Part shown: positions 1 to 64,000 of the stretch, in pieces
Layout of the letters: every line of letters begins with the position of its first letter
Position numbering within the stretch: position 1 is the first letter of the stretch
Assembly (NCBI GenBank): GCA_963753035.1
Contig: CAVWAW010000023.1
Coordinates: forward strand, 14,944 to 78,943
Direction of reading: 5' to 3'
Source: an uncultured Acidobacteriota bacterium
GTDB lineage: Bacteria; Acidobacteriota; Thermoanaerobaculia; Thermoanaerobaculales; Sulfomarinibacteraceae
DNA: 64,000 bases
Position numbers and translations under genes: made by a program
Notes under the pieces: generated by a model
Told to the model about the DNA's origin: nothing
Database searches by the model: none
What the model saw: only the letters and a program-made list of their open reading frames with translations

Positions 1-897
1 GGTGGCGTCGGTCGGCGGCTCGGAACCGCTCCGCCGGATCAACCCGAGGCCTCGCCTGGTCACGAGATCGGCCACCGCCTCGAAGCGTTCCGGGTGCCGC
101 GGGGCAAGGATCAGCAAGACCGGGCGTCCCTCGGCTGCGAGCCGATTCAGCGCGTCGAGCACCACCGTCTCTTCGCCCTCCATGGTCGAACCGGCGACGA
201 TGATGGGTCTCTCACCCGCCGCGGACCTGACAGCCTCGATCCAGGAAAGCGGGCTCGGATCCGGTTCGAGATCGTACTTGATGTTGCCTGCGGTGCGGAT
301 CTTCACCTGAGCCACACCCAGCTCGGCAAACCGTTCGGCATCGACCCGGGAGCGGGCGAGCACCAGGCTCAGGGGCTCGAGCAGGGGCCGAAGCAACGGC
401 CTCACCCGCCGATAGCTGCGAAACGAGCTGTTCGACAACCGGGCGTTGATCACCGCGGTGGGAACTCCCCGGCGACCGGCCTGGTGGAGCATCTCCGGCC
501 ACAGCTCAGTCTCCACCACTACCAGGGCGCTCGGCTTCGCGGCATCGAAAACCCGCCCGAGTGCGCCCGGGAGATCGAGGGGGCATGGGATCACCGTCAC
601 CGCGTCGCCCATGGTCCGGCGCGCGAGATCGAGCCCGGTGGCGGTTGTGGCCGTGACCATCACCGGGTATTCGGAGCCGAGAGCCGTCAGTTCACGCACC
701 AGCCTCCGGGCGATCTCCACTTCCCCCACCGAAACCGCGTGCAGCCACAGGCAGCCGGTGGGCAGATCGGGGAGATCCCGGGCGAAACGGCCGCTGAAGC
801 TCGGCCGGCGCTTACCCCGAAGCCGATCCCGGATCTTGAGCACCGGGATCACCAGGGGCAGCAGACCCGCAACCAGGATCCGATAGGTCCAAATCAT
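1..897 (-). CDS. waaA: 3-deoxy-D-manno-octulosonic acid (Kdo) transferase, first 299 codons; 3' end runs off the window
   Basis: Own translation of the minus strand from ATG at 897: MIWTYRILVAGLLPLVIPVLKIRDRLRGKRRPSFSGRFARDLPDLPTGCLWLHAVSVGE... The WLHAVSVGE motif is typical of KdtA/WaaA. The frame is open to position 1. It is absent from the supplied ORF track because no stop is reached. Confidence 0.85.
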   Translation of the reverse strand, partial: MIWTYRILVAGLLPLVIPVLKIRDRLRGKRRPSFSGRFARDLPDLPTGCLWLHAVSVGEVEIARRLVRELTALGSEYPVMVTATTATGLDLARRTMGDAVTVIPCPLDLPGALGRVFDAAKPSALVVVETELWPEMLHQAGRRGVPTAVINARLSNSSFRSYRRVRPLLRPLLEPLSLVLARSRVDAERFAELGVAQVKIRTAGNIKYDLEPDPSPLSWIEAVRSAAGERPIIVAGSTMEGEETVVLDALNRLAAEGRPVLLILAPRHPERFEAVADLVTRRGLGLIRRSGSEPPTDAT

Positions 898-939
898 GCT
901 CAGAGAATACCCCGACCGGGCCCCGAGGTCGTCGCGGAT

Positions 940-1947
940 CTACAGGTGGCTGACGTACTCGGGCTCGCCGTCGGCGACGATGAAGGTGCCGGCCTTGCGC
1001 TCGAGGGCCTTTTTCAGGCTGTCGGCATCGGTGATGAGCACCTCTTTGCCCGTCGCCTTGACGAAATCGATGGCCGATTGGACCTTGGGCCCCATGGAAC
1101 CAGGCGGGAATTGGTTTTTCTCCATCATGGCGCACGCCTGGTCCACCGGCAACGAGCGCAGCCACTTCTGATTCGGCCGGCCGTAGTTCTCGGCGATCAT
1201 CGGCACGTTGGTGAGCACGATGAAGAGATCGGCGTTGAGATCGATGGCGAGGATCGACGCGACATAGTCCTTGTCGATGACCGCCTCGACGCCGCGGAAA
1301 TAACCGCCCACGTCCTCGTAGACCGGGATTCCGCCGCCGCCGCCCGCGATGACGATGGCGCTGTCGTCGATGAGCCGCTTGAGCAGCCGACTGTTGAGGA
1401 TGCTGGTGGGTCTCGGCGACGCCACGACCTTGCGCCAGCCGCGGCCGGGCTCCTCCACCATTTCCCATCCGGCCTCCTGCATGAGCAGATTGGCGCGGTA
1501 GGCGGTGTAGTAGGGGCCGACGGGCTTGGAGGGGTTTTCGAACGCCGGGTCGTGTCGGTCCACCACCACCTGTGTCAGAACCGCGGCGATGTCCTTGTCG
1601 AGCTGCTCTTCGTTGAGCCGGTTGCGGATCTGGTTGGCAAGCATGTACCCCATGGAGCCCTGGGTCTGGGCCACCGCCACATCGAGGGACTGGGGCGGGA
1701 TCTTGGTGATGGCCTCCTCGACCTGGATCATGATGTTGCCGACCTGGGGCCCATTGCCGTGGACGATGGCGAGCTCGTAGCCCCGGTGAATGATCTCCAC
1801 CAGCCAGCGGGTCGCCTTCCAGGCGAGGGTGAACTGCTCCTCCTGGGTGCCGTGGTCCTGGGGACGCAGCAGGGCGTTGCCGCCGAAGGCGATGACCGCG
1901 ACCGGTTTGCGGTCGCCGTCGATCTCGATTGAGTTGCGCTCGTTCAT
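940..1947 (-). CDS. arcC: carbamate kinase
   Basis: 335-aa ORF (VIAFGGNALL...AIVHGNGPQVG...) with carbamate kinase family signatures over its full length. GGAGG lies upstream of ATG 1947. Confidence 0.9.
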   Translation of the reverse strand: MNERNSIEIDGDRKPVAVIAFGGNALLRPQDHGTQEEQFTLAWKATRWLVEIIHRGYELAIVHGNGPQVGNIMIQVEEAITKIPPQSLDVAVAQTQGSMGYMLANQIRNRLNEEQLDKDIAAVLTQVVVDRHDPAFENPSKPVGPYYTAYRANLLMQEAGWEMVEEPGRGWRKVVASPRPTSILNSRLLKRLIDDSAIVIAGGGGGIPVYEDVGGYFRGVEAVIDKDYVASILAIDLNADLFIVLTNVPMIAENYGRPNQKWLRSLPVDQACAMMEKNQFPPGSMGPKVQSAIDFVKATGKEVLITDADSLKKALERKAGTFIVADGEPEYVSHL

Positions 1948-2108
1948 GTTGCCTCCACCCCGCTGTGACGGGGAGAACGAGCATTGTGGAACCGGGAGCG
2001 TCGGGTGTCAACATCTCCGTGCCTGTACCCGTTCCCGTTCCCGTGACGATCCAACCCGCAGCGCGCTTCCGACCTGGTTTCCTCGTCGCGCTTCCCGAGA
2101 GTGCCCCC

Positions 2109-2510
2109 CCAAACATTGTTTGTCCCCTACGCCCAAGACAACGGCGAGGCCCTCGTTCCAAACAATGATTTGGAGCGGCACGTCCGTTCGAGGCGATGTC
2201 CGCTAACCCTCGACAGAACGCGGGTCCTGAACCGGGTCAGCGGAAGAAACCGCGGACAGCGCGCCACCTCGGGGTGCGGGGTTTGACAATGTGCCGGATC
2301 GACCTCCCGGCTCGGCGGCGCTCTCCGCACATTGTCATACCGGGCACCCCCGGAGAGCGCGACGAAGTCTGGTTTTCCGGCTCGGGGGCAGGCCGCCGGC
2401 GCCGGAACCTCGCGGTCGCAGCCCTTCAATCCTCCACCCGAGCGACCGCGATGTTCGGGCGACGCTGGGACCAGGGGCGCCCACGGCGCCCCTGGTCCCA
2501 GAAGGCCGGA
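2109..2510 (+). repeat. mosaic multi-hairpin intergenic repeat, copy R1 (modules C-like, B, H1, H2)
   Basis: Hairpins are CATTGTTTG/CAAACAATG (2109-2173), GACAATGTGC/GCACATTGTC (2285-2336), H1 at 2406-2455, and H2 GGGACCAGGGGCGCC-cac-GGCGCCCCTGGTCCC (2467-2499). The unit ends with AGAAGGCCGG. It aligns by eye with copies R2-R7. Confidence 0.8.
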
Positions 2511-2580
2511 GTCGAACACGGTATGGGTGCCTGGCATCCCCTCCCATCGCCTTGCCGGAGCGGATGACCCGAAACCCCGG

Positions 2581-3687
2581 TCACCGCTCCATCGGGTGGG
2601 GGTAGAACTCGGCGAGCTGCTCGTCGTTGGGTGGGTTGTCGAGTGCCCAGCGGGCGAAGTCGGCGATGATGGGGTCGTCGTCCGCCGCGAGTTTCTCGAG
2701 GAGGCTGCGAACCCGCCCTTGCTGGTCAATGGTGCCGAGCTGAGCGATGACGCTGCCCGTCAGGATGACCTCGCCGAAGAACCGTCGTTCGGTCAGACCC
2801 TCGGCCATCTCCATCATGGCGTCGAGGTGGCTGTCCGGCATATCCAGACGAAAGGTGCCCGATGGTTCGCGCCTCAGATACGGCGCCAGATCAACGGAGG
2901 AGATCTTGGTTGCGGTCATCATCCGCTGTGGTGCGAGTTCGCCGAGGATGATTGAAGCGAGCAGGGCGAGCTCGGTGTCGCCTTCGCGCTGGGCAATCCG
3001 ATACACACCCCGCGTCCCGATGTGAATGCAGGCGAGACCCACGAGATCATTGATGATGACCACATCCTCCTGGCGCAGGAGTCGGCCCAGCCTGATGGCG
3101 CGCCGGCAGTCCTCGAGCCCCAGATCCGGATCCTCGGTATCCACACCCCGGCCGGTCCACGAACGCGCCATGGTCAGCATGAAGAGCAGATTGGTGATCC
3201 GCGTTTCGGCACCTTCCATCCGAAAGACCTCCGGATAGAAGCTCATGGTGGCCTGGTCGACCCACGGCTCGGCCTCGAGCAACAGTTCGTCATCACCGGC
3301 GACGATCTGGCCAAGATCACCCTCGGCCTCGAACCGCCGCGACATCAGATCTTCGGCATCACGGGCCCGCGGACCCCTGTTCTTTTCGAAAAGGGCGAAG
3401 AACTCGGCCGCATTGCCGATCCCGTCGCCGAGGGGGGCGATCAGATCGAGATCCGTTCGAAACCGCACCGGCCAGGTCTTGGCCGACGGGCATGACCAGC
3501 ACGGAACCTCGAGCTCTGAGACCGTTGTCGCTCGAGGCGCCTCCAGCAGGAATTGCGGAGGGACCACCAGTCGACTCGTCTGCCACCAGCGAAGAACAAG
3601 ACGCGCTCCGAGAAGGCCTCCGAGGACCAGGACGATGGTGACGGCCGCGGTGATGATGGTTCGGACGGGGTTGGGTGCTGTCTTCAT
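2581..3687 (-). CDS. hypothetical N-terminally membrane-anchored protein, last gene of the ECF sigma operon
   Basis: Start chosen at MKTAPNPV (ATG 3687), which forms an ATGA overlap with the upstream stop. It has one TM helix (IITAAVTIVLVLGGLLGARLVL) followed by about 340 aa, apparently helix-rich by eye. No family recognised. Confidence 0.6.
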   Translation of the reverse strand: MKTAPNPVRTIITAAVTIVLVLGGLLGARLVLRWWQTSRLVVPPQFLLEAPRATTVSELEVPCWSCPSAKTWPVRFRTDLDLIAPLGDGIGNAAEFFALFEKNRGPRARDAEDLMSRRFEAEGDLGQIVAGDDELLLEAEPWVDQATMSFYPEVFRMEGAETRITNLLFMLTMARSWTGRGVDTEDPDLGLEDCRRAIRLGRLLRQEDVVIINDLVGLACIHIGTRGVYRIAQREGDTELALLASIILGELAPQRMMTATKISSVDLAPYLRREPSGTFRLDMPDSHLDAMMEMAEGLTERRFFGEVILTGSVIAQLGTIDQQGRVRSLLEKLAADDDPIIADFARWALDNPPNDEQLAEFYPHPMER

Positions 3688-4079
3688 GACTGATCCTCGT
3701 TGGTTGTGGGTGGCTCGGTTTCGCCGCGATCCCTGGAGATCCGAATCTCCCACGCGGGCAGCTCGATGATGAGGCGTTCCACGTCGATGACCTCGGCAAG
3801 CTCATCGCGTATTGCGGCCGCCGCCATCACCGGCCGGATGGTGTCCGCCGGCCCGGAAGGAGCGCCGGTACCGACGACGATGTGGCCAAAAATCAGGGCC
3901 GCCACCGACGAGGCCCAGACGAGCCGGATCGGTCGACTTCTCCAGAGCGTCAACCAGATGTCGGTTCGGCCATTCGCCGCCATGGCGGCTCGCGCCGCAT
4001 GAAGTGTACGGTCCCTGAGCTCTGGCGGCGGGACCGGCGGGCCCTGCCCTCCGGACATGGGATCAAGAGATTGATTCAT
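3684..4079 (-). CDS. putative anti-sigma factor (single-pass membrane protein)
   Basis: Start chosen at the internal MNQSLDPMSGG (ATG 4079), which overlaps the sigma gene stop by 17 nt. One TM helix (IRLVWASSVAALIFGHIVVG). The call rests on position immediately after an ECF sigma gene; no zf-HC2 motif was seen. Confidence 0.5.
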   Translation of the reverse strand: MNQSLDPMSGGQGPPVPPPELRDRTLHAARAAMAANGRTDIWLTLWRSRPIRLVWASSVAALIFGHIVVGTGAPSGPADTIRPVMAAAAIRDELAEVIDVERLIIELPAWEIRISRDRGETEPPTTNEDQS

Positions 4080-4680
4080 GGTTCTTCTCCAGCAGACGGC
4101 GGAGTTTGGCGACGGCGAGCCGGTGCCGACTCGCGGCGGTAAAGGTCGGCACCCCGGTGATCCGGCCGATCTCACGGAAGGTACAGTCAGCGAAGTGTCT
4201 GAGCAGCAGCACTTCGCGTTGTTTCTCGGACAGCCGGGCGATGAGACGTGAGAGCATTTCGGCTTCGATCCCACGGTCGGGATCGGATGTCGGCGCCTCG
4301 AAGAACGGTGCGTCCTCGATGGCCTCGGCTCGACGCCGTCGTTGTTGGCGAACCAGATCGATCGCCCTGCGGTGGGTGATGGTCAGCAGCCAACGCTTCG
4401 GATGACGCACCCTCGCCAGACGACCACCCAGCTCGGCAACCTTGACAAACACGTCCTGGACAACGTCCTCGGCGTCCTCACGGGATCCGGTGCGCCACAG
4501 AGCGAGACGATAGACATCCGTCGCAGCCAGATCGTAGAGTTCGTCGAGGGCCACGACCCGACCGTCGGCGAGGGCGGAGAAGACTTCACGCCACCGGTTC
4601 TCGGTGTCGCTGGCGCTCGAGGAGCGCACGGTGTCTCCCTCGAGCCACGCGGGTCCTGCCGGTCGGGTCATCGCCTCCAT
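4063..4680 (-). CDS. ECF-type RNA polymerase sigma-70 family factor
   Basis: Region 2 (DAEDVVQDVFVKV...WLLTITHRRAIDLVR) and region 4 (LSEKQREVLLLRHFADCTFREIGRITGVPTFTAASRHRLAVAKLR) are clearly present. Confidence 0.9.
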   Translation of the reverse strand: MEAMTRPAGPAWLEGDTVRSSSASDTENRWREVFSALADGRVVALDELYDLAATDVYRLALWRTGSREDAEDVVQDVFVKVAELGGRLARVRHPKRWLLTITHRRAIDLVRQQRRRRAEAIEDAPFFEAPTSDPDRGIEAEMLSRLIARLSEKQREVLLLRHFADCTFREIGRITGVPTFTAASRHRLAVAKLRRLLEKNHESIS

Positions 4681-4737
4681 GCTAGATCAGACGCTCCAGC
4701 CCTCACGTATTGTCAATTGAGCTCCGGAAAGGCGAGT

Positions 4738-5182
4738 CCGAACCCGATCCCGCGTCTTCTCGAGGCGCCGCAAATCCCCGTGACCTCATCGAGAATGGCC
4801 GAGGGAGCCACCTTTAGCATTGTTCGGGATTGGCATATTCCGTAGATCGGCGACTCACACCCCGAACAATGCAAAAGATGGCACCCCGTTCGAAGCCAGA
4901 ACCTCAGACCCTCCACAGAACGTGGGAAGGGGCGTGCGGCGGGGTGCCGGGCACGCTATTGTGCCGGCTATGGCCTTCCGGTACCGCGACGCGCTGCGCA
5001 CAATGGCGCTGCCGGGCTCCCTCGGGAGGCGCGACGAATTTCGGTTCTCCCGGCCACGATGGAGGCCGCCGGCGCCCGAGCATCGCGGTCGCAGCCCTTC
5101 AATCCTCCACCCGAGCGACCGCGATGCTCGGGCGACGCTGGGACCAGGGGCGCCCACGGCGCACCTGATCCCAGAAGGCCGG
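4738..5182 (+). repeat. mosaic multi-hairpin intergenic repeat, copy R2 (modules C, B, H1, H2; most complete copy)
   Basis: Module C is CATTGTTCGGG...CCCCGAACAATG (about 4815-4870). Module B is ATTGTGCC...GCACAAT (about 4950-5015). H1 has a perfect 16-bp stem at 5077-5130 and H2 is at 5140-5172, followed by CCCAGAAGGCCGG. Confidence 0.85.
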
Positions 5183-5299
5183 GGCTCAGGGAAACCCGAG
5201 TCAGCAACAGCCGCAGGGACAGGAACCGCGGCAGCGGCAGTTGTGCCTAGAAGCGCGATGCCGTACCCGATGACCCCATCGCCTCGCCGGAGCGGATGA

Positions 5300-6133
5300 C
5301 TACCGCGGTTGGAGCACGACGACGCGTTCACAGCCGCCGGGGTCTTTGATCCGCCGCGCAACGCCGAGACCCGCGGTCGAGGCGAGAGCGGCGACCGCAT
5401 CGGCCTGATCCTCGCCGATTTCGAGGATGGCGCCACCACAGTGTCTCAGCAGTCGCGGGAGATCTTCGATGAGACGTCGCACGAGATCCAGCCCGTCGGG
5501 ACCTCCATCGAGGGCCGAGGGCGGATCGTGGTGAACCTCCCTTGGCAGCGCATCGAGATCGGTGGTCGGGATGTAGGGCAGATTGGCGACGATGAGATCC
5601 CAGGGTGGGTCCATGGAGGCGGTAAGGTCAGCTTGGTGGAACTCGATCTCGACCTCATGTCGTGTGGCGTTGGTACGAGCCACAGCCAATGCCTCCGGCG
5701 AGACGTCCACTGCCGAAACCCGCCACTTCGGCCGCTCCGCCGCCAAGGTGATCGCGATACAGCCGGAACCTGTTCCGACATCGAGAACCCGCGCCGTGGC
5801 CGACAGGGGCAGATCGAGGGCGACCTGGACCACGAGTTCGGTCTCGGGTCGGGGCACCAGGACAGCGGGAGAAACCTCGAAGAATCGGCCCCAGAATTCG
5901 CACTCGCCCGTGAGGTGGTGGGCCGGCTCACCCGCGGCACGGCGGATGAGCCAGTCGCGGTAGCGAGCATCGACCTCGGCTGGAACCTCGCGCTCGGGGT
6001 GGAGCCTGAGGGTGATCTCCTCGATGCCCCACGCTCTGGCGAGCAACCACATCACCTCCCGACGGGGATCCGGAATCCCCCGCCGCTCGGGAAGCGCCTC
6101 GGCCCCCAGAGCGAGTGCCTCTTGGGTGGTCAT
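5300..6133 (-). CDS. prmC: release-factor glutamine N5-methyltransferase
   Basis: SAM-binding VLDVGTGSGCIA motif plus a substrate motif IVANLPYIP (NPPY-type). Located immediately downstream of prfA, as is typical. Confidence 0.9.
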   Translation of the reverse strand: MTTQEALALGAEALPERRGIPDPRREVMWLLARAWGIEEITLRLHPEREVPAEVDARYRDWLIRRAAGEPAHHLTGECEFWGRFFEVSPAVLVPRPETELVVQVALDLPLSATARVLDVGTGSGCIAITLAAERPKWRVSAVDVSPEALAVARTNATRHEVEIEFHQADLTASMDPPWDLIVANLPYIPTTDLDALPREVHHDPPSALDGGPDGLDLVRRLIEDLPRLLRHCGGAILEIGEDQADAVAALASTAGLGVARRIKDPGGCERVVVLQPR

Positions 6134-6165
6134 AGAGGATCCCCAGTGACGGGCATCCGGGAAGG

Positions 6166-6242
6166 TCGATCCCGATCCCGTTCCTGATCCCGTTCCCGAA
6201 TCGCCAGCGCGGGAACGGGATCAGGAACGGGATCGGGATCGA
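6166..6242. repeat. perfect 33-bp inverted repeat (11-nt spacer) built of CCCGWT-type hexamers, between prfA and prmC
   Basis: TCGATCCCGATCCCGTTCCTGATCCCGTTCCCG (6166-6198), spacer aatcgccagcg, then the exact reverse complement (6210-6242). Checked base by base. Confidence 0.95.
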
Positions 6243-6255
6243 GGCCGGACATCGA

Positions 6256-7326
6256 TCAATCCAGCCCGGCCTTGAGCAGTTCAGCCTGGTGGTACTCCAC
6301 CGCCGGATCGATGAGCTGGTCGAGAGCGCCGTCGAGGACCTCGTGAAGACGATGGGTGGTGAAGCCGATGCGGTGATCGGTGACCCGGCCTTGAGGAAAA
6401 TTGTAGGTGCGGATCTTCTCCGACCGGTCGCCGGAGCCGATCTGGCTGCGCCGTTCAGACGCCCGCTCGGCGTCCCGTGCGGCCTCCTCGATCTCGAACA
6501 ACCGCGCCTTGAGTACCCTGAGCGCCTTGGCTTTGTTCTGGATCTGCGACTTTTCGTCCTGGCACGAGACCACGAGACCGGTGGGCAGATGGGTCAGTCG
6601 CACCGCCGAGTAGGTCGTGTTGACGCTCTGACCGCCCGGGCCTGACGAACAGAAACGGTCGACCCGGATTTCCTTTTCGTCGATCTCGACCTCGACCGCC
6701 TCGGCCTCGGGCATCACCGCCACGGTCGCGGCCGAGGTGTGAACCCTGCCGGAGGATTCGGTCGCGGGCACCCGCTGGACCCGATGGACCCCGGACTCGA
6801 ATTTGAGCCGCGAGAAGACCTTCTTGCCCTCGATCATGGCCACCGCTTCCTTGATTCCACCAAGACCGGTGTCCGAAGAATCGGTGATGGACATCTTCCA
6901 GCCTTGAATTTCGGCGTAACGACCGTACATCCTGAGCAGTTCACCGGCGAAGAGCGCTGCCTCGTCGCCACCTGTGCCGGCACGGATCTCGAGGATGACG
7001 TTTCGCACGTCGTTTGGATCCTCGGGCAGGAGCATGACTTTGAGCCGCTCCTCGAGCTCGGTTGATCGACTCTCGAGCCCCTCGATCTCAACCTCGGCCA
7101 TGGATCGCATCTCGTCGTCATCGGTCTCGGCGAGGATCTCGCGCGCTCCCTCGAGCTCCGAGAGCACGCCCTTGTAGTCGCGGTAGACCTCGACCACATC
7201 GGAGATCTCGGCCAGTTTGATGGCGATTTCGCGCGACCGGTTGCGATCCACCGCAACCTCGGGGTCGGCTTGTTCGACCTGGAGGGCGGCGTGCTTGGTG
7301 GCAAGTTCTTCGAGTCGTTCGAGCAT
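6256..7326 (-). CDS. prfA: peptide chain release factor 1
   Basis: GGQ motif (SGPGGQSVNTTYSAVRLTHLPTG) and a PAT-type tripeptide region (VPATESSGRVHTS). Start set at MLERLEEL (7326), because the longer ORF extension to 7416 runs into the rpmE terminator. Confidence 0.9.
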   Translation of the reverse strand: MLERLEELATKHAALQVEQADPEVAVDRNRSREIAIKLAEISDVVEVYRDYKGVLSELEGAREILAETDDDEMRSMAEVEIEGLESRSTELEERLKVMLLPEDPNDVRNVILEIRAGTGGDEAALFAGELLRMYGRYAEIQGWKMSITDSSDTGLGGIKEAVAMIEGKKVFSRLKFESGVHRVQRVPATESSGRVHTSAATVAVMPEAEAVEVEIDEKEIRVDRFCSSGPGGQSVNTTYSAVRLTHLPTGLVVSCQDEKSQIQNKAKALRVLKARLFEIEEAARDAERASERRSQIGSGDRSEKIRTYNFPQGRVTDHRIGFTTHRLHEVLDGALDQLIDPAVEYHQAELLKAGLD

Positions 7327-7367
7327 CTTGGATGGCTTTCCCGCACGCATTCGCGGCGATCTCGGAC

Positions 7368-7413
7368 CCAGAAACAAAGAAAAATCCCGCGCGGTTGTCT
7401 CCTCCCGCGCGGG
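7368..7413 (-). terminator. rho-independent terminator after rpmE
   Basis: On the minus strand: CCCGCGCGG-gaggagacaa-CCGCGCGGG followed by ATTTTTCTTTGTTT. A second small hairpin, GCCGCCCatGGGCGGC, sits at 7422-7437. Confidence 0.7.
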
Positions 7414-7446
7414 CATCAGAAGCCGCCCATGGGCGGCGGAAAATCG

Positions 7447-7647
7447 CTACTTCTTGCCGTAGCGGCGCTCGAACTTCTCGACCATTCCGGCGGTGTCGAT
7501 GAGCTTCTGCTTGCCGGTGAAGAACGGGTGGCACGCATTGCAGATCTCGAGCCGCATCTCGGGTTTGGTTGAATGGGTGGTGAAAGTGTTGCCGCAAGCG
7601 CAACCGACCTCGATCTCGTGATACTCGGGATGGATTCCAGCTTTCAT
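7447..7647 (-). CDS. rpmE: 50S ribosomal protein L31
   Basis: [66 protein letters not shown]. This is only the last 66 codons of the 235-aa track ORF. GGAGGT lies upstream of ATG 7647. Confidence 0.92.
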
Positions 7648-7838
7648 ATTAACCTCCGCCCGGCGGCTTGGTACGCCGAAGCCGGGGAAATATACACGAA
7701 GATGAGGCAACGCACAAGGTTTCAGGTTTCGCGTGTCCTTGGGAGAACGCAGATTCGGTGCCTGGCACCAACTTTGTTTGCCGCGAACAAAGTTGTGTGC
7801 CTGCGCACCGCTCCCATCGCTTGCCCGGGACGAGCGAA

Positions 7839-9392
7839 CTACCCCACTCGCCACACCGTGTCGATCACCGTGCCATCCACCCACTTGACGACGGCAACCG
7901 GTTCGTCCGATCGCGCGATCTTCTGGGGTACGCCACAGATCCGGTCGAGCTCCGCCTTGAGGTCCTCGATGGGTTTGATCGGCAGATCCGATCCGGCGAC
8001 GGCGTCGAGGAGATCCGTTCTTCTGGGATTGATGGCGATGCCGCGCTCGGTAACCACCACATCGATGAGTTCGCCGGGGCCGCACAGGGTCGTGACCTCG
8101 TCGACGATCACCGGAATCCGGTCCCTGAATGATGGAACCAAGAGCATGGCGCACCTGGCGGTGAGACAGTTCTGCCAGCCGCCGATCCCGTGCAGCAGTC
8201 GTCCGTCGGAGTGGGTGACGACATTGCCGTTGAACGCGAGATCGACCTCGGTGGCGCCGAGGACCGCGACATCGACCATGGAGGCGAAGTTGCCCTTGCC
8301 GTGGAAGTTGTACGAGGTGAAGGGCGAGGTGTTGACGTGGCGTGGATCGTCCCGGAGGGACTGCACCGCGTCCAAATCGAAGGTTTGCCCGTCGAGGATG
8401 TACTCGATGAGGCCCTCATCGAGCATTTCGACCATGTACTTGTTCGACCCGCCACGGGCAAACCGGGCGGTGATTCCGGCGGATCGCATGAGCTCGCGAA
8501 GATAGATGGCAAAGGCCAGGGTGGTTCCCCCGGCGCCGGCCTGAAAGGAAAAACCCGGTTTCATGATCCCGGCGTCGGCACAGAAGCGCGCTGCGAGTTC
8601 AGCGATCCTTCGCCGGTCAGGACTCTCGGTGATCCTCGTTGTGCCCGAGACGATCTGCTCCGGATCGCCGATGCAGTCCACCTCGACGACGACATCGATG
8701 TTGTTGCCCTGGATCTGCCAGGGCAGACAGGGAAACGGCACCAGATTGTCGGTGACGACGATGACCTTGTCAGCGTAGATGGAATCGCCAAGGGCAAAAC
8801 CGAGCAGCCCACAGCCCGCCGGTCCGCGATCACCGGTGGCATTGCCGAATGCATCGGCGGTGGGCGCGGCGATGACGGCGACATCGATGTGGATCTCGCC
8901 ATCCTGGATCGCCTGCCACCTTCCGCCGTGCGAACGCAGCACTCCGAGGCCGCGCATCTTGCCCGCCGAACAGTAGGCGCCGAGGGGCCCGTTCATGGAG
9001 CCCTCGATATGGTGGATCACACCGTTGTCGAGGTGGGAGATTTGATTGGCGTGGACCGGGAAGGACGCCGAGGGAAACCACACCAGATCGCGCCGGCCGA
9101 GCTCGGCCGCGGCATCGAAGACCATGTTCGCCACCGCATCGCCGTTGCGCAGGTGGTGGTGTGACGAGACGATCATACCGTCACTGAGGCCGACCCTCTC
9201 GAGCGCCTCCCTGATCGACCCCACCCGTTTGTCGCCATTCGCCGGGTAGTCGATACACGTGGCGATCGCCGGCGCCGTTTTGTGGCCGGTAGGACGATGC
9301 CCACCGACCCCGGCGTACGGAACCGCCTCACGACCGTTGACGACATCAGGAACCAAACGGCCAGCGGCGTTCCGGTTGAGCTTCAAACTCAT
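7839..9392 (-). CDS. citF: citrate lyase alpha subunit (citrate CoA-transferase)
   Basis: 517 aa with full-length resemblance to CitF (...[13 protein letters not shown]...GGHG-type segments). Adjacent to a citD/citE gene. Confidence 0.85.
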
Positions 9393-9453
9393 AACCTCAA
9401 CCCTCGATCCTCAATTCATAATTCATAATTCATAATTGATAATTCTAAACGAC

Positions 9454-10659
9454 TTACACCTCATCGTCATCCCAGTCCGCTGCAAGCACGCCTCCCGCCA
9501 CAGCCAGCTCCACCGTCCTGAATGCCTGCTTCACCACCGGTGGATCGACCATCTTCGATCCCACGGCAACGGCCCCGAGCCCTCGCCGCTCGGCCTCCCG
9601 GGCGGCGCGAACGACTCTCACGGCTCTTTCGGCTTCCTTTTCGGTAGGAGTCATTTCGGCATGGACGACGGGGATCTGCCGCGGGTGGATGCACCCGACG
9701 CCGTCGAACCCGAGACCGCGTTCCCGCCGAACATAGTGGGCGAGGGCCGCCTCGTCCGAGATATCGGAAAAGACCGAGGCGATGGGCTGGACACCGGCGG
9801 CGCGGGCCGCATAGACCGTGGTCTGGCGCGCCGTGAAGCTCTCCCATCCGTCCTCGGTCCGCGGCGCACCGAGCTCGGCGGAGAGATCCTCGAGGCCGAG
9901 GGTCAGAGCAACGACGAGGTCATCGGCGGCGGCGATTGAGAAGGCGCGGTGGATTCCCAGCGGCGACTCGAGGATGGGCATGAGAAAAGGCGCCCCCTCT
10001 CCTGCGATCTCACGCAGCAGGGCCGCGGCCCGGCGCACCTGTTCCGGATCCTCGATCTTGGGCAGCAGCACGACGTGGGGGTTGTGGTGCGCGATTCGGC
10101 GCAGATCCTCGAGCCCGAGATCGCCCTGGTTGACCCGCACCATCCGCTCGGAAGCGCCCCAGTCGAGGGCGATCAATGCGTTTCTCACCAACAAGCGGGC
10201 CGCGTCCTTGTCGGCCGGCGTCACCGAGTCCTCGAGATCGAGAATGAGCCCATCCGCGCCGTAGAGACCGGCCGAGAGCATGAGCTTTGGACGATTACCG
10301 GGAAGATAGAGTCGGCTGCGACGCAGGCGTTCTCGCGCGGCCGGGGCCCCGGCCCCCGGGCACGCCTCGGGCAGGACCGCCGGACCTTCAGCGCCGGCCA
10401 ACCTGAGACACGTCTCGGTACGAGCCATGAGCACCCATTCGAGCGCGCCACGGTCAACCACTTCGAGCTGACCCGTGCTCACTCCGAGCCCAACCGCGAC
10501 CCGTCTCACGGCGACCTCGATGGAATCGCCGTAGAGATAGTCGACCTTGGACGAGATCTCGATGACGAGGCTGTCGGCGCCGGGCTCGTAATGCACATGG
10601 CAGTCGGAACGGACATCGTCTCCAAGGGGGCCGGCGGCCGCGGGGCGGAGGTCAGACAT
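9454..10659 (-). CDS. fused citrate lyase acyl-carrier (gamma, CitD-like) and beta (CitE, citryl-CoA lyase) subunits
   Basis: The N-terminal ~95 aa resemble CitD (AAGPLGDD..SLVIEISSKVDYLYGDSIE...VVDRGALEWVLMARTE). The remainder is HpcH/CitE-like (LYLPGNRPKLMLSAGLYGADGLILDLEDSV...). It is one uninterrupted ORF. Confidence 0.8.
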   Translation of the reverse strand: MSDLRPAAAGPLGDDVRSDCHVHYEPGADSLVIEISSKVDYLYGDSIEVAVRRVAVGLGVSTGQLEVVDRGALEWVLMARTETCLRLAGAEGPAVLPEACPGAGAPAARERLRRSRLYLPGNRPKLMLSAGLYGADGLILDLEDSVTPADKDAARLLVRNALIALDWGASERMVRVNQGDLGLEDLRRIAHHNPHVVLLPKIEDPEQVRRAAALLREIAGEGAPFLMPILESPLGIHRAFSIAAADDLVVALTLGLEDLSAELGAPRTEDGWESFTARQTTVYAARAAGVQPIASVFSDISDEAALAHYVRRERGLGFDGVGCIHPRQIPVVHAEMTPTEKEAERAVRVVRAAREAERRGLGAVAVGSKMVDPPVVKQAFRTVELAVAGGVLAADWDDDEV

Positions 10660-10723
10660 GGAGACAGCCTCTCTGATCGGATCGCAGCATCCGACCCGTC
10701 GGGATCGGGATCGGAGGTTCGCA

Positions 10724-11908
10724 TCACAGCTTGGCGATAATGGCGTCGGTCATCTGAACCGTGGTGGCGGCGCCATCGGCAATGGCCTGCGGACCGCCGC
10801 GCAGTTTGAGCATGTCGTAGCACCGGGTCTGACCATCGGCAACAACAGCTGCGACTGCGTCGCGGACCCTGCCCGCAATCTCGGTCTCACCGAGCCAGTC
10901 GAGCATCATGACCGCCGAGAGAACCATGGCGATGGGGTTGACGATGGAGGGGTCGAGTTCGGCATACTTGGGGGCCGAACCGTGGGTCGGTTCGAAAACC
11001 CCGACATCGACACCGAGGTTGGCCGACGCGGCGAAACCCAACCCGCCGACGAGACCGGCAAAGCCATCCGAGATGATGTCGCCGAACATGTTGCCGGCGA
11101 CGATGACGCCATAGTCCTCTGGATTCTTGGTCAGCCACATCATCTGGGCATCGATGTTGGTGTCCCAGAGGGCGATCTCCGGGTAGCGCTGCTGCGCCCT
11201 GCGACCCTCATCCAGCATCATCCCTGAGGTCTCACGGATGACGTTGGGCTTCTCGCAGACGGTGACCGACGAGTAGCCGTGCTTGGCCGCGTAGGCGAAG
11301 GCCTGCTCGCAGATCCGACGGCATTTGGCGCGGGTGAAAATTCGAGTTGAGACCGCAAGATCCTCGCGAGGAACATCGCGAAATGCCTTGAATCTCGGAT
11401 GGGTGTTCAGCGCATCCCAGACCTGCTCCGGCGGGTTGGTCCACTCGACGCCTCCATAGAGCCCCTCGGTGTTCTGCCGGAAGATCACCGCGTTGACCCG
11501 GGGCTCTTCCACGCCGCCGTCGGCGGCACGGCGAATAAAGTTCAACGGGTTGCCCGGGAAGGTGATGCAGGGCCGAATGGACACATCGAGGTCAAAGCGT
11601 TGGCGCAGACCAACGATGGGCGAGTAGTAGACATGGCCCTGGTCCCTGAGTTCGGGGTTCAGTTCACTCGCGGCCGCGTCCTTGGGTTTGGAGGTAATGG
11701 CGCCGAAGAGCGCGACCTTGTGTTCGGCGATGAGATCGATGGTCCTCTGGGGCAGGGGGTTGCCCTCGCTCTTCCAGAATTCCCAACCGATATCGGCCGA
11801 GATCCAATTCGCCTCGAATCCCGCCTCCTCGAGTACCCGTACGGACTCCGGAAGTACCGCCTGACCGATTCCGTCTCCCGGCATCACCACCACATTACGT
11901 CGAGCCAT
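10724..11908 (-). CDS. isocitrate/isopropylmalate dehydrogenase family protein (probable isocitrate dehydrogenase)
   Basis: Start at MARRNVVVMPGDGIG (ATG 11908, GGAGG upstream). Family motifs NMFGDIISD and GSAPKYA are present. The 490-aa track ORF has a spurious N-terminal extension. Confidence 0.85.
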   Translation of the reverse strand: MARRNVVVMPGDGIGQAVLPESVRVLEEAGFEANWISADIGWEFWKSEGNPLPQRTIDLIAEHKVALFGAITSKPKDAAASELNPELRDQGHVYYSPIVGLRQRFDLDVSIRPCITFPGNPLNFIRRAADGGVEEPRVNAVIFRQNTEGLYGGVEWTNPPEQVWDALNTHPRFKAFRDVPREDLAVSTRIFTRAKCRRICEQAFAYAAKHGYSSVTVCEKPNVIRETSGMMLDEGRRAQQRYPEIALWDTNIDAQMMWLTKNPEDYGVIVAGNMFGDIISDGFAGLVGGLGFAASANLGVDVGVFEPTHGSAPKYAELDPSIVNPIAMVLSAVMMLDWLGETEIAGRVRDAVAAVVADGQTRCYDMLKLRGGPQAIADGAATTVQMTDAIIAKL

Positions 11909-12029
11909 ATCTTCATCCTCCCTCGTTCTCAGCTGATCGCAGCACACAATATCCAACCGGTGGACGAATTCCAAGAGCTTCTTTGCCGGGAGATCATTCT
12001 CTGCGTGCGCGAGCGCGCCCAACCAATCG

Positions 12030-13616
12030 TCAGGGATCCACCACCAACGGGTTGGTCGAGAGGTACTCGGCGTCGATCGCCTCGATGACAACCGAGCCCT
12101 CCATGTACTGCGCCAGCGGTAATCCCAGCAGATAACAGACGGTGGGAACAACATCCGGCAGCGCAATATCCTGGTACTGCCTGCCGCTGACCACACCTCG
12201 ACCGACCACCATCATCACCCCGTCCCAACACCGGTCACCCGAGGTGCGCCAGTCGTCTCCGATGCCGAAGAGCCGCCGCAGACGCTCGTAGGAGCTTGGT
12301 GGCGAGAGGCCATTGGGCGAAACGAGGACGATGAGCGCGTCGGGCGGGGCCGCCACCAGCAGCCGACCCAGTTGGTTGTCCAACAGCTCCATCAGCAGCT
12401 CCACCACCTCTCGTTCACCGGTGTGACGTGGTTTGAGGGGCTCGAGCAACTGCCGCGTCTCCGCCAGGGCACGGAGGTGGACCCAGAGGCTTGTGGTTCC
12501 CGAGCCGAGGGTCTGCACCGCCCGGTCCACCCTCGCCTGATCGCGGTTGATGGCCGACCACACATCCTGACCCTCGGCGGGAAACCCTTCGAGGGCGGTC
12601 TCGAGGGCCGAATTGAGTCCGTCATCGAGGCCAAGGGGGGTGGGACCAAAATCGACATCGGTAACACCGGAGCGGGCCTCCCAGAAACCCGGCCACCCGA
12701 TGACCTCGGTTGTCACACCGGAGATCCGCATCCGCTCCCACAGCGCGGGAACGCTTGCCGGCGGGGGAGTGACCCGCCGAGCCAAGGACCAGGGCAGAAT
12801 CAATCGCGACCCCTGTGGTGTCCATGGCATCAGTCGCAGCGTGTCCTCGAGCCACGGCAGATCCCAGCCCCAGTGGGCCTTGACGCCATGGGCGCCGGGG
12901 TAGGTACCGGTGGCGACGGATGTCCAGTACGATTGCCTCAGATACGGTTCATACGGCTCGGTCGTTCCCCAAGAACCCTCATTCATGAACCGCGTGAGGG
13001 CCGGTGTGCGCCCGCCCCCGGAGTGGGTGAGAAGAACCGGGACATCGAGGCCTTCCACTCCGATCATGAGCAGAGGTCGGGCGGGGGAACCGATCGGTCC
13101 CGCGACCAGCGCCAGGGGCTGCGCCGAGGTCGTCGGTCTGACCACGAGCCGGCCGGCCGGAAGCAGGATCATCATCAACGCGAAGGCGATCCTCCACTGC
13201 GCCCCAGCTTTGGTACGGCGCAGCGCCGAGCCGACCACCAGGGCGAGCGCCGCCCCCAGGAACCAGGCCACCGCGTCCTGCAGGACCACCCTGCGCGCCG
13301 TGTCGGACAGCAGGTGGAGGTGAAGGTCTGCATTCACCCACCCAAGGACGCCGGCGAACAGGTAGACGACCGCCAGCAGCGCCGGCGCCGGCCAGGAGCG
13401 GCTCGCCGGTCGCAGTCGGCGGTGCAGCATCTGGAACAGCACCACCGGAACTCCCGCGATGAGCGCGCCCCAGCTCGCCCACAAAACCGCCCCGATGGCG
13501 ATGGCGCCCAGAGGCTGAGCCACCTCCGGATTGACTCGCATCACCAGGGCCTCGGCGAGGACACCTGCGGTCGCCCCGGTCACGAGGCCGTGGATCCAAA
13601 ATCGATCGTGTTTCAC
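12030..13616 (-). CDS. polytopic membrane protein with alkaline-phosphatase-superfamily (type I phosphodiesterase/nucleotide pyrophosphatase-like) domain
   Basis: About 5 N-terminal TM helices, then LLMIGVEGLD and TGTYPGAHGV motifs typical of the phosphodiesterase/NPP family. Confidence 0.65.
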   Translation of the reverse strand: MKHDRFWIHGLVTGATAGVLAEALVMRVNPEVAQPLGAIAIGAVLWASWGALIAGVPVVLFQMLHRRLRPASRSWPAPALLAVVYLFAGVLGWVNADLHLHLLSDTARRVVLQDAVAWFLGAALALVVGSALRRTKAGAQWRIAFALMMILLPAGRLVVRPTTSAQPLALVAGPIGSPARPLLMIGVEGLDVPVLLTHSGGGRTPALTRFMNEGSWGTTEPYEPYLRQSYWTSVATGTYPGAHGVKAHWGWDLPWLEDTLRLMPWTPQGSRLILPWSLARRVTPPPASVPALWERMRISGVTTEVIGWPGFWEARSGVTDVDFGPTPLGLDDGLNSALETALEGFPAEGQDVWSAINRDQARVDRAVQTLGSGTTSLWVHLRALAETRQLLEPLKPRHTGEREVVELLMELLDNQLGRLLVAAPPDALIVLVSPNGLSPPSSYERLRRLFGIGDDWRTSGDRCWDGVMMVVGRGVVSGRQYQDIALPDVVPTVCYLLGLPLAQYMEGSVVIEAIDAEYLSTNPLVVDP

Positions 13617-13710
13617 AGGGGCATGGTACCGCGAACAGGTCGCAGATCGCAGACCACACAGATGGAATCAGATTCCATTTCAATCCACAGCATTAGCCAG
13701 CGAGAGTGCC

Positions 13711-13965
13711 CAATGAAACCGCAAAGACGCGGAGTGCGCGAAGATCCCACAAAGTCGAACGATCGATCCGGGCTCCCTCTGATCTCCATCGCAAGACCAT
13801 TCAGACTCTTTGCGATGGATCAAAGAGACGTCTTGGCGGCAGCTTTGCGATCCTGGCGTCTTCGCGGTTCCATTGTCCGCATCGGTCCAGATCGTCGATC
13901 AACGAAGTCAACGATCGCTGAAGCTGGGTTCGGATCTGTGTCAATCTGTGTGATCTGTGGGTGCG
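13711..13965. repeat. long imperfect hairpin repeat (family 3) plus ATCTGTGT short tandem repeats
   Basis: Outer arms are CAATGAAACCGCAAAGACGC.. (13711-13755) and ..GCGTCTTCGCGGTTCCATTG (13843-13875). Inner hairpin is CCATCGCAA/TTGCGATGG (13787-13819). Tail is ATCTGTGTCAATCTGTGTGATCTGTG (13934-13959). Related to 19816-19985. Confidence 0.7.
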
Positions 13966-14031
13966 GCGGGACGGGTTCCACGGACCCAGGTACACTCCAG
14001 CTGAAGCGCTCTACCTACAGGGGGGGTTCCC

Positions 14032-14736
14032 ATGTCCGACCACCGAGACAAACTCTGCGTGGCGCTCGACGGCAGCGACCGGGCCTGGATCACCTCGACC
14101 GCACGGAGGCTCGCTCCCCATGTCGGCTGGCTCAAACTGGGTCTCGAGGCCTTGACCGCCTTTGGTCCGGATCTGGTGCGGGAAGTGGCCGGGCTCGGGA
14201 CCCGCGTCTTCTTCGACATCAAGCTGCACGACATCCCCAACACCGTTCGCCACGCGGCGGCGAACTGCGCCGCCACCGGCGCCGCCATGTTCAACGTTCA
14301 CGCCTCGGGCGGTCGGGCCATGCTCAGAGCGGCCCTCGAGGGTGCGGCCAATGGTTCGCCCTCGGTCCCGCCCAAGGTGCTCGCGGTGACCGTCCTCACG
14401 AGCCTCGATCAGGAGGCACTGACCGAGTTGGGGCTGGAACATGCGCCTGAGGAGTTGGTGCTGCGCTGGGCCCGCCTCGCACGGGAGGTCGGGTTGGACG
14501 GTGTCGTGGCTTCGGCGCACGAAGCTTGGGCCATACGGCGCGAGTGCGGCCCCGATTTTCTCATCGTGACACCGGGGATCCGCCCGATGTGGAGCGTGAC
14601 CGGCGATCAACGGCGGGTCATGACCCCCGCCGACGCTCATCGAGCGGGGGCCGACATCCTGGTTATTGGAAGACCGATCACGGGCGCCGACTCTCCAGAG
14701 GAGGCCGCGGCCCGAATTCTCGACGAGATCGGTTGA
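14032..14736 (+). CDS. pyrF: orotidine 5'-phosphate decarboxylase
   Basis: DKLCVALDGSD...FFDIKLHDIPNTV...VTPGIRP motifs. Confidence 0.92.
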   Translation: MSDHRDKLCVALDGSDRAWITSTARRLAPHVGWLKLGLEALTAFGPDLVREVAGLGTRVFFDIKLHDIPNTVRHAAANCAATGAAMFNVHASGGRAMLRAALEGAANGSPSVPPKVLAVTVLTSLDQEALTELGLEHAPEELVLRWARLAREVGLDGVVASAHEAWAIRRECGPDFLIVTPGIRPMWSVTGDQRRVMTPADAHRAGADILVIGRPITGADSPEEAAARILDEIG

Positions 14737-14811
14737 ACGCCGGTCAACTCACCCGAGAAAGAACGGCAAACCGGTTGCGGGCCAGAGCCCTCGCAGAAAA
14801 CCAGAGTCCTC

Positions 14812-15180
14812 CTAGAAAATCGGTCTTTCCAGCCGGATCTCCTGGGGCCGGACCCAGACATAGCCCGGTAGGCGAACCACTTGATCAAAATGAACATAGA
14901 TCTTGATTCGTCTGTCGTTCCGGTCGATCTCGACGTTCTTCTCTGGAAGATCGAAATCGAGGTCTTTGGCTTTGTCGAGGATATCTCGTTTGATTCTCTG
15001 GTTGTTGTACTCACGGCGATTGGCGCGGTCTGCGAGCTCGGTAATTCGTTTCTCAAAATCACCGAGCTTGAGCTGCGCGGGGATCACGTTCATGGCGAAG
15101 ATCGCAATCAGCACCAGGACCACAAAACCGAGCAAGCAGCCGACCGGCACATCCCCGCGTTGGTTCTTCCAGACAGTCAT
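14812..15180 (-). CDS. small N-terminally anchored membrane protein downstream of lepB (possibly DUF4845-like)
   Basis: Start at MTVWKNQRG (ATG 15180, GGAGG upstream). One TM helix (CLLGFVVLVLIAIFAMNVI). The position after lepB resembles that of DUF4845 genes in other diderms. The family assignment is from memory only. Confidence 0.5.
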   Translation of the reverse strand: MTVWKNQRGDVPVGCLLGFVVLVLIAIFAMNVIPAQLKLGDFEKRITELADRANRREYNNQRIKRDILDKAKDLDFDLPEKNVEIDRNDRRIKIYVHFDQVVRLPGYVWVRPQEIRLERPIF

Positions 15181-15278
15181 TGCTCCTCCATCGCCGATAT
15201 CGATCTCATCATACCATCGGTTGGAGCCCTCATTCCGGGTGAGATCAACGCGCAATCGACCGCCCCGGAAAGGGTTTC

Positions 15279-15971
15279 TCACCTGATCAGACGAAACTCT
15301 CGTTCCCACCGGGTCTTGGTGAAGAAATGGACGAATACATCGGCCAACTGTTTGAAGCGATGGCCGAAACTGCGCCACTCTCCATCCGATGGCTGGGCAT
15401 CGAACGACCAGTAGATGAGCAACGCCCTCCCCTTGAGGTTCTCCACTGGAACCGGTCCCCAGAATCGCGAGTCCGAGGAGTTGTCACGGTTGTCCCCCAT
15501 GCAGAAGACGGTTCCCGGTGGGACCAGGTATGGACCGAAGTTGTCCCTTGGGCGCCTGCTCGATCGTACCGACGGCTGATTCGGGGCCATACTGGTGTCC
15601 TTGTGGACCACGTACGGTTCATCCTGCGCCTCGCCGTTGATGAAGAGCGTCTTGTTGCGGACCTCCACCGTATCGCCCGCGAGAGCGACGCAGCGTTTGA
15701 TGAAATCACGGCGCGGATCGACCGGATATTTGAAGACCACGACATCGCCGCGCCTGGGGTTGCGGTATGGCAGCAGATTGTGGAGTAGGGTGTCGAAGTT
15801 CTCTGAAAAAATGAATTTGTTGACGACCAGATGATCGCCCACGAGGAGTCCGTTTTCCATGGATCGCGATGGAATCTTGAAGTTCTCGAACACAAAGGTG
15901 CGGACGAAAAGCGCCAGAATGAAGGCGACCAAGATGGCCTCGTAATACTCTCGATAAACGGATTTGCTCAT
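15279..15971 (-). CDS. lepB: signal peptidase I
   Basis: Catalytic Ser box IPSRSMENGLLVGD, Lys box (KRCVALAGD) and the GDNRDNSSDSRFWG motif. Confidence 0.93.
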   Translation of the reverse strand: MSKSVYREYYEAILVAFILALFVRTFVFENFKIPSRSMENGLLVGDHLVVNKFIFSENFDTLLHNLLPYRNPRRGDVVVFKYPVDPRRDFIKRCVALAGDTVEVRNKTLFINGEAQDEPYVVHKDTSMAPNQPSVRSSRRPRDNFGPYLVPPGTVFCMGDNRDNSSDSRFWGPVPVENLKGRALLIYWSFDAQPSDGEWRSFGHRFKQLADVFVHFFTKTRWEREFRLIR

Positions 15972-15992
15972 CTTTCTCCTCGGGCGCCCATC

Positions 15993-17081
15993 CTATCGAA
16001 CCCCATCGGCGACTGAAAGCTTCCGCATCCCCGGAGGCTGCCAGGCTCGGCGCGCGCGGGCATCGAGACGGCGCGGATCGGCGGTCGACCCCCCGGCGTG
16101 GGCGAGCTGACCGGAACGCCCGATCATAGCAGCGTTGTCGGTGGTGAGCGCCACCGGCGGGAGCAGGACCTCCACACCCAGGCTCTCTCCGAGTGCGGAA
16201 AGCCGGCTGCGCAAAAGTGTGTTGGCGGCGACACCGCCGGAAGCGGTCATGATCTGCGGCTGGTGCTCATCAACGAGCGCAGCCGCCGGCGCCAGGAGTT
16301 GATCCACCACCGCGAGCTCGAATGAAGCCAGGAGATCGCAGACCTCCTGCGACGGATCGCCGGCTTTGGATCGGTCGAGGCCGTTATCGCGGATGTATCT
16401 GATGGCGGCCGACTTCAGACCCGAGAAGGAGAAATCAACCGGCGCCCCATGGATTCGAGGCCGAGGAAGGCTGACGGCGGCGGGATCACCACTGCGCGCC
16501 AGGCGGTCCACCACCGGCCCGCCGGGATACGGCAATCCCAACGCCGAAGCCACCTTGTCGAAGCTCTCGCCGGCCGCGTCATCACGGGTCCGGCCCAAAC
16601 GGCGCGCCTCGCCATCGAGGAGGAGGTACCAACTCGAATGCCCTCCGGATGCCACGAGCGCCAGCACTCTCTCCGGCATGGGACGCGCCGGGCCGCCGCC
16701 GAGATCGAGAAACGGCGAGACGAGGTGCCCGTGCAGGTGATCCACCGCCACCAGCGGTAGATCGCGGGCCCAGGCATAGGCGGCGGCGAATCGCACCCCG
16801 ACCAGGAGGGCGCCAACGAGACCCGGCCCCGCCGTCACGGCCACGAGACCGAGATCGGGCCCGGCCGCGTCCCTCGCCCGCTGGACCAGAAGCGGGAGCG
16901 CTTTGAGGTGTTCACGCGAAGCGAGTTCGGGCACGACGCCGCCAAAGGGCGCGTGAGTCGTGATTTGGCTCGCAAGTTCGTTGGCCACTACCCGCCCGTC
17001 GCCGTCGAGGACGGCCACGGCCGTCTCATCGCACGAGGTTTCGATGGCGAGGGTGCGCAGAAGAGGGAGACAGTCAGTCAT
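15993..17081 (-). CDS. tsaD: tRNA N6-adenosine threonylcarbamoyltransferase
   Basis: LAIETSCDETAVAV...HLHGHL...GGVAAN motifs of TsaD/Kae1. Confidence 0.93.
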   Translation of the reverse strand: MTDCLPLLRTLAIETSCDETAVAVLDGDGRVVANELASQITTHAPFGGVVPELASREHLKALPLLVQRARDAAGPDLGLVAVTAGPGLVGALLVGVRFAAAYAWARDLPLVAVDHLHGHLVSPFLDLGGGPARPMPERVLALVASGGHSSWYLLLDGEARRLGRTRDDAAGESFDKVASALGLPYPGGPVVDRLARSGDPAAVSLPRPRIHGAPVDFSFSGLKSAAIRYIRDNGLDRSKAGDPSQEVCDLLASFELAVVDQLLAPAAALVDEHQPQIMTASGGVAANTLLRSRLSALGESLGVEVLLPPVALTTDNAAMIGRSGQLAHAGGSTADPRRLDARARRAWQPPGMRKLSVADGVR

Positions 17082-17101
17082 GAGGGATCAGTATGGCAGA
17101 C

Positions 17102-17131
17102 ACAACGGGGAGGCTGTCGCCTCCCCGTTGT
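17102..17131 (-). terminator. 13-bp GC-rich hairpin between the DUF1573 gene and tsaD
   Basis: ACAACGGGGAGGC-tgtc-GCCTCCCCGTTGT. There is no clear U-tract on the minus strand, so its function as a terminator is uncertain. Confidence 0.4.
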
Positions 17132-17158
17132 TTCGGAAGCCTGGAAGGAGCTTCGTTT

Positions 17159-18184
17159 CTATCGCAGATTCGCCCGCACCGGAACGGTCACTTTGGGGAA
17201 GTCGTTGTCAGTGGTGGCCAGGGTCAGGGTCGCGTCGCGGGACCCCGGGTCGGCATCCGCCTTGACCGTCACGGTCACCTGATAGCGGCGACCCTCTTCG
17301 ATGGTCGCCACCTGAGCGGCAAAGGCCGGATCATCGACCGTCGCTCCGGTGATCTCGATCCGGCTGCCGTCGGTCCGGTTGTTGACGACGATGAGGTTGC
17401 GGCCCGGCCGCATCTTGGATTCGACCGAACCGAACTGAACCTGTGCCGGGGTCACATGGATGAGCGCACGAACCACGCCGTAGACCTTGACCGGGACCGT
17501 GGGCGCTTCCTTGAGATCGGTGTTGACCGAAAGGACCGCATTGACGGGGCCGACCGGTGTGTCGTCGGTCAGCGAGATGGTCACTTCGTACTGGGTCTTC
17601 GATTTACCTTTGACGAGCTCGTCTTCACCCAACTTCCGCACTGAGGTCGCGATGAAGGGCACGCTGCTTTCGACGCTCTTGATCTTCATCGTCTGTTCGG
17701 GATCCGCACCCACGACGATGAAGGTCTGGTTCATGGGCTCGTGCATCACGGCGTTAAAGCGAATCAAAGGCCGTGGCAGGATCTCCACAAAGGGCCGGAT
17801 ATCCGCCTTGATGACGAGGGTCACCGTCGGGTTCTGGGGATCGTCGGTCATGACGAGGATCGACTTGGAGACCGGCCCCGAAAAATCCTTGGTGTCGAGC
17901 TTGGCTTTGATCTGGCCGGTGGCACCGGCGGCAATCTCGGGATCGAAGTCGGCCACGGTGCAACCGCAGGTCGGGCGGACCGCCTTGATGACGAGCTTGG
18001 CGTCGCCTTCGTTGACGAGATCGAAGACGGCGTCGACAGTCACACCCTGGGCTACGGTTCCGATGTCAACGATCTTCGAGGGCACCACCAGCATCGGGCT
18101 GCCGTCGGTCTGGGCGTAAGCCGTCGCGGCGCCGATCATCATGGCCGCGAATGCGAGAAATCTGAGGTGTTGTTTGTTGAGCAT
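17159..18184 (-). CDS. secreted DUF1573 repeat protein
   Basis: Start at MLNKQHLRF with a signal peptide ending AYAQ. DUF1573 hallmark VVPSKIVDIGTVAQG...VRPTCGCTVADF, followed by two further Ig-like repeats. Confidence 0.8.
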   Translation of the reverse strand: MLNKQHLRFLAFAAMMIGAATAYAQTDGSPMLVVPSKIVDIGTVAQGVTVDAVFDLVNEGDAKLVIKAVRPTCGCTVADFDPEIAAGATGQIKAKLDTKDFSGPVSKSILVMTDDPQNPTVTLVIKADIRPFVEILPRPLIRFNAVMHEPMNQTFIVVGADPEQTMKIKSVESSVPFIATSVRKLGEDELVKGKSKTQYEVTISLTDDTPVGPVNAVLSVNTDLKEAPTVPVKVYGVVRALIHVTPAQVQFGSVESKMRPGRNLIVVNNRTDGSRIEITGATVDDPAFAAQVATIEEGRRYQVTVTVKADADPGSRDATLTLATTDNDFPKVTVPVRANLR

Positions 18185-18269
18185 CGAAGTGCCTCCTTGT
18201 GGTCTTCCTTCCAACAAGGGACAATCGTAGAAACCGGGCCGTCGACTCGCAACCCGGGAAGGCGAAGAG

Positions 18270-19691
18270 TTGCAAGACCTTTACCGAAAATCCGAACGGT
18301 TGTACTTCCTGCCCATCGGGGGAACCGCCATGGCTCCGCTCGCCGGTCTGCTGCAGGCCGCGGGCCATGATGTCCGCGGCGTCGACAGCGGTCTTTACCC
18401 GCCCATGAGCACGCTGCTCGATGAGCTCGGGATCGTCGCCAGGATCGGGTGGGACCCGGCTCAAATCCCGGCCGATCTCGACCGGGTCATCATCGGCAAT
18501 GCGGTGCCCCGAGATAATCCCGAGGTCGCGGCGATCCTCGAGCGGGGCATCCCTTTCATCTCGCAGGCGGAAGCCGTGGCGCACTACGTTCTCGCAAGGG
18601 GCCAGCGAAGCCTTGTCGTGGCCGGCACCCACGGCAAGACCACCACGTCGTCTCTCCTCGCCTGGATCCTCGAATCCTGCGACACCGATCCGAGCTATCT
18701 CGTGGGCGGTCTACCGGTGTGGAACCGACGCGGATTTCGGCTCGGCGATGGCGAATGGATGGTCATCGAGGGCGACGAGTACAACACCGCCTTCTTCGAT
18801 CGCGGACCCAAGTTCCTCCACTACCGGCCCCATCTCTTCATCCTCGGCCCCGTGGAGTACGACCACGCCGATCTCTATCCGAGCCTCGATGCCGTCCTGA
18901 CCGCCTTTCGCGCCGGTTCGGCACAGGTCCCGAAAGTCGGGGCGGTGGTGGTAAACGCCTGGTCCGATCACGCCCTCGCCGCCACCCGCGATGCCACCGC
19001 ACCGGTGGTGAAGGTGGGTTCCGAAACCGGCTGCGATCTCGTCCTCGGCGAGTGGGAACCGACCCCCGAAGGCGGCAAGGCGACGCTGCGGTGGCGCGGC
19101 GTGTCCATGGAGCTGTCGCTGCCTCTCGCAGGCTTCCACAACGCCCAGAACGCCGCGCTCGCATTGGCTGCGGCCCTCACCGTCGGGCTTGCCCCGGATC
19201 AGGTGTTGGCCGCGCTGGCCCGGTTTCCCGGCGTCGCCCGGCGCATGGAGACCCGGGGCGAAGCAGCCGGAATCACCGTCATCGACGACTTCGCCCATCA
19301 CCCCACGGCCATCGGCGTCACCATCGCGGCGGCCCGGCAGCGTTGGCCCGGACGGCGGATCGTGGTCGCCTTCGAACCGCGCTCGCTCACCGCTGCCAGA
19401 CGCGATTTCGGTGACGCGTATCTCGAGGCGCTGTCGGGCGCAGATCTCGCGCTCGTCGCCGCACCCTTCCACAGCGGCCGCCTCGCCGACGATGAGATCC
19501 TCGACCGGGATGGCCTCGCCCGCGAGCTCGCGGCGAACGGTGTGCAGTCCTTGATGCCGGAATCGGGAACCGACGTGGTCGCGGTGCTGCTGCCTCATCT
19601 TGCGGCCGGAGACGTCGTCCTCGGCTGCTCCTCGGGCAGCTTCGACGGATTCCACACGAGGCTGCTCGAGGCGCTTGAACGAGGCGCGTGA
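18270..19691 (+). CDS. mpl: UDP-N-acetylmuramate:L-alanyl-gamma-D-glutamyl-meso-diaminopimelate ligase
   Basis: YFLPIGGTAMAPLAGLL...GTHGKTTTSS...EGDEYNTAFFD, Mur ligase/Mpl type. The true start may be TTG at 18300. Confidence 0.85.
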   Translation: MQDLYRKSERLYFLPIGGTAMAPLAGLLQAAGHDVRGVDSGLYPPMSTLLDELGIVARIGWDPAQIPADLDRVIIGNAVPRDNPEVAAILERGIPFISQAEAVAHYVLARGQRSLVVAGTHGKTTTSSLLAWILESCDTDPSYLVGGLPVWNRRGFRLGDGEWMVIEGDEYNTAFFDRGPKFLHYRPHLFILGPVEYDHADLYPSLDAVLTAFRAGSAQVPKVGAVVVNAWSDHALAATRDATAPVVKVGSETGCDLVLGEWEPTPEGGKATLRWRGVSMELSLPLAGFHNAQNAALALAAALTVGLAPDQVLAALARFPGVARRMETRGEAAGITVIDDFAHHPTAIGVTIAAARQRWPGRRIVVAFEPRSLTAARRDFGDAYLEALSGADLALVAAPFHSGRLADDEILDRDGLARELAANGVQSLMPESGTDVVAVLLPHLAAGDVVLGCSSGSFDGFHTRLLEALERGA

Positions 19692-19815
19692 AGAGTTCTC
19701 CCAGAGACATCGCACGTCGCAACCACAAAGACACCAAGACACGAAGGCGACACAAATACATCGCACTGGGGCCGGATCGTTTCGGCAGTCCGCGTCGGCA
19801 CTGGTCACCGAGGCG

Positions 19816-19985
19816 CATAGTGGAACCGCAAAGCCGCTAAGGTCGCAAAGGTGCCGCAAAGTTTTTGCTGACTCATCGCAGACATCGAGGCGGAATGACG
19901 CGTTCCGGTTAGCAGAGAGCCCGGGTCAAAACCGCGATGCTTTGCGGGATCTTCGCGATCTTCGCGTCTTGGCGGTTCCATTGTG
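19816..19985. repeat. long imperfect hairpin repeat (family 3), second copy
   Basis: Arms are CATAGTGGAACCGCAAAGCCGC...CGCAAAG (19816-19861) and CTTTGCGGGATCTTCGCGATCTTCGCGTCTTGGCGGTTCCATTGTG (19940-19985). They look largely complementary by eye (not counted). Contains a tandem ATCTTCGCG. Confidence 0.7.
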
Positions 19986-20105
19986 CCTTCCGGCACGGAT
20001 CGCGGCTGCCGGAAGTCCAAATTCGCAGCGGTTGTCCTACCAGCACCTTGGAGAAGCTACCGATGTTTCGGTCGCGGACACGCAGCTGTGCCACAATGCG
20101 CGCCC

Positions 20106-22305
20106 ATGAGCAGACTCACCGACGATCTCAACGACCCCCAGCGTGAAGCAGTCTCCTACGGCACCGGACCGTTGTTGGTTCTCGCCGGCGCGGGTTCGGG
20201 CAAGACCCGTGTCCTGACCTACCGTATCGCCTATCTCCTGGCCAACGACATGGCCCAAGACACCGAGATCACCGCCGTGACATTCACCAACAAGGCCGCC
20301 CTCGAGATGCGCGAGCGGGTCGAGACCCTCCTCGGCCAGCCACTGCGCGGCGGTTTTGTCGGCACCTTCCACCGCTGGTCATTGGAGATCCTGCGCCGCG
20401 ACCCGCAGGCCGCCGGTCTGCCCCGGCGCTTTGTCATCGCCGACACCGACGAACAGCGCCAGATGATCAAACGCGAGCTCAAGAAACTCGGCCTCGATCC
20501 CAAGGAGCACCCGCCCCGCGCCCTGCTCGGGCCGCATCTCCGGTCTCGTCAACCGCGGCATCAGCCAATCGACGCTTTGCCTCCCGCGCCGCCGACTCCC
20601 AGTCGGAGCTCCTCGCCCGCATCTGGGAGGGCTACGAGGCGCGAAAAAGGGCTGCCGGTGCGGTGGATTTCGACGATATGCTGGTGCTCGCGCGAGATGT
20701 TCTGAAAGACAACGCCGAGATCCGCAGCCGGATTCAGAACCGCGCCCGTTGGCTCCTGGTCGATGAGTTCCAGGACACCAACGCCCTCCAGATGGATCTT
20801 CTCTCAATCGTGCTCTCGGGCGAACGCAACCTCACCGCGGTCGGTGATGAGGACCAATCCATCTATCGTTGGCGCGGCGCCGAGATGGACAACATCCTCG
20901 CCTTCGAACGCCACTTCCCGGGTGCATCGGTGGTCAAGCTCGAGGAGAACTATCGCTCCACCGCGCCCATCCTGGCCACCGCCGGCGCCCTCATCGCCGC
21001 CAACCATCAACGGCGGGGCAAGACACTCTTCACCAGCCGCGAGGGCGGCGAGGCGGTACGGCTCTATGTCGGCTCGGATGAGCGGGCCGAGGCGCGCTGG
21101 GTCGCCGACCGATTCCAGGAGCTGCAGCGCCGGTACTCGCTCGGCGAGATGGCGGTGCTCATGAGGACCAACGCCCAGACGCGCTCCTTCGAAGAAGAAT
21201 TCACCAGCCGACACATGGCCCACCGGGTCATCGGCGGGCTCCGATTCTGGCAACGGGCCGAGGTCAAGGACGCCCTCGCCTATCTCCGCCTCGTCCTTCG
21301 ATCCGATGACACCATCGCCTTCGAGCGGGTGGTCAACGTGCCCACCCGCGGAATCGGCGCCGCCACCATCGACATTCTCCGTACCCGAGCCGACCGCGAC
21401 GGCACCACCGTGGTCGAGGCCGCTCGTCAAGCTTCCGGACGAACTCAGTCCCCGGGCGCGGATCTCCCTCGAGCGTTTCTTCCGGATCCTCGACGAGGCC
21501 CGCGAGCAACGAACCGAGCTCGATCCCGGGGATCTCGTCGGCTGGCTGCTCGAAGCCTCGGGATTGCTCGCGATGTACGACGGCGACAACGAGGAGAAGA
21601 CGGCTCGGCGCGAAAACCTCCAGCAGCTGGCGGCGGCGGTGGCCGAGGCCGCCGGGCGGGGCCAGGATCTCGAGGCCTTTCTCGACGCCATCTCCCTGCT
21701 CGAGGATCAGGACGAGGAATCCACCCCCGACGCCATCAGCCTCATGACCCTGCACGCCGCCAAGGGCCTCGAGTTCGATGTCGTGATCCTCGCCGGTTTC
21801 GAGGACGGTCTGCTGCCCCACTCCAACTCGCGCGATGAACCCGAGTCGCTGGAGGAGGAACGGCGGCTCGCCTATGTCGGGATGACCCGCTCCCGACGAT
21901 GGCTCGCCATGACCGTCGCCGCGGACTCGATTCCTCTTCGGAACACGGCTCCGGACCCGCCCATCAAGATTTCTCGAGGAGCTGCCCGAGGACTGCTACA
22001 GCGATGTCTCGGACTCTCCCCTGACCGCATCGCCGTCGAGCTTCGGTCTCGGCGCTCCGGCGACCGCGGCTCGATCTCCACGTCCCGGCCCGGCGGGCCG
22101 CTCGACGAAGAAGGTCGCGGCGACGGTGGTCGACGAATCGGGTCAGGGGTGGCGGCCCGGCGACCGGGTCCGGCACGGCAAGTTCGGAACCGGGGTGGTC
22201 CTCGCCTGCCAGGGCACCGGACCCCGCCTCAAGCTGGTGGTCTTCTTCGACCGAGCAGGGAGAAAAACCCTCGTCCCGACAATCGCCAAACTCGATCGGC
22301 TCTGA
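20106..22305 (+). pseudogene. uvrD: UvrD/PcrA-type DNA helicase II interrupted by four +1 frame disruptions
   Basis: Homology runs through four frames. Frame 1: MSRLTDDLNDPQREAV..GAGSGKTRVLT...PRALLG. Frame 2: RISGLVNRGISQ. Frame 3: FASRAADSQ..VDFDDML..VDEFQDTN..GDEDQSIYRWRGA..NYRST...TTVVEAAR. Frame 4: LPDELSPRARISLERFF...LHAAKGLEF..RLAYVGMTRS..TVAA. Frame 5: SRFLFG..PSRFLEELPED...KLDRL stop at 22303. Shifts are near 20530, 20578, 21430 and 21924. Confidence 0.85.
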
Positions 22306-22309
22306 CCTG

Positions 22310-22697
22310 CCATCGCACCATCGCATTCTCAACGCAAAGGCGCAGAGCCATCGCGAAGATTGGCTCACATTGACACGGAACACGCGTAGCATTCTTCGGC
22401 ACCGCACCTCCAGGAAGCGAATGCCCCGAGGTCATCTCGGGCGACGTCCGGCTTCTGGAGATTCGCCGGAATCTGACAGAGTCCGTGCGATGACCCATTG
22501 TTGCGATGTTGAGTCTCAGCGCCTTTGCGCCTTTGCGCCTCTGCGTTGAAGTGCGATGGTGCGACGGCCCTAGCCTGCGATGGCTCTGCGTCTCTGCGTC
22601 TCTGCGTTGAAATGCGATGGACCGATGGCCCCGACCATTGCGATGACAGAGGAATATCCATGCACCTCGATCTGTGTCCTTCTGTGTGATCCGTGAC
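22310..22697. repeat. long-hairpin repeat (family 2) with 8-mer tandem repeats (CCTTTGCG, TCTCTGCG)
   Basis: Left arm is CCATCGCACCATCGCATTCTCAACGCAAAGGCGCAGAGCCATCGC (22310-22354). Right arm is GCGATGGCTCTGCGTCTCTGCGTCTCTGCGTTGAAATGCGATGG (22577-22620). Tail is ATCTGTGTCCTTCTGTGTGATCCGTG (22669-22694). Related to 55660-55790. Confidence 0.7.
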
Positions 22698-22775
22698 CGT
22701 GTGGGGATCGGCTGCGGTCTCCCTCCGGGAACCTGGTGAAGCTGATCCGCGTACAATGCACCGTTGGAGGCTCGA

Positions 22776-23311
22776 ATGAACGAATGGCATCACACGACTG
22801 TGTTGGCGGTCCGCCGTGAGGGAACCGTAGCCGTCGGTTCCGATGGTCAGGTGACCCTCGGCAACACGGTCATCAAACACGGCGCCGCCAAGGTTCGTAC
22901 CCTGGCCGGTGGCAAAGTCCTGGCCGGTTTCGCCGGTTCGGTAGCCGACGCACTCGCCCTCTTCACCCGCTTTGAAGCCAAGCTGGAGGCCTACGGCCAA
23001 AACCTCGAACGGGCAGCGGTGGAACTCGCCCGCGACTGGCGCACCGACAAGGCCCTTCGCCACCTCGAAGCCATGCTCATCACCGCCGACCGCAGCACGA
23101 CCCTGCTGGTCTCGGGCACCGGCGAAGTTCTGTCGCCCGATGACGACGTGGTGGCCGTCGGATCCGGCGGATCCTACGCCCTCGCGGCGGCGCGGGTCCT
23201 GATCAAGCACACCGAGATGCCGGCCGCGGAGATCGTCCGCGAAGCGCTCACGGTCGCCGCATCCATCGACATCTACACCAACGACCACATCACCATCGAG
23301 GAGCTGAGCAC

Positions 23312-23315
<4 letters not shown>
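22776..23315 (+). CDS. hslV: ATP-dependent protease subunit HslV
   Basis: [44 protein letters not shown] 22776 lies 5 nt after GGAGG; the track ORF starts 12 nt earlier at TTG. Confidence 0.92.
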
Positions 23316-24646
<1,331 letters not shown>

Positions 24647-24670
24647 GCTGGACCCGGTGTTTTCATCCCG

Positions 24671-25755
24671 GTGAGATCAGCCCGCGGGTGGGGCGCGGTT
24701 GCATTCGCGGCGGCGGCACCGTTTCTTGCCGCCGGATGCGGTATCAAAGGTCCGCCCCTGCCACCGGTGATCCGCATCGCCGATCCGACCCGAGACCTGA
24801 GTGTTTTCCAGGAGAATCAACAGGCCATCCTCAGTTGGAGCTATCCCTCGAGCACGACCTCGGGGGAGTCCCTGCACGATCTGGAATCGGTGGAACTCTG
24901 GCGGGCCACCCTGATCGAGGTGGAGGCGCCCCCGCCCGGTGAGAGCGCCCGTGATCGGGAACTCAACCGCCAGCTGCTGGTCTCCAACGGCGAACGTATC
25001 GCGGTCCTCGACCGTTCGGGGCTCGATGCCGCCACCCGCGGGTCGAAACTCGAGTGGTATGACAACCTCGAGGTGTGGCGTCGTGACAATCCATCCGAAG
25101 AGCCGCAGATGATCTGGTACGCGGTGCGCAGCGTCTGCTGTCACGGCCGGGAATCGGGGCTCTCGAACATCGCCCGCATCGTTCCGTCGGTGCCGCCTGC
25201 GCCTCCCACCGAGCTCGTCCTCGAGGCGGAAGCCAAGGGAATTCGGCTCTCGTGGGTTCCCCATGAGGAGCTTCGTGTGATCGTGGAACGATCATCCGAC
25301 GCCGAGCTCTGGTTCGCCGTCACCGGCAAGCCGTTGACCACCGGAGAGTGGCTCGACCGCAATGCCGGTCAGGGTCAGGGCTGGAACTACCGTTTGCGAT
25401 CGGTGCGGCGAATCGAGAATGGTCCACGGGTCATCGGTGAACCGTGCACACCGGTCGGTCTCTTCTATCCGGACATCTATCCGCCGGCGGCCCCGGCCGA
25501 TCTGGTCTGCCTGCCCGAGGGTGAGCGAGTCCGATTGCGCTGGCGATCGGTGGCCACGGCCGATTTCTATCAGCGTTTCCCGCGAGCACCGAGGGCTCGG
25601 CCTCGAAGATCCTCGCGACCGAGATCAGAGCCGTCCAGTTCGAGGACAACGCGCCGCCTCCGAGGACATCGATTTACAGCGTCACCGCCGTCGATCTCGC
25701 CGGCAACGAAAGCGAGGCCGCCACCTGCATCGCGGCCCGCGGATCGAGCCCGTGA
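24671..25755 (+). CDS. lipoprotein with LptM/YifL-like N-terminus and FN3-like domains; apparent 1-nt deletion-type frameshift near 25573
   Basis: Lipobox FLAAGC, then GIKGPPLPP (compare the E. coli YifL CGLKGPLYFPP). The track ORF (24671-25834) turns Arg/Pro-rich after ...ADFYQ. The -1 frame instead reads AFPASTEGSASKILATEIRAVQFEDNAPPPRTSIYSVTAVDLAGNESEAATCIAARGSSP and stops at 25753-25755, overlapping the dapF GTG. Confidence 0.7.
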
Positions 25756-26546
25756 GATCTCATCTGGTCAAGGTCGAAGGAGCGGGCAACGATTTCCTGC
25801 TCGGCACCGGCGCCTGGGCGCAACGACTCTGTGAAGAAGCCTCCCTGGCGATCCAACTCTGCGATCGCCGCCGCGGTGTCGGCGCCGACGGCACCCTCGC
25901 GGTTTTTGTTGAAGGAAACAGCACGATCCGCCTCGTCCACCGCAACGCCGACGGCTCAGCATCAGCCTTCTGCGCCAATGGCACCCGCTGCGCCGCCCGC
26001 GCGGCCGTCGAGTTGCTCGGTCTGCCCCGAAACCTGCTGGTCTCCACCGGCTGGGTCGAGATCCCGGCCGTGGTCCGGGGCGCCGAGGTGTCCCTCGAAC
26101 TGCCGCCGCCGACGGCTCCGGTGGACCGCACTCTCGGGACCGATCGCGGCGTCTGGCACGGCCGCCAACTCGAACTCGGCACGCCTCATCTGGTCGTCCC
26201 CGTCGACGATGTCGACACCGTCGCCGTCGAAGCGGTGGCGCCGGCCTTGAGGCGTCATCCAGAGCTCGGTCCGGATGGCGCCAATGTCCACTTCGTCACG
26301 CGCGACTCGGACCCCCTCCGGATCCGCTCCTTCGAGCGGGGGGTCGAGGCCGAGACCCTGTGCTGCGGCTCGGGTGTCGTCGTCTCGGCCCTGCTGGCCC
26401 TCGAAGGCGGCAACGCGGATGCCATCGTTGTCGAACCGCTGTCGGGCGACCGGCTCACGGTGGAGGCCCTCGGCCAGCCTCCGGCGTCACCGAGTCGACT
26501 TACCGGACCGGCCAGGCTTGTCGCGGAGATCGAGATCCTCAGCTGA
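25752..26546 (+). CDS. dapF: diaminopimelate epimerase
   Basis: Start at GTG 25752 (GTGA overlap with the upstream stop): VRSHLVKVEGAGNDFLL...NADGSASAFCANGTRC...ETLCCGSG. The N-terminal 130 aa of the track ORF are non-homologous. Confidence 0.9.
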   Translation: MRSHLVKVEGAGNDFLLGTGAWAQRLCEEASLAIQLCDRRRGVGADGTLAVFVEGNSTIRLVHRNADGSASAFCANGTRCAARAAVELLGLPRNLLVSTGWVEIPAVVRGAEVSLELPPPTAPVDRTLGTDRGVWHGRQLELGTPHLVVPVDDVDTVAVEAVAPALRRHPELGPDGANVHFVTRDSDPLRIRSFERGVEAETLCCGSGVVVSALLALEGGNADAIVVEPLSGDRLTVEALGQPPASPSRLTGPARLVAEIEILS

Positions 26547-27053
26547 TCAGAGTAGATAAACGGCTAACGCGAGGGGGATGGCTGCATAGCAGGCGGCCGC
26601 CACATCATCGGCCATGATCCCGAGGCCACCGTGGAGCGCCTCGAAACGCTTCACCGGCCACGGTTTGGCGACATCGAAGAACCGGAAGAGAAAAAACCCC
26701 GCGATGGCCACAAGCCCGAGACCCAGTGGGGTCTGGGGTTCGAGCAAAAGCAGCGCCGGCGCCACGGTCAACCACTGACCGACCACCTCGTCGATGACCA
26801 CCGGGCCGGGGTCGCCATTGCCGCGGCGGGCGCTCTCGGTCTGCGATGCCCAGATACCCGCGCCGAAGACCACCACCGAGCCCACGAGGGTGGCCGCGAG
26901 CCGAGCGGACGGTGTCGGAAGATAGAGCATCGCCATCCACCATCCGATGATGGCCGGCAGCGAACCCGCGGTGGTCCCCGGGGCCGGGAGCTTGTCGCCG
27001 AGACCGAGGACCGTGGAGAAGTGGTAGGCGATGCGTTCTTTGGTGGACTTCAC
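26547..27053 (-). CDS. pgpA: phosphatidylglycerophosphatase A
   Basis: LGLGDKLPAPGTTAGSL...DPGPVVIDEVVGQW...FRFFDVAKPWPV...GGLGIMADDV. Start tentatively at GTG 27053 (VKSTKERIAYHF); no obvious RBS. Confidence 0.85.
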   Translation of the reverse strand: MKSTKERIAYHFSTVLGLGDKLPAPGTTAGSLPAIIGWWMAMLYLPTPSARLAATLVGSVVVFGAGIWASQTESARRGNGDPGPVVIDEVVGQWLTVAPALLLLEPQTPLGLGLVAIAGFFLFRFFDVAKPWPVKRFEALHGGLGIMADDVAAACYAAIPLALAVYLL

Positions 27054-27175
27054 CGGAGGATCGTAGCAGACGGGCGAACGCCAAGGGAATCGCGATGGGA
27101 AGGGATGCCAGGCACCCAGTCCGCGTTCTCCGAGTGCTCGCGATACTCGGTTGTCCACGGAATTACTCGACCGAA

Positions 27176-29002
<1,827 letters not shown>

Positions 29003-29103
29003 ATCTCGCCTCCCCGCGGGTTTCCTCGCTCAGTGCAACCGATCTTTGACCACCATTATGGCGAAACAATGGCGGAATCCGAGCATTCTGCTCACTCGGT
29101 CGA

Positions 29104-30201
29104 TCAACCCCGTGCGGCCCGCTTGCTCTCGAGGGCCGCCATGAGCTCGTCAAACGCATCGGAGAACGAAACGACTCCATCGGTCTGAAGCTGGGTCGTC
29201 ACCGCATCGAGATCGATCCCGAGCTCACCGAGCCGGGTCAGCATCGCCTCGTCCTCGTCAAAGGACTCGGCAACCCTGGACCGGGGTCGACCGTGGTCGC
29301 GGTAGGCTTCGAGGGTGGCCGTGGGCAAGGTGTTGACCGTATCGGGGCCGACCAACTCTTCGACATACAGCACGTCGAGATAGTCGGGGTTCTTGGTGCT
29401 GGTCGAGGCCCACAGCGGCCTCTGGACCTGGGCTCCTCTCGCGGACATGTCGGCAAACTTCGGATGGTGAAAGAGCTCGAGGAATCGGCGATAGGCGAGT
29501 CTCGAGTTCGCGATGGCGGCGCGGCCTCGGAGCCCGAGCGCCTCATCGGATCCGAGTGCATCGAGGGCCGCGTCGACCTTGGAGTCGACTCGGCTGACAA
29601 AGAACGATGCCACCGACGCCACTCCCGATGGGTCGTCCCGCCGTTCGAGGCCGCGAAGATAGGCCGTGGCAACCGCCTCATAGTCGGCAAGGGAGAACAT
29701 GAGCGTCGCGTTGACGTTGATCCCCGCCGCGATGAGGTTTTCAATGGCCGGGATCCCCGCCGCCGTCGCCGGCACCTTGATCATGAGGTTCGGCCTGTCG
29801 ACGGCCTTCCACAGCCGGTGGGCCTCGGCCTCGGTTCCTTCGGTGTCGTGGGCGAGGTGGGGCGAGACCTCGAGGCTGACGAATCCATCGGTGCCCACCG
29901 ACCCGGTGTAGACCGGCGCGAGGATGTCGGCCGCCATCTGGATATCGGTGATGGCAAGCGCCTCGTAGAGGGCCTCGGTGGACGCCTCGGGGTGCGCTTC
30001 GAGGAATGCGTCGATGTCTGCGTCATAGGACTCGGAGCCGGTGATGGCCGCCTTGAAGATGGACGGGTTCGAGGTCACACCGCGGATTCCGTCTTCGACT
30101 ACGAGTTTGTCGAGTCCGCCGCCGGTGAGCAGGTCGCGTTCGATATAGTCGAGCCACGCCGCCTGTCCGTGCTCCTCCCACAATGCCTTGAGTGGATTCA
30201 T
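29104..30201 (-). CDS. tal: transaldolase
   Basis: WLDYIERDLL...GVTSNPSIF...MIKVPAT motifs; 365 aa. Confidence 0.92.
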   Translation of the reverse strand: MNPLKALWEEHGQAAWLDYIERDLLTGGGLDKLVVEDGIRGVTSNPSIFKAAITGSESYDADIDAFLEAHPEASTEALYEALAITDIQMAADILAPVYTGSVGTDGFVSLEVSPHLAHDTEGTEAEAHRLWKAVDRPNLMIKVPATAAGIPAIENLIAAGINVNATLMFSLADYEAVATAYLRGLERRDDPSGVASVASFFVSRVDSKVDAALDALGSDEALGLRGRAAIANSRLAYRRFLELFHHPKFADMSARGAQVQRPLWASTSTKNPDYLDVLYVEELVGPDTVNTLPTATLEAYRDHGRPRSRVAESFDEDEAMLTRLGELGIDLDAVTTQLQTDGVVSFSDAFDELMAALESKRAARG

Positions 30202-30407
30202 TCCGCATCCTCCGTTGGGTCGTTTTGCGCCACCGTCATCGTGGCCGGGTCAGGGTACCACCCTCGTTCAGCCCGTGCCCGTGCCCACCTCCGAGTCCGT
30301 AACCGTTCCCGTTCCCGAAATGATCCGCTCCCGCTCTTGAATTCTAGCGGCAGGGGCAGAGACTGCGTCGGTGGCAGAGGCAGTGCGCAGGCCCTAATTG
30401 ACCGCGG

Positions 30408-30559
30408 GAAAGGGGCGTGCGGCGGGGTGCCGGGTACGCCATTGTGCAGGAACCGCCATCCGGCACCGCCACGCGCTACGCTCAATGGCGCTACCGGGCT
30501 CCCTCGGGAGGCGCGACGATCTTCGGCCTTCTGGGACGTCCGACGTCCCAGAAGGCCGG
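30408..30559 (+). repeat. mosaic repeat, partial copy R3 (module B plus H2, no H1)
   Basis: GGGGCGTGCGGCGGGGTGCCGGGTACGCCATTGTGC...GCTCAATGGCGCTACCGGGCTCCCTCGGGAGGCGCGAC, then a 17-bp palindrome CGGCCTTCTGGGACGTC-c-GACGTCCCAGAAGGCCG. It abuts the glmU stop codon. Confidence 0.8.
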
Positions 30560-30578
30560 AGTCGATTTCCGTCGGCGC

Positions 30579-31556
30579 CTACTCCCCCGTCAAATAGGTC
30601 ATTCCCGGGACGATCTCACCCTCGCCCACGGCGGCGTCCTCGAGAACGCAATTGGGGCCGATGACGGCTCCCTCGCCGATGTGGCAGTAGCCGCTCACCA
30701 CAACCCCCGGTTCGATCACCACATCGCGGCCCACCTCCGCACGGGGATCGACCCAGGTGGTCAAGGGATCGCGGACGCTCACCCCCGCCTCCATGAGCGC
30801 ATCGACCACCCGTCGGTTGAGCACCCGGCCGGCGCGAGCGAGATCGGCGCGGTTGTTGACCCCCTGCATCTCCTCGGGATCATCGAGTCGGACCGCCACC
30901 ACCGCCAGGCCTCGCGCACGAAGGGCCGCGGCGACATCGGTCAGATAGAACTCGTTCTGGGCATTATCTGTTTCGAGCCCGCCCAGGGCGACGGACAACG
31001 GGCCGCGGTCGAAGGCGTAGACCCCGGCGTTGACCTCGCGGATGGCGAGTTGGTCGGGATCGGCGTCCCGCGCCTCCACCACCTCGCCAACCATCCCGTC
31101 GGCGTCGCGCACGATCCGGCCGTAGGTTCCGGGATCATCGAGCTCGGCGGAGAGCAGGGCGGCGGCGCTCCCGTCGGCCACGGCGCCCGTCAGAAGATCG
31201 AGGGTTTCGGGCCGAAGCAGAGGTACATCACCCGAGAGCACGAGAACCCGATCGGCGGCCCGTTCCTTGAGGCCCTCGAGGGCGACGCGAAGAGCGTCTC
31301 CAGTGCCGAGCTGGGGTTTTTGCAGGACCTCTCCGACCCCCCGCTCCCGCACCACCTCGCTCACCGCTTCGGCCTTGTGACCGACCACCACCACGATGTC
31401 GTGCGGGCGCGCGATCCCGAGGGCGAGATCGATAACGTGATCGATGAGCGGCCGTCCGGCGAGGTGGTGGAGCACCTTGGGCAACTCGGAACGCATCCGG
31501 GTACCCTGGCCGGCGGCGAGGATCGCCACGGCCCAACGAGGTTCAATCGCGCTCAT
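30579..31556 (-). CDS. glmU: GlmU-like N-acetylglucosamine-1-phosphate uridyltransferase with truncated left-handed beta-helix (325 aa versus about 450)
   Basis: AILAAGQGTRMRSELPKVLH signature and a complete nucleotidyltransferase domain. Only about 75 aa of hexapeptide repeats are present before the stop. No continuation in any frame downstream, where repeat R3 starts. Confidence 0.8.
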   Translation of the reverse strand: MSAIEPRWAVAILAAGQGTRMRSELPKVLHHLAGRPLIDHVIDLALGIARPHDIVVVVGHKAEAVSEVVRERGVGEVLQKPQLGTGDALRVALEGLKERAADRVLVLSGDVPLLRPETLDLLTGAVADGSAAALLSAELDDPGTYGRIVRDADGMVGEVVEARDADPDQLAIREVNAGVYAFDRGPLSVALGGLETDNAQNEFYLTDVAAALRARGLAVVAVRLDDPEEMQGVNNRADLARAGRVLNRRVVDALMEAGVSVRDPLTTWVDPRAEVGRDVVIEPGVVVSGYCHIGEGAVIGPNCVLEDAAVGEGEIVPGMTYLTGE

Positions 31557-31629
31557 GGACGCCGATTATGGCCAACTCGACCGAAAAAGGCGAGGAACGG
31601 ATGCTCGAAGTGGTCTGTGTTTGGGGTGT

Positions 31630-32214
31630 TCAGCGCCGGCGGAGTTCGTAAAGGACCTGCTTGGCAACGGCCTTGAGGGTCTCGAAAACACCCATCCCCT
31701 GCACCGCGATGGCCTCGAAGGTGGGCTCACCCTTGAAGTTGAGGGCACGGTACATCTGATCTACCGGGACCGCCGTGGGCAGGTCACGCTTGTTGAACTG
31801 GAGAACATAGGGGATGCTCTTGAGATCGAAGCCGTTCTCGTCGAGATTGTCCGCGAGGTTCTTCATCGACTCCATGTTGGCGTCCATCCGCGCTTCCTGC
31901 GAATCGGAAACAAAGACCACGCCATCGACACCCTTCAAGATGAGCTTGCGGCTTGCGTCGTAGAAGACCTGGCCGGGTACGGTGTAGAGGTGGAACCGGG
32001 TTTTGAACCCGCGCACCGACCCTAAATCGAGCGGGAGAAAATCAAAAAAGAGGGTTCGATCGGTCTCCGTCGCCAGGGAAATCAACTTTCCCTTCTGCTG
32101 CGGGTTCGATTTCTCGTAGATGTACTGCAGATTGGTGGTCTTGCCCCCGAGACCGGGACCGTAAAAGACGATCTTGACGTTGATCTCACGGGCGGCGTAG
32201 TTGATGAAGCTCAT
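31630..32214 (-). CDS. mglA: Ras-like polarity/motility GTPase MglA
   Basis: Near-colinear with Myxococcus MglA as I recall it: [33 protein letters not shown]...[13 protein letters not shown]...[29 protein letters not shown]. Confidence 0.93.
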
Positions 32215-32705
32215 TCGGAAAAGAGTGCGTCGATGTCTTCGTCGGTAATCTCGGCAAATGGGGACTCGGCGTCGTCAAAGCCACCCTCCTGCGATTTGAG
32301 CTCGATATCGCCGAGCACCCGCTCGATATCGGAGGAAGCCTTGCGGACCCGCAGTCGAACCAGACCGAGGGAGGACCGCTCGTCAAAGATCACCACGAGG
32401 ATGAGTCGCTGACCGACGATTGAAATATGGATGTTGTCCTTGCGACCCTCGTGAAAGAGGATCGAGAACTCCTTCTCTCCAATCAGTTTCGCAAGCCCAT
32501 CGGTGGCAGCGACATTTCCGGCCGTGAGCGACGCCAGGGACGTGGTGTCCACCTGGTCGATCTCACCCGCACCGGCGATCTGCTGCCCGTTTTTGTCGAC
32601 GAGAAATACAATCTTCGCACTGGCATCGATGCGAAGACGGTTGAGGAGTTGCGAAATTCGATCGAACTCCTCCTCATACATGACCAGACTGGGAGACACG
32701 TTCAC
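32211..32705 (-). CDS. mglB: MglB, Roadblock/LC7-domain GAP partner of MglA
   Basis: Roadblock/LC7-like core ([18 protein letters not shown]...[24 protein letters not shown]) with an acidic C-terminal tail. 4-nt overlap with mglA. Confidence 0.88.
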
Positions 32706-32791
32706 ACACTCCTCGTAATATCATAATTAACACAGACATCAAAGCCAGGCAAGGACGGTCACGACACGATAACCCGGACGGGGACGAAAAC

Positions 32792-33391
32792 TCAGACTTT
32801 TTTTCGCGACTGCAGAGCCAAAGCGAGAGTCAACTGGTCAGCCGCAGCGATTTCACCTCCCACCGGGATCCCCGACGCCGGCCGGCTGACTTCCACTCCC
32901 AGACTCTCGAGCCGACGGGCGATGTACAACGCCGTGGTCTCTCCCTCCACGGTCGGATCGGTGGCGAGGATCACCTCGGCGATCCCGTCATCCCGGCATC
33001 GCTCGACCAGGCGATCGATGGTCAGGTCTTCCGGCCCGACACCGTGCAACGGTGACAAATGACCGAGCAACGCGTGATACAGGCCGTGGTACTGGCGGGT
33101 GTCCTCCACCGACCAGACCGTGGTCGGTTTCTCGACAACGAGGATCATGCTGCGATCTCTCTCCGGATCGGTGCAGATCCGGCAGGGATCGTCCTCGGTG
33201 AGCGATGAGCACACTGAACACAGGCGTACGCGGCCGTGGAGCTGGTCCAGCGCCGCCGCCAATGCTGAAACCTCGGCCGGATCCGCAATGAGGAGGTGTT
33301 CGGCCAGACCCCGAGCGGTCCGCGGCCCGACTCCGGGAAGACGCTCGAGGTGTTCGAGCAGCACCCGCACGGCGGCGGGTCGCAGATCCAT
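32792..33391 (-). CDS. recR: recombination protein RecR
   Basis: HhH motif LPGVGPRTA, zinc finger CSVCSSLTEDDPCRIC, and a Toprim domain. Confidence 0.94.
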   Translation of the reverse strand: MDLRPAAVRVLLEHLERLPGVGPRTARGLAEHLLIADPAEVSALAAALDQLHGRVRLCSVCSSLTEDDPCRICTDPERDRSMILVVEKPTTVWSVEDTRQYHGLYHALLGHLSPLHGVGPEDLTIDRLVERCRDDGIAEVILATDPTVEGETTALYIARRLESLGVEVSRPASGIPVGGEIAAADQLTLALALQSRKKV

Positions 33392-34989
33392 CAGCGACCG
33401 CCGTCGGGTCGCACCCTGACGATTTCACCGCCGATGATCGAGCGGGCGAGCACAACCCCCGGGTCATTCTCGGCCTCGGCCGCGAGCCCGTTCTCGGTCG
33501 TGCCGGATTCATCCTGACCGGCCTCGACATCGACCCGAATCTCGGACGTGCCGGGATAGACCGCCGTACACGCGGATTCTAGAGCCGGACGAACCGCATC
33601 GGAGCCCGCGTACTTCGCCAGCGCCTGGGCATCGGCCGCGAATGCGAGAGTCACGATCTCTCCGACCCTCGTCACAGTTGCCGCTTCGACGGCGCCGGCC
33701 AGACGGGGGTGGTTCGCCCACAGGGCTTCCGCCACCGTCGTCGGGCGCGCGCTCACCGGTGGTGGTCCTCCTCCGCCCCGGGTCTCGGCCGTCGGCGGCG
33801 ATGGCGGGCTGCCGCCTGTCGGCGGTCCCTCGCCGCCGGCCAGCCACTGCTCGACCCGCTTGATCGCCGGCCAGCGCGCGAGCCGAAGAGCGGCCACCTC
33901 GAGGGCGAGTTCGCGGTTGGCCGCGTCCCGCAGCATGGGTTCCTGTTCGAGCCAGAGACCGAGCATCCGGGTCAGGGCCTCGGCGCCGAGCTCGGCTGAG
34001 AGGGGTTCGATCTTGGTCCGAAAATCGTCGGTCAGAGCGGGGCAGAGCGCGGGATCCACCGCGAGGTGGAGCATGGACCGCAGCATCCGCCCGGCCTCCT
34101 GATAGAGGATGGCTGCGTCGTGCCCGGCCGCGAGCTCGCTGCGAATGGTCGCGAGCGCATCGGCGACGCGACCCGCGGTGAGGGCATGCACCAGTTCCGC
34201 GGTCACCTCGAAGGAGGGTACGCCGAGCACCGCAGCGACCGCCTCGTCGTCGATGGAGTCGGCGGCGAAGGCGCGGAGCTGGTCGACCAGCGAGAGGGCA
34301 TCGCGAACACTGCCCTGGGCGGCGGACGCGATGGTCCCGGCGGCGCCCGGACTCAACTCGAAGCCCTCGCGATCGGCGATGGCCTCGAGATGCGATCGGA
34401 TGGCCTCGTTGCTCAAGGGCCGGAACTCGAGCTGTTGGCAGCGAGACAGAATCGTCGCCGGAACCTTGTGGCGCTCGGTGGTGGCGAAGATCCAGAGGAC
34501 GTAGGGTGGCGGCTCCTCGATGCTCTTGAGCAGGGCGTTGAAGGCCGATTTGGAGAGCATGTGGACCTCGTCCACCACCACTACCCGGTAGCGATCGCGG
34601 GTCGGCCGGAACCTGAGAAGCTCCTGGAGTTCGCGCACCTGATCGACCCCGGTGTGGGTCGCGGCGTCGATCTCCACCACATCGATGCTCGCGCCATCGG
34701 TGACCTCGCGGCACGAGTCGCACACACCGCAGGGCTCGGCCGTGGGACCTTCGGCACAGTTCACCGCCTTGGCCAGCAGCCGCGCCGCGGTGGTCTTGCC
34801 GACACCACGAAGCCCCGAGAACAGATATGCGTGGCCGAGGGCGTCCGACGACAGGGCGTTCTGGAGCGTCTGGACAACGGCGTCCTGACCGAGGAGATCG
34901 GCAAAGCGTTGCGGCCGCCACGAACGGGCGAGAACTTGATAACTCACCGCGACATGGTAGCAGGAGGGGCGCGCCTTTGATCCCGGCAT
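33391..34989 (-). CDS. dnaX: DNA polymerase III subunit gamma/tau
   Basis: YQVLARSWRPQRFADLLGQD...GLRGVGKTTAARLLAKAVNC...CGVCDSC...VVVVDEVHML. Start at ATG 34989 (alternative GTG 34947). The upstream 190 codons of the track ORF lie in repeat sequence. Confidence 0.9.
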   Translation of the reverse strand: MPGSKARPSCYHVAVSYQVLARSWRPQRFADLLGQDAVVQTLQNALSSDALGHAYLFSGLRGVGKTTAARLLAKAVNCAEGPTAEPCGVCDSCREVTDGASIDVVEIDAATHTGVDQVRELQELLRFRPTRDRYRVVVVDEVHMLSKSAFNALLKSIEEPPPYVLWIFATTERHKVPATILSRCQQLEFRPLSNEAIRSHLEAIADREGFELSPGAAGTIASAAQGSVRDALSLVDQLRAFAADSIDDEAVAAVLGVPSFEVTAELVHALTAGRVADALATIRSELAAGHDAAILYQEAGRMLRSMLHLAVDPALCPALTDDFRTKIEPLSAELGAEALTRMLGLWLEQEPMLRDAANRELALEVAALRLARWPAIKRVEQWLAGGEGPPTGGSPPSPPTAETRGGGGPPPVSARPTTVAEALWANHPRLAGAVEAATVTRVGEIVTLAFAADAQALAKYAGSDAVRPALESACTAVYPGTSEIRVDVEAGQDESGTTENGLAAEAENDPGVVLARSIIGGEIVRVRPDGGR

Positions 34990-35049
34990 CGCGATGGAAG
35001 GGTTGCGCACGAGGGCTCGCGGAATTGGCCTCGAACGGACGTGCCGTCC

Positions 35050-35530
35050 TTGATCATTGTTCGGATTCTCTGATTTTGTCGTCGGTGGATCCTCCGGGCT
35101 GAACAATGTCAAGGGGGGCACTCTCGGCCACCCGCGACGGGAGCATCGGGTTCGGAGGCGCGTGACTGGAAAAGGCACACTCAGCCCCGGCCTTCTGGGC
35201 CGCCGTGACGCCTTCGCGTCCCAGCAACCCAGCGTCGCACCATCGGCGTGGTCGCTCGTGGGTTGATTGGAAGGGCTGCGACCACGCCGATGGCACGCCG
35301 GCGGCCTGCCTCGTAGCCGGAAAAGCAGACCGAAAAGCGCTCCCCGAGGGAGCCCGGTTAGACATTGTGCGGGAAGCGCCGCGAAGCCTGGTGGTCGATC
35401 CGGCACAATGTCAAACCCGGCACGCCCGGTGGAGGCGATGTCCGCGTTTCCTTGTTGCGCATCTTCCTTGTGCCTCGAAAGAACGCGGGACGGGTTCCTT
35501 GAGGGTACGCGGTGTTGGCCTCGAACGAGG
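35050..35530 (-). repeat. mosaic repeat copy R4 (inverted orientation; order on plus strand C, H2, H1, B)
   Basis: CATTGTTCGG/CTGAACAATG (35055-35110), H2 35197-35230, H1 35240-35293 (stem CCATCGGCGTGGTCGC), and module B GACATTGTGC/GCACAATGTC (35361-35412). Confidence 0.8.
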
Positions 35531-35705
35531 CCTGTCGACTTTCTTCCCGACACGAAAAGGGAATTCACAAGTTTTTACGTCAACCAACCAGGGTGTTCCG
35601 CGTACAATCTAAGGTCACTCGTCGGCACACATCACTAACCGACTCATGTCGTTCGATGTTATTGTGTTGGCTGAAAAATTGACGAATGGACTCAAGGAGG
35701 CTTCG

Positions 35706-36857
35706 ATGCGCCGTCTGATCATCGCTGTTGTCGTACTCGCCCTGGTGGCGACCGCTGCGCCTGTTTTTGCCCTCAACTCCGGAACCGACATCATTGTTCC
35801 TGCCGCCGGCCGTGGCGCACCGTGGGCCACCGATCTTTATATTGCAAACCCCGGCAACGAATCAGTGACCGGTTCGGTTTTCTGGTTGGTCCGGGATCAG
35901 GCCAACCCGAACCCGGTGTCGTTCGATTTCACGCTGGCGCCGGGTGAGACCGGTGTCTTCGAGGACGTCATCCTCGCCGACTTCGGTCTCTCGTCGGCTG
36001 GTGGCGCGTTCTTCGTCTCCGCCACTGGCGCGGTGATCGTCAACTCGCGGATCTTCGCCTCCGACGGCACGGCCACCTTCGGCCAGGGTTTTGAAGGAGT
36101 GCCGGTGGGCGGAGCAACCCAGAGCGGCAGCATCGCAACCGTGGTGGGTCTGAGCTTCACCAGCGAATTCCGAACCAACATCTACGCCACGGCCGGTGCT
36201 AACGGCGCCACCATGACCCTTCGGTTGCTCGATCCAGCCGGTACCCAATTCGATTCGGCCGATCTGACGCTGGGCGCCTGGGAACCCTATCTCAAACGCG
36301 TCAACCAACTCTTTCCCAGTGTCGCCAACTTCGACAACGCAACATTGGTTGCCGATATTACGGCCGGCTCGGTAGTGGTCGGTGCCTCAAAGGTCGACAA
36401 CGCGTCCACCGATCCGACGACGCTCGAGTCCGACGCCACCGCTGGTGGATCGACATCCGTTGACGGCACCTACCAGATCTCGATCTATGATTCGGCCCTC
36501 TTCGCCGCCGGCGGTAATTTCGTGATCGATTCAGACATCGTCACCCAGATCAACGCCACCTACTTCAACTGGGACAAGCTCGAGGGCGGCGAACCGGCCT
36601 GCACCCTGCAGTTCCTCTGGGGCCTCGGCATGAGCCCGACTCCGGTTGCCGATTTCGCCTCGGGCGTCAGTTTCTCCGACAGCTACGCCTCCACCGGCAG
36701 CGGCGTCATGACGTGGACCGTAACCTTCACTGTCGAGGACAACATGGTCATCGACGGCACGGTTGCCGCGGTCGGCTCCGATTTCACCGATCCCGACGAG
36801 CTCGGCTGCAACGGCACCTTCCCATCGCTCCCTCTCAGAGGCGGCAAGATGGAATAG
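35706..36857 (+). CDS. secreted hypothetical protein carrying one copy of a ~200-aa uncharacterised module (shared with the 1.4-kaa protein at 42372-46710)
   Basis: AAGGAGG lies 6 nt before ATG 35706. Signal peptide MRRLIIAVVVLALVATAAPVFA. Module landmarks are IVPAAGRGAPWATDLYIANPG, TFGQGFEGV, EFRTNIYATA and ASKVDNASTDPTTL. Confidence 0.75.
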   Translation: MRRLIIAVVVLALVATAAPVFALNSGTDIIVPAAGRGAPWATDLYIANPGNESVTGSVFWLVRDQANPNPVSFDFTLAPGETGVFEDVILADFGLSSAGGAFFVSATGAVIVNSRIFASDGTATFGQGFEGVPVGGATQSGSIATVVGLSFTSEFRTNIYATAGANGATMTLRLLDPAGTQFDSADLTLGAWEPYLKRVNQLFPSVANFDNATLVADITAGSVVVGASKVDNASTDPTTLESDATAGGSTSVDGTYQISIYDSALFAAGGNFVIDSDIVTQINATYFNWDKLEGGEPACTLQFLWGLGMSPTPVADFASGVSFSDSYASTGSGVMTWTVTFTVEDNMVIDGTVAAVGSDFTDPDELGCNGTFPSLPLRGGKME

Positions 36858-36886
36858 CCGTCAGCTGACGGACAAAGAAAAACGCA

Positions 36887-36920
36887 AAGGGCCGCCCACA
36901 TGGGCGGCCCTTTTTTCTTT
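36887..36920 (+). terminator. rho-independent terminator
   Basis: AAGGGCCGCCC-acat-GGGCGGCCCTT followed by TTTTTCTTTCC. Confidence 0.85.
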
Positions 36921-36929
36921 CCTACGTAT

Positions 36930-37400
36930 CCTCGCGCTTCTGAACCCGATGCTCCCGTCGCGGGTGGCCGAGGGAGCCACCTTTAGCATTGTTCGGGACC
37001 AACGTCGCACTGCACATCGGCGGTTCGCAACCCGAACAATGACAAAAGATGGCACCCCGTTCGAGGTCGGTTCCGCGCACTCTCCAGGTAAACATCCCGC
37101 GTTCTTTCGATCCACAAGGAGGAGGCGCATCAAGGAACCGCGGACATCGCCTTCACCGGGCGTGCCGGGCTTGACATTTTTCTACTCCACCACGTTCAGG
37201 CCATGAGCGCGACCGGAAAAACGTCAAGGGGGGCTCCCAAGGGACGCGCGATTCGGTCTGCTATTCCGGCTACGAGGCAGGCCGCCGGCGCGCCATCGGC
37301 GTGGTCGCAGCCCTCCCCGCAACCTCCGCGCGACCACGCCGATGGTGCGACGCTGGGCCGCTGGGACGCCAAAGCGTCACAGCGGCCCAGAAGGCCGGGG
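36930..37400 (+). repeat. mosaic repeat copy R5 (C, degenerate B, H1, H2)
   Basis: GAACCCGATGCTCCCGTCGCGGGTGGCCGAGGGAGCC, then CATTGTTCGGG/CCCGAACAATG. H1 is at 37293-37345 with a stem identical to R4. H2 is GGGCCGCTG-g-GACGC-caaa-GCGTC-a-CAGCGGCCC, then AGAAGGCCGG. Confidence 0.8.
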
Positions 37401-37460
37401 CCGAGGGAGGGATCATTCGTTTCCGGGCACGCGCCTCCGACTTGATTCTCCTTCCGAGCT

Positions 37461-37832
37461 TCAAGGGGCGCCGAGTTGATTCATCGGCCTCGCCGGCGGG
37501 TCCTTCGTCCCCGCCGGTGTCCACGGGCCGCATCTGACGAGGCGTTTTGCTGTCAGCCAACCGCCTCGGAGGGCGCCGTGCTCGCGGACAACGATCTCCG
37601 CGTACGCGCTGCAGGTCGGCGCGAATCGGCACTGGCCTCGCGGAATCAGCGGGTGGCCGATGGCCTGGTAGGCGTGAAGACCACCGATCATGACCCGGGC
37701 GCTGAGCTGCCGCGTGGGTGGTCGCGTGAGGTCCACAGCCAGGGCCGAAAAAAAGACGACGGCGACGACGAGCACCGCTCGCCGTCGCCGAAAAATCTGC
37801 ACCGGTTTCTCGTGGTCAGAACTTATCGGCAA
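37461..37832 (-). CDS. yidD: membrane protein insertion efficiency factor YidD (possible N-terminal extension; alternative start ATG 37691)
   Basis: CRFAPTCSAYAEIVVREHGALRGGWLTAKRLVRCGPWTPAGTKDPP matches the YidD signature CRFxPTCSxY...RxxRCxP...DP. Confidence 0.8.
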   Translation of the reverse strand: MPISSDHEKPVQIFRRRRAVLVVAVVFFSALAVDLTRPPTRQLSARVMIGGLHAYQAIGHPLIPRGQCRFAPTCSAYAEIVVREHGALRGGWLTAKRLVRCGPWTPAGTKDPPARPMNQLGAP

Positions 37833-38271
37833 ACTCGCTGATGCCTGGAACGACCAACCGGTCGCCGTTGAGGCCTTTGACGATGCACATCACGTGCAAC
37901 ACGAGCACGGCCACCATCACCACGGGCCAGGCCAGACCAACGATACAACCGAGACCCGCGCTCATGGCGCCGATCACCATCCCCACAATGGTAAGCCCGA
38001 CGAAGACGACAAACTCAGCGGCGGTGAGCACCAAACCGTTTTTGGCGTGCCACTGGACCTCCGAATCCTCCTTCTCCACCAGCAGTGGGATCAGAGCGAG
38101 CAGACCGAGATAGGACAGCACGATCATGAGTTTCCGGTTGTCCGAGACAACCCCCCCGGCGGCGGGAGCCGGGACCTCGGGCGGCGGCTCGACGGGTGGT
38201 GGCGGTGCGGCCGGCGGCGGTGGCGGTGGGGCGCTTTCGCTGGGATCCTGAGGAGGGGCTCCATCCATCAT
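37816..38271 (-). CDS. Pro-rich N-terminus, 3-4 TM membrane protein (possibly DUF4870-like)
   Basis: Start at ATGATG 38271 (AAGGAG upstream). MMDGAPPQDPSESAPPPPPPAAPPPP...LSYLGLLALIPLLVEKEDSEVQWHAKNGLVL. Family name is from memory. Confidence 0.6.
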   Translation of the reverse strand: MMDGAPPQDPSESAPPPPPPAAPPPPVEPPPEVPAPAAGGVVSDNRKLMIVLSYLGLLALIPLLVEKEDSEVQWHAKNGLVLTAAEFVVFVGLTIVGMVIGAMSAGLGCIVGLAWPVVMVAVLVLHVMCIVKGLNGDRLVVPGISEFADKF

Positions 38272-38408
38272 CGTGCTCTCCTTTGCGCATGTGGTTCGTT
38301 TCAAGAGTGAACACGAGGATCTTACCTCAGCGATCCGAATTGTCGAAACGGGGGTGAACCGCAAGGACGCGAGGACATCGCAACTGCGACCGAAAAACTC
38401 TCCTCACT

Positions 38409-38456
38409 ACAAATTTACGCCCCGCAGTCGTCAACGACTGCGGGGCGTAAATTTGT
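38409..38456 (-). terminator. perfect 22-bp hairpin downstream of tRNA-Glu
   Basis: ACAAATTTACGCCCCGCAGTCG-tcaa-CGACTGCGGGGCGTAAATTTGT. No strong U-tract. Confidence 0.45.
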
Positions 38457-38477
38457 TGGTAGCCCGTACGGGATTCG
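38457..38477 (-). repeat. 21-nt direct duplicate of the tRNA-Glu 3' end
   Basis: TGGTAGCCCGTACGGGATTCG at 38457-38477 is identical to 38561-38581 (the CCA end, acceptor and T-arm of the tRNA). Confidence 0.9.
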
Positions 38478-38560
38478 CCCGCGGGCAGCTACGTGAAAAC
38501 TGAAGGCTGCGTGGGAGGTAGCGGCGGATTCCGTACCGCTGGCTTTTCGGATGAAAAGCA

Positions 38561-38636
38561 TGGTAGCCCGTACGGGATTCGAACCCGTGTTACCGGCGTG
38601 AGAGGCCAGCGTCCTAGACCCCTAGACGAACGGGCC
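38561..38636 (-). tRNA. tRNA-Glu (anticodon CUC), CCA encoded
   Basis: GGCCCGTTCGTCTAGGGGTCTAGGACGCTGGCCTCTCACGCCGGTAACACGGGTTCGAATCCCGTACGGGCTACCA. Folded by hand into a cloverleaf; anticodon loop CUCUCAC. Confidence 0.92.
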
Positions 38637-38700
38637 ACGCGAATCGACAAATTAACACACGATCCGCCGACACGCAACCTGATCGATCGGAGCGGGGTTT

Positions 38701-38709
38701 TGCTATACT
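38701..38709 (+). promoter_or_regulatory. candidate extended -10 element (TGcTATACT) for the gap-pgk-tpiA-secG operon
   Basis: TGCTATACT lies 32 nt upstream of the gap ATG. No convincing -35 was seen. Confidence 0.35.
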
Positions 38710-38740
38710 TTCGCGCTGACTAACACGCAGGAGGATGTGA

Positions 38741-39751
38741 ATGACTATTCGTGTGGGCATCAACGGTTTCGGACGCATCGGTCGTCTTGTGGCGCGCCAT
38801 CTCAAAGCTCGTGACGGCATCGATCTGGTCGCCATCAACGATCTGACCTCGCCGGAGATGCTCGGTTATTTGTTCAAGCACGACTCGGTCCACGGACTCT
38901 ACAAGGGTACCGTCAAGGTCGATGGTCAGACGATCACCATCGATGGCGACGCGATGAAGGTCTTCGCCGAACGCGATCCCGCCAAGCTGCCCTGGAAAGA
39001 GATCGGTGTCGACTACGTTTTCGAGGCCACCGGTCTGTTCCGCGATCGCGAGACGGCGGGCGGGCATCTCACCGCCGGCGCCAAAAAGGTCATCATCACC
39101 GCCCCGGGCAAGACGGTCGACGAGACCTTTGTCATGGGTGTCAACAACGAGAACTATGACCCCCAGAGTCACCACGTGGTGTCCAACGCCTCGTGCACGA
39201 CCAACTGTCTGGCCCCCATGGCCAAGGTGCTGCACGAGACCGTGGGCATCGAACACGGCTGGCTGACCACGACCCACGCCTACACCAACGGCCAGAAGCT
39301 CCTCGATGTCCAAAGCGGGGACATGCGCCGGTCCCGGGCCGCGGCCATCAACATCATTCCTACATCCACCGGCGCCGCCCGCGCCATTTCCCTGGTCTAC
39401 CCGGTACTCGCCGGCAAGCTCGACGGCGCTGCCATGCGAGTGCCCGTTCCCGACGGTTCGGTCTGCGACCTGATTTTCGTCGCCGGCCGCGACGGCACCG
39501 TCGACGAGCTTCGCCAGGCCATGATCGACGCCGCCAACGGCGAACTCAAGGGCATCCTGCGCGCTGCCGACGAGCCCCTCGTCTCGAGCGACATCATCGG
39601 CGAGAACCACTCATCCATCGTCGATCTCGAGCTCATCTCGCAGGTGGCGCCAAACTTCTTCCGCGTGGTGAGTTGGTATGACAACGAAAACTCCTACTCG
39701 GTGCGCTGCGTCGATCTCCTGGAATACATGGCGGAGAAAGACAACTCATGA
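38741..39751 (+). CDS. gap: type I glyceraldehyde-3-phosphate dehydrogenase
   Basis: MTIRVGINGFGRIGRLV...SNASCTTNCLAP...WYDNE. AGGAGG RBS. Confidence 0.96.
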   Translation: MTIRVGINGFGRIGRLVARHLKARDGIDLVAINDLTSPEMLGYLFKHDSVHGLYKGTVKVDGQTITIDGDAMKVFAERDPAKLPWKEIGVDYVFEATGLFRDRETAGGHLTAGAKKVIITAPGKTVDETFVMGVNNENYDPQSHHVVSNASCTTNCLAPMAKVLHETVGIEHGWLTTTHAYTNGQKLLDVQSGDMRRSRAAAINIIPTSTGAARAISLVYPVLAGKLDGAAMRVPVPDGSVCDLIFVAGRDGTVDELRQAMIDAANGELKGILRAADEPLVSSDIIGENHSSIVDLELISQVAPNFFRVVSWYDNENSYSVRCVDLLEYMAEKDNS

Positions 39752-40926
39752 CCCTGCCCGTCCTCGCGGACCTCGATGGGGTCGAGGGCGCCCGGGTCCT
39801 GACCCGCCTCGATCTCAACGTGCCCATTTCCGATGGGGTGGTCCAGGACGACACCCGAATCATCGCCGCGCTGCCGACCCTCAGGTGGCTGGGCGAACGC
39901 GCGTCGGTAATTGCCGCCTGCTCCCACCTCGGCAAGGCCAAGGGGGTCCCGGACCCGGCTTACAGCCTGGCCCCGGTGGCGCCGGTCCTCGCCAACGCTC
40001 TCGGGCGCCCGGTTCGGTTTGTCGAGGACTGTCTCGACCCGTCCATCGCCGATGCCGAGTCAGGCACCATCCTGCTGTTGGAGAACCTCCGCTTCTACCC
40101 GGGCGAGAAGGCCGATGATCCCGACTTCGCCGCGAAGCTGACGGCGCCCTTCACGCACTATGTCAACGACGCCTTCGGCACCGCTCACCGGGCGCACGCC
40201 TCGGTTTCAGCCGCGCCGCGACGATTCCCGCGGGGACGAAAATCCGCCGGTTTTCTGATGGAGGCCGAGGTCGCCGCCCTATCGCGGGTGGTGACCGACC
40301 CTAAACAGCCGTTTGTCGCGGTGGTCGGTGGAGCAAAGATCTCCACCAAGACCGCCCCCCTCGAGGCCTTGCTCGACCGTGTCCGGACCCTGCTCATCGG
40401 CGGCGGGATGGCCAACACCTTTCTCAAGGCCCAGGGACACGAGATCGGTCGGTCTTTGGTCGAGGACGAGATGCTCGCCACCGCCCGGGCGGTCATGAAG
40501 AAGGCCGCCGCGCGGAGAATCGAACTTCTCATCCCCACCGATGTGGTCGTCGCGAATGATCTCGACAATCCATCGCGGGTCGAGGTCGTCGCTTCGGATG
40601 CGATTCCCGCCGATCTCATGGTTGTTGATCTCGGGCCCAAAAGTCGCGAGCGGTACGCCGAGGCACTGGCCGGGGCGAAGACGGTCTTCTGGAACGGCCC
40701 CATGGGGGTCTTCGAGATCGACGCCTTCGCCAAAGGAACCCTGGCCGTCGCCACCGCCATGGCGGTGAGCTCGGGCTTCACCGTGGTCGGCGGCGGTGAG
40801 TCGGTGCTGGCGATCCGCCGCGCCGGTGTGGTCGATCGCATCGATCACGTCTCCACCGGCGGCGGCGCCTCACTCAGTTTTCTGACCGGCGATCGCCTGC
40901 CGGCCCTGGCGGCATTGGAGGAATGA
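39748..40926 (+). CDS. pgk: phosphoglycerate kinase
   Basis: RLDLNVP...ENLRFYPGE...VVGGAKISTK...STGGGASL. Confidence 0.95.
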   Translation: MTLPVLADLDGVEGARVLTRLDLNVPISDGVVQDDTRIIAALPTLRWLGERASVIAACSHLGKAKGVPDPAYSLAPVAPVLANALGRPVRFVEDCLDPSIADAESGTILLLENLRFYPGEKADDPDFAAKLTAPFTHYVNDAFGTAHRAHASVSAAPRRFPRGRKSAGFLMEAEVAALSRVVTDPKQPFVAVVGGAKISTKTAPLEALLDRVRTLLIGGGMANTFLKAQGHEIGRSLVEDEMLATARAVMKKAAARRIELLIPTDVVVANDLDNPSRVEVVASDAIPADLMVVDLGPKSRERYAEALAGAKTVFWNGPMGVFEIDAFAKGTLAVATAMAVSSGFTVVGGGESVLAIRRAGVVDRIDHVSTGGGASLSFLTGDRLPALAALEE

Positions 40927-41684
40927 TGCGGAGATTTCTGATTGCCGGTAACTGGAAGATGCACAAGGGTGTCGGTGAGACCTCGGCGCTCATCGAGGGC
41001 CTGCTCGCAGCCGGTCCTTCGCCAAAGGTGGATGTCGTCGTCAGCCCTCCCTACACCTCCCTGCCGACCGCCGCCATGCTTCTGACCGGTTCCTCGATCG
41101 GTCTCGCAGCCCAGAATGTCCACTGGGAATCAAGCGGGGCCTTCACCGGCGAGATTTCGGGCGAGATGCTGAGAGAGCTCGGCGCCGAGTGGGTCATCGT
41201 CGGTCATTCCGAGCGACGCACCCTCTTTGGCGAGACCGACCGAACCGCCCGAGACCGCTCCCGCGCCGCCCAGCAGGCAGGCCTCAAGGTTATCTACTGC
41301 ATCGGCGAGACCCTCGAGGAGCGGGAGTCCGATCGGACCTTCCAGGTTCTCGAAAGTCAGACCGACGGTCTCGGCAGCCTTTCGAGCGCCGAGTTGGTCG
41401 TCGCTTACGAACCCGTGTGGGCCATCGGAACCGGTCGTACAGCTTCGCCGGAACAGGCCCAGGAAGCGCACGCGTTTATCCGTGGTTGTCTCGAGAGAGC
41501 CTTCTCCGTCGACGAAGCCGCCGGGATCCGAGTCCTCTACGGAGGCAGCCTCAAACCGGGAAACGCCCATGAATTGTTGTCCAAACCCGACGTCGATGGA
41601 GGTCTCATAGGTGGGGCCAGCCTTGACGTAGACTCGTTTTCCGCTATCATCCGCGCTGCGGCGGACTGCGCCGCGGGAGAGTAA
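40923..41684 (+). CDS. tpiA: triose-phosphate isomerase
   Basis: IAGNWKMHK...VIVGHSERR...AYEPVWAIGTG...YGGS. Confidence 0.95.
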   Translation: MMRRFLIAGNWKMHKGVGETSALIEGLLAAGPSPKVDVVVSPPYTSLPTAAMLLTGSSIGLAAQNVHWESSGAFTGEISGEMLRELGAEWVIVGHSERRTLFGETDRTARDRSRAAQQAGLKVIYCIGETLEERESDRTFQVLESQTDGLGSLSSAELVVAYEPVWAIGTGRTASPEQAQEAHAFIRGCLERAFSVDEAAGIRVLYGGSLKPGNAHELLSKPDVDGGLIGGASLDVDSFSAIIRAAADCAAGE

Positions 41685-41685
41685 T

Positions 41686-42099
41686 GTGACGGTTTTTCTT
41701 GTTGTCCTATACGTTCTGGTCTGCATTTTTCTGGTTCTGGTCGTCCTGCTCCAGCAGGGCAAGGGAGCCGATCTCGCCGGTGCTTTCGGCGGCGGCGGAA
41801 GCCAGACTTCATTCGGACCCCGCTCGGCGTCGAACATCATGCACCGCATGACCACCGTCTCGTTTGTCCTCTTCGTCGTGCTTTCACTGGCGCTGGCGAT
41901 TCTTTCGGGCAAGCAGAGCAAATCGGTCATGGAGGCGGTTGAGGCCCCGGTCATCCCCGTCGTCGAAGAGATGATGATCGAGGGGGACGCTATCGACGCT
42001 GCCATCGAGCCTCTGGCCGAAGAGATCATCGCAACCGACGAAGCGGTCGCCGATGACGCGGATGGCGAAACTGAAGATGTCCCGCCCTCGGACGATTAA
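41686..42099 (+). CDS. secG: preprotein translocase subunit SecG with long acidic C-terminal tail
   Basis: GTG start. VLLQQGKGADLAGAFGGGGSQTSFG signature, two TM helices, and the conserved tpiA-secG-tRNA-Leu order. Confidence 0.88.
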   Translation: MTVFLVVLYVLVCIFLVLVVLLQQGKGADLAGAFGGGGSQTSFGPRSASNIMHRMTTVSFVLFVVLSLALAILSGKQSKSVMEAVEAPVIPVVEEMMIEGDAIDAAIEPLAEEIIATDEAVADDADGETEDVPPSDD

Positions 42100-42142
42100 G
42101 AACTTGCCTTTCAAAGGCGAGATGATTAAGATCCTCTGCGCT

Positions 42143-42227
42143 GCCGAAGTGGCGGAATTGGTAGACGCGCACGGTTGAGGGCCGTGTGGAGCGATCCGTG
42201 CCGGTTCGAGTCCGGCCTTCGGCACCA
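42143..42227 (+). tRNA. tRNA-Leu (anticodon GAG), CCA encoded
   Basis: GCCGAAGTGGCGGAATTGGTAGACGCGCACGGTTGAGGGCCGTGTGGAGCGATCCGTGCCGGTTCGAGTCCGGCCTTCGGCACCA. Long variable arm; anticodon loop UUGAGGG. Confidence 0.92.
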
Positions 42228-42229
42228 AA

Positions 42230-42270
42230 TCAATGCGGGCCCGGTCTCTGAGAGACCGGGCCCGCATTGA
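42230..42270 (+). terminator. perfect 19-bp hairpin after tRNA-Leu
   Basis: TCAATGCGGGCCCGGTCTC-tga-GAGACCGGGCCCGCATTGA, followed by TTAGGG (weak U-tract). Confidence 0.6.
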
Positions 42271-42371
42271 TTAGGGCGACCTCTTTTCACACCTCTATCT
42301 TCCAGCGAGACTGTGACGCACGTCGCACCATCGGCGACCGCGTTTGATCCCAAACAGGCTATGATCCCGAG

Positions 42372-45300
42372 ATGAAGTCTCGACTCTTTGGCGCACTCAT
42401 GATCCTGATCGTCGTCTCGCTTGCCTTCGGCTCGCCGGTGGGCGGCATCGGAGCCCATCTCGCAACGCGACGATGAGAGCCGTTCCATCATCGAGCGAAT
42501 CAAGCTGTATCAGGAGCGCCACGGTGTCCGGGGCAGACTCGATTCAGACCAGATGCTCGAGCGGGCCCGATGGGGCTATGAGCGTTGGCTTGCCGCCGAG
42601 CACTCCCGCGCGACAAAGGGAACGATCGCCGAGGGCTGGGTGAGCCTCGGACCGGGAAACGGCGCGGGGCGGATGACCGCCTTGGCGCCCCACCCCGGCG
42701 TGGACGGAACCATCCTCGCCGGCGCGGCCAGCGGCGGGGTCTGGAAGACCATCGATGAGGGCCTGAGCTGGCGGCCCCTGACCGATGGTCTGGCCGATCT
42801 CTCGGTCGGCGCCCTGGCCATCGCACCCTCGAACCCGTCGGTGGTCTATATCGGCAGCGGCGAGGCCGGACTCGGGAGCTTTTTTGTCCCCGGGATCGGG
42901 CTTCTGCGATCCGACGACGGCGGCGAAACCTGGTTCCTGCCCCAGCCCGAGGAGATCGTCGCCGAGCAGTTCTTTGCCCTGTCGGTGGATCCGAGAAACG
43001 AGGACCACGTCCTCGCGGCCACCGAAAAGGGGCTCTTTCAAACCACCGATGGTGGTCTGAGCTGGGATCTTCGTCTCTCGCATCCCGATCTCTACGGTGT
43101 CACCGAGGTCATCCGGTCGGCGGCCGATCCGGATCGGCTGTGGTCGGCCCTGTGGTGCTTCAGCACTTGCCCCGATCCTCTGACGCGAGTCATGACCTCT
43201 GCGGATGCGGGGATGACCTGGGCGCCAGCTGCCGATGGTCTGCCCGACGCCCTGTTCAACAACCCCGTCGCCAACCGCATCGCTCTCGCCGCCGCGCCAT
43301 CGGACGACGAGGTTCTCTACACCGCCCTCAATACCTCGCGCTACACGCCTCAGGGACCTGAAGCTGCGATCTTCCGATCCTCCGATGGCGGATCGACCTG
43401 GACCAACACCAGCGATCCCGGAGCCTACCTGCTCTACCAGGGCTGGTACGACAACGCCATTACCGTCGATCCGACGGATCCGGACGTGGTGGTGGCCGCC
43501 GGTGTCTGGTATGTCCGGTCAACCGACGGCGGCGCCTCCTGGACCACCATGGATCCCATCGCCGCGGGCGACTGGATGGGCACCGAAACCCTGCCCCATG
43601 TCGACGGCCACGCCTTTGCCTGGCAGGGCGACAGCCTGTGGCTGGGATGCGACGGCGGAGTCTGGCTGTCCACCGATGGGGGATCCACCTGGGACGGCCG
43701 CAATGAAACGCTGGTAACCCGCCAGTACTATGGCCTCGACATCGATCCCATCCGTCAGGACCGCATCCTGGGCGGCACCCAGGACAACAAGACCAATCTC
43801 CGGTTTGGTCCCAGTGAGGACGACTGGGAGTGGGTGCTGGACGGGGACGGCTTCGACACGGCCATCAATCCCCTCGTGCCCGATCTGGTTTACGGCACCA
43901 TTTACGGCACCCTCGTTTTCCGCAGCACCGACGGTGGCTTTGTCTGGGAGAACATCTCGCCCACCACCGGCGGCGATCTCACTCCTTTCGCGACACCCCT
44001 GGTCATGAATTCGGACACGCCGTGGCAGCTGTTCACCGGTTCGAGCCGGGTTTGGGAGTCGACCGACGCCGGAACCTCCTGGAGTGCCCTCGGAACCGAG
44101 GTCACGGCCGGCGATTGGTCCATCGAGGTGATCCGAGCCATCGCCATCACCCCGGCCGATGCCACCCGTATGCTCATCGGCAAGGGTTCGGAGCTCTACA
44201 CGAGCTCGGACGGCGGCGCGTCCTGGCGGGTCTCGCCAATGACCAGTTTTGTCAACGCCGTAGCGCTTTCCCCACTCGATCCCGATCTCGCGGTGGCCGG
44301 TCTCGCCCGCACCCCGTCGGGAGAGCCCCAGCTCCTGCGCACCTCGGACGGTGGTCACACCTGGCACGGAGCCGATGCCGGTCTGCCTCCATTCGCCGTC
44401 CAGGCCCTGCGCTGGCACCCGAATGACCCCGATCTCGTCTTCGCCGGCACCGATGTCGGTCTCTACCGTTCGACGGACGGTGGTCTGAGCTGGCTGCCCG
44501 ACGGCGACGGTCTCCCTTCAGCCTCGGTCCACGATATCCGGATCGCCGAGGACGGCTCGCGCATCCTGGTGGCCTCGCACGGCCGCGGTATCTGGGAACT
44601 GCGTCTCTCCGACCCGGTGGGCGAATCGCCGTTGGTCACCCTCGACGGCCCCGTGCTCGCAGTCATCGGAGAACCGGTGGTTTTCTTCGCCAACGCCATC
44701 GACCCCGATGGTGACGAGCTCGAGCTGCGGTGGGTCCACTCCGACCCCTGGCAGCTCCAACCTGCCGCGTTGGGTTCGGGCACGGTGTCCTCGGCACTGC
44801 CGCACCGCTTTGCCTCGGGTGGAGAATATCTGGTGGCCGCCAACGCCATCGACTCCACCGGACGGACGGGTTTCGACTCCATCTTCGTGACGGCCTACGA
44901 ACCCGGGGATGACTGCTCGACGCCACGGGTCATACCCGGCGACGGCCCGTTTCCCTACACGATTCTCACCGAAAATCACGGCGCCACCGTTGGCGCCGAA
45001 GATCCCGAGGTGCCGTGCACCACGTGGCCCGGCGACCCGAACTCGGGCCGTTGGGCGTCGATCTGGCTCGAGTTCACCCCCGAGGTGAGCGGCACCTACA
45101 CCTTCTCGACCTGCGGCTCGGTGCCCGACACCGCGCTCTCCGTCTGGACCGGGCCTTCCTGCGGTCCGTACGAACCCGTCACCGGGGCCTGCAACGACGA
45201 CGACCGGCTGAGAAACTGCCCTGGCCGAGACACCGACTCTTGGCTCGAACTCGAACTCGAAGCCGATTCAACCATCCGGGTCATGCTCGGGGCCACCAAC

Positions 45301-46710
45301 GATGACGAAATCGGCGATCTCCGGATCACCGTCGACTGCCCCTCGTGCCGACCGCCGCCCGATCACTCGAGCCTTCTGGTCTCGGCGGCGGCCCGTACTT
45401 CGGGTTCCCAGAGCAGCTTTTGGACCTCGAACCTGCAGCTGGTCAACGCCGGCGGTGAGGCGGCCACCACCTCCGTCGAGCTCCTTCCCGGTCCCGGCAC
45501 CACTCCCGCCACGGAAAGTTATGATCTCGCCCCCGGCGAAGCGATGACCCTCGATGATGTGGTGGGCGATCTGGTGGGAGGCCGCGGGTCCGGCGCCCTG
45601 CGGCTCACGTCCACAGGAGCCATGGCCGCAACCACCCGAACCTCAACCGCGGGGGATGCAGGTAGTTATGGCCAGGGTATCCCGGCGGCCGGTGAAGCCG
45701 TCATTGCATCGGTCGGAGCGGCTGTGCGGCTCTTCGGCTTCCCGGGTGATCCCGCGTTCCGGACCAATCTCGGTCTCGTCAACCCGGGGACCGACGAGGT
45801 CGACCTCATCATCCGTTTCTACGACCACGAAACCAACGAACTCGCCGATGACCACCGGACCCTCTCCGGCGGGAGTTGGATCCAGTTCAACCGGATCTTC
45901 GAAGACCTCGAGATTGCCGCCGAGGCGGCGCTCGTCGTCATCCGCCAGACCTCCATCAAGGGCAGTTTCTCTGGTTACGCCTCGGTGGTGGACGAACGCA
46001 CCAGCGACCCGACCTATCTCGGCCCCACCGGCATCGGTCGAGTCGGCGATCCGTTGTGGATCTCCGCGGTCGCCCATACCACCGGCGTCGGCGGCGCCCA
46101 GTGGCGCACCGATCTCACCCTCTTCAACCCGGGGACCGGCGATCTCATCACGAGTCTCGAGCTCCTCGGTCCGGATGGCGTCCTGGCCTCGACCAACGTG
46201 CACGTGCCGAAGGGTTGGGTCATCAGCTTTCCTGATGTGGTCGCCGAGACCCTCGGCGCTTCCGGCGCCGGCGCGCTGCGGATCAGCCCGACCCTCGGCA
46301 TCGTCATGGCCAGCAGCCGCACCTATGCGACGACGCCCGACGGCAGCTATGGCCAGGGCATCCCCGGGGTGACCGAGGGCGACGTCTTCACCGACGGCGA
46401 ACGCGGGTTTCTTCCCGGTTTGCGACAGGACGGAGTTTTTCGAACCAACATCGGCTTTGCCAACACCGGTGATGAGCCCGTGGACATCGACGTCGCAGCC
46501 CACGCGGCCGATGGCGGCGCGATCCAGACCGCGAGCTATCGCGTTGAAGGATCATCGTGGGTGCAACTGAATCAACCCCTGCCCGATGGAACCGCGTACG
46601 CAACCGTCACGAGCGCCACACCGGGAGCGCGCTACCTGGCCTACGCCTCGGTCGTCGATCGCGAGACCGACGATCCAACCTATATCGCCGCGGTCCGCGC
46701 GGCAGAATGA
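42372..46710 (+). CDS. large secreted Asp-box (BNR) beta-propeller protein with a pre-peptidase-C-like domain and two C-terminal copies of the ~200-aa module; signal peptide out of frame (+1 disruption between about 42421 and 42474)
   Basis: Eleven SxDxGxTW-type boxes (SDDGGETW, TTDGGLSW, SADAGMTW, SSDGGSTW, STDGGASW and others). MKSRLFGALMILIVVSLAFGSPVGG, encoded from ATG 42372, stops at 42474. The main 1429-aa frame opens at 42421. Confidence 0.8.
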
Positions 46711-46814
46711 ACCGCAAGCTATCAGGTATCAGCAAATAGTTTGGGTCTTCCCAGGGTCTGTGCAAGCGCCCCATTGCGATAAAGCTGAGGGCGATCGCTA
46801 TGCGTCTTGCGGCG

Positions 46815-48512
46815 TCAGCTGCGCTTCTGCTGCGCCTGCTGCTTCTTGACCCTTGCCCAGGTGTCACGCAGGGTGACGATCCGGTTGAAGACCGGCGCAT
46901 CCGACCCGGAATCGATGTCCGGCGCGAAGTAACCGAGTCGCTCGAACTGGACCTGTTCGCCGGGCGCAAAGGCCGCGAGGCTCGGTTCGAGCTTGCAGCC
47001 GGACCGTATTTCGAGTGAGTTCGGGTTGAGGTCATCGACAAAATCGCCGGCGGCGCCGGGGATCTCGACCTCGAAGAGATGGTCATAGAGCCGGACTTCG
47101 GCGTCCACGGCATCGGCCGCGGAGACCCAGTGGAGGGTCGCCTTGACCTTACGGCCATCGGGCGAATCGCCGCCCTTGGTGGCGGGGTCGTAGGTACAAC
47201 GGAGCTCAACGACCTCGCCGGCGTCGTTCTTCACGACCTCGTTGCAGGTGATGAAGTAGGCGTAGCGCAACCGTACCTCACGCCCGGGGGCGAGGCGGTA
47301 GAACTTCTTCGGCGGGTCCTCCATGAAGTCTTCGTGTTCGATATAGAGCTCCCGGCCAAAGGGCACCATCCGTGTTCCGGCGTCGGGGTCCTCCGGGTTG
47401 TTGATCGCCTCGAGCTCTTCGCTCTCACCCTCGGGGTAATTGGTGATGACGACCTTGAGCGGATCGAGCACCGCCATGCGTCGCTGGGCCTCGATGTTGA
47501 GGATCTCGCGGATGCAGTGTTCAAACAGGGCATAGTCGACGACGCTGTCGCGCTTGGCGAGCCCGACCTTGTCGATGAGGTTGCGGATCGCCGCCGGGGG
47601 GACGCCGCGGCGGCGGATCCCCGACAGGGTCGGCATCCTGGGGTCGTCCCAACCGTTGACGTGGCCCTCCTTGACCAATCTGAGGAGCTTGCGTTTCGAC
47701 AGCACGGTTGAGCTGAGATTGAGCCGGGCGAACTCGATCTGGCGGGGCGCCGAAGGCACCGAGAGGTTGGCGACAAACCAGTCATAGAGAGGACGGTGGC
47801 CCTCGAACTCGAGCGTGCACAGCGAGTGTGTGATGTGCTCGATGGCATCGGACTGGCCATGGGCGAAGTCATAGGTCGGGTAGATGCACCAGGCATCGCC
47901 GGTACGCGGGTGGTCGGCATGGAGGATCCGGTAGATCACCGGATCGCGGAGGTTGATGTTGCCCGACGCCATGTCGATCTTGGCCCGCAATACCCGCTCG
48001 CCATCTGGAAACTCGCCCGCACGCATCCGGCGGAACAAATCGAGGTTTTCAGCGACGGTTCGATCGCGGTAGGGACTCGGCCGGCCGGGCTCGGTGAGCG
48101 TGCCGCGATGCTCGCGGATCTCCTCGGCCGAGAGATCATCGACATAGGCCAGACCGGCCTCGACCAACTCCTCGGCCCAGCCGTAGAGCCGCTCGAAGTA
48201 GTCCGAGGCGAAGTACAGGTTCTCGCCCCAGTCGAAGCCGAGCCAGCGGACGTCCTCCTGGATCGAATCGATGTACTCCATCTCCTCCTTCATGGGGTTG
48301 GTGTCGTCGAACCGGAGGTGGCAGCGGCCGCCGGTCTCCGCGGCAATCCCGAAGTTGAGGCAGATCGACTTGGAGTGGCCCATGTGGAGATAGCCGTTGG
48401 GCTCGGGTGGGAACCGCGTGACGGTCCCTTCGTGTTTTCCCGAGGCCAGATCGTCGCGGATGATATCGCGGATAAAGTCCGAGGACTCCTTGGGTGTGTC
48501 GTTGTTCATCAT
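46815..48512 (-). CDS. glnS: glutamine--tRNA ligase
   Basis: [24 protein letters not shown] (HIGH motif) and the VLSKRKL (KMSKS-type) motif; 565 aa. Confidence 0.95.
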
Positions 48513-48519
48513 TTTCCCA

Positions 48520-49975
48520 TCAGGCTTTCATGGTCCGCAGCACCTCGATGGCGCTTCGCAGACGCCATCGGCAGATCTCCTTGCCGAGGACCGCCATGGT
48601 GTCAAACAACGGCGGTGTCGCCACCCTTCCGGTGACGGCGATTCGGATCGGCATGAAGAGTTCCTTTGGTTTGAGCTCGGCGCCCTCGCAGAAGCCGCGC
48701 AGCGCCTCCTCGATGTCGCCGACCGACCAGTCGAGGATGGGATCCAGGGCCTCCTCGAGCAGGAGCCGGAAAATCTTTGCAGTCTGCGGTGGGGTGCGAT
48801 CCCGCATGACCATCTTGGTCTTGGCCGCGTCGTCGTAGTCGACCCCCCCGACAAAAAAGAAGTCCGTGTAGGAGAAGAATTCGGCAAGAGTCTCAATGCG
48901 TTCGTGGGCCAGCGGCAGGACCTCGAGAAGATAGCGGTCGCTGAGCAGGCCGGTCCGCAGGCGAAGCAAGAGGTCTTCAGAACTGCAGACTCCTGATGTG
49001 CTTTCCATTCAGCCAGCTCAACTTGGTCAGATCAAAGACCGGGCCACCGAGACTGATGTCTTCCAGGCGAAAGGCCTCGACGAACTCCTGGAGGGAAAAT
49101 TCCTCGCGCTCGTCGGGCATGGCCCAGCCCATGAGGGCGAGATAGTTGAGCATGGCCTCGGGCAGATAGCCCGCCCGGCGGAAGTAGTTCAGACTCACCG
49201 GGTTCTTGCGTTTCGAGATCTTCGATTTGTCGGCGTTGCGCAGCAGCGGCAGATGGCAGAAGACCGGCGTTTCCCAGCCGAACGCCCGGTAGAGCTGGAC
49301 GTGTTTGGGCAGCGACGAGATCCATTCCTCGGCGCGGATGACGTGGGTGATCTCCATGAGGTGGTCATCGACGACGTTGGCGAGGTGATAGGTGGGGTAG
49401 CCGTCCGATTTGACGAGCACCTGATCGTCGATCTGCACCGCTTCGAAGCTCACTTCGCCGCGGAGCAGGTCATCAACGACGATCTCACCTTCGGTGGGCA
49501 TGGCGAGGCGGATGACGTGGGCCTCGCCCGCCGCCCGCCGCCGCTCCGCTTCGTCCTTGTCGATGGACCGGCAGTGACCGTCGTAACCGAACCGCCCCTT
49601 GGCTGCCTTCTGTTCGGCGCGGAGCTCCTCGAGCCGTTCCCGGGTGCAGAAACACGGGTAGGCGTGCCCGCTCGCCACGAGCATCTCGGCGTGCATGGTG
49701 TAGATCTCCGAGCGCTCGCTCTGACGATAGGGGCCGAATGGGCCGCCGACATCCGGGCCCTCGTCCCAGTCGAGACCGAGCCAGCGCAGGGCATCGAAGA
49801 TCATCGACTCGCTCTCGGTTGTGCTGCGCTGTTGGTCGGTGTCCTCGATGCGCAGGACAAACTGACCGCCGCTCTGACGAGCGAGGGCGTAGTTGAAGAG
49901 CGCGACATAGGCGGTTCCCACATGGGGGTCGCCGGTGGGGCTCGGAGCGATTCGGGTGCGCACGACTTCAGTCAT
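48520..49975 (-). CDS. gltX: glutamate--tRNA ligase, split by a single extra base near 48985
   Basis: The N-terminal ORF (48977-49975) reads [16 protein letters not shown]...KISKRKN...[14 protein letters not shown]-stop. The adjacent frame continues [14 protein letters not shown]...[23 protein letters not shown] to 48520. The junction reads IRSL|SSEDLL once one nucleotide is removed. Confidence 0.85.
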
Positions 49976-50036
49976 GGAATGTCCTCGCGGTCTCGGATTA
50001 TAAGAAACGCCGCCTCAGGGGCGGCGGGGGATTTCA

Positions 50037-50129
<93 letters not shown>

Positions 50130-50212
50130 GGCCGGGAGGGGTATTGTACGCACAGACCCTGTGACTGTAAAGAGAGCGCTCCGCAGAGACGCTCTCCCGC
50201 GTCCGCGTCCGG

Positions 50213-50416
50213 TCCCGATCCCGTTCCCGATCCCGTATCCCGATCCCGATCCCGATGGTGCAGTGGCTGCGTCCGAGGCTGCGTCAGGTCACGCTGCCTA
50301 TCTACTGCCGCGACCGCGGACGCTGCTCCTGCCTCGGCCCCGGTCGCTGCCGCTGTCCCGGGCGCTGTCACGGCCCCGGCCGCGGAAACGGATACGGATA
50401 CGGATACGGATACGGA
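50213..50416. repeat. hexamer microsatellite pair in inverted arrangement: (CCCGWT)n at 50213-50256 and (CGGATA)n at 50388-50416
   Basis: The left run is TCCCGATCCCGTTCCCGATCCCGTATCCCGATCCCGATCCCGAT. The right run is ACGGATACGGATACGGATACGGATACGG. Related hexamers occur at 2028-2043, 6166-6242, 30298-30318 and 63168-63250. Confidence 0.8.
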
Positions 50417-50432
50417 CGCCCGATTCTTTCAG

Positions 50433-50672
50433 CCCCGGCCTTCTGGGCCGCCCTTGGCGACCCAGCGTCGCATGAGCAGCGTGGTCACACGAGGGTCGAT
50501 TGAAAGGGCTGCGACCACGCTGCTCATGCGCCGGCGGCCTCCTTCTGAGCTTGAGCAGAAGACTTCAAGGCGCCTCCCGAGGGAGCCCGGTCGGCATTTG
50601 TGCGTGATGCGCTGCATTGCCGGGAGGTCGCGCTGGCACAAATGCGGACCCGGCACGCCCGGTGTGGCGCGT
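50433..50672 (-). repeat. mosaic repeat copy R6 (inverted; H2, H1, B)
   Basis: CCCCGGCCTTCTGGG, H2 at 50445-50463, and H1 at 50471-50528 (stem CATGAGCAGCGTGGTC). Module B is CATTTGTGC/GCACAAATG (about 50596-50645). Confidence 0.8.
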
Positions 50673-50743
50673 TCTCCTGGTGCCCAGCTATGACCCTCGA
50701 TCACTCTCGAGTAGAATCACCACGCGCGCTTTCGCGCGCAATC

Positions 50744-50831
50744 GGAGGGATGGCCGAGTGGTCGAAGGCGCTGGTCTTGAAAACCAGTGAGGTGCAAGCC
50801 TCCGTGGGTTCGAATCCCACTCCCTCCGCCA
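50744..50831 (+). tRNA. tRNA-Ser (anticodon UGA), CCA encoded
   Basis: GGAGGGATGGCCGAGTGGTCGAAGGCGCTGGTCTTGAAAACCAGTGAGGTGCAAGCCTCCGTGGGTTCGAATCCCACTCCCTCCGCCA. Anticodon loop CUUGAAA. Confidence 0.92.
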
Positions 50832-51137
50832 GCAATTCGTCGGACGAATTGCGGCGGCGCTCACCGGGTTCGCGCCGATAGGAACCGTCTCAGGGGCTGG
50901 GACCGAGTCAGCTTCCGGCACCGCGTTCGGGGCAGCTGACGGCGGCACCGTCCGCATCCGTGCCTGTGCCCGAGACCATGACCGATGAATCCTCGGTCCG
51001 TGAACCCGTTTTTGGCCCCGGCACCCTCTGGCCCCCTTCCGGGAGTCAACACGCCGCAGAGTTCTGAGAAAGCGTCATGTCATACTGATTGTGGTTTGTG
51101 CCCGCCACGCTTAGGACTCGGGAGGAGACTCGACGAT

Positions 51138-52172
51138 ATGCGAAGGTGCAACAACTGTGAGCAAGAGATCGAGATGGATGTGGCGACCTGCCCCCACTGC
51201 GGCTTCGATCAGGTGGACCACACGACGGTGTCCGCCGACCTTCCTGCTCCTTTGGGCGCTCGAATCGCAGGCGGCGCGCTTGTCGCGAACGCGATCTTGG
51301 TTCTGATCGGGGCGTTCATCGATATCGAGAATGTCGCACCGATCAATCCGATCGGCGCCGCCGTCTTGGACATCGTTCTCGGGATCGCGCTGGTTCGGGG
51401 TGCCCGTAAGTTCGTCGTCTGGGTGATCGTCAGAGTGATTCTGGGCTTGCTCCTCTTTTCCGGTCTCGCGATCGCTTCGAGTGATTGGGTCAGCTTCTGG
51501 ATTCAGATCGTTCTGTCCTCGGGTGTCCTGCTGCTCCTGGTGGGGAATGCGTCCCGCCCGAGGATCATCGGAGGAGTGGCGCTGCTCTCACTTTACATGG
51601 TGGCGGCTGTCGCGGGGCTGCAGCAGATGGCCACCGGTAAGAGCTTTCTCACCCCACTGTACTCCAGAGGGCTCTATGACCTCGACCCCATCGAACCCAG
51701 CCGGCTTCATGGCAGCACGGTTGCGTATACCATCGAGCCGCCTGTTGACGGTTGGCAGCTGCGGACACCCGAGGCCGTTCGCCGTGACAACCCGGTGGTC
51801 GATCACTGGCTCGTCAACCCGGCTATGGACGCTCACATCCTGGTGATAGCCGAGTCGGTCGATCCGGGTAGCGAACTCAGCGTCGAGGCCCTGTCCGATG
51901 CGGTCATCTCGAACTTCGAGGCGGCGATCGAGGACTTTTCGTTGGACGGCCGCATCGCGCGTACGATTCTCGGCCGTCAATCGGAGGTCCTCGAACTCTC
52001 CGGCACCGTCGAGGCCCTTTCGATTCGTTACCGCGTGGCGTGTGTCGCTTCCGGGAACACAGCCATCCAGATCATCTGCTTCGCCGGACCGAGGGTGTTC
52101 CCATCGGTGGAAAAAGACTTCGACCGCGTAATCGATTCGCTCTTTATCGGTCCCTGGGAATCGTCTCCGTAG
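51138..52172 (+). CDS. zinc-ribbon / multi-TM / C-terminal globular domain hypothetical protein
   Basis: GGAGGAG lies before ATG 51138. MRRCNNCEQEIEMDVATCPHCGF (CxxC...CxxC), 4-5 TM helices, then about 170 aa of unknown domain. Visibly more A/T-rich codons than neighbouring genes. Confidence 0.7.
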   Translation: MRRCNNCEQEIEMDVATCPHCGFDQVDHTTVSADLPAPLGARIAGGALVANAILVLIGAFIDIENVAPINPIGAAVLDIVLGIALVRGARKFVVWVIVRVILGLLLFSGLAIASSDWVSFWIQIVLSSGVLLLLVGNASRPRIIGGVALLSLYMVAAVAGLQQMATGKSFLTPLYSRGLYDLDPIEPSRLHGSTVAYTIEPPVDGWQLRTPEAVRRDNPVVDHWLVNPAMDAHILVIAESVDPGSELSVEALSDAVISNFEAAIEDFSLDGRIARTILGRQSEVLELSGTVEALSIRYRVACVASGNTAIQIICFAGPRVFPSVEKDFDRVIDSLFIGPWESSP

Positions 52173-52202
52173 CTCGATTCCCGATCCCCAAGCAAGAGCT
52201 AT

Positions 52203-52277
52203 GGGCAACAGGTTCATACATTCGGTGATTCTCGGCAGACGCCGACAAACTAAAACCGAATGTGCGAACCTGGCACC
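52203..52277 (+). repeat. hairpin module D, copy 1
   Basis: CAGGTTCATACATTCGGTGATTCTCGGCAGACGCC (52209-52243), then ACCGAATGTGCGAACCTGGCACC pairing back. The 35-mer is identical to 55109-55143. Confidence 0.85.
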
Positions 52278-52314
52278 ATCATTTTTCCAACATCTTCTTG
52301 CAAAGAAACGGTGC

Positions 52315-55035
52315 CTACTCCCCTTCTTTAAGCAGGGCCGTGTAGATGTCTCCCGTCATCTCACCGGCATTGAAGACAAGCCGGTCGGCTCCTACCTCAA
52401 GCGTCCACATGTGCTTCGCAAACGACAACATCTTCATGGACGAGCCGTGCGCATGGGCCACCGGAAACGAATCGTCCATGGGCTCTTTGGTAACCGGGTC
52501 GAGGGACTGGCCCCAGACGCACAGGAAGTCATCGCGTTCCGAGAGGTAGTACACGGTGTCGCCATCGGCGGACCACCGGGGGGAGCCGACCCAGGAGTCG
52601 CCCGCCGCGATCTGCACCCACTGTTCGGGAGGCGCTGGAGGTTCCCGGACAGGTACCAAGAAAAGGGCAACCGTACCGTCAGGCTCGCCGGTCTGGATTG
52701 CGAGCCATCGGTCGTCCCGGGACAGATCCGTGTCCAGCAGCGCCTGATTCTCGAGTTCGAGGACCGTCCTCTCGACCCCATCGACGATACGAAGGTGCGA
52801 CAGCCTCCGGCCCCAGTCGACCAGGACATGGGCCCCGTCGGTGAAGAAGTCCACGGCGAGGCAATCTCGACAGAGCTCACGGCCCACCGGGTCATCCGTG
52901 GGCGCCACCGACGTGACCCACTGTCCGTCGACGCGATGCCGCCAGGCGACGAGCGAGCCGTCTCCACTCAGCCGCGGAAAAAGCGACGTGACCGCTATGG
53001 GATAGGTCAACGGCACCGTTTCTGTTCCAGTCGTCCGATCCTGGATGTGGATCTCGTTACGTGGGCTGTCTCGGGACCCGGCGTAGGTGGAGTACACAAG
53101 GCGGTTGCCGTCGCGGGTCAGGGAGAATGAAAATTTCGGAGAGGCGTCGTCGGTGATCGGTCGGAGGGCGCCGACGGCTCGCCCGCTTTCCCGGTCGAGA
53201 GCGACTTCCCACAGGTGAACCACCCAGGAGAAGCGGTCCAAGGCCATGCGGCCGTCGGCGGACACCTTCGGCACCCATGTCATCCCCGGCCCGGTGGTGA
53301 GCGACTCCACCGGTGCGCTCAGATGCCCGTCCTCGGAGATCGGCGCCCGGTAGAGGTTCATCCCCTCGATGGTCGTGCCGGAGATGAAGAGGAGCTGTCC
53401 CGGCAGCCAGACGGAGGGGAAGTTGACCATGTCGGGCATGACACCGGCCGCCTTCGCCCCGCTCGACCACGGTTCGCCGCCCTCAACCGGCGCAACCCAC
53501 CAGTCCTGTCGGCCGGGATCGTCCAGGGGACCGCCGAAGAAGATCACCAGCCGGCCATCGGGTGAAAAAACCGGACCTGAGCTGCTGGGTGGTGGGCGCA
53601 CCCCCCAGCCCGGGACGAGGGGTGCCGGCCGGCCTCCGTGAATGGGAGCTCTGAACATCCGGCGAAGGAACCCGGGTGACCACGCCGGGTCTTCCGAGTA
53701 GACGAATTCGGTGCCGTTCGGCGCAAACTGGGGAAAAATCCCGCGATCGGCCACTTTTTTCAATCCGCCACCGAGGGCGTTGATAATGTAGATCCCTCCT
53801 CCGTCCCGATGCGACCCGAATATGAGGCGCGAGCCGTCGGGGGAGAACGACGGGTGCCAATCATCCGCGGGGTGGTCGGTGAGTCGAGTCGGCTGAGGTT
53901 GGTTGATGTGCCGCACCCAGATGTCGGAGCCGCCCTCGCCGGCTCGATCCGACGAAAAGGCCACGAGATTGCCATCGGGCGAGATCGCCGGAGCGAAGCT
54001 GGCGCCGGCGTCATAGGTCAGGCGGCGGAGCTCCAGCGGTCGCGATCCCGCCTGATCCCCACGATTGAAGATCGTTGCCACCGCGACCGCTATCACGACG
54101 ACGCCGGCTATCCCGAGTACGACGGGCAAAGGGACCGACCGACGGCTCTTTTCGGGACCCGGCACGACCCTGCGGCCGGAGTCGGTGTCCTCCTTGAGAT
54201 CCTCGAGCACCGCCCTGAGATCCGACAGGCTCTGCCAACGTCGCGACGGTTTCTTGCGCAGACACCGAAGCACCGCCCGATCCACCTCCGGGGGCAGAGC
54301 CGGCACGATGGCGGTCGGCGGCTCCGGTTCCTCTTCGCGGATGGCCGCGATGGTCTCTAGAATCGTCCCACGGCGAAACGGATGCTGTCCTGTCAGCATC
54401 TCGTACATCAACACACCGAAGGCGAAGACATCGCTCCGAGTGTCTACGGGCTCCCCGGACGCCTGTTCGGGAGACATCCAACCAACGGTCCCAAGAACCG
54501 CCCGTTCTTCGGTCAGCGACGCCTCGTCGGGAGCCAGGGTCGGGGCCTCCGGGTGCGAAAACGGCGTCTCGGTGAGCTTGGCGAGCCCGAAGTCGAGCAC
54601 CTTGACGCCGTCCGAGGTCACCATCACATTGGCCGGTTTGAGATCCCGGTGCACGATCCCGGCCTCGTGTGCTCGCGCCATGGCGTCGGCGGTCCCGATG
54701 CCCAGGCCGAGCGCCTCGCTCAACGGTGGCCGTCGCCGCGCCAGGAGAGACTCCAGCGTTTCTCCCTCGATCAGCTCCATGACTAGCACGTCTTGATCCT
54801 CAACCGTCACCACGTCGTGCACGGCAACGATCCCGGGATGGTTGAGGGCGGAGGCGGCCTTCGCTTCCTGTAAGAATCGCTGCCGGCGATCCGGATCCGA
54901 AGTTTTGCCTGGCGGCAGCACCTTGAGCGCGACAAACCGATCGAGCAGCGTGTCCCGAGCCTTGTAGACGACCCCCATGCCGCCCTGGCCGAGCCGCTCG
55001 ACGATCCGATAACGATCGATGGTCGTGCCGATCAT
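52315..55035 (-). CDS. transmembrane Ser/Thr protein kinase with periplasmic TolB-like (PD40/WD40) beta-propeller repeats
   Basis: LGQGGMGVVYKA..VALKVL..HRDLKPANVM..DFGLAK..GWMSPE. One TM helix (VVLGIAGVVVIAVAVATIF). Repeated SPDG..(I/V)(A/I)F..DR.G...I(W/Y) units. Confidence 0.92.
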   Translation of the reverse strand: MIGTTIDRYRIVERLGQGGMGVVYKARDTLLDRFVALKVLPPGKTSDPDRRQRFLQEAKAASALNHPGIVAVHDVVTVEDQDVLVMELIEGETLESLLARRRPPLSEALGLGIGTADAMARAHEAGIVHRDLKPANVMVTSDGVKVLDFGLAKLTETPFSHPEAPTLAPDEASLTEERAVLGTVGWMSPEQASGEPVDTRSDVFAFGVLMYEMLTGQHPFRRGTILETIAAIREEEPEPPTAIVPALPPEVDRAVLRCLRKKPSRRWQSLSDLRAVLEDLKEDTDSGRRVVPGPEKSRRSVPLPVVLGIAGVVVIAVAVATIFNRGDQAGSRPLELRRLTYDAGASFAPAISPDGNLVAFSSDRAGEGGSDIWVRHINQPQPTRLTDHPADDWHPSFSPDGSRLIFGSHRDGGGIYIINALGGGLKKVADRGIFPQFAPNGTEFVYSEDPAWSPGFLRRMFRAPIHGGRPAPLVPGWGVRPPPSSSGPVFSPDGRLVIFFGGPLDDPGRQDWWVAPVEGGEPWSSGAKAAGVMPDMVNFPSVWLPGQLLFISGTTIEGMNLYRAPISEDGHLSAPVESLTTGPGMTWVPKVSADGRMALDRFSWVVHLWEVALDRESGRAVGALRPITDDASPKFSFSLTRDGNRLVYSTYAGSRDSPRNEIHIQDRTTGTETVPLTYPIAVTSLFPRLSGDGSLVAWRHRVDGQWVTSVAPTDDPVGRELCRDCLAVDFFTDGAHVLVDWGRRLSHLRIVDGVERTVLELENQALLDTDLSRDDRWLAIQTGEPDGTVALFLVPVREPPAPPEQWVQIAAGDSWVGSPRWSADGDTVYYLSERDDFLCVWGQSLDPVTKEPMDDSFPVAHAHGSSMKMLSFAKHMWTLEVGADRLVFNAGEMTGDIYTALLKEGE

Positions 55036-55102
55036 ATGTGCGTCCTGCCGTATGGTTCATTGCCAGTCTACTCCTGGGGGAGACGCCACAGCAAGCGAGA
55101 AG

Positions 55103-55172
55103 GGGTGCCAGGTTCATACATTCGGTGATTCTCGGCAGACGCCCACTACGAAAGACCGAATACGCGAATTCG
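55103..55172 (+). repeat. hairpin module D, copy 2
   Basis: GGTGCCAGGTTCATACATTCGGTGATTCTCGGCAGACGCC...ACCGAATACGCGAATTCGG. Same orientation as copy 1; the two copies bracket the kinase gene. Confidence 0.85.
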
Positions 55173-55205
55173 GATTTGGCTTCGGTCCGCAAGCCCGTTC
55201 TTCAA

Positions 55206-55448
55206 CCCCGGCCTTCTGGGACGCCTCAGGCGTCCCAGCGTCGCACGGGCAGCGTGGTCATTCGGTGGTGGATTGAAAGGGCGGCGACCACGCTGCCCGC
55301 GCGAGCGGCGGCCTCCTTCCAAGCCGGAACAGCCGGTAATCAGCGTCCTACCCGTGGAGTGCCCGGTCCCCATTTGTGCGGGAGGCGGCGCGTTGCCGGG
55401 AGATCTTTCCTGCGCAAATACGGACCCGGCACATCCCGGTGTGGCGGT
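55206..55448 (-). repeat. mosaic repeat copy R7 (inverted; H2, H1, B)
   Basis: CCCCGGCCTTCTGGGACGCC-tca-GGCGTCCCAG, and H1 at 55246-55299 (stem CGGGCAGCGTGGTC). Module B is CCATTTGTGC...GCGCAAATA. Confidence 0.8.
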
Positions 55449-55659
55449 GTTTCTCGCGTCCTGTTGCGGCCAAGGGGTCTCGGTCATGGCGGGAGATCAC
55501 GGCATGAGCCGCTTGGTCGCCCTCCCAACCCTCAATGAGTGGGTCGCGGGGCATGAATGCCCCGCCTACAGCTTTGAACACCTCGAGGTCATCCATCCCC
55601 GGTTGCCCAGGATCCTGTCACCCTTCAAGCCACGCCTCGCCCACCTTCAACTGCGATGC

Positions 55660-55790
55660 CTCTGCGCCTCCTTGCGATGGATGATCTCCGGGTCCATTGC
55701 GATGCAACCCAACGATGGTGCGATGACTCTGCGTCTTCGCGCCTCTGCGTCTCTGCGTTCAATTGCGATGATGCGATGACTTGGTGACCG
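55660..55790. repeat. family 2 repeat (GCGATG / CTCTGCG short-repeat rich), second locus
   Basis: ...GTGCGATGACTCTGCGTCTTCGCGCCTCTGCGTCTCTGCGTTCAATTGCGATGATGCGATGAC. Aligns with 22560-22650. Confidence 0.7.
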
Positions 55791-55836
55791 CTTGGCGCGT
55801 CCGACGCGCCACCGCGATTCGTCCGACGAATCGCCT

Positions 55837-58026
55837 CTACAGGCTCCCCTTGATCTCGGGCAGCCCACCGACACCCTTGAGCTCGATCATGATCCGGAAG
55901 TCGCGGGTCGGATAGAGCCCGATCTTGAGATCGCGGTACTCGGCGGAGACGGCCCAACAGCCGCCCTTCCAGCCGATCTGATAGCGCTGCTGCTGGATCT
56001 CCTTCTGCTCGATGTCGTAGGCGATGTGGAGTGCGGCGGTGACCGGGAAACCCGGCTTCATGAAGTTGATCAGGGTCCGGACCTGGGATGAAACCCGATC
56101 GCCGGAGATGGGGTTGAAGCCTGCGTACCAGGTCAGGCTGAGCGATCCGAGTCCGTTGCGGCCCAAACCTGTCAACGAGGTGGAGGTCAGATTCCGATTG
56201 AGCCAATCGTAGCTCGCCCGAGCATCGAGGCCGGTGCCGGGGCTCGGGGTCAGGCGCAGGGAGCCCGTCATCGGCCCCCAGCCGCTCGTGGTTCCGTCGG
56301 GCCCGAAAGTGAGAGGCCTCGAAAACGAGAAATCCTGAAAGACCTCGAACGAACCAAGCTCGACGGAGCTCAGGCTCTTTTCCGAGCGACCAAAGAGGCG
56401 GTTGGCCAGCGACAGCCTGACCCGGTTGTCCAGGGGTGTGCTGTCGACCTCGTCGGCAATGGGGATCTCGCTATTGTCCTCCCCGATTCCCTCCAGGTAG
56501 GCGTATTCGATCCGCGGCTCGAGGAGGTGTTTGAATTTCGAAAAACCCCACCGGCCCTTGTTGAAAACCCGCGATATCGAGGGACCGCCGATGTCGACCC
56601 CGGCTGCGACAAAGGCACGGTCGATGGGCTCGTCGAGGTACATGGTTTTGGTTTCGTTGTAGCGCGAGGTGTAGTAGGTGTAGCGACCCCCCACCCTCGG
56701 CGTCACGGTGAGCCACGGCGGGCCCGGCAGGGTGTAGTTGAGGGTCGGGAAAATATCGCCGCGCCAGTAGGTGCCGACCAGACCGGTGTCATCTCGAATT
56801 TGTTTGGGTGTTCGTTTGTCGACGGAGAACAGATTCACCGACGAGATGAGGTTCCAGTAGATATCGGTGTTGAACAACCGGGTCGAACGCACCCTCATCT
56901 CCGCCTCGGGAAGCCGCGCGAGGAGGCTGTCGTACGTGGTGTTCTTGTCGGGATCTCCCGAAGGGAGATCGGGATCGGTGAAGTTGAAGAACGTCAGCCG
57001 GTGGTCGGCGCTCAGATTGAGAGAGTACGGGCCCCAGCTCTGGGTGAGGAAGAGATACGAGTAGACGTCGCGCCTGGTGTTGGCCTCGAAGGTCCGGTCG
57101 AAGTCCTGGAAGAAATCAGGATCCGAGAGATTCTCGAGCTGCGCCTGGAGACGAAAGCCGAGGACATCGGCCTGATCGTAGTGACCGTTGACCCGCCACT
57201 GCCACTCGGCGTTCGCCTTGTCGTGGATGGCGTAGAGGTCGAGCAACCCGGCGCCATCCTGGAACGGCGCCCACCGGAGTTCATTGCCGATGCCGTAAAA
57301 TCCCTCGGAGAAATACTCGAAAACAAAGGTCGTGTCCCAACTTCGGCCGAGGGGAAAGTAAACCGGCAGGCCGATGTAGGCGCCGAGGCGGTCGGAGTAA
57401 CCAAAGCCCGGCATCAAGAGACCCGGAGATCGTTCCTTCTTGATGGGCCAGACCATATAGGGAAGATAAAAGACCGGGACGCCCTGGATCTTGACGGTCG
57501 AGCTCGTGAATTTGCCATAGCCCTCCACCTCGAGATTGGCCTTTTTGAGGTGGAAGCTCCACGGCGGGTGCTTTGTCTCGTCCTCACAGGTCGTAAAGAC
57601 GGCCTTGTCGACCCGGTAGCGGGTTTCGTCGAGTTTTTCGATGGATCGTCCCGAGAAGGTGTACATGGGCGAGACGAATCCCGTGGCGTTCAAAAAAAGC
57701 CCGGTCTTCGACCGCAGATTGTAGTGAAGTTCATCGGCGGTAAAACGGCTCGGTCCCTGATCGACGACGACGTCGCCCCGAGCCACGAGATCCATGGTCG
57801 CCCCGTTGTAGAGCACTTCGTCGCACGCGAGGACAACATCCTGGTAGTAGATCTTGACATTGCCGGTCCACAGACAGAGCTCTTCCTCTTCCTGGCAGTC
57901 CTGCTGATCCGCGGTCATCCGGAGGGCACCGTCCTGGGCCGGTTTGGGCTCCGTCGCGGACTCCTGCGCCCAACCGCCGGCGGCGACCATGGCCGCCACG
58001 ACAAAGATGGCGAGCGTGCGTTTCAT
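55837..58026 (-). CDS. lptD: LPS-assembly outer-membrane protein LptD (OstA family)
   Basis: Start at MKRTLAIFVVAAMVAAGGWAQ (ATG 58026). OstA N-terminal domain (LWTGNVKIYYQDVVLACDEVLYN...), then FYLPYMVWPIKKERSPGLLMPGFGYS and a long beta-barrel. Confidence 0.88.
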   Translation of the reverse strand: MKRTLAIFVVAAMVAAGGWAQESATEPKPAQDGALRMTADQQDCQEEEELCLWTGNVKIYYQDVVLACDEVLYNGATMDLVARGDVVVDQGPSRFTADELHYNLRSKTGLFLNATGFVSPMYTFSGRSIEKLDETRYRVDKAVFTTCEDETKHPPWSFHLKKANLEVEGYGKFTSSTVKIQGVPVFYLPYMVWPIKKERSPGLLMPGFGYSDRLGAYIGLPVYFPLGRSWDTTFVFEYFSEGFYGIGNELRWAPFQDGAGLLDLYAIHDKANAEWQWRVNGHYDQADVLGFRLQAQLENLSDPDFFQDFDRTFEANTRRDVYSYLFLTQSWGPYSLNLSADHRLTFFNFTDPDLPSGDPDKNTTYDSLLARLPEAEMRVRSTRLFNTDIYWNLISSVNLFSVDKRTPKQIRDDTGLVGTYWRGDIFPTLNYTLPGPPWLTVTPRVGGRYTYYTSRYNETKTMYLDEPIDRAFVAAGVDIGGPSISRVFNKGRWGFSKFKHLLEPRIEYAYLEGIGEDNSEIPIADEVDSTPLDNRVRLSLANRLFGRSEKSLSSVELGSFEVFQDFSFSRPLTFGPDGTTSGWGPMTGSLRLTPSPGTGLDARASYDWLNRNLTSTSLTGLGRNGLGSLSLTWYAGFNPISGDRVSSQVRTLINFMKPGFPVTAALHIAYDIEQKEIQQQRYQIGWKGGCWAVSAEYRDLKIGLYPTRDFRIMIELKGVGGLPEIKGSL

Positions 58027-58216
58027 GACGTCCCGCATCCGGCGATGTTGCCCCCGAGGGAGACCCGCCGGCGGTTCGATTCGGTCAAGAACCCGGTCAT
58101 CGATTGGATGTCCACGCGCTCCTCTCCGGTCGTGACCGGCCCGCACTCCCTCCTCGGATGGTAAGAGCAGGACACGAGACTCAGGTCATTGTAATCGGTG
58201 CCCGTACAATGGGCCT

Positions 58217-58633
58217 ATGCGCTTCCTTGGAATCGATCCCGGCGGCAAACGCCTCGGTCTCGCGTTGGGCGATGATCTTACCGGTTTCGCGACCCCGTTG
58301 GAGGTCGTCAGTTACCAGGGCTCGGTCCACGCGGTGAATCTCATAGTCGAGGCCATGGACGAATACGGTGCCGACATCGCGGTCATCGGTCTCCCGACTT
58401 TGGCCGACGGTTCTCAGACACCGGCCTGTACGAGATCGCACGCGTTGGCGGGAGCGCTTGCGGAACTCGGTGTGGAAACGGCGTTGCAGCCGGAGTTCTT
58501 GACCACGAACGAGGCGCGGCGGCGGGCGAGATCGTCAAACCGTCGACCCGGGCAACCGGTCGACGACATCGCCGCCCAGGTGATTCTCGAGGAGTATCTC
58601 GCGAGTCGACCGGCAAAGGACGTGTCGCGATGA
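58217..58633 (+). CDS. ruvX: Holliday-junction-resolvase-like nuclease YqgF/RuvX
   Basis: MRFLGIDPGGKRLGLALGD...VIGLP...DERLTT-like FLTTNEA. Confidence 0.88.
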   Translation: MRFLGIDPGGKRLGLALGDDLTGFATPLEVVSYQGSVHAVNLIVEAMDEYGADIAVIGLPTLADGSQTPACTRSHALAGALAELGVETALQPEFLTTNEARRRARSSNRRPGQPVDDIAAQVILEEYLASRPAKDVSR

Positions 58634-59643
58634 AACTCCGAACCGTTGTCGCGGCCCTCGTCGTGTCGGTCGTCACCGGTCTCGCCGCGGTCGGCGGATC
58701 GGCCTTCTGGCTCTGGACACAACTCTACGAGCACCGCAGCCCGGCCGCGGTCGAACTCGCAATCCCCGAGGGTCTTTCCGGCCGTGAGGTGCTGAACATC
58801 CTCAACAAACACGATCTTCTCCCATCCACCCTCGCCGGCCGGCTCTATCTGCGATTCGCAGCTGAGGGCCGATCGATTCGCTTCGGCACCTATCAACTCG
58901 ACGCGGCGAGCCGGCCGGTGGATGTCCTCGATCGCCTTCTCGACGGCCGGGTCGAGATGATCGCGGTGACGGTGGTGGAGGGATCGGATCTCGAGACCGT
59001 GGCGATTCAGATGGCCGCCGCCGGAATTGGCAGCGAGGCCGAGTGGCTCACCGTCGCCCAACGGGTTGATTGGATCGAGGATCTCGCTCCTGAAGCGCCC
59101 TCCCTCGAAGGGTTTCTGTTTCCGGATACCTACCAATTCGCAGAGGGCATCGGGGTCGAGGCAACGGCCCGCCACCTGGTGGATCGATTTCGAGCCGTGT
59201 TGACGGATGAGGTTTCGCACGGCCCGGAGCTCTGGGGCACAGTGTTCGATGTCGTGACCCTCGCTTCTCTGGTCGAAGCAGAGACCGCGTTGGCCACAGA
59301 ACGCGGCCGAGTCGCCGGGGTTTATCTCAACCGACTGGGCCGCGGCATGCTTCTCCAGTGCGACCCAACGGTTGTCTTCGCTCTCAAGCGCCGGGACGAA
59401 TGGACGGGCCGCCTGCTCCGGATCCACTGGGGCGTGGACGACCCGTACAACACCTATCGTTACCCCGGTCTACCTCCGGGGCCCATCAACTCCCCGGGCC
59501 GGGAGGCCATTCGGGCCGCCATCTCGCCCGACGAGCACAACTACCTCTACTTTGTGGCGTCGCCCGGCGGCGGCCACGCTTTCTCGCAAACCCTGGCCGA
59601 GCACAATCAGGCGGTGGCGAGATGGCAGCGCTCCCGCCGTTGA
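58630..59643 (+). CDS. mltG: endolytic murein transglycosylase MltG (YceG family)
   Basis: N-terminal TM helix; LEGFLFPDTYQF, ASLVEAE and VYLNRL..GMLLQCDPTV motifs. 4-nt overlap with ruvX. Confidence 0.9.
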   Translation: MKLRTVVAALVVSVVTGLAAVGGSAFWLWTQLYEHRSPAAVELAIPEGLSGREVLNILNKHDLLPSTLAGRLYLRFAAEGRSIRFGTYQLDAASRPVDVLDRLLDGRVEMIAVTVVEGSDLETVAIQMAAAGIGSEAEWLTVAQRVDWIEDLAPEAPSLEGFLFPDTYQFAEGIGVEATARHLVDRFRAVLTDEVSHGPELWGTVFDVVTLASLVEAETALATERGRVAGVYLNRLGRGMLLQCDPTVVFALKRRDEWTGRLLRIHWGVDDPYNTYRYPGLPPGPINSPGREAIRAAISPDEHNYLYFVASPGGGHAFSQTLAEHNQAVARWQRSRR

Positions 59644-59685
59644 CCCAAGACCGATCCCCGGTGTACGCTGGAGGATGGAGGGCAA

Positions 59686-61671
59686 ATGGCTGAACCCTAT
59701 CGCGTTTTCGGCTCCTGCATTTTGCTCAAAGAGGTATTCGAGGACGATCTCGGTCATCTGTTCAGAGCTGGAACCATCGCGGACGAGTCCCTCGATCGCT
59801 CCATTTGGCTGCGGGTTTTCGACGGACCCGGTCTTCCCTCGCAAGCGATCATCGCGTCGTTCGAGGAAGCCCGGTCGATCGCCGAAGCCCTTCACGGATC
59901 CCAGCTTCCCACACACCCGCTCTTCCTTGACGCTGACGGCGTGCCGGGTCTCGCCTGCGACTATGTTCCGGGACAGCCGCTGAACCGCGTTTTGGCGCGC
60001 GCACGGGACGAGGCTTTCCCTCTCCAGCCGGACAACACCCTGTTGATCGTCGAGAAGCTCGCCCTCGCTCTGACCGCGGGAGAATCAATTTCGCTTTCGG
60101 GAAAGCCCCTGGCACACGGTTTTCTGCACCCGGGTCTAATCTATTTGAGCAATGACGGAGAGGCCCTCGTCACCGGCTTCGGTGTCGGCCCGACCCTGCT
60201 AGATGCTTGTAATGATCCCGACGCGGCCGCCGGCGTGCGCGCGTATCTGGCGCCTGAGGCACTCGCGGATCGAATGCCTTCGCAGCAAGCCGATGTTTAT
60301 TCACTTGGCGCGATTCTCTTTCATCTGTTGACCGGCACCGCGTTGCCGGTTAACCCGGCCGAGCGCGCCGCCGCGCTCGAAGCGGCGCACGTGGCCTGGG
60401 ATGGAGAGGGCCTCGAGCAGGACATCAGCGCCATCTTGAACCGCTCCCTTGCGCCGGCGCCCGCCGATCGTTTTGCTTCTTCCGCCGAGTTCCGGACCGA
60501 ACTCGACCGGCTGATCTATGGCGGCGCCTATTCGCCCACCACCTTCAATCTCGCTCTCTTCATGGATCGCCTTTTCAGAGCGGAAATCGAGGAAGACGAA
60601 CTTGCCCTGAAGCACGAGGCGGAGATCGACGTGGGGCCGTATTTCAGGATCAAGGCCGAGGAACCCGCGGTGTCGCTCGAGGCCGATGACGCTGGAGTGG
60701 ATGACCTGACTCTTTCTCCAGAAGCGGTTCCTCCGACCAGGGACGGCGGCGGCAGGAAGCTTCTATGGGGAGTCCTCGGTGGCGCGGTGGTCATCGCCGT
60801 GGCCGTGGGTGTTTTCTGGCTCGGTCGCGGAACCGGACCGCAGCAGCCTCCGCCCGAGCCCACACCGACGGCCGCCGAGATCGCTGCCAGCAGGCAGGCA
60901 CAGGACGATCGGCTCCGGGAACTGACCCAGGCGATGGTCGCGGAGATGATGGCCGAGCGCGAAGAGGAGATCCGACAGGAGCTCATCGCCCGACAGACCA
61001 GGATCGTAGAGCTTCAGCGGCGCCTGCAGCAGAGTGAACGCCGCGCGACCCAAGGCGCGGCGGCGGCCGCGAGTGAGGCCGAGACCCAGAAAAAGCTGAT
61101 GGCCGAGATCGAGGAGCAGGAAAGGGCGCAGCGGGAGCAAGAGGACGCGCTGGAAACCGAGCGTCAGGAAGCGATGAATGAAGCGGCCCAACAGGCTTCT
61201 GCAGAAACCCGCACGATCGGCGGCGGCGCCCTAGCGACGGACCAACCCAAACCGGCAGCCCAGGAGACCAAAACCGCTGAGAACGCGGTGGCCGTCACAA
61301 CGCCCAGTCCCACATCGGTGCCGCCTCGACCGACCGCCGCGCCGGTCCGGCCTCCGGTCGAATACGGAGACTTCGTCAAACCCGAGGATGTGGATACCCG
61401 CCCGGTTGTGGTGAAGACTCAGTCCTTGGTCTGGCCGAGAAATGCCCTACGCTCGAACGGCAAGGGTGTGGTCGTTGTCCAGTTGACGGTCAATCCGAGC
61501 GGCGCGGTCGACGAAGTCGTCGTCATGCGCGCAGACCACACCGGCTGGGGCATTCCGGAAACCGCCGTCGAAGCTGCGTCAGGCTATCGCTACAAACCAG
61601 GCACCAAAGACGGGGTGGCCATCACGACGCACGCGTTCATCACCTGGCGCTACGACTTCACCCAGGAATGA
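59686..61671 (+). CDS. degenerate (pseudo)kinase domain - TM helix - Glu/Gln-rich coiled-coil and Pro-rich linker - TonB C-terminal domain
   Basis: The kinase fold is recognisable (AYLAPEAL, DVYSLGAILFHLLTG), but HRDLKPxN reads HGFLHPGL and DFG reads GFG. TM helix is LLWGVLGGAVVIAVAVGVFWLG. The C-terminus is VVKTQSLVWPRNALRSNGKGVVVVQLTVNPSGAVDEVVVM...GYRYKPGTKDGVAI (TonB_C-like). Confidence 0.8.
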   Translation: MAEPYRVFGSCILLKEVFEDDLGHLFRAGTIADESLDRSIWLRVFDGPGLPSQAIIASFEEARSIAEALHGSQLPTHPLFLDADGVPGLACDYVPGQPLNRVLARARDEAFPLQPDNTLLIVEKLALALTAGESISLSGKPLAHGFLHPGLIYLSNDGEALVTGFGVGPTLLDACNDPDAAAGVRAYLAPEALADRMPSQQADVYSLGAILFHLLTGTALPVNPAERAAALEAAHVAWDGEGLEQDISAILNRSLAPAPADRFASSAEFRTELDRLIYGGAYSPTTFNLALFMDRLFRAEIEEDELALKHEAEIDVGPYFRIKAEEPAVSLEADDAGVDDLTLSPEAVPPTRDGGGRKLLWGVLGGAVVIAVAVGVFWLGRGTGPQQPPPEPTPTAAEIAASRQAQDDRLRELTQAMVAEMMAEREEEIRQELIARQTRIVELQRRLQQSERRATQGAAAAASEAETQKKLMAEIEEQERAQREQEDALETERQEAMNEAAQQASAETRTIGGGALATDQPKPAAQETKTAENAVAVTTPSPTSVPPRPTAAPVRPPVEYGDFVKPEDVDTRPVVVKTQSLVWPRNALRSNGKGVVVVQLTVNPSGAVDEVVVMRADHTGWGIPETAVEAASGYRYKPGTKDGVAITTHAFITWRYDFTQE

Positions 61672-61691
61672 CGAGAGTTCGCGGAGAATGA

Positions 61692-61720
61692 ACGAGGCCG
61701 AGCGCGATGCTCGGCCTCGT
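61692..61720. terminator. 12-bp GC hairpin between convergent genes (candidate bidirectional terminator)
   Basis: ACGAGGCCGAGC-gcgat-GCTCGGCCTCGT. No clear U-tracts. Confidence 0.45.
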
Positions 61721-61796
61721 CAGTCATCACTCACAGCTTACGCGTAGCGCACCCGCCCAGAAATTTCTGACTGGGCGGTACGAGCCGGCTGCGGGT

Positions 61797-62090
61797 CTAC
61801 TTCTCGACGCGTTCGCGAAGAGTCTTGCCGGGCTTGAAGTGAACGTACTTCTTCGCCTTGATGGTGATGGTTGCACCGGTGGCCGGGTTGCGGCCCTGGC
61901 GCTCACCACGGCTCTTGGTGGCAAAGGTCCCAAAGCCGGGAATCGTCACCTTTTCGCCCGCGTCGAGGGCGGAGGCGATGATTCCTTTTCGGGGCTGGGC
62001 CGAGAACATCACATCGACGATATCCGCAGCTTTGCCCTGGCTCAGGCCGGTTTTCTTCGCAAGCTTCAGTGCCATTTCGGTCTTGTTCAT
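61797..62090 (-). CDS. hup: HU family DNA-binding protein
   Basis: MNKTEMALKLAKKTGLSQGKAADIVDVMF...IPGFGTFATKSRGERQGRNPATGATITIKAKKYVHFKPGK. Confidence 0.93.
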   Translation of the reverse strand: MNKTEMALKLAKKTGLSQGKAADIVDVMFSAQPRKGIIASALDAGEKVTIPGFGTFATKSRGERQGRNPATGATITIKAKKYVHFKPGKTLRERVEK

Positions 62091-62223
62091 TCAATCCTCC
62101 GAACGCAAATGTAAACCCATAGTGGATGCGAAAAACGCAACTGTCAAGGGCAAATCGAGGGTATTACACGATCTTGAATCCCTTGCGTTCATTCTCGGAC
62201 CGCGATAGCGTGAGGCTCAGGGG

Positions 62224-62988
62224 GTGAGTATGGATCTCAGACTCGGCGGCAAACGCGCGCTCGTAACCGGTTCATCCAGAGGCATCGGTCGGGCGATTGC
62301 GCTCTCCCTCGCGGACCTCAAAGTCGATGTTGCCATCAACTATCTTCGCGGCCGAGATCGCGCCGAAGCAACCGCGAAAGAGATCGAGGACCGCGGGGTC
62401 CGCTGCCTCCTCGTCAAGGGCAACGTGGCCAATCCGGAACACGTCGAACGGATCTTTAGCACCATCGATTCCGAGTGGGGAGGTCTCGAAATAGTGATTT
62501 CCAACGCCGCATCCGGTGTGTTGAAGTCTGCTAAAGAACTGACAATGCACCACTTCGACTGGGCCATGCACATCAACGCCGCGGCGATGCTGCCGCTGGT
62601 CCAGAACTTCATCAAGCTCGACTCCAAGGGCGAAAAGACCATGGTCGCCGTGTCGTCGCTCGGTGCGGTCCGCGCCATTCCGAACTACACCGCGGTCGGC
62701 GCATCCAAGGCCGCCCTCGAGTCCATGGTGCGCCACCTCGCCGCCGAACTCGCACCAGAAGGGATCCGGATCAACGCCGTGTCGGCGGGAACCGTCGACA
62801 CCGATGCACTGCTCCATTTTCCCAACCGTGAAGAACTGCTCGAGGCCGCCCGCAGGAGAACACCGGCCGGGCGTCTACTGAGTCCTCAGGATGTCGCCAA
62901 CACGGTGATTTATCTCTGCACGGACTATTCATCGATGATCCACGGTCAGACCCTCATCGTCGACGGAGGCTACTCGATCCTGGCATAA
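62224..62988 (+). CDS. fabL: enoyl-[acyl-carrier-protein] reductase, FabL-type SDR
   Basis: ALVTGSSRGIGRA...NNAASGVL...SSLGAVRAIPNYTAVGASKAALE...DTDALLHFPNREELLEAARRRTPAGR. Colinear with Bacillus FabL as I recall it. Confidence 0.8.
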   Translation: MSMDLRLGGKRALVTGSSRGIGRAIALSLADLKVDVAINYLRGRDRAEATAKEIEDRGVRCLLVKGNVANPEHVERIFSTIDSEWGGLEIVISNAASGVLKSAKELTMHHFDWAMHINAAAMLPLVQNFIKLDSKGEKTMVAVSSLGAVRAIPNYTAVGASKAALESMVRHLAAELAPEGIRINAVSAGTVDTDALLHFPNREELLEAARRRTPAGRLLSPQDVANTVIYLCTDYSSMIHGQTLIVDGGYSILA

Positions 62989-63129
62989 GTGACCCGGGTC
63001 ACACCGGGATCGCGCCGATCGGAGCCATTTAAATGGCTCGTGGTGCTACGAAAACCTCCGCCCCCGAGATCGCAGCCGTTTCCAGCTACGCGGAATCTTG
63101 GCGCCTCCCGGGCGTGTCCGGGCTGCGTC

Positions 63130-63280
63130 CGTAGCAACGGCAGGGGCAGCGGCAGCGTCCGTGACTGTGGCAGTGGCGGTGGCAGTGGCAGTGGCAGTGG
63201 CAGTGGCCGTGACCGTTACCGTATCCCTGGCCGCGACAGTTACCGTATCCGTAGCTGCGGTCGCGTTCCGGCACGTCACG
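63130..63280. repeat. hexamer microsatellite block, (GGCAGT)n core at about 63168-63212
   Basis: TGGCAGTGGCGGTGGCAGTGGCAGTGGCAGTGGCAGTGGCCGTGACCGTTACCGTATCC...GTTACCGTATCCGTAGC. Lies between the convergent fabL and uvrA genes. Related to the 50213-50416 block. Confidence 0.8.
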
Positions 63281-63461
63281 GACGACAGCCAGGATGGCTA
63301 TCGCTACACCACACAGAACGGCCGCTGTGTAGCGACAGGCTTCCAGCCTGTCGGGGACACCTTCCGGGCGAGAAACCGCCGACACGAAGTCCGACACCAT
63401 TCAGGCTACGCCCGGCCCACTCTCAATCGCGATGTCTTCGCGTTCTTTGCGTCTTAGCGGT

Positions 63462-64000
63462 TCAACCCTGCGATGGACTCAACAACGGCTTCAAATATCG
63501 ACCGGTGTGCGACGCCTTGCAGGCGGCGACCATTTCCGGGGTTCCCTCGACGAGGACCTCACCGCCGCCGTCGCCACCCTCGGGGCCGAGATCGACGATC
63601 CAATCGGCGGTCTTGATGACATCGAGGTTGTGCTCGATGACGATGATCGTGTTACCCCGATCGACCAGGGCGTGGAGCACTGCGAGGAGCTTCCGCACGT
63701 CATCGAAATGGAGACCGGTGGTCGGTTCGTCGAGTAGATAGAGGGTTTTGCCCGTGGCGCGCTTGGCCAGTTCCCGAGAGAGCTTGATCCGCTGCGCCTC
63801 ACCACCCGACAGAGTCGTCGCCGGTTGGCCGAGGTGGAGATAGTCGAGACCGACGGACACCAGGGTGTCGAGCACCCGGACGATCTTGGGCACCGAGGCG
63901 AAGAGTTCCTGCGCCTGGCGGACCGTGAGATCGAGGACCTGGGCGATGTCGAGTCCCTTGTAGTGAACCTCAAGGGTTTCCCGGTTGTAGCGCCGCCCCC
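63462..64000 (-). CDS. uvrA: excinuclease ABC subunit UvrA, C-terminal part; 5' end beyond the window
   Basis: [91 protein letters not shown]. The frame stays open to position 64000. Confidence 0.93.

Follow-up and report, generated by a model that had tools for sequence, protein, structure and literature searches.

Seven intergenic regions in 64,000 nucleotides of chromosomal DNA from an uncultured Acidobacteriota bacterium (the whole analysed stretch, hereafter the window) carry copies of a hairpin-rich repeat that resembles REP/BIME or BOX repeats and matches no described family. We consider it probable, if only just, that these copies belong to an old, non-autonomous family of structured repeats of the REP/BIME/BOX kind that selection now maintains, most simply as RNA. 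The sequence data show purifying selection on the resident copies for a single-stranded fold.

Distribution and anatomy of the repeat

The window has a G+C content of ~64% and an ordinary chromosomal gene content, including argB, prmC, prfA, citrate lyase, icd, pyrF, tsaD, glmS, tal, recR, dnaX, gap-pgk-tpi-secG, glnS/gltX, lptD and four tRNAs; in Pfam scans each of the 48 window ORFs covered was either housekeeping or without a match. Its nearest relatives are MAGs of the Thermoanaerobaculia/Thermoanaerobaculales. An earlier note on this DNA had described a BIME-like unit of 400–450 bp, built from the modules C, B, H1 and H2, in seven intergenic places. A repeat search, a seven-copy alignment and nhmmer recovered the repeat in all seven (7/7), and all copies are intergenic. 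The unit itself has to be divided: a match-frequency map of the window and 82 related loci (numbered with the prefix L) shows two tiers along the repeat, the upper being a core of about 260–280 nt that was matched 60–100 times and the lower a flanking C module of about 155 nt that was matched 5–10 times. C and the core (B-H1-H2) occur independently and in different copy numbers: core copies 6 and 7 have no C, and C is found without a core in L014 and L084. The description as a modular mosaic holds, whereas the 400–450 bp unit is not one single block but a frequent juxtaposition of two separable modules, because each occurs without the other. The start previously placed at 2109 missed the first ~45 nt of the C module, which spans 2062–2216. 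The copies in the window are the following:

2062..2216, plus strand: C module, copy 1 (nhmmer C profile, E = 1.7e-34); arms CATTGTTTG / CAAACAATG at about 2110-2122 and 2160-2173; 3′ tail GGCACGTCCGTTCGAGG...CCCTCGACAGAACGCGGG
2254..2516, plus strand: core copy 1, the focal copy (nhmmer, E = 1.5e-67); B hairpin 2270-2294 / 2327-2349 (mapped from alignment A3, see below); P1 GGCC 2391-2394 with GGCC 2504-2507; H1 2397-2418 / 2443-2464 with loop 2419-2442; H2 2465-2474 / 2493-2501
4761..4917, plus strand: C module, copy 2 (nhmmer, E = 1.7e-39)
4927..5191, plus strand: core copy 2 (nhmmer, E = 1.5e-62); B 4940-4964 / 4998-5021; H1 5070-5091 / 5116-5137; H2 5138-5147 / 5165-5174
30407..30560, plus strand: core copy 3, an H1-less deletion derivative (B + H2; nhmmer profile positions 3-128 only)
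35008..35164, minus strand: C module 3′ of core copy 5 (nhmmer, E = 4.2e-39)
35179..35443, minus strand: core copy 5, the best nhmmer match (E = 4.9e-76); B 35427-35403 / 35370-35348; H1 35300-35279 / 35254-35233; H2 35232-35223 / 35204-35195
36931..37086, plus strand: C module downstream of the terminator of a conserved 383-aa gene (gene383; nhmmer, E = 1.1e-41)
37142..37407, plus strand: core copy 4 (nhmmer, E = 1.7e-62); B variant GACATTTTTC/GAAAAACGTC; H1 37286-37307 / 37331-37352; H2 37353-37362 / 37381-37390
50426..50677, minus strand: core copy 6 (nhmmer, E = 3e-65); short H2, without C
55200..55451, minus strand: core copy 7 (nhmmer, E = 7.6e-60); short H2, without C

Four of the core copies are in plus and three in minus orientation, copies 4 and 5 forming an inverted pair in the repeat search. 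Copy 6 sits between two divergent tRNA-Ser genes and copy 7 between a Ser/Thr kinase gene and lptD. The copy at 30407-30560 indeed consists of B and H2 without H1, as had been described (nhmmer and the sequence itself agree); P1 and H2 are fused there into a perfect palindrome, GGCCTTCTGGGACG..CGTCCCAGAAGGCC. A second, independent H1-less copy lies at L087 3082-3268.

The core unit comprises about 255–265 nt. From 5′ to 3′ it bears a small hairpin, then the long interrupted hairpin B (~25 bp; arms ACATTGTGCC/GGCACAATGT, tip variable) and, after a linker, a three-way junction. The stem that closes this junction (P1, GGCC/GGCC) is invariant and encloses H1 and H2: H1 has 21 pairs including one G·A mismatch and a semi-conserved loop of 24 nt (AGCCCUUC.AAUC.ACC..CG.GCGAC), and H2, which exists in long and short versions, is stacked directly on it. 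The B and C hairpins each span about 80–110 nt. The C module is a B-type long hairpin in opposite orientation: its nhmmer profile weakly matches the reverse complement of B regions, and in a joint alignment reverse-complemented B aligns along the whole C hairpin and ~25 nt beyond, so that C corresponds by homology to the leader, B and the first ~25 nt of the linker, all reverse-complemented. Since C is an inverted B, C followed by a core makes a head-to-head pair of one hairpin type, and in no other trait is the system so BIME-like. The array-like arrangement proposed earlier is found in related genomes, as C-core-C-core in L084 and as tandem cores in L012, L065 and L001.

Related loci were collected by searching the exact H2 pattern GCGACGCTGGG-N8-38-CCCAGAAGGCCGG against a collection of species-representative genomes; the pattern has 24 specified bases, and ~0.1 chance matches are estimated for the 596 Gb of the collection. 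The 82 related loci (564 kb) were ascertained in this way. Among the matches listed, nearly all lie in Acidobacteriota/Thermoanaerobaculia, with many per genome, and a few in MAGs assigned to other phyla. At least one of the other-phylum labels looks wrong because the ‘Methylomirabilota’ MAG concerned, DATHSO01, is syntenic with the window at 78–81% identity. No viral contig carried the pattern, which gives no sign of phage association. The matches listed place the family at >82 loci in about a dozen independent Thermoanaerobaculia (Acidobacteriota) MAGs; an artefact confined to a single assembled contig is therefore ruled out. nhmmer with the core profile gave 127 matches, about 80 of them full length. 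Occupancy is confined to one clade, and the family is lineage-specific to the Thermoanaerobaculia.

Fold, covariation and the selected strand

The fold of the core is strongly supported. For an alignment of 76 full-length copies (A3) RNAalifold returned 45 pairs, compensatory changes being present in 29; our own structure of 54 pairs is the RNAalifold fold with B extended. Over the 76 copies 95.1% of the cells in this structure pair, in comparison to 85.5 ± 0.3% after shuffling, and only 31–52% pair when it is slid by 1–3 columns. Changes on both sides of a pair, i.e. compensatory changes, occur in 33 of the 54 pairs against 18.9 ± 1.8 in shuffles, the covariation score is 0.283 versus 0.111 in the control, and the observed values were reached in 0/500 shuffles. 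A compensated A/T swap in B, which the earlier note had seen between two copies, is real: at A3 columns 70/119 AU was counted 50 times and UA 14 times. The C hairpin co-varies as well (columns 53/142 with AU 16 and GC 10, columns 63/132 with UA 15 and CG 10). P1 and the junction are invariant and hence without covariation support; only energy and invariance speak for the fold there. When every pair of columns was scanned, the nested helices and the small 5′ hairpin (columns 44/51) were supported, and no pseudoknots or further long-range pairs; a candidate pairing of the 3′ GGCCGG with CCGGCU in the linker was rejected, as it is broken in 11 copies that have CAAGCU. The focal copy folds with −159.6 kcal/mol, z = −6.3 against shuffles, and the antisense strand with z = −4.8.

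The element is not represented in Rfam. With Rfam 15 at gathering thresholds only the 4 tRNAs of the window pass, and a search of 2.6 kb and of a single copy at E ≤ 10 gave nothing, the best scores of 11–18 bits belonging to eukaryotic miRNA and lncRNA models and representing noise. The C module at 35008-35164 lies about 60 nt upstream of the dnaX start. SRP RNA is often found upstream of dnaX; as a candidate it was rejected, with no Rfam support.

Which strand is folded can be read from the imperfect pairs. In the paired columns of the 76 core copies G-U/U-G exceeds A-C/C-A 143:30, i.e. 4.8-fold, and the direction is the same in each hairpin (B 26:8, H1 83:12, H2 33:10); the C module shows no such asymmetry (22:17). 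The earlier hint of an RNA-level role was thin, being drawn from H2 stems closed by G-U pairs only. Such closure was confirmed at 35195-35232, and the counts over 76 copies turn the hint into strong evidence. A mutational strand bias cannot explain the excess because copies lie in both genomic orientations. The predominance of G-U over A-C therefore indicates that the ‘plus’ strand is selected as a folded single strand.

The same counts bear on the suggestion of an element acting as double-stranded DNA, either as an array of binding sites for a regulator or nucleoid-associated protein (palindromic operators) or as a cruciform-forming insulator. Such a role would suit repeats that are intergenic, palindromic and often situated just upstream of promoters, for example those of dnaX and gene383, and some sequence blocks are invariant. 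However, the stems co-vary while their sequence changes freely, which is the signature of pairing and not of a sequence-specific duplex site, and a 4.8-fold excess of G-U over A-C cannot arise on duplex or cruciform DNA. We regard a double-stranded element as highly improbable. The asymmetry alone cannot tell RNA from single-stranded DNA: selection on a single DNA strand in its folded state would produce it as well. The tolerance of G-U pairs, the invariance of loops and junction and the absence of a replication-strand bias make RNA the simplest carrier of the fold.

Gain, loss and conservation in related genomes

Presence/absence polymorphism at syntenic intergenic regions, which the earlier note had named as a way of detecting mobility, was seen both in L014 and at the dnaX/gene383 sites. 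L014 shares 88% nucleotide identity with the window in the flanking genes. Its C module at 5209-5365, orthologous to C copy 1 (2062-2216) at 91% identity, is directly joined to sequence matching the window from 2526 on, so that window 2225-2525, which L014 lacks, is a discrete insertion or deletion of the core. A 2.7-kb window segment with a hypothetical gene and an ECF sigma factor lies between two direct copies and is missing from L014; the hypothetical and ECF-sigma segment is at 2581-4680. The second pair of modules is retained in L014, C copy 2 at 4716-4873 with 85% identity and core copy 2 at 4889-5142 with 87% identity, compared with 75–80% at codon third positions.

At the dnaX/gene383 sites copies are present in the window, L083, L084 and L057, and the sites of L088, L089 and L090 are empty. 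Upstream of the gene at 35646-36857 the window has a core and C, L083 (91% aa identity) a core alone and L084 (82% aa) two tandem C + core units; where the window has C 35008-35164, L083 carries hexamer arrays without C. Downstream of the same gene there are C and a core in the window, C and an internally deleted core in L083, C alone in L084 and a core alone in L057. The deletion in L083, in the orthologue of core copy 4, lies between two CCCCGCA microhomologies. Neither site has a core in the more distant relatives (76%, 70% and 63% aa), where both are short. Module content thus varies even among close relatives. The inverted copies on its two sides could make the gene at 35646-36857 look like the cargo of a composite transposon; this was rejected, as it is a conserved single-copy core gene in conserved synteny.

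Where copies are orthologous, they are better conserved than sites presumed to be nearly neutral. Between the window and L083 identity is 93.4% in the core, 98.1% in C and 93.5% in the linker, compared with 75–80% at codon third positions and 78–87% in other intergenic DNA; the individual copies are core copy 5 (93%) and C 36931-37086 against L083 5243-5397 (98%). In L084 the orthologues of core copy 5 have 89% identity, against 65–80% at codon third positions, and in L014 the element has 85–91% against 75–80%. These values come from few orthologous pairs, and one of these (L014) appears to be mismatched, with a chimeric H1. Directly beyond the core the DNA is not alignable between these genomes. 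In the L083 pair 16/177 unpaired and 5/108 paired columns differ, with pairing kept in 4/5 of the latter; the rate of change in paired columns is half that in unpaired ones, and most paired-column changes between core copy 5 and its orthologues preserve pairing.

Dispersed copies within a genome are much less alike, with a median identity of 67–81% and a maximum of ~92%; identities >95% were found only between adjacent tandem copies. There is no sign of recent transposition because dispersed copies never exceed ~92% identity. The family does not look recently mobile, in view both of this ceiling and of the conservation of orthologous copies above the synonymous-site level. Recent change is local: copies have been duplicated in tandem, H1 has been lost with hairpin precision in two independent cases (copy 3 and L087), and chimeric copies have formed (H1 of L014). 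The flanks of the copies are themselves repetitive, and an automatic search for empty sites through the flanks was swamped.

Mobility marks, neighbouring genes and related systems

The absence of transposase, RAYT and integrase genes from the window, stated in the earlier note, agrees with the Pfam scans: no transposase, integrase or reverse transcriptase was found among the 48 window ORFs. The 25 Pfam families that are commonest in 144 genes next to copies elsewhere include no Y1/HUH or other transposase, integrase or reverse transcriptase, and an all-against-all comparison of the ORFs in the 82 loci (564 kb) revealed no recurrent TnpA, TnpB, IscB, transposase or reverse transcriptase; only a PF05635 gene, described below, and spurious ORFs over the repeat recur. 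In the consensus no terminal inverted repeats are present, the 5′ end of the core (..GACACGCGGAAAAC..) not being complementary to its 3′ end (..CCCAGAAGGCCGGGGCTGA). At the single filled/empty pair (window 2224|2526 versus L014 5373|5404) there is no clean target site duplication, only a weak resemblance of AGAACGCGGG to CGAACACGGT. The core consensus and the C alignment contain no GTAG tag; GACG precedes H2, so that on the opposite strand CGTC lies 3′ of the stem, and this is not the REP-family arrangement. True GTAG REP doublets occur separately in related genomes, and one begins at window 63985.

Several classes of mobile element were rejected on these grounds. A MITE is contradicted by the missing inverted repeats and, at the single pair, the missing clean duplication. 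An IS200/IS605 derivative or omega RNA finds no TnpA, TnpB or IscB in 564 kb and no match to HEARO or a related Rfam model, and the lagging-strand-template bias of IS200/IS605 is absent with 4 plus and 3 minus copies in the window. Integron attC sites or cassettes do not agree with copies of ~260 nt, in comparison to sites of 57–141 nt, with the mixed orientations in the window or with the lack of an integrase. For the RNA of a retron or DGR-type retroelement there is no adjacent reverse transcriptase in the window or in the 25 top Pfam families of the 144 flanking genes. An excess of 5′-truncated copies was rejected as a retroelement signature, since the loci were ascertained via the 3′ H2 motif.

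The repeats could instead be the folded single-stranded DNA substrate of a Y1/HUH transposase encoded elsewhere, of the RAYT or the acidobacterial TIR-associated type, and so constitute an oversized REP/REPIN system. C and B would then form a head-to-head dimer, and the strand asymmetry would mark the strand processed by the enzyme. This would account for strand-specific conservation, for C and B being one hairpin in inverted orientation as in REP head-to-head dimers and for the lack of inverted repeats and duplication at the single filled/empty pair, as expected for HUH transposition; moreover, genuine GTAG-type REP doublets exist in related genomes (that from window 63985 included) and such transposases form a group of their own in Acidobacteria (PMC3733652). 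However, no Y1 transposase was found in the window or in the 25 top Pfam families of the 144 flanking genes, and the sole gene that recurs in the all-against-all comparison is the IVP gene, i.e. the PF05635 gene. The units carry neither a GTAG nor a CGTC tag and are 3–6 times as long as REPs, no near-identical dispersed copies attest recent activity, and four plus and three minus copies in 64 kb are unlike lagging-strand-template targeting. The conserved three-way junction and H1 loop would be left unexplained. We judge a transposase substrate unlikely.

No consistent sigma-70-like or ECF-like promoter or intrinsic terminator was found inside the unit or at a fixed distance from it, and orientation relative to neighbouring genes, determined with a crude gene finder, is random. 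In the window 3/7 copies (copies 1–3) are antisense to both neighbours, and read-through transcripts would therefore carry the wrong strand. Both the lack of a promoter and the random orientation genuinely weaken the RNA reading.

A companion gene was found in related genomes, where the gene of a four-helix-bundle protein of 117–134 aa (PF05635, E = 7e-16) recurs beside the repeats. The PF05635 (‘23S rRNA IVS protein’) family, which includes the DGR protein Avd, here comprises 3604 clusters at 90% identity (E ≤ 1e-15), the best 120 of the 3604 being all 79–100% identical to the query. In each unit the bases at its very start are repeated in a tandem array of dodecamers upstream; Shine-Dalgarno sequence and start codon are masked by the upstream arm of a long hairpin, and a REP doublet often follows downstream. 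In the loci selected by H2 a core in the same orientation follows 5/5 intact PF05635 genes, two of them ~30 nt past the stop codon; in loci selected by the protein a core lies downstream in only 1/3. An obligatory unit of gene and core was rejected on account of this difference, and a PF05635-core link that is not obligatory is suggestive. The window itself has no PF05635 gene.

These genes matter for a further possibility, namely that the copies are multiple genes for a free-standing non-coding RNA of ~260 nt with its own promoter, acting in trans or as a ribonucleoprotein with PF05635 as a possible partner. Covariation, G-U asymmetry, invariant junction and loop sequences, in-place conservation above the synonymous-site level and orientation independent of adjacent genes would all be expected of such an RNA, and 5/5 intact PF05635 genes in the H2-selected loci precede a core in their own orientation. 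But promoter and terminator were not found, the copies are very numerous (7 in 64 kb) and include tandem arrays, and deletion derivatives and chimeric copies are tolerated. In the unbiased PF05635 sample the one downstream core among three loci is H1-less, and the window combines seven copies with zero PF05635 genes. Free-standing RNA genes are unlikely in our estimate. More speculative, and quite unlikely, is that the core represents a new three-way-junction RNA class in a (formerly) mobile ribonucleoprotein with the expanded PF05635, the coding units being autonomous, the solo cores SINE-like and the spread proceeding through an RNA intermediate; the autonomous form would consist of dodecamer array, RBS-masking 5′ hairpin, ORF and structured tail.

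Comparison with described repeats supports kinship in kind. As had been proposed, the family is BIME-like in being mosaic, hairpin-rich, extragenic and alternating in orientation; membership in REP/BIME does not hold, with hairpins of 80–110 nt and no GTAG. Like REP/BIME it consists of extragenic, high-copy hairpin units in a mosaic in which one hairpin alternates (C versus B), it is long-lived in place and RNA-level roles are possible. In contrast to REP units of 20–40 bp with a GTAG or CGTC tag (PMC3733652), the unit here has ~260 nt with a three-way junction and no tag, and no RAYT is in view among the 48 window ORFs and the common flanking families.

Other structured repeats share part of this character. 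BOX of Streptococcus pneumoniae (boxA-B-C) and ERIC/IRU of enterobacteria (~127 nt) are structured intergenic repeats without an obvious transposase and are predicted to act as folded RNA affecting neighbouring transcripts. Our family is likewise a modular or structured intergenic repeat without an obvious transposase; it differs in having no sequence relation to them, in its phylum, in its larger unit with a conserved three-way junction and in an orientation that is not tied to neighbouring genes. Lineage-specific interspersed repeats of 100–400 nt are also represented by bcr in the Bacillus cereus group and by mosaic small non-coding repeats (SNRs) in Deinococcus radiodurans; some of them show compensatory changes and strand-specific G-U pairs that point to RNA function, and several families of bcr carry target duplications and resemble true MITEs. 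Lineage specificity, interspersion, mosaic module content, compensatory changes and strand-specific G-U pairs are all shared by the present family, whereas the target duplications and terminal inverted repeats of several bcr families are not seen. It also resembles Correia/NEMIS MITEs and IS200/IS605-derived PATEs (omega/reRNA scaffolds) in being non-autonomous, structured, intergenic and multi-copy, and IS200/IS605 derivatives in the absence of inverted repeats and duplications; unlike the latter, its ends are not similar subterminal hairpins, B and H2 being unrelated.

The history we favour for this selected, non-autonomous repeat family is one in which units entered intergenic sites of one subclade in the past, probably without inverted repeats or a recognizable target duplication, and later were altered chiefly by local duplication in tandem, by deletion (hairpin-precise or at microhomologies) and by inter-copy recombination. 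The selected molecule would be RNA from the sense strand, structured and probably protein-bound, and would not act as a promoter, terminator or coding sequence. A selfish origin followed by retention as an RNA structure would make the family REP/BIME-, BOX-, ERIC- and bcr-like in kind.

The repeats mark hot spots of intergenic rearrangement, as in the case of the 2.7-kb segment with the hypothetical gene and the ECF sigma factor between two copies, and they probably fragment short-read assemblies of these organisms. The expansion of the Avd-like PF05635 family, with its IS-like protection of the translation start, may be the more interesting lead. The element described here is a well-supported structure absent from Rfam, with 54 pairs of which 33 show compensatory changes, from a poorly studied acidobacterial class dominated by uncultured members; among interspersed repeats its size is unusual, and its three-way junction is conserved. 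The copies are more than junk, because they are conserved above the synonymous-site level. If transcribed, they would be candidate members of a new RNA family that numbers hundreds of copies in each genome.

Short-period arrays and small repeats in the window

The intergenic DNA flanking the repeats consists in large part of arrays with a period of 6 nt, either (CCGNNN)n or (GGCAGN)n. On the sense strand of the element, arrays in the CCG phase outnumber those in the CGG phase by about 3:1 at distances of up to 150 nt from 79 full copies of the core, the B-H1-H2 repeat unit. Two such arrays build a perfect 33-bp palindrome in the gap between prmC and prfA. Other small repeats were found in the window as well:

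2030-2050, 5190-5250, 6166-6242 (prmC/prfA gap), 30291-30385, 50197-50254, 50371-50418 and 63121-63205: 6-nt-period arrays
52209-52268 and 55109-55168: 60-nt direct repeats, each with the arms CATTCGGT...ACCGAATG
50832-50852 and 55814-55834: perfect 21-nt hairpin GCRATTCGTCSGACGAATYGC
22515-22631 and 55727-55782: tandem 8-nt units CTCTGCGT/CTTTGCGC, followed by GTTGAAGTGCGATGG
13708-13754, 13832-13918 and 19940-20026: repeat of about 87 nt, CTTGGCGG..GCGTCTTCGCGGTTCCATTG

The 60-nt direct repeats are 87% identical and bracket a Ser/Thr kinase-PD40 gene (52315-55035). One copy of the 21-nt hairpin lies directly after tRNA-Ser(TGA), the other immediately downstream of lptD. The tandem arrays of 8-nt units are a further small intergenic repeat family, and the repeat of about 87 nt occurs in direct and inverted copies close to gene starts.

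REP-type hairpins tagged with GTAG are present in the genome of the window and in its relatives. Inverted doublets, in which TTGTAGCGCCGATCT..AGATCGGCG is joined by an inverted partner, are frequent. These hairpins are a repeat family distinct from the core and C repeats, and we located them at the following sites, the first of which is the start of one hairpin at the extreme end of the window:

Window, 63985-64000
L085, a related locus, 2903-2985
L087, a related locus, 2899-2980
L084, a related locus, approximately 2690-2740

Comparison with related genomes

In a more distant relative (L088, 2065-2330) the orthologous intergenic site between dnaX and gene383, a conserved single-copy gene, carries an array of short GC hairpins at the place where the core would be. 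This array is composed of GGCGCC-N4-GGCGCC hairpins with TGGGCGTGA spacers and is unlike the core. The dnaX/gene383 site seems to draw several kinds of repeats.

At argB-prmC, a 2.7-kb segment of the window encoding a 390-aa hypothetical protein and an ECF sigma factor sits between two direct repeat copies. The argB-prmC interval of a related genome (L014) lacks this segment, and the modules on either side of it stand in a different order in the two genomes (window 2581-4680 compared with L014 4404-4713).

The repeat is also carried by SMAG_U16053 (DATHSO01 contigs, including L034 and L057), which is labelled Candidatus Methylomirabilota. This MAG is syntenic with the acidobacterial window at 78–81% identity, and its label, or its binning, is probably wrong.

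The gene for a UvrD/PcrA-type helicase (window 19983-22373) is broken into three overlapping ORFs in different frames, either by a frameshift error of the long-read MAG or as a pseudogene:

19983-20705, first ORF
20663-21838, second ORF
21306-22373, third ORF

Expansion of a PF05635 gene outside the window

Outside the window we found a massive expansion of a PF05635 gene (‘23S rRNA IVS protein’, an Avd-like four-helix bundle), with 3604 clusters at 90% identity and E ≤ 1e-15. Copies in related loci include:

L002, 3453-3803
L019, 4264-4608
L054, 2791-3138
L064, 2385-2735
L077, 6212-6553
L085-L087, 2501-2875

Upstream of every PF05635 unit lies a tandem dodecamer array in which the 5′ end of that unit is repeated; every unit also bears a long 5′ hairpin covering the SD and the ATG. 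This masking is an IS-like guard against read-through, and the PF05635 gene itself looks like a selfish gene.

Follow-up and report, generated by a model that had tools for sequence, protein, structure and literature searches.

The window, a 64-kb stretch of DNA from a member of the Thermoanaerobaculia (Acidobacteriota), carries six full copies and one short copy of a non-coding repeat, all of them intergenic and lying among housekeeping genes, at a density of about one copy per 9 kb. This class has received little study, and most of what is known of it comes from metagenome-assembled genomes (MAGs). The repeat is about 255 nt long and is built of four helices, including a three-way junction: HP-A comes first, followed by a weaker HP-B and then by HP1 and HP2, the latter two closed by a GGCC/GGCC stem. 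The linkers among these four modules are conserved, and the boundaries of the element are fuzzy by eye. A hairpin at 5077-5130, which a preliminary description of this DNA had implicitly treated as a self-contained RNA, is the central arm (HP1) of this multi-hairpin repeat between core genes and thus one module of a four-helix mosaic.

Along the window the seven copies are oriented + + + - + - - in nhmmer searches with a family profile. Copy 1 (2264..2516, +; E 2e-50, profile positions 4-257 of 262) is flanked by the 3′ end of an ORF at 2581-3753(-) and by the 5′ end of an amino-acid kinase gene at 940-1947(-), and copy 2 (4941..5193, +; E 9.5e-51) holds the flagged hairpin. The next two full copies are inverted relative to each other, one upstream of dnaX at 35178..35433 (-; E 1.5e-69; HP1 at 35240-35293; hairpins I4 and I5) and one downstream of a secreted-protein gene at 37152..37408 (+; E 4.9e-55; HP1 at 37293-37345). 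The remaining full copies lie at 50424..50668 (-; E 1.7e-60; HP1 at 50466-50533; hairpins I11 and I15), between two divergent tRNA genes at 50041-50129(-) and 50744-50828(+), and at 55198..55441 (-; E 1.9e-56; HP1 at 55241-55304; hairpin I24), between lptD and a Ser/Thr kinase gene. The short form at 30424..30565 (+) consists of the HP-A module and a near-perfect 20-bp hairpin (CTTCGGCCTTCTGGGACGTC / GACGTCCCAGAAGGCCGGAG; I21). It is missing HP1, nhmmer aligns it only at profile positions 11-111 and 208-256, and its junction was seen once in about 0.69 Mb.

All six HP1 hairpins of the preliminary description were found at their coordinates with the arms given there. A search for repeats also recovered them as inverted repeats of 19-32 nt that are 78-96% complementary with 20-26 nt between the arms, and a pattern of 24 specified bases from the 3′ flank of the hairpin matches exactly these six sites, with 0 expected, which places the six-copy family far beyond chance. 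The interval 5077-5130 marks the correct hairpin but is incomplete, as the helix extends outward to about 23 bp. HP1 of copy 2 spans 5070..5137 (+), with arms at 5070-5092 and 5115-5137 and a loop at 5093-5114, and forms a 23-nt inverted repeat of 96% complementarity with 22 nt separating the arms. HP1 of copy 1 (2397..2464, +) is a 23-nt inverted repeat of 87% complementarity with the same loop.

HP2 occurs in two lengths. In copy 1 it is the long form, CTGGG...CCCAG, at 2465..2501 (+; I25, 17 nt, 100% complementary); pattern matches give the coordinates of further long forms at 5138-5174(+), 37353-37390(+), and 35195-35232(-), and of short forms at 50443-50465(-) and 55216-55238(-). HP-A of copy 1 is a long imperfect hairpin at 2260..2361 (+), reading GGGGTGC(C)GGG..CATTGTGC / GCACAATG..CCGGGC.CCC, with equivalents at 4941-5022(+), 35344-35429(-), and 50577-50662(-); in the copies at 37152 and 55441 the left end is the equivalent part. 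The arms of the HP-A hairpins I2, I5, and I15 are 27-35 nt long and 77-81% complementary. GTGCC-based hairpin modules related to the element occur both singly and in arrays. They include HP-Z, a stand-alone module at 4803..4886 (-; GGGGTGCCATCTTTTGCATTGTTCGGG...CCCGAACAATGCTAAAGGTGGCTCCC; I8, 26-nt arms, 88% complementary), a second HP-Z copy near 36950-37070, and a double-footed module related to HP-Z at about 2101-2181; the evidence for this group includes alignments A3 and A6 and a scan for GTGCC-footed hairpins.

The window together with 82 loci from Acidobacteriota/Thermoanaerobaculia MAGs gave at least 131 nhmmer matches, at least 91 of them full length; each locus covers about 8 kb or less around copies, and the whole survey about 0.69 Mb. 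Viral contigs gave no matches to the repeat. A search of the whole window against 4227 Rfam families at the gathering threshold returned only four tRNAs, and a permissive search (E up to 10) of 35100-37500, which contains two copies, returned only chance-level matches to unrelated families. Neither Acido-1 nor Acido-Lenti-1 matched, as far as they are included among the 4227 families. The earlier remark that the hairpin was not recognized as any named RNA or REP family is supported by this, and no described REP or MITE family matching it was found. A literature search found no description of intergenic repeats in Thermoanaerobaculia and nothing relevant on Thermoanaerobaculum repeats.

In an alignment of 86 copies, 95.2% of cells pair and both sides change at 30 of 45 pairs, values that were reached in none of 500 shuffles, while slid partners were only 30-51% paired. 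The HP1 helix (159-181/210-231 of alignment A4) is 96.2% paired with 13 of 21 pairs changed on both sides, HP2 (232-242/265-275) is 93% paired with 7 of 9 pairs so changed, and HP-A (17-41/78-105) is 87% paired with 17 of 22. From these comparisons of sequence, it looks as if base pairing rather than sequence is preserved in the family. The same proposal had been made for the stems of the six window copies, where the outer stem does vary among copies yet remains paired, and the strong covariation over 86 copies, having withstood the controls, bears it out. The stems had also been called copy-specific, but they are not unique to each copy and fall into subfamily types common to several genomes (CCATCGG, CGAGCAG, CGATCAG, CGGGCAG, TGAGCAG, and others).

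The loop of HP1 has the opposite character to that first ascribed to it. It was described as a near-invariant 22-nt sequence, which would make it a conserved, functional loop on a variable stem, but at three or fewer mismatches only 2420-2441 and 5093-5114 match, and the remaining four window loops are at least four substitutions and/or indels away from these. Among the 86 family members there are 76 distinct loops, which makes the loop the most variable part of the hairpin. Information per column is 0.75 bit in the loop, 1.67 in the inner stem, and 0.95-1.18 in the outer stem. Loop composition is 50% C and 14% G.

Pairing is also strand-asymmetric. Over all pairs, G·U exceeds A·C by 158 to 39, and in a tally of per-pair counts G·U is in excess at about 24 pairs and A·C at 7. 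At proposed pairs 113/132, 111/134, 17/105, and 166/225, G·U is the commonest state. The alifold consensus is better for the forward strand (-66 vs -45 kcal/mol), and the RNA fold of copy 2 alone (4941..5193) gives -150.7 kcal/mol (z -4.6) for the + strand and -141.7 kcal/mol (z -3.1) for the reverse.

The copies follow no orientation rule relative to flanking genes, with 16, 18, 18, and 17 copies in the four orientation classes. Scanning two copies revealed no convincing sigma-70-like promoter, and neither HP1 nor HP2 ends in a U-tract terminator, the two being followed by GCGACG... and AGAAGGCCGG. The same terminator scan does find the canonical terminator of a neighboring gene at 36886-36913. 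Together, the lack of an orientation rule and of a promoter or U-tract speaks against a cis-regulatory mRNA element. Conservation of the left flanks stops at about 45 nt. K-mers common to left and right flanks occur at the shuffled expectation, giving no sign of a target-site duplication, and no terminal inverted repeats are apparent by eye between the left end (GGGGTGCCGGG) and the right end (CCCAGAAGGCCGGGGC). The absence of both features fits REP/BIME or IS200-type elements and does not fit MITEs with terminal inverted repeats. Cumulative GC skew is unidirectional across the 64 kb while copy orientation is mixed, a poor fit to strict lagging-strand targeting as in IS608.

Copies of the repeat are old, being about 68-84% identical, and average only 68% identity within a genome. 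The nearest neighbor of 51 of 84 copies lies in the same genome, where 15% would be expected. Related genomes differ in their occupancy of the same intergenic regions. The region between dnaX and the secreted-protein gene holds one copy in the window and in locus L083, two in tandem in L084, and none in L085 and L086; tandem arrays carry a module in the spacer. The region downstream of the secreted-protein gene (the 37152-37408 site) holds a full copy in the window and in the DATHSO MAG (L057, L034), an internally deleted copy in L083, and none in L084-L086. The DATHSO copy and the window copy at this site differ by three fully compensated pairs and one G·T, and the DATHSO copy carries the stem type of its own genome. 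Genomes that share an occupied intergenic region are about 78-91% identical in the adjoining DNA or protein. The fetched loci contained no clean empty site and gave only repeat-to-repeat matches, and the orthologous empty regions L085 and L086 are too diverged for junctions to be placed.

Chimeric copies with mismatched arms occur in L014, L033, L063, and L066, and some MAG contigs end inside copies (e.g. L034, L010, L061). A 2.5-kb indel adjoins copy 1 in a comparison of related genomes. Simple recombination between copies 1 and 2 was rejected as the reason why L014 has a single copy. The stretch upstream of copy 2 is still present in L014, which makes the 2.5-kb difference an indel with short similar motifs at its borders and not an exchange between the two elements.

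In five independent copies, a nested insert of about 100 nt sits precisely in the HP1 loop. This insert resembles an IS200/IS605-derived miniature element (PATE), and because it targets the loop so precisely, it suggests that the HP1 loop is exposed as single-stranded DNA. Y1-type activity may thus exist in these genomes. A search of the window and of the loci surrounding some 130 copies (about 8 kb or less each, about 0.69 Mb in total) detected no Y1/HUH or other transposase; it used phmmer with IS200 and IS608 TnpA sequences and an HUH...Y regular expression on 5003 ORFs, and its sensitivity is limited. The gene between the inverted copies at 35178 and 37152 was considered as a transposase candidate and proved to encode a secreted hypothetical protein with no Pfam domain. 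Its synteny (recR-dnaX / gene / yidD / gap-pgk) is kept with or without repeats. No protein family recurring beside copies is tied to the repeat positions; the sole recurrent neighbor cluster, a large family of secreted multi-domain proteins, bears no relation to where the copies lie.

Among known repeats, the closest in behavior are the REP/BIME/REPIN sequences of E. coli and Pseudomonas, which are associated with RAYT (TnpA_REP) Y1 transposases (PMC3116915, PMC3337134, PMC6006769). Like these, the present repeat is extragenic and present in many copies per genome (seven in 64 kb), consists of palindromic units in which the hairpin matters over the sequence, and has several stem subfamilies per genome. 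Inverted doublets, mosaics, and clusters of units occur in both, both do without terminal inverted repeats and target duplications, and both show a strand-specific hairpin and long vertical persistence, with some copies at the same intergenic region across species. As in BIMEs, mosaic palindromic units with conserved linkers occur singly or clustered, a purely descriptive match, as there is no sequence relation to E. coli BIMEs. The differences are that the element is a fixed four-helix composite of about 255 nt with a three-way junction, that HP1 has 19-24 bp and a 20-26-nt loop with no GT[AG]G foot, that no RAYT was found in the window or the 82 loci, and that the host belongs to Thermoanaerobaculia and not Proteobacteria. 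At about 68 nt, HP1 exceeds the REP range of 21-65 nt, and its 5′ and 3′ flanks (AGGCCGCCGGCG and GCGACGCTGGG, respectively) have no GTAG/GTGG foot on either strand.

Within the same phylum, Y1 transposase genes of Acidobacteria (TIRYT, subclass 2.2, and class 3) are reported to be flanked by atypical hairpins, with about 600 copies in Solibacter usitatus (PMC6006769, PMC3733652). These too are high-copy hairpins that depart from canonical REPs. Acidobacterial subclass-2.2 REPs begin with GGGTGCC(CCA...) (PMC6006769), which is similar to the start of HP-A, GGGGTGCC(GGG...), and GGGGTGCC also matches the TIR motif GGGGWSAS at seven of eight positions. The start of HP-A resembles the GGGTGC foot of acidobacterial REPs but is mostly base-paired, with GTGCC largely in the basal stem and not in an unpaired foot. 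The acidobacterial hairpins are single and only 25-50 nt long, and no linked Y1 gene was found in the loci searched here. The class 3 hairpin is about 26-29 nt, CnGA-GCCGCGACC-GTnA-GGGAGCG, with consensus CnGAGCCGCGACCGTnAGGGAGCG (Table S1, PMC6006769); at up to four substitutions this Solibacter consensus gave three scattered matches, none of them within elements.

Other families of intergenic repeats share fewer features. ERIC, Correia/NEMIS, BOX, RUP, and SMAG mostly have terminal inverted repeats, target duplications (TA for Correia), and higher copy identity, all of which the present element lacks. It is like them in being 100-300 nt long, intergenic, in either orientation, and able to form long hairpins when transcribed, and like BOX (A-B-C) in its modular build. 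PATEs have subterminal hairpins, insert 3′ of a fixed tetra- or pentanucleotide, and have an orientation tied to the lagging-strand template. The element resembles them in having hairpins instead of terminal inverted repeats, no target duplication, and a strand-specific logic of single-stranded DNA, and differs in that no conserved flanking target tetranucleotide is definable for the 255-nt unit, orientation is mixed within one replichore-like stretch, and neither TnpA nor TnpB was found nearby. Integron attC sites were rejected, as no RYYYAAC...GTTRRRY core sites were seen by eye in the consensus, orientations are mixed, neighbors are housekeeping genes, and there is no integrase. An intrinsic terminator was rejected as well, with no U-tract directly after HP1 or HP2.

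We put at about an even chance the reading that the element is an undescribed mosaic repeat of REP/BIME-like type, interspersed in the genomes of Thermoanaerobaculia-type Acidobacteriota and kept up by way of a strand-specific hairpin intermediate. What is copied and kept would be the set of hairpins into which one particular strand folds when it is single-stranded, and the folded molecule would probably be single-stranded DNA rather than RNA. A structure-recognizing enzyme acting in trans, most plausibly a single-copy HUH/Y1 (RAYT-like) protein working on single-stranded DNA, would amplify and maintain the population, and recognition of structure would leave stems co-varying in subfamilies and loops drifting. 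Recombination or gene conversion among copies could generate the mosaics, chimeric arms, tandem arrays, and within-genome homogenization. Mobility may still be ongoing. Effects on the host would be secondary, as structured transcript segments in either orientation or as substrates for rearrangement. Several observations stand against this REP-like reading: no transposase gene and no recurrent protein family was found beside the copies in the loci searched, HP1 has neither the foot nor the size of a REP, the class 3 consensus is absent, no clean empty site was obtained, orientation is mixed under unidirectional GC skew, and the copies are old. At several proposed pairs, moreover, G·U is the commonest state, as one would expect of an RNA hairpin more than of a DNA one.

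The same G·U states speak for a multi-copy structured-RNA family. Here transcription of the forward strand, whether started at a promoter of the element or arriving by read-through, would yield a four-helix fold with a C-rich, G-poor HP1 loop as the functional product; such a transcript could be a small RNA, a protein sponge, or a cis element for transcript stability or processing. The excess of G·U over A·C, the better folding of the forward strand in both the consensus and a single copy, the strong covariation, a loop composition expected if the loop is held unpaired, and the persistence of some copies at the same intergenic region in genomes with flanks about 80% identical all speak for an RNA. 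Orientation to genes is random, however, and promoters (at the two copies scanned), U-tracts, conserved left flanks, and Rfam matches were all missing in an organism that uses canonical terminators. Moreover, the loop, its obvious interaction surface, is the least conserved part, and presence/absence, tandem arrays, internal deletions, and chimeric arms are the behavior of repeat DNA, and we regard an RNA family as a serious but rather unlikely explanation. Also unlikely, in our view, is that the unit represents a new strand-specific structured replicator or RNA, either expressing forward-strand four-helix RNAs from hundreds of loci or moving as a hairpin-based element with an enzyme outside the RAYT/IS200 classes. 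In both versions the HP1 loop would be a single-stranded docking site, the same site that the second miniature element targets.

Pairing might instead be kept by DNA mechanisms acting on a neutral old repeat, that is, by quasipalindrome template-switching or intra-hairpin repair together with gene conversion. In favor of this, the hairpin of the short copy at 30521-30561 is a near-perfect 20-bp palindrome whose left arm (…GGCCTTCTGGG) is underivable by simple deletion from the full element and looks as if the right arm had served as its template. The chimeric copies, whose arms are mismatched, and the clustering of copies by genome point the same way. Template switching, though, predicts no bias of G·T over A·C, and the observed bias is four to one over many pairs; identical compensated stem types recur across genomes; and the inner stems are far more informative than loops and linkers, which indicates constraint and not mere symmetrization. 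Such an origin is judged quite improbable. The size of about 255 nt, the intergenic sites, and the copy number are MITE-like, but a classical MITE is largely refuted and highly improbable. Such an element would be an insertion sequence that has lost its interior, keeps terminal inverted repeats, and is mobilized by a DDE transposase, with the HP1 arms as the fused inverted repeats. Against it, the HP1 arms are central, with conserved modules on both sides, the ends show neither terminal inverted repeats by eye nor a target-site duplication above shuffled expectation, copies are only about 68% identical, and about 0.69 Mb of context holds no detected transposase. The preliminary description had further hinted at an anti-Shine-Dalgarno hairpin, whose loop would offer CCUCC (on the other strand GGAGG) to ribosome-binding sites or 16S rRNA. 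CCTCC is indeed present in the loops at 2420-2441, 5093-5114, and 37309-37329, but in only 29 of 86 loops overall, in a family whose loops are nearly all distinct, and the position and orientation of the repeat relative to start codons are not fixed. The variability of the loops already contradicts this regulatory role, which is very hard to credit.

If the REP/BIME-like reading is correct, structure-selected repeats of this type extend to Thermoanaerobaculia, in an unusually large, fixed four-helix format. The repeat would also give a handle for finding the enzyme responsible. With covariation this clean and pairing this asymmetric between strands, it lends itself well to the question of whether such repeats are selected as single-stranded DNA or as RNA. 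It takes up a sizeable share of intergenic DNA in the window, and related genomes differ in structure at places where it lies, as with the indel beside copy 1. Bins assigned to Methylomirabilota, Gemmatimonadetes, Ilumatobacteraceae, and Gammaproteobacteria also contain copies, and as a marker of lineage the repeat could help to reveal contigs or MAGs of doubtful taxonomy.

The hairpin at 5077-5130 is one part, HP1, of a larger intergenic repeat of ~255 nt; conservation extends far past it when the six window copies are aligned with their flanks. A family profile built from 86 members (262 positions) located full elements at 2264-2516(+), 4941-5193(+), 35178-35433(-), 37152-37408(+), 50424-50668(-), and 55198-55441(-), and a short element lacking HP1 at 30424-30565(+). 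The consensus fold has four parts: HP-A, a long imperfect hairpin (GGGGTGCCGGG..CATTGTGC / GCACAATG..CCGGGCNCCC), HP-B, a weaker helix, and HP1 and HP2, which branch from a three-way junction with a GGCC/GGCC closing stem. In HP1, a stem of 19-24 bp carries a 20-26-nt loop, and HP2 (CTGGG...CCCAG) occurs in a 10-bp and a 17-bp form. In the short element, the left side, ...GGCCTTCTGGG, pairs with CCCAGAAGGCC as a near-perfect 20-bp palindrome. This junction is the sole instance in about 0.69 Mb and is not creatable by simple deletion from a full copy, which suggests that the short form arose by templated (strand-switch) repair.

All six hairpins of the preliminary description are present with the positions and arms reported there, and a repeat search of the window returned them as inverted repeats of 19-32 nt with 78-96% complementarity and 20-26 nt between arms. 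Their loop had been described as near-invariant, yet AGCCCTTCAATCCTCCACCCGA, at up to three mismatches, matches only 2420-2441 and 5093-5114, and the remaining four window loops have little in common except (A/C)GCCCT and a C-rich composition. Over 86 copies, the supposed order of a conserved loop on a variable stem is reversed, with 1.67 bits per column in the inner stem, 0.95-1.18 in the outer stem, and 0.75 in the loop, of which 76 distinct versions occur. Nor are the stems copy-specific, as stem types are common to several genomes. The loops are 50% C and 14% G, and the anti-Shine-Dalgarno reading loses its footing because CCTCC is present in just 29 of 86.

The claim that stems are compensated is strongly upheld. 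In the alignment of 86 distinct copies, standard pairs fill 95.2% of pair cells and both-sided changes occur at 30 of 45 pairs (394 cells); none of 500 column shuffles attained any of five covariation measures, and sliding the 3′ partner by 1-3 columns reduced pairing to only 30-51%. Within HP1, pair 168/223 is CG in 40 copies and GC in 35, pair 172/219 is GC in 41 and AU in 39, and pair 170/221 is UA in 49 and GC in 19; covariation in HP-A is as strong, with both sides changed at 17 of 22 pairs. Stems read in the forward orientation contain 158 G·U cells versus 39 A·C cells, and of the two, G·U is the more frequent at about 24 pairs and A·C at 7. By alifold, the consensus folds at -66 kcal/mol on the forward strand versus -45 on the reverse, and the copy at 4941-5193 folds at -150.7 kcal/mol (z -4.6) versus -141.7 (z -3.1). 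A duplex or cruciform is expected to leave a symmetric signal, whereas the G·U/A·C signal is asymmetric; the folding species is thus one particular strand of the element, as RNA or single-stranded DNA.

The family is widespread in related genomes. A pattern of 24 specified bases from the HP2 region matches exactly the six window copies, with 0 expected, and at least 82 stretches in a species-representative genome collection; among the listed matches, nearly all metagenome-assembled genomes (MAGs) are Acidobacteriota, Thermoanaerobaculia, or Thermoanaerobaculales. Across about 0.69 Mb, nhmmer gave 131 matches, of which 91 are full length; viral contigs contain none. A few bins with full copies are labelled Methylomirabilota, Gemmatimonadetes, Ilumatobacteraceae, or Gammaproteobacteria (loci L008, L023, L034, L035, L057, L060 (DATHSO), L018/L066, L072, and L078). 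Of these labels, at least Methylomirabilota is doubtful, since the MAG that bears it is syntenic with the window and 77-80% identical in DNA; the element may mark mis-binned contigs or mislabelled MAGs.

Syntenic loci, found via homologues of a secreted protein (35646-36857) and graded by protein identity to the window, differ in their complement of copies. The window has one copy in the dnaX-side intergenic region and one full copy in the downstream region; L083 (91%) has one and an internally deleted copy, L084 (82%) has two in tandem and none, L085 (74%) and L086 (70%) have none on either side, and the DATHSO MAG (L057/L034, 81%), sampled on the downstream side only, has one full copy there. 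The HP1 of this last copy departs from that of the window at three pairs, all fully compensated, plus one G·T, and has the stem type of its own genome. Of 84 copies, 51 have their nearest neighbour in their own genome (15% expected), with a mean within-genome identity of only 68%, and chimeric copies with mismatched arms occur at L014, L033, L063, and L066. Relative to a syntenic MAG contig (L014 4404-4705, 83-90% identical), window 2018-4750 has an extra 2.5 kb, comprising the element at 2264-2516, an ORF without a Pfam match (2581-3753), and an ECF sigma factor gene (4063-4680), bounded by the short similar motifs GGCACGTCCGTTCGAGG... / GGCGAGTCCGAACCCGATC.... Together, these observations describe a population of structured repeats that is old, recombines, and gains and loses copies, rather than a recently bursting MITE or a fixed regulatory site. 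The secreted protein itself is lineage-specific, lacks a Pfam domain, has at least 351 homologues in metagenomes, and is paralogous to repeat units in another window protein (42421-46710, 1429 aa); its orthologues mostly begin 20 codons downstream, at M21 (MRRLII...).

Related modules with a (G)GTGCC base and CATTGT/ACAATG near the top lie at 4803-4886, ~36950-37070, ~2101-2181, and ~52205-52276, alone or adjoining the element in the same intergenic regions. Their shared features point to a superfamily of such palindromic units that fills intergenic DNA. A hairpin follows 11 of 186 GTGCC sites in the window, versus 1% of random positions. Two or three same-orientation elements form tandem arrays with a period of about 420-680 nt at L001 3591-5049, L012 2636-3749, L084 2870-3595, L065, and L074, and their spacers are themselves repeated (G)GTGCC-type modules. 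An insert of ~100 nt, absent from the window, sits inside the HP1 loop in five copies, each on its own contig, from three MAGs (L022 2293-2398, L063 2295-2398, L077 6696-6799, L049 3698-3801, and L028 3216-3320). The inserts are 94-98% identical and occupy a constant position (...CCCTyTCAA / insert / CAATC..., with CAA on either side); the host stems are of differing types, so the insertions were independent. Subterminal hairpins (CGCTCG/CGAGCG and GTGCGC/GCGCAC) without terminal inverted repeats liken the insert to PATEs, miniature IS200/IS605 derivatives, and its targeting of the loop suggests that the loop is single-stranded and accessible in vivo.

The repeat is real; it had no match in Rfam and, as far as Rfam and the searched literature show, is undescribed. 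It is not a new class of RNA and behaves like REP/BIME/REPIN elements, and the likeliest reading, at about even confidence, is a REP/BIME-like mosaic repeat whose hairpins would be selected through recognition, on one single DNA strand, by a trans-acting enzyme. Such an enzyme, plausibly of the HUH/Y1 type, would impose selection on the hairpins, after which recombination or gene conversion would give the subfamilies and arrays their form. Unlike REP/RAYT systems, HP1 has no GT[AG]G foot and is outside REP size, and no RAYT was found; phmmer with IS200 and IS608 TnpA queries, an HUH...Y regular expression, and neighbour clustering returned no transposase, at limited sensitivity. In Acidobacteria, Y1 transposase genes are reported to have atypical hairpins at their flanks (about 600 copies in Solibacter; PMC6006769; PMC3733652), and the acidobacterial REPs listed in PMC6006769 start with GGGTGCC, as does HP-A. 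The class-3 Y1-associated consensus is absent from the window elements, and the link is a lead, not membership. TIR-MITEs, integron attC sites, intrinsic terminators, and anti-SD sRNAs each differ from the element in a tested defining feature; no terminal inverted repeats were seen by eye at its ends, which are fuzzy with subfamily-specific extensions, and no target-site duplication was found in the flanks.

Selection at the RNA level, the main rival, is in our view unlikely, though well ahead of palindrome maintenance. G·U-rich pairs and the G-poor HP1 loop speak for it, yet that loop is variable and orientation relative to neighbouring genes is random, the four classes numbering 16, 18, 18, and 17 among 69 copies with neighbours callable by a crude gene caller. 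No sigma-70-like promoter was found at the two copies scanned and no U-tract follows HP1 or HP2, whereas a canonical terminator of the neighbouring gene lies at 36886-36913. Purely mechanistic maintenance of palindromes would account for the perfect short form at 30424-30565 but leaves the strand asymmetry unexplained, and is considered quite improbable.

Every window copy sits between housekeeping genes, the flanking genes being kdtA, an amino-acid kinase, an ECF sigma factor, prmC, prfA, transaldolase, recR-dnaX, yidD, gap-pgk, gltX, tRNAs, a Ser/Thr kinase, and lptD. Between prmC and prfA, 6166-6242 is a perfect palindrome with 33-nt arms made of CGATCC/CCCGTT-type hexamer repeats; comparable tandem repeats of G+C-rich hexamers lie at 50209-50256 (CCGATC), 50383-50416 (CGGATA), and 63139-63211 (GGCAGT), and also flank elements on the right at several loci. 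Two long, near-perfect palindromes without sequence relation to the element adjoin tRNAs, one at 42225-42275 (25-nt arms, 96%) directly after the tRNA at 42143-42224, and the other at 38409-38456 (23-nt arms, 100%) about 110 nt from the tRNA at 38564-38636. The glutamyl/glutaminyl-tRNA synthetase at 48520-49975(-) appears as two overlapping ORFs, 48977-49975 for the catalytic domain and 48520-49008 for the anticodon-binding domain; the cause could be a frameshift, an error in assembly, or a true split of the gene.

Follow-up and report, generated by a model that had tools for sequence, protein, structure and literature searches.

The best-studied protein with a layout like that of the product described here is GltJ (AgmX) of the Agl-Glt gliding system of Myxococcus xanthus, a structural adaptor that has its switch on the cytoplasmic side and ties a trans-envelope complex to cytoplasmic partners (PMC11135422). 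GltJ and the 661-aa protein encoded at positions 59686-61671 of the window (the whole 64-kb stretch of DNA that was analysed) have a like order of a cytosolic adaptor region, a transmembrane (TM) helix, a flexible periplasmic region and a TonB C-terminal domain, with 377 aa on the cytosolic side in GltJ and 358 aa here. The cytosolic modules, however, differ, being a zinc ribbon and a GYF domain in GltJ and a pseudokinase with no zinc ribbon or GYF match in Pfam here, and the NCBIfam gliding_GltJ model NF033761 fell far short of its cutoff of 450, with 13.8 bits on low-complexity sequence only. In addition, the agl/glt gene cluster is absent from this locus, and the phylum is a different one.

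TonB itself shares with this protein the sequence and fold of the C-terminal domain, the Pro-rich spacer, the N-in/C-out orientation and the single TM helix. It differs in that here the SxxxH motif is missing (0 of 353 aligned full-length homologues with identities down to 26%, from which all family frequencies below were taken), the TM helix is unconserved, no exbBD genes lie nearby, an extra 110-residue helix is present, and the cytoplasmic part counts 358 residues instead of about a dozen. TolA resembles it in the TM anchor, the long Ala/Glu-rich helix, the small C-terminal domain of the TolA/TonB superfold and the association with envelope-integrity genes, whereas here the C-terminal domain is TonB-type, the SHLS motif is lacking and the tolQ-tolR-tolA-tolB-pal context is replaced, in both subfamilies, by lptD / ruvX-mltG-gene; the likeness of the helix (aa 396-505) to TolA domain II is a resemblance only.

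On the kinase side, the pseudokinase of MviN (MurJ) from M. tuberculosis (ActPs3) is likewise intracellular with three degraded catalytic motifs, is followed by TM and extracytoplasmic parts, is tied to peptidoglycan synthesis, and carries directly after the pseudokinase a regulatory tail that is phosphorylated by PknB and recruits FhaA (PMC12599244). Its motifs (VALT and L-s-i-d) nevertheless differ from WLRV and HGF here, and in this actinobacterial protein a 14-TM flippase and a carbohydrate-binding domain take the place of TonB_C. EssB/YukC of type VIIb secretion is another bitopic scaffold, whose single TM helix joins a pseudokinase in the cytoplasm to an extracytoplasmic domain (PMC12599244, PMC3526858), yet it belongs to monoderm Firmicutes, has an unrelated external domain and is encoded in a T7SS gene cluster. 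The PASTA kinases (PknB/Stk1/StkP), the closest kinase relatives by sequence, also place a kinase, a TM helix and a cell-wall-facing domain in this order and have functional ties to cell-wall enzymes, but in contrast to the protein described here they retain catalysis and bear PASTA repeats in place of the rod and TonB_C.

Bacterial pseudokinases are barely explored. An atlas distinguishes seven families, GLW, ActPs1-3, CP1, DLHK and DYD (bioRxiv 10.1101/2025.01.12.632604), none of which has a TonB-type domain, and neither this work nor PMC12599244 mentions TonB or Acidobacteria. GLW pseudokinases are similar in being fully degraded and in having a C-terminal TM helix; by their description (PMC12599244) they are set apart by GLW for HRD, LLLL/W at beta3 and a proteobacterial origin, compared to HGF, (W/L)LRVF and an Arg at the Lys position here. 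Membership of the GLW or any other described pseudokinase family was therefore rejected, as the motifs do not fit.

Anatomy of the pseudokinase-TonB_C protein

The open reading frame starts with ATG, and its product is a bitopic membrane protein of the order pseudokinase - TM - rod - TonB_C. Its parts are listed with the evidence for each in brackets.

59686..61671, + strand: whole gene, pseudokinase - TM - rod - TonB_C (ORF call, full-length homologues at E = 0, AF2)
59670..59682, + strand: Shine-Dalgarno-like GGAGGATGGAGGG (GGAGG/GGAGGG), directly 5' of the ATG (read from the sequence)
59686..60519, + strand: pseudokinase domain, aa 1-278, predicted cytoplasmic (PknB phmmer, Foldseek, Pkinase score)
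59740..59757, + strand: degenerate Gly-rich loop E19-D-D-L-G-H24 replacing GxGxxG (hmmalign against the active STK of the window, family frequencies)
59803..59820, + strand: beta3 strand I-W-L-R43-V-F with Arg for the VAIK lysine (family frequencies)
60115..60138, + strand: catalytic-loop remnant HGFLHPGL, aa 144-151 (PknB alignment, family frequencies)
60175..60183, + strand: GFG replacing DFG, aa 164-166 (PknB alignment, family frequencies)
60520..60579, + strand: family signature block G279-GAYSPTTFNLALFMDRLFR-298 (conservation, AF2 helix)
60619..60759, + strand: acidic, variable, disordered cytoplasmic linker, aa 312-358 (pLDDT 30-47, low conservation)
60760..60825, + strand: single TM helix, aa 359-380 (hydropathy)
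60871..61200, + strand: periplasmic Ala/Glu/Gln/Arg-rich helix, aa 396-505 (DSSP on AF2, composition, conservation)
61201..61404, + strand: variable Pro/Thr/Ala-rich spacer, aa 506-573 (pLDDT below 50, composition)
61405..61656, + strand: TonB-type C-terminal domain, aa 574-657, with a (W/Y)P motif and RY(K/E)PG (Pfam, profile, AF2, Foldseek)

Judged by sequence comparison, aa 1-278 keep a protein-kinase fold in which every residue for phosphotransfer is lost. The Pfam Pkinase model scored 31.1 bits, slightly below its threshold of 31.7, while phmmer against PDB sequences found M. tuberculosis PknB (E 1e-11) and the NCBIfam model PknB_PASTA_kin matched with E 1.2e-16. The AF2 model has an overall pLDDT of 79 and a confident kinase fold (pLDDT ~90 over aa 11-280), for which Foldseek returned PknA, PknB and PknE at E 1e-12 to 1e-13 with a TM-score (target) of about 0.7. 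Against this fold, E19-D-D-L-G-H24 pairs by hmmalign with GQGGMG of the active STK of the window, which makes the Gly-loop acidic, and the beta3 Lys position holds Arg in 298/353 homologues, the other listed residues being L/Q/H/D and never Lys. HRD is replaced by H144-G145-F146 (H in 350, G in 347 and F in 294 of the 353, with A/L/C/S as the remainder at 146); no Asp occurs at position 146 among the 343 sequences covered by the top-five frequency table. The catalytic-loop Asn has become L151, a Leu in 275/353, and the Asp of DFG is G164 in 334/353 and still Asp in only three. The APE-like AYLAPEAL (aa 186-193) and DVYSLGAILFHLLTG (aa 203-217) are in place, H144, H148, E159, R43 and D203 are strongly conserved across the 353 homologues, and the activation segment is short, unconserved and without a conserved phospho-acceptor. 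A misaligned active site was ruled out, since hmmalign with the active STK and the PknB alignment agree on the equivalences. The first-pass annotation, made from the DNA letters alone, had called a pseudokinase with these very motifs and no GxGxxG loop, naming an intact but misread Lys/Asp set as what would speak against it; the motifs lie where it had placed them, the profile and structure searches returned the kinase fold, and the catalytic set is truly absent, in this protein and family-wide.

The best-conserved stretch of the protein is not catalytic. The core of the signature block, P284-TTFNLALFMDRLFR298, is almost invariant and family-specific (invariant in A1; F287 in 352/353 and A290 in 351/353, T285 in 342/353 and T286 in 341/353, with L289 at +3) and opens a helix (aa 286-311, pLDDT 82-91) directly after the kinase domain. 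The conservation at aa 284-298 indicates that features other than catalysis are under purifying selection. Neither the signature block nor the periplasmic rod had a meaningful match in Pfam or the PDB.

Hydropathy reveals exactly one hydrophobic segment in the protein, and this TM helix, preceded by 358 residues that are cytoplasmic in the predicted topology, is not conserved in sequence, unlike the flanking domains; a His at any place in the TM core was seen in 1/353. The periplasmic helix comprises 110 residues (A23 E22 Q16 R14), would span about 16 nm if fully helical, and is well conserved in its first half. Its heptads are weak, as LIVMF make up only 17% and even the best register fills only 29% of the core, so a canonical coiled coil was rejected and the segment looks more like a single helix of the TolA domain II kind. 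It is followed by a Pro-rich linker with 12 Pro in 55 residues. The C-terminal domain is of the TonB type rather than the TolA type, as modelled here: Pfam TonB_C matched aa 581-657 (E 1.1e-9, 39.1 bits vs a threshold of 24.6), a profile search against the PDB found E. coli TonB (7.7e-10) with no TolA among the matches, and the AF2 model of the domain (pLDDT 95) retrieved TonB CTDs as all of its top 17 Foldseek matches (TM-score 0.7-0.81), including the receptor-bound chains 6i97_D and 9dc4_T at an rmsd of about 2 A, while TolA domain III structures reached TM-scores of only 0.3-0.45. Hence the single TM helix without SxxxH, the clear TonB_C domain and the cytoplasmic pseudokinase/periplasmic TonB_C topology (predicted) that the first reading had proposed are all supported, whereas of its Glu/Gln/Ala-rich coiled coil and Pro-rich spacer, the composition and the spacer held and the coiled coil did not.

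Gene order and spread of the family

The gene lies in an apparent operon next to a divergent envelope gene, and across the family it is nearly always part of a cluster of cell-envelope genes.

58217..58633, + strand: ruvX (yqgF), first gene of the apparent operon (Pfam RuvX E 7e-26; upstream in related loci too)
58630..59643, + strand: mltG, YceG-family lytic transglycosylase (Pfam YceG E 5e-75)
55837..58146, - strand: lptD, divergent from ruvX (Pfam LptD; present in most related loci)

The reading frames of ruvX and mltG share 4 nt. The mltG stop (59643) and the ATG at 59686 are 42 nt apart, the distance given in the first annotation, which had recognised an envelope neighbourhood here. In a promoter/terminator scan of 58000-62300 no signal exceeded the shuffled background, and the 42-nt gap held no site. 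Among 78 loci with sufficient upstream sequence, 54 show the order ruvX-mltG-gene, and the order lptD / ruvX-mltG-gene is kept in both subfamilies, including a distant one at 26-33% identity, in which a gene for an LpoB/CsgG-like lipoprotein adjoins in 5/5 loci; in Thermoanaerobaculaceae the order is ruvX-gene, with mltG outside the cluster. The gene is mostly single-copy, with about two copies in a few genomes, and this single-copy state in a housekeeping operon (ruvX-mltG) argues against a nutrient-receptor sensor and points to a role in envelope biogenesis. Nevertheless, ruvX-mltG is a widespread gene pair, and synteny inside one bacterial class may reflect inheritance, not function.

The earlier observation that exbBD genes are missing from the vicinity was borne out: a Pfam scan of 49 window ORFs brought up no ExbB, ExbD, TolQ, TolR, TonB-dependent receptor or FHA protein, and eleven annotated related loci have no exbBD/tolQR genes in the 7-8 kb around the gene, to the extent that each contig covers it. 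Because exbBD and tolQR commonly lie apart from tonB, not finding them close by says little. An FHA gene was likewise found neither in the window nor in the annotated related loci, and no TonB-dependent receptor, sigma or anti-sigma gene adjoins in the loci examined. The active STK with a periplasmic PD40 propeller (52315-55035), which lies 4.6 kb from the gene in the window and had been suggested as its partner, was dismissed as a dedicated one, because it is not conserved at this position even in close relatives. Two plus-strand ORFs at 61707-62114 and 62989-63741 are spurious as downstream operon members; the real downstream genes are HU (minus strand) and, by comparison with related loci, uvrA (minus strand), for which the single window ORF scanned there matched ABC_tran weakly.

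Homology from end to end was found for more than 1,800 clusters at 90% identity (match lists of 644 and 1,182), so the architecture is not a chance product. All named matches are called "TonB family protein", and their sources are Thermoanaerobaculia or Acidobacteriota MAGs. A survey of Acidobacteriota and Myxococcota had been recommended; the family was found in Thermoanaerobaculia, not in Myxococcota. Literature searches on pseudokinase/kinase domains with TonB and on Thermoanaerobaculia TonB yielded no description of a pseudokinase-TonB_C family, in line with the earlier view that the architecture is not a characterised one. The protein is the founding member of this large and so far unstudied family within one class of the Acidobacteriota.

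Function of the family and its annotation

In the reading we favour, to which we assign a little less than an even chance from the combined analysis, the protein would be a non-catalytic, unenergised inner-membrane adaptor that spans the envelope and serves envelope biogenesis; from architecture and gene order we infer the following functional steps. Like TonB, the TonB-type domain might capture a TonB-box-like strand by beta-strand augmentation, its partner being an outer-membrane or peptidoglycan-associated protein. Since the TM helix is unconserved and has no coupling motif, this docking would draw no energy from ExbBD/TolQR. On the cytoplasmic side, the invariant helix and the pseudokinase could offer a docking or allosteric platform for cytoplasmic partners, where the helix might dimerise or provide a phospho-acceptor site at S283-P-T-T286, although S283-P-T-T286 may be a plain helix N-cap. 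In this way the system might couple peptidoglycan and outer-membrane assembly to the cytoplasm, a coupling suggested by the operon position and by the LpoB/CsgG-like lipoprotein gene of the sister subfamily. An adaptor of this kind would follow a logic similar to that of GltJ and of the MviN pseudokinase.

The protein could also be a true energy transducer, i.e., a TonB/TolA paralogue with an ExbBD/TolQR-type motor encoded elsewhere and the pseudokinase as a regulatory add-on. This would suit the canonical TonB CTD, nearest to the receptor-bound state, the Pro-rich spacer with the TolA-domain-II-like helix, the uniform annotation in every source and the frequent separation of exbBD from tonB. 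GltJ, with its like layout, has moreover been proposed to contact the Agl (TolQR-like) motor (PMC11135422). We still consider an energised protein unlikely, given the lack of SxxxH in 353/353 and of a TM His in all but one, a TM sequence that drifts between conserved domains, motor genes absent from the window and the eleven related loci, and a 358-residue cytoplasmic domain foreign to TonB and TolA; TonB proteins generally have no cytoplasmic domain (PMC8262864). Improbable, too, in our view is the outside-in sensor of the first-pass annotation, in which the TonB-type domain samples receptor TonB boxes or peptidoglycan and the pseudokinase reports to the cytoplasm with FecR-type logic, even though the topology fits, the intact domain as modelled could bind TonB boxes, pseudokinases often act as allosteric switches (PMC12599244) and an active STK with a periplasmic propeller is encoded close by. 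The lack of an adjoining receptor, sigma or anti-sigma gene, the housekeeping context, the absence of the STK from this position in close relatives and the unconserved activation segment all speak against such a sensor. Information flow from envelope to cytoplasm is one possibility.

The conserved T285 and T286 with L289 at +3, together with the operon shared with mltG, would also accommodate a phospho-scaffold like MviN, where an active Hanks kinase phosphorylates S283-P-T-T286 and the pT-x-x-L recruits an FHA protein, regulating peptidoglycan synthesis or turnover (MltG). We give this little credence, for the block is hydrophobic and a confidently predicted helix whose S-P-T-T resembles an N-cap, its invariant F287, L289, A290 and F292 suggest packing instead of a linear motif, and FHA genes are missing from the window and the annotated related loci. 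Retained enzyme activity of the kinase-like domain, by a chemistry that has moved or changed as in SelO AMPylation or SidJ glutamylation, appears highly improbable: other 'pseudokinases' with new activities are known (PMC12599244) and H144, H148, E159, R43 and D203 are strongly conserved, but these residues belong to the structural core (HxxxxP, APE, DxxSxG), the Lys and the Asn have been lost together with both Asp and the Gly-loop, which has turned acidic, and no alternative acidic or basic constellation is evident.

Returning to the unenergised adaptor, a more specific and, to us, unlikely version of it would be a 'TonB mimic', whose TonB-type domain reads the state of an assembly factor of the outer membrane or of peptidoglycan, for example LptD, an LpoB-like lipoprotein or a TolB-like protein, by strand capture in the manner of a TonB box. 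This state would pass across the envelope to the pseudokinase, which would control an active Hanks kinase allosterically or act as a phospho-scaffold at SPTT, so that peptidoglycan strand termination by MltG and outer-membrane growth are coordinated. If true, this would be the first trans-envelope checkpoint of a diderm to be built on a bacterial pseudokinase. More generally, the adaptor reading suggests that outside Myxococcus, too, a TonB C-terminal domain can transduce no energy and instead form the distal tip of an adaptor across the envelope. Should the association with the MltG, LptD and LpoB-like genes prove functional, it may open up the envelope biology of the Acidobacteriota, a diderm phylum that has been little studied, by showing how peptidoglycan and outer-membrane growth are coordinated with the cytoplasm there.

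Regarding genome annotation, members of this family should be left out when TonB energy transducers are tallied for metabolic reconstructions, and they can be recognised by the diagnostic motifs HGF, GF(G/E) and PTTFNLA(L/F)FM..LFR. With its many clusters and relatives in about 420 species genomes the family is experimentally approachable, and Thermoanaerobaculum is a cultivated genus for such work. A search of 185,579 genomes with the motif pattern of the signature block returned 452 stretches, 420 of which encode relatives.

Kinase-like domain and family signature

The open reading frame under study begins with ATG, encodes 661 aa and is preceded by a ribosome-binding sequence:

59670-59682, + strand: GGAGG-type ribosome-binding sequence (sequence read)
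59686-61671, + strand: pseudokinase-TonB_C gene

In Pfam searches, TonB_C (aa 581-657) scored above threshold (39.1 bits versus 24.6, E 1.1e-9) and Pkinase came slightly under its own (31.1 versus 31.7 bits). NCBIfam matches to the 661-aa protein were partial and far sub-threshold, the top one being a PknB/PASTA-kinase model (E 1.2e-16); TIGR01352 (tonB_Cterm) reached 26.0 bits versus 27.1. The top PDB sequence match, over aa 85-279, was the kinase domain of M. tuberculosis PknB (E 1e-11), an alignment that pairs HRD with H-G-F and DFG with G-F-G. The AF2 model, obtained from an 18-sequence family alignment (mean pLDDT 79), contains a confident kinase fold at aa about 6-278 (pLDDT about 90), for which Foldseek ranked bacterial Hanks kinases first in the PDB (PknA, PknB and PknE, E 1e-12 to 1e-13).

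The first-pass annotation had reported that the catalytic motifs, including the glycine-rich loop, are lost, and all motifs it quoted were found at the positions it gave in the ORF translation. As a reference for the active site we used the 906-aa active Hanks kinase encoded at 52315-55035 (- strand; Pkinase E 7.6e-44), which also carries PD40/TolB-like beta-propeller repeats and has intact GQGGMG, VALK, HRDLKPAN and DFG. Aligned to it, the profile of 353 full-length homologues (590-800 aa) extends the loss to the whole family:

Family residues at the catalytic positions of active kinases (counts among 353 homologues)
GxGxxG: E19-D-D-L-G-H24, an acidic loop in the family
VAIK Lys: R43; Arg in 298/353
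HRD: H144-G145-F146; H in 350, G in 347, F in 294 (/353), other listed residues A/L/C/S
Catalytic-loop Asn: L151; 275/353
DFG Asp: G164; 334/353, with Asp in 3/353

Conservation is also absent at the alphaC Glu position in this alignment, and no intact catalytic Lys or Asp had been misaligned, R43, F146 and G164 occupying those positions. The structural core is preserved, with APE, the alphaF region (DxxSxG) and R262 all still in place. Judged by these alignments, the kinase-like domain is an ancient pseudokinase of the classical type, and the gene is not in decay.

The most conserved stretch of the entire protein, G279-GAYSPTTFNLALFMDRLFR-298, immediately follows the kinase domain; it shows no variation in the close subfamily, and family-wide F287 is kept in 352, A290 in 351, L289 in 346, T285 in 342 and T286 in 341 of the 353 sequences. 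Two additional confident helices are modelled at aa 286-296 and aa 298-311, and the block had no match in Pfam or PDB searches. Of 452 stretches that fit its degenerate pattern across 185,579 species-representative genomes, 420 encode relatives, which makes the block a near-diagnostic family signature. Good conservation extends to the TonB-type domain and to aa 398-455, the first half of the periplasmic helix, but not to the acidic cytoplasmic linker, the TM helix or the Pro-rich spacer.

Membrane anchor, periplasmic helix and TonB-type domain

Beyond the signature, the AF2 model consists of an acidic, disordered segment (aa 322-358), a TM helix (aa 359-378), a single unbroken helix (aa 396-505), a disordered Pro-rich stretch and a compact domain (aa 574-657, pLDDT about 90). 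The TM helix is the only hydrophobic segment of the 661-aa protein, and across the whole family Lys and Arg are richer at its N-terminal flank (888 versus 479 in 12-residue windows), which fits an N-in orientation. SxxxH, the motif that couples TonB to ExbB/ExbD and TolA to TolQ/TolR, occurs in or near the TM helix of 0/353 members, and any His in 1/353. Hydropathy and these counts bear out the single TM helix without SxxxH described earlier, and the Pro-rich spacer before the TonB-type domain is likewise present. The proposed coiled-coil segment stood in part: the helix is long (110 residues, about 16 nm) and Glu/Gln/Ala-rich (A23 E22 Q16 R14, 17% LIVMF), but its best heptad register is hydrophobic at just 29% of a/d positions, and it appears to resemble a TolA-domain-II-like or single-alpha-helix rod more than a canonical coiled coil.

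When the C-terminal domain was modelled separately (aa 556-661, pLDDT 95, pTM 0.82), all of its 17 best PDB matches in Foldseek were TonB C-terminal domains, led by receptor-bound TonB (6i97_D with FoxA, TM 0.80, rmsd 2.1 A; 9dc4_T with TbpA, TM 0.81), with TolA domain III at no more than TM 0.3-0.45. Searched against the PDB, its sequence profile retrieved E. coli TonB (7.7e-10) and did not find TolA. A (W/Y)P motif and an RY(K/E)PG segment, aligned by eye, correspond to YP and WRYEPG of E. coli TonB. Models, Foldseek and profile together confirm both the kinase and the TonB-type fold of the first-pass annotation.

Distribution and gene neighbourhood

A first search recovered 644 homologous clusters (90% identity); the top 120 share 44-100% identity and nearly all are full-length. 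A profile built from distant members added 1,182 further clusters. An exhaustive representative search at E < 1e-30 gave 206 clusters at the 50% level, and its full-length matches reach as low as 26% identity. Members that carry a name are called 'TonB family protein' and, in occasional cases, 'serine/threonine-protein kinase'. They stem from Thermoanaerobaculia (a class within Acidobacteriota), Thermoanaerobaculales, Candidatus Sulfomarinibacteraceae, Thermoanaerobaculum and unspecified Acidobacteriota MAGs, and a small number carry the labels Holophagae, Terriglobia, Methylomirabilota or Chondromyces. Most genomes have a single copy, CAZCEX01 and CAWFFJ01 have two, and one related locus holds a tandem pair:

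L086, 1543-5603 (MAG GCA_027078415.1): two pseudokinase-TonB_C paralogues in tandem (699 and 651 aa), immediately downstream of ruvX-mltG

The window order is lptD (-), then ruvX, mltG and the gene (+), then HU (-), fabI (+) and uvrA (-). ruvX overlaps mltG by 4 nt, and a scan of the 42-nt gap between mltG and the gene detected no promoter-like or terminator-like site. This agrees with the neighbourhood initially described, as does the lack of exbBD: no gene for ExbB, ExbD, TolQ, TolR, a TonB-dependent receptor or FHA was seen in the 49 window ORFs scanned or in the annotated related loci. Two + strand ORFs downstream of the gene were rejected as spurious: 61707-62114 is antisense to HU (61797-62090, -), and 62989-63741 lies antisense to the C-terminal region of uvrA, a minus-strand gene that continues up to the end of the window.

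Among the 78 related loci having enough upstream DNA, 54 show the order ruvX-mltG-gene (median gap about 59 nt from the end of the MltG match), in 7 the gene directly follows ruvX, and 17 have another context. About ten of these 17 belong to a Thermoanaerobaculaceae-like group (roughly 36-39% identity) with lptD upstream, where tblastn found neither ruvX nor mltG; others are without the cluster, some being second copies in two-locus genomes. ORF inspection of L079 (Thermoanaerobaculum sp.) gave lptD and thiolase, then ruvX and the gene, then rho, without mltG. In the Thermoanaerobaculaceae-type loci L055, L063-L067, L074, L079 and L083, mltG is gone from the cluster, ruvX immediately precedes the pseudokinase-TonB_C gene, and lptD and thiolase lie upstream. 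The distant subfamily (26-35% identity) has lptD and thiolase, then ruvX, mltG and the gene, and in 5/5 distant loci a roughly 209-aa CsgG/LpoB-like lipoprotein gene lies immediately downstream (co-directional with an 88-nt gap in L088, convergent in L084, L087, L089 and L090), its product being a candidate periplasmic partner. The context of one member, P0218 (26% identity), is unrelated.

Elsewhere in the window, gltX (48520-49975, -) is read as two overlapping ORFs, catalytic (48977-49975) and anticodon-binding (48520-49008), where related loci have one 484-aa gene, and looks like a frameshift, whether from an assembly indel or in a pseudogene. A uvrD-like helicase (19983-22373, +) is split into N-terminal (19983-20705) and C-terminal (21306-22373) parts with about 600 nt between, a second sign of contig indel errors or gene decay; the pseudokinase-TonB_C gene is intact and full length compared with its homologues. 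The active kinase and the adjoining 395-aa zinc-ribbon protein (50985-52172) form a gltX-lptD insertion in this genome only: gltX/glnS directly adjoins lptD in three more distant relatives (L001-L003, 47-60% identity), and the upstream DNA searched of close relatives gave no match to the kinase. A 194-aa ORF (31630-32214, -) with a weak Arf-family small-GTPase match (E 2e-6) may encode an MglA/Ras-like GTPase. At 42421-46710 (+) lies a 1,429-aa protein with BNR/Asp-box and Sortilin-Vps10-type beta-propeller repeats, similar to a BNR/Sortilin protein near a 26%-identity family member in L085.

A tentative trans-envelope adaptor and its precedents

We tentatively propose that the protein acts as a non-catalytic trans-envelope adaptor, which fits best because a dead kinase fold with an invariant extra helix is under strong purifying selection, an unspecific membrane anchor is combined with a periplasm-spanning rod and an intact TonB-type docking domain, and the mostly single-copy gene lies in a housekeeping, envelope-flavoured operon. 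The TonB-type domain would capture a strand resembling a TonB box on a partner in the outer membrane or associated with peptidoglycan, and the system may serve envelope biogenesis jointly with MltG, LptD and LpoB-like proteins. The lptD/ruvX/mltG synteny could partly be inherited, and the Thermoanaerobaculaceae cluster lacks mltG.

An energised TonB/TolA paralogue is unlikely, since the motif for coupling is missing, the TM helix is unconserved and no motor genes were seen in the window ORFs and annotated loci; it keeps some probability because such genes can lie unlinked. The envelope-to-cytoplasm signalling device of the first-pass annotation, a FecR-like outside-in sensor of TonB-dependent receptors, is permitted by the topology, but neither receptor nor sigma genes lie beside it in these loci and most genomes have one copy, which makes this improbable. 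In MviN, a pseudokinase leads through a TM helix to an extracytoplasmic sugar-binding domain, and its tail, phosphorylated by PknB, recruits FhaA and restrains peptidoglycan synthesis (PMC12599244). A comparable phospho-scaffold, with S283-P-T-T286 (pT-x-x-L) as predicted site, is attractive but seems rather improbable here, as this segment may be a mere helix N-cap and no FHA gene was seen in the window ORFs scanned or the annotated loci. Residual or novel enzymology of the kinase-like domain is very improbable, since its catalytic elements were all lost in concert.

As to novelty of the adaptor-like architecture, no description was found in the literature searched, so that it appears not to be an already characterised family, and databases name it by its C-terminal domain only. 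An atlas of bacterial STKs and a 2025 review describe seven families of pseudokinases; not one of the seven carries TonB_C or, by its description, matches HGF/(W/L)LRVF. The family is a genuine and large one with clear boundaries and should surprise specialists in bacterial signalling and the envelope, while its function is what we infer; it joins two known kinds, bitopic bacterial pseudokinases and TonB-C-bearing adaptors, and is not a categorically new system. The closest functional precedent, by analogy, would be GltJ of M. xanthus, which links the gliding machinery with MglA and AglZ in the cytoplasm. Its cytosolic part (ZnR-linker-GYF) comprises 377 residues and is followed by a single TM helix, a periplasmic region that is flexible, and TonB-C (PMC11135422); the overall layout is shared, whereas the cytosolic modules of GltJ are ZnR and GYF. 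Among bitopic pseudokinases, EssB/YukC is a scaffold of the T7SSb (PMC12599244), and the TonB-annotated SjdR of Anabaena has a peptidoglycan/septum role instead of transport (PMC8262864).
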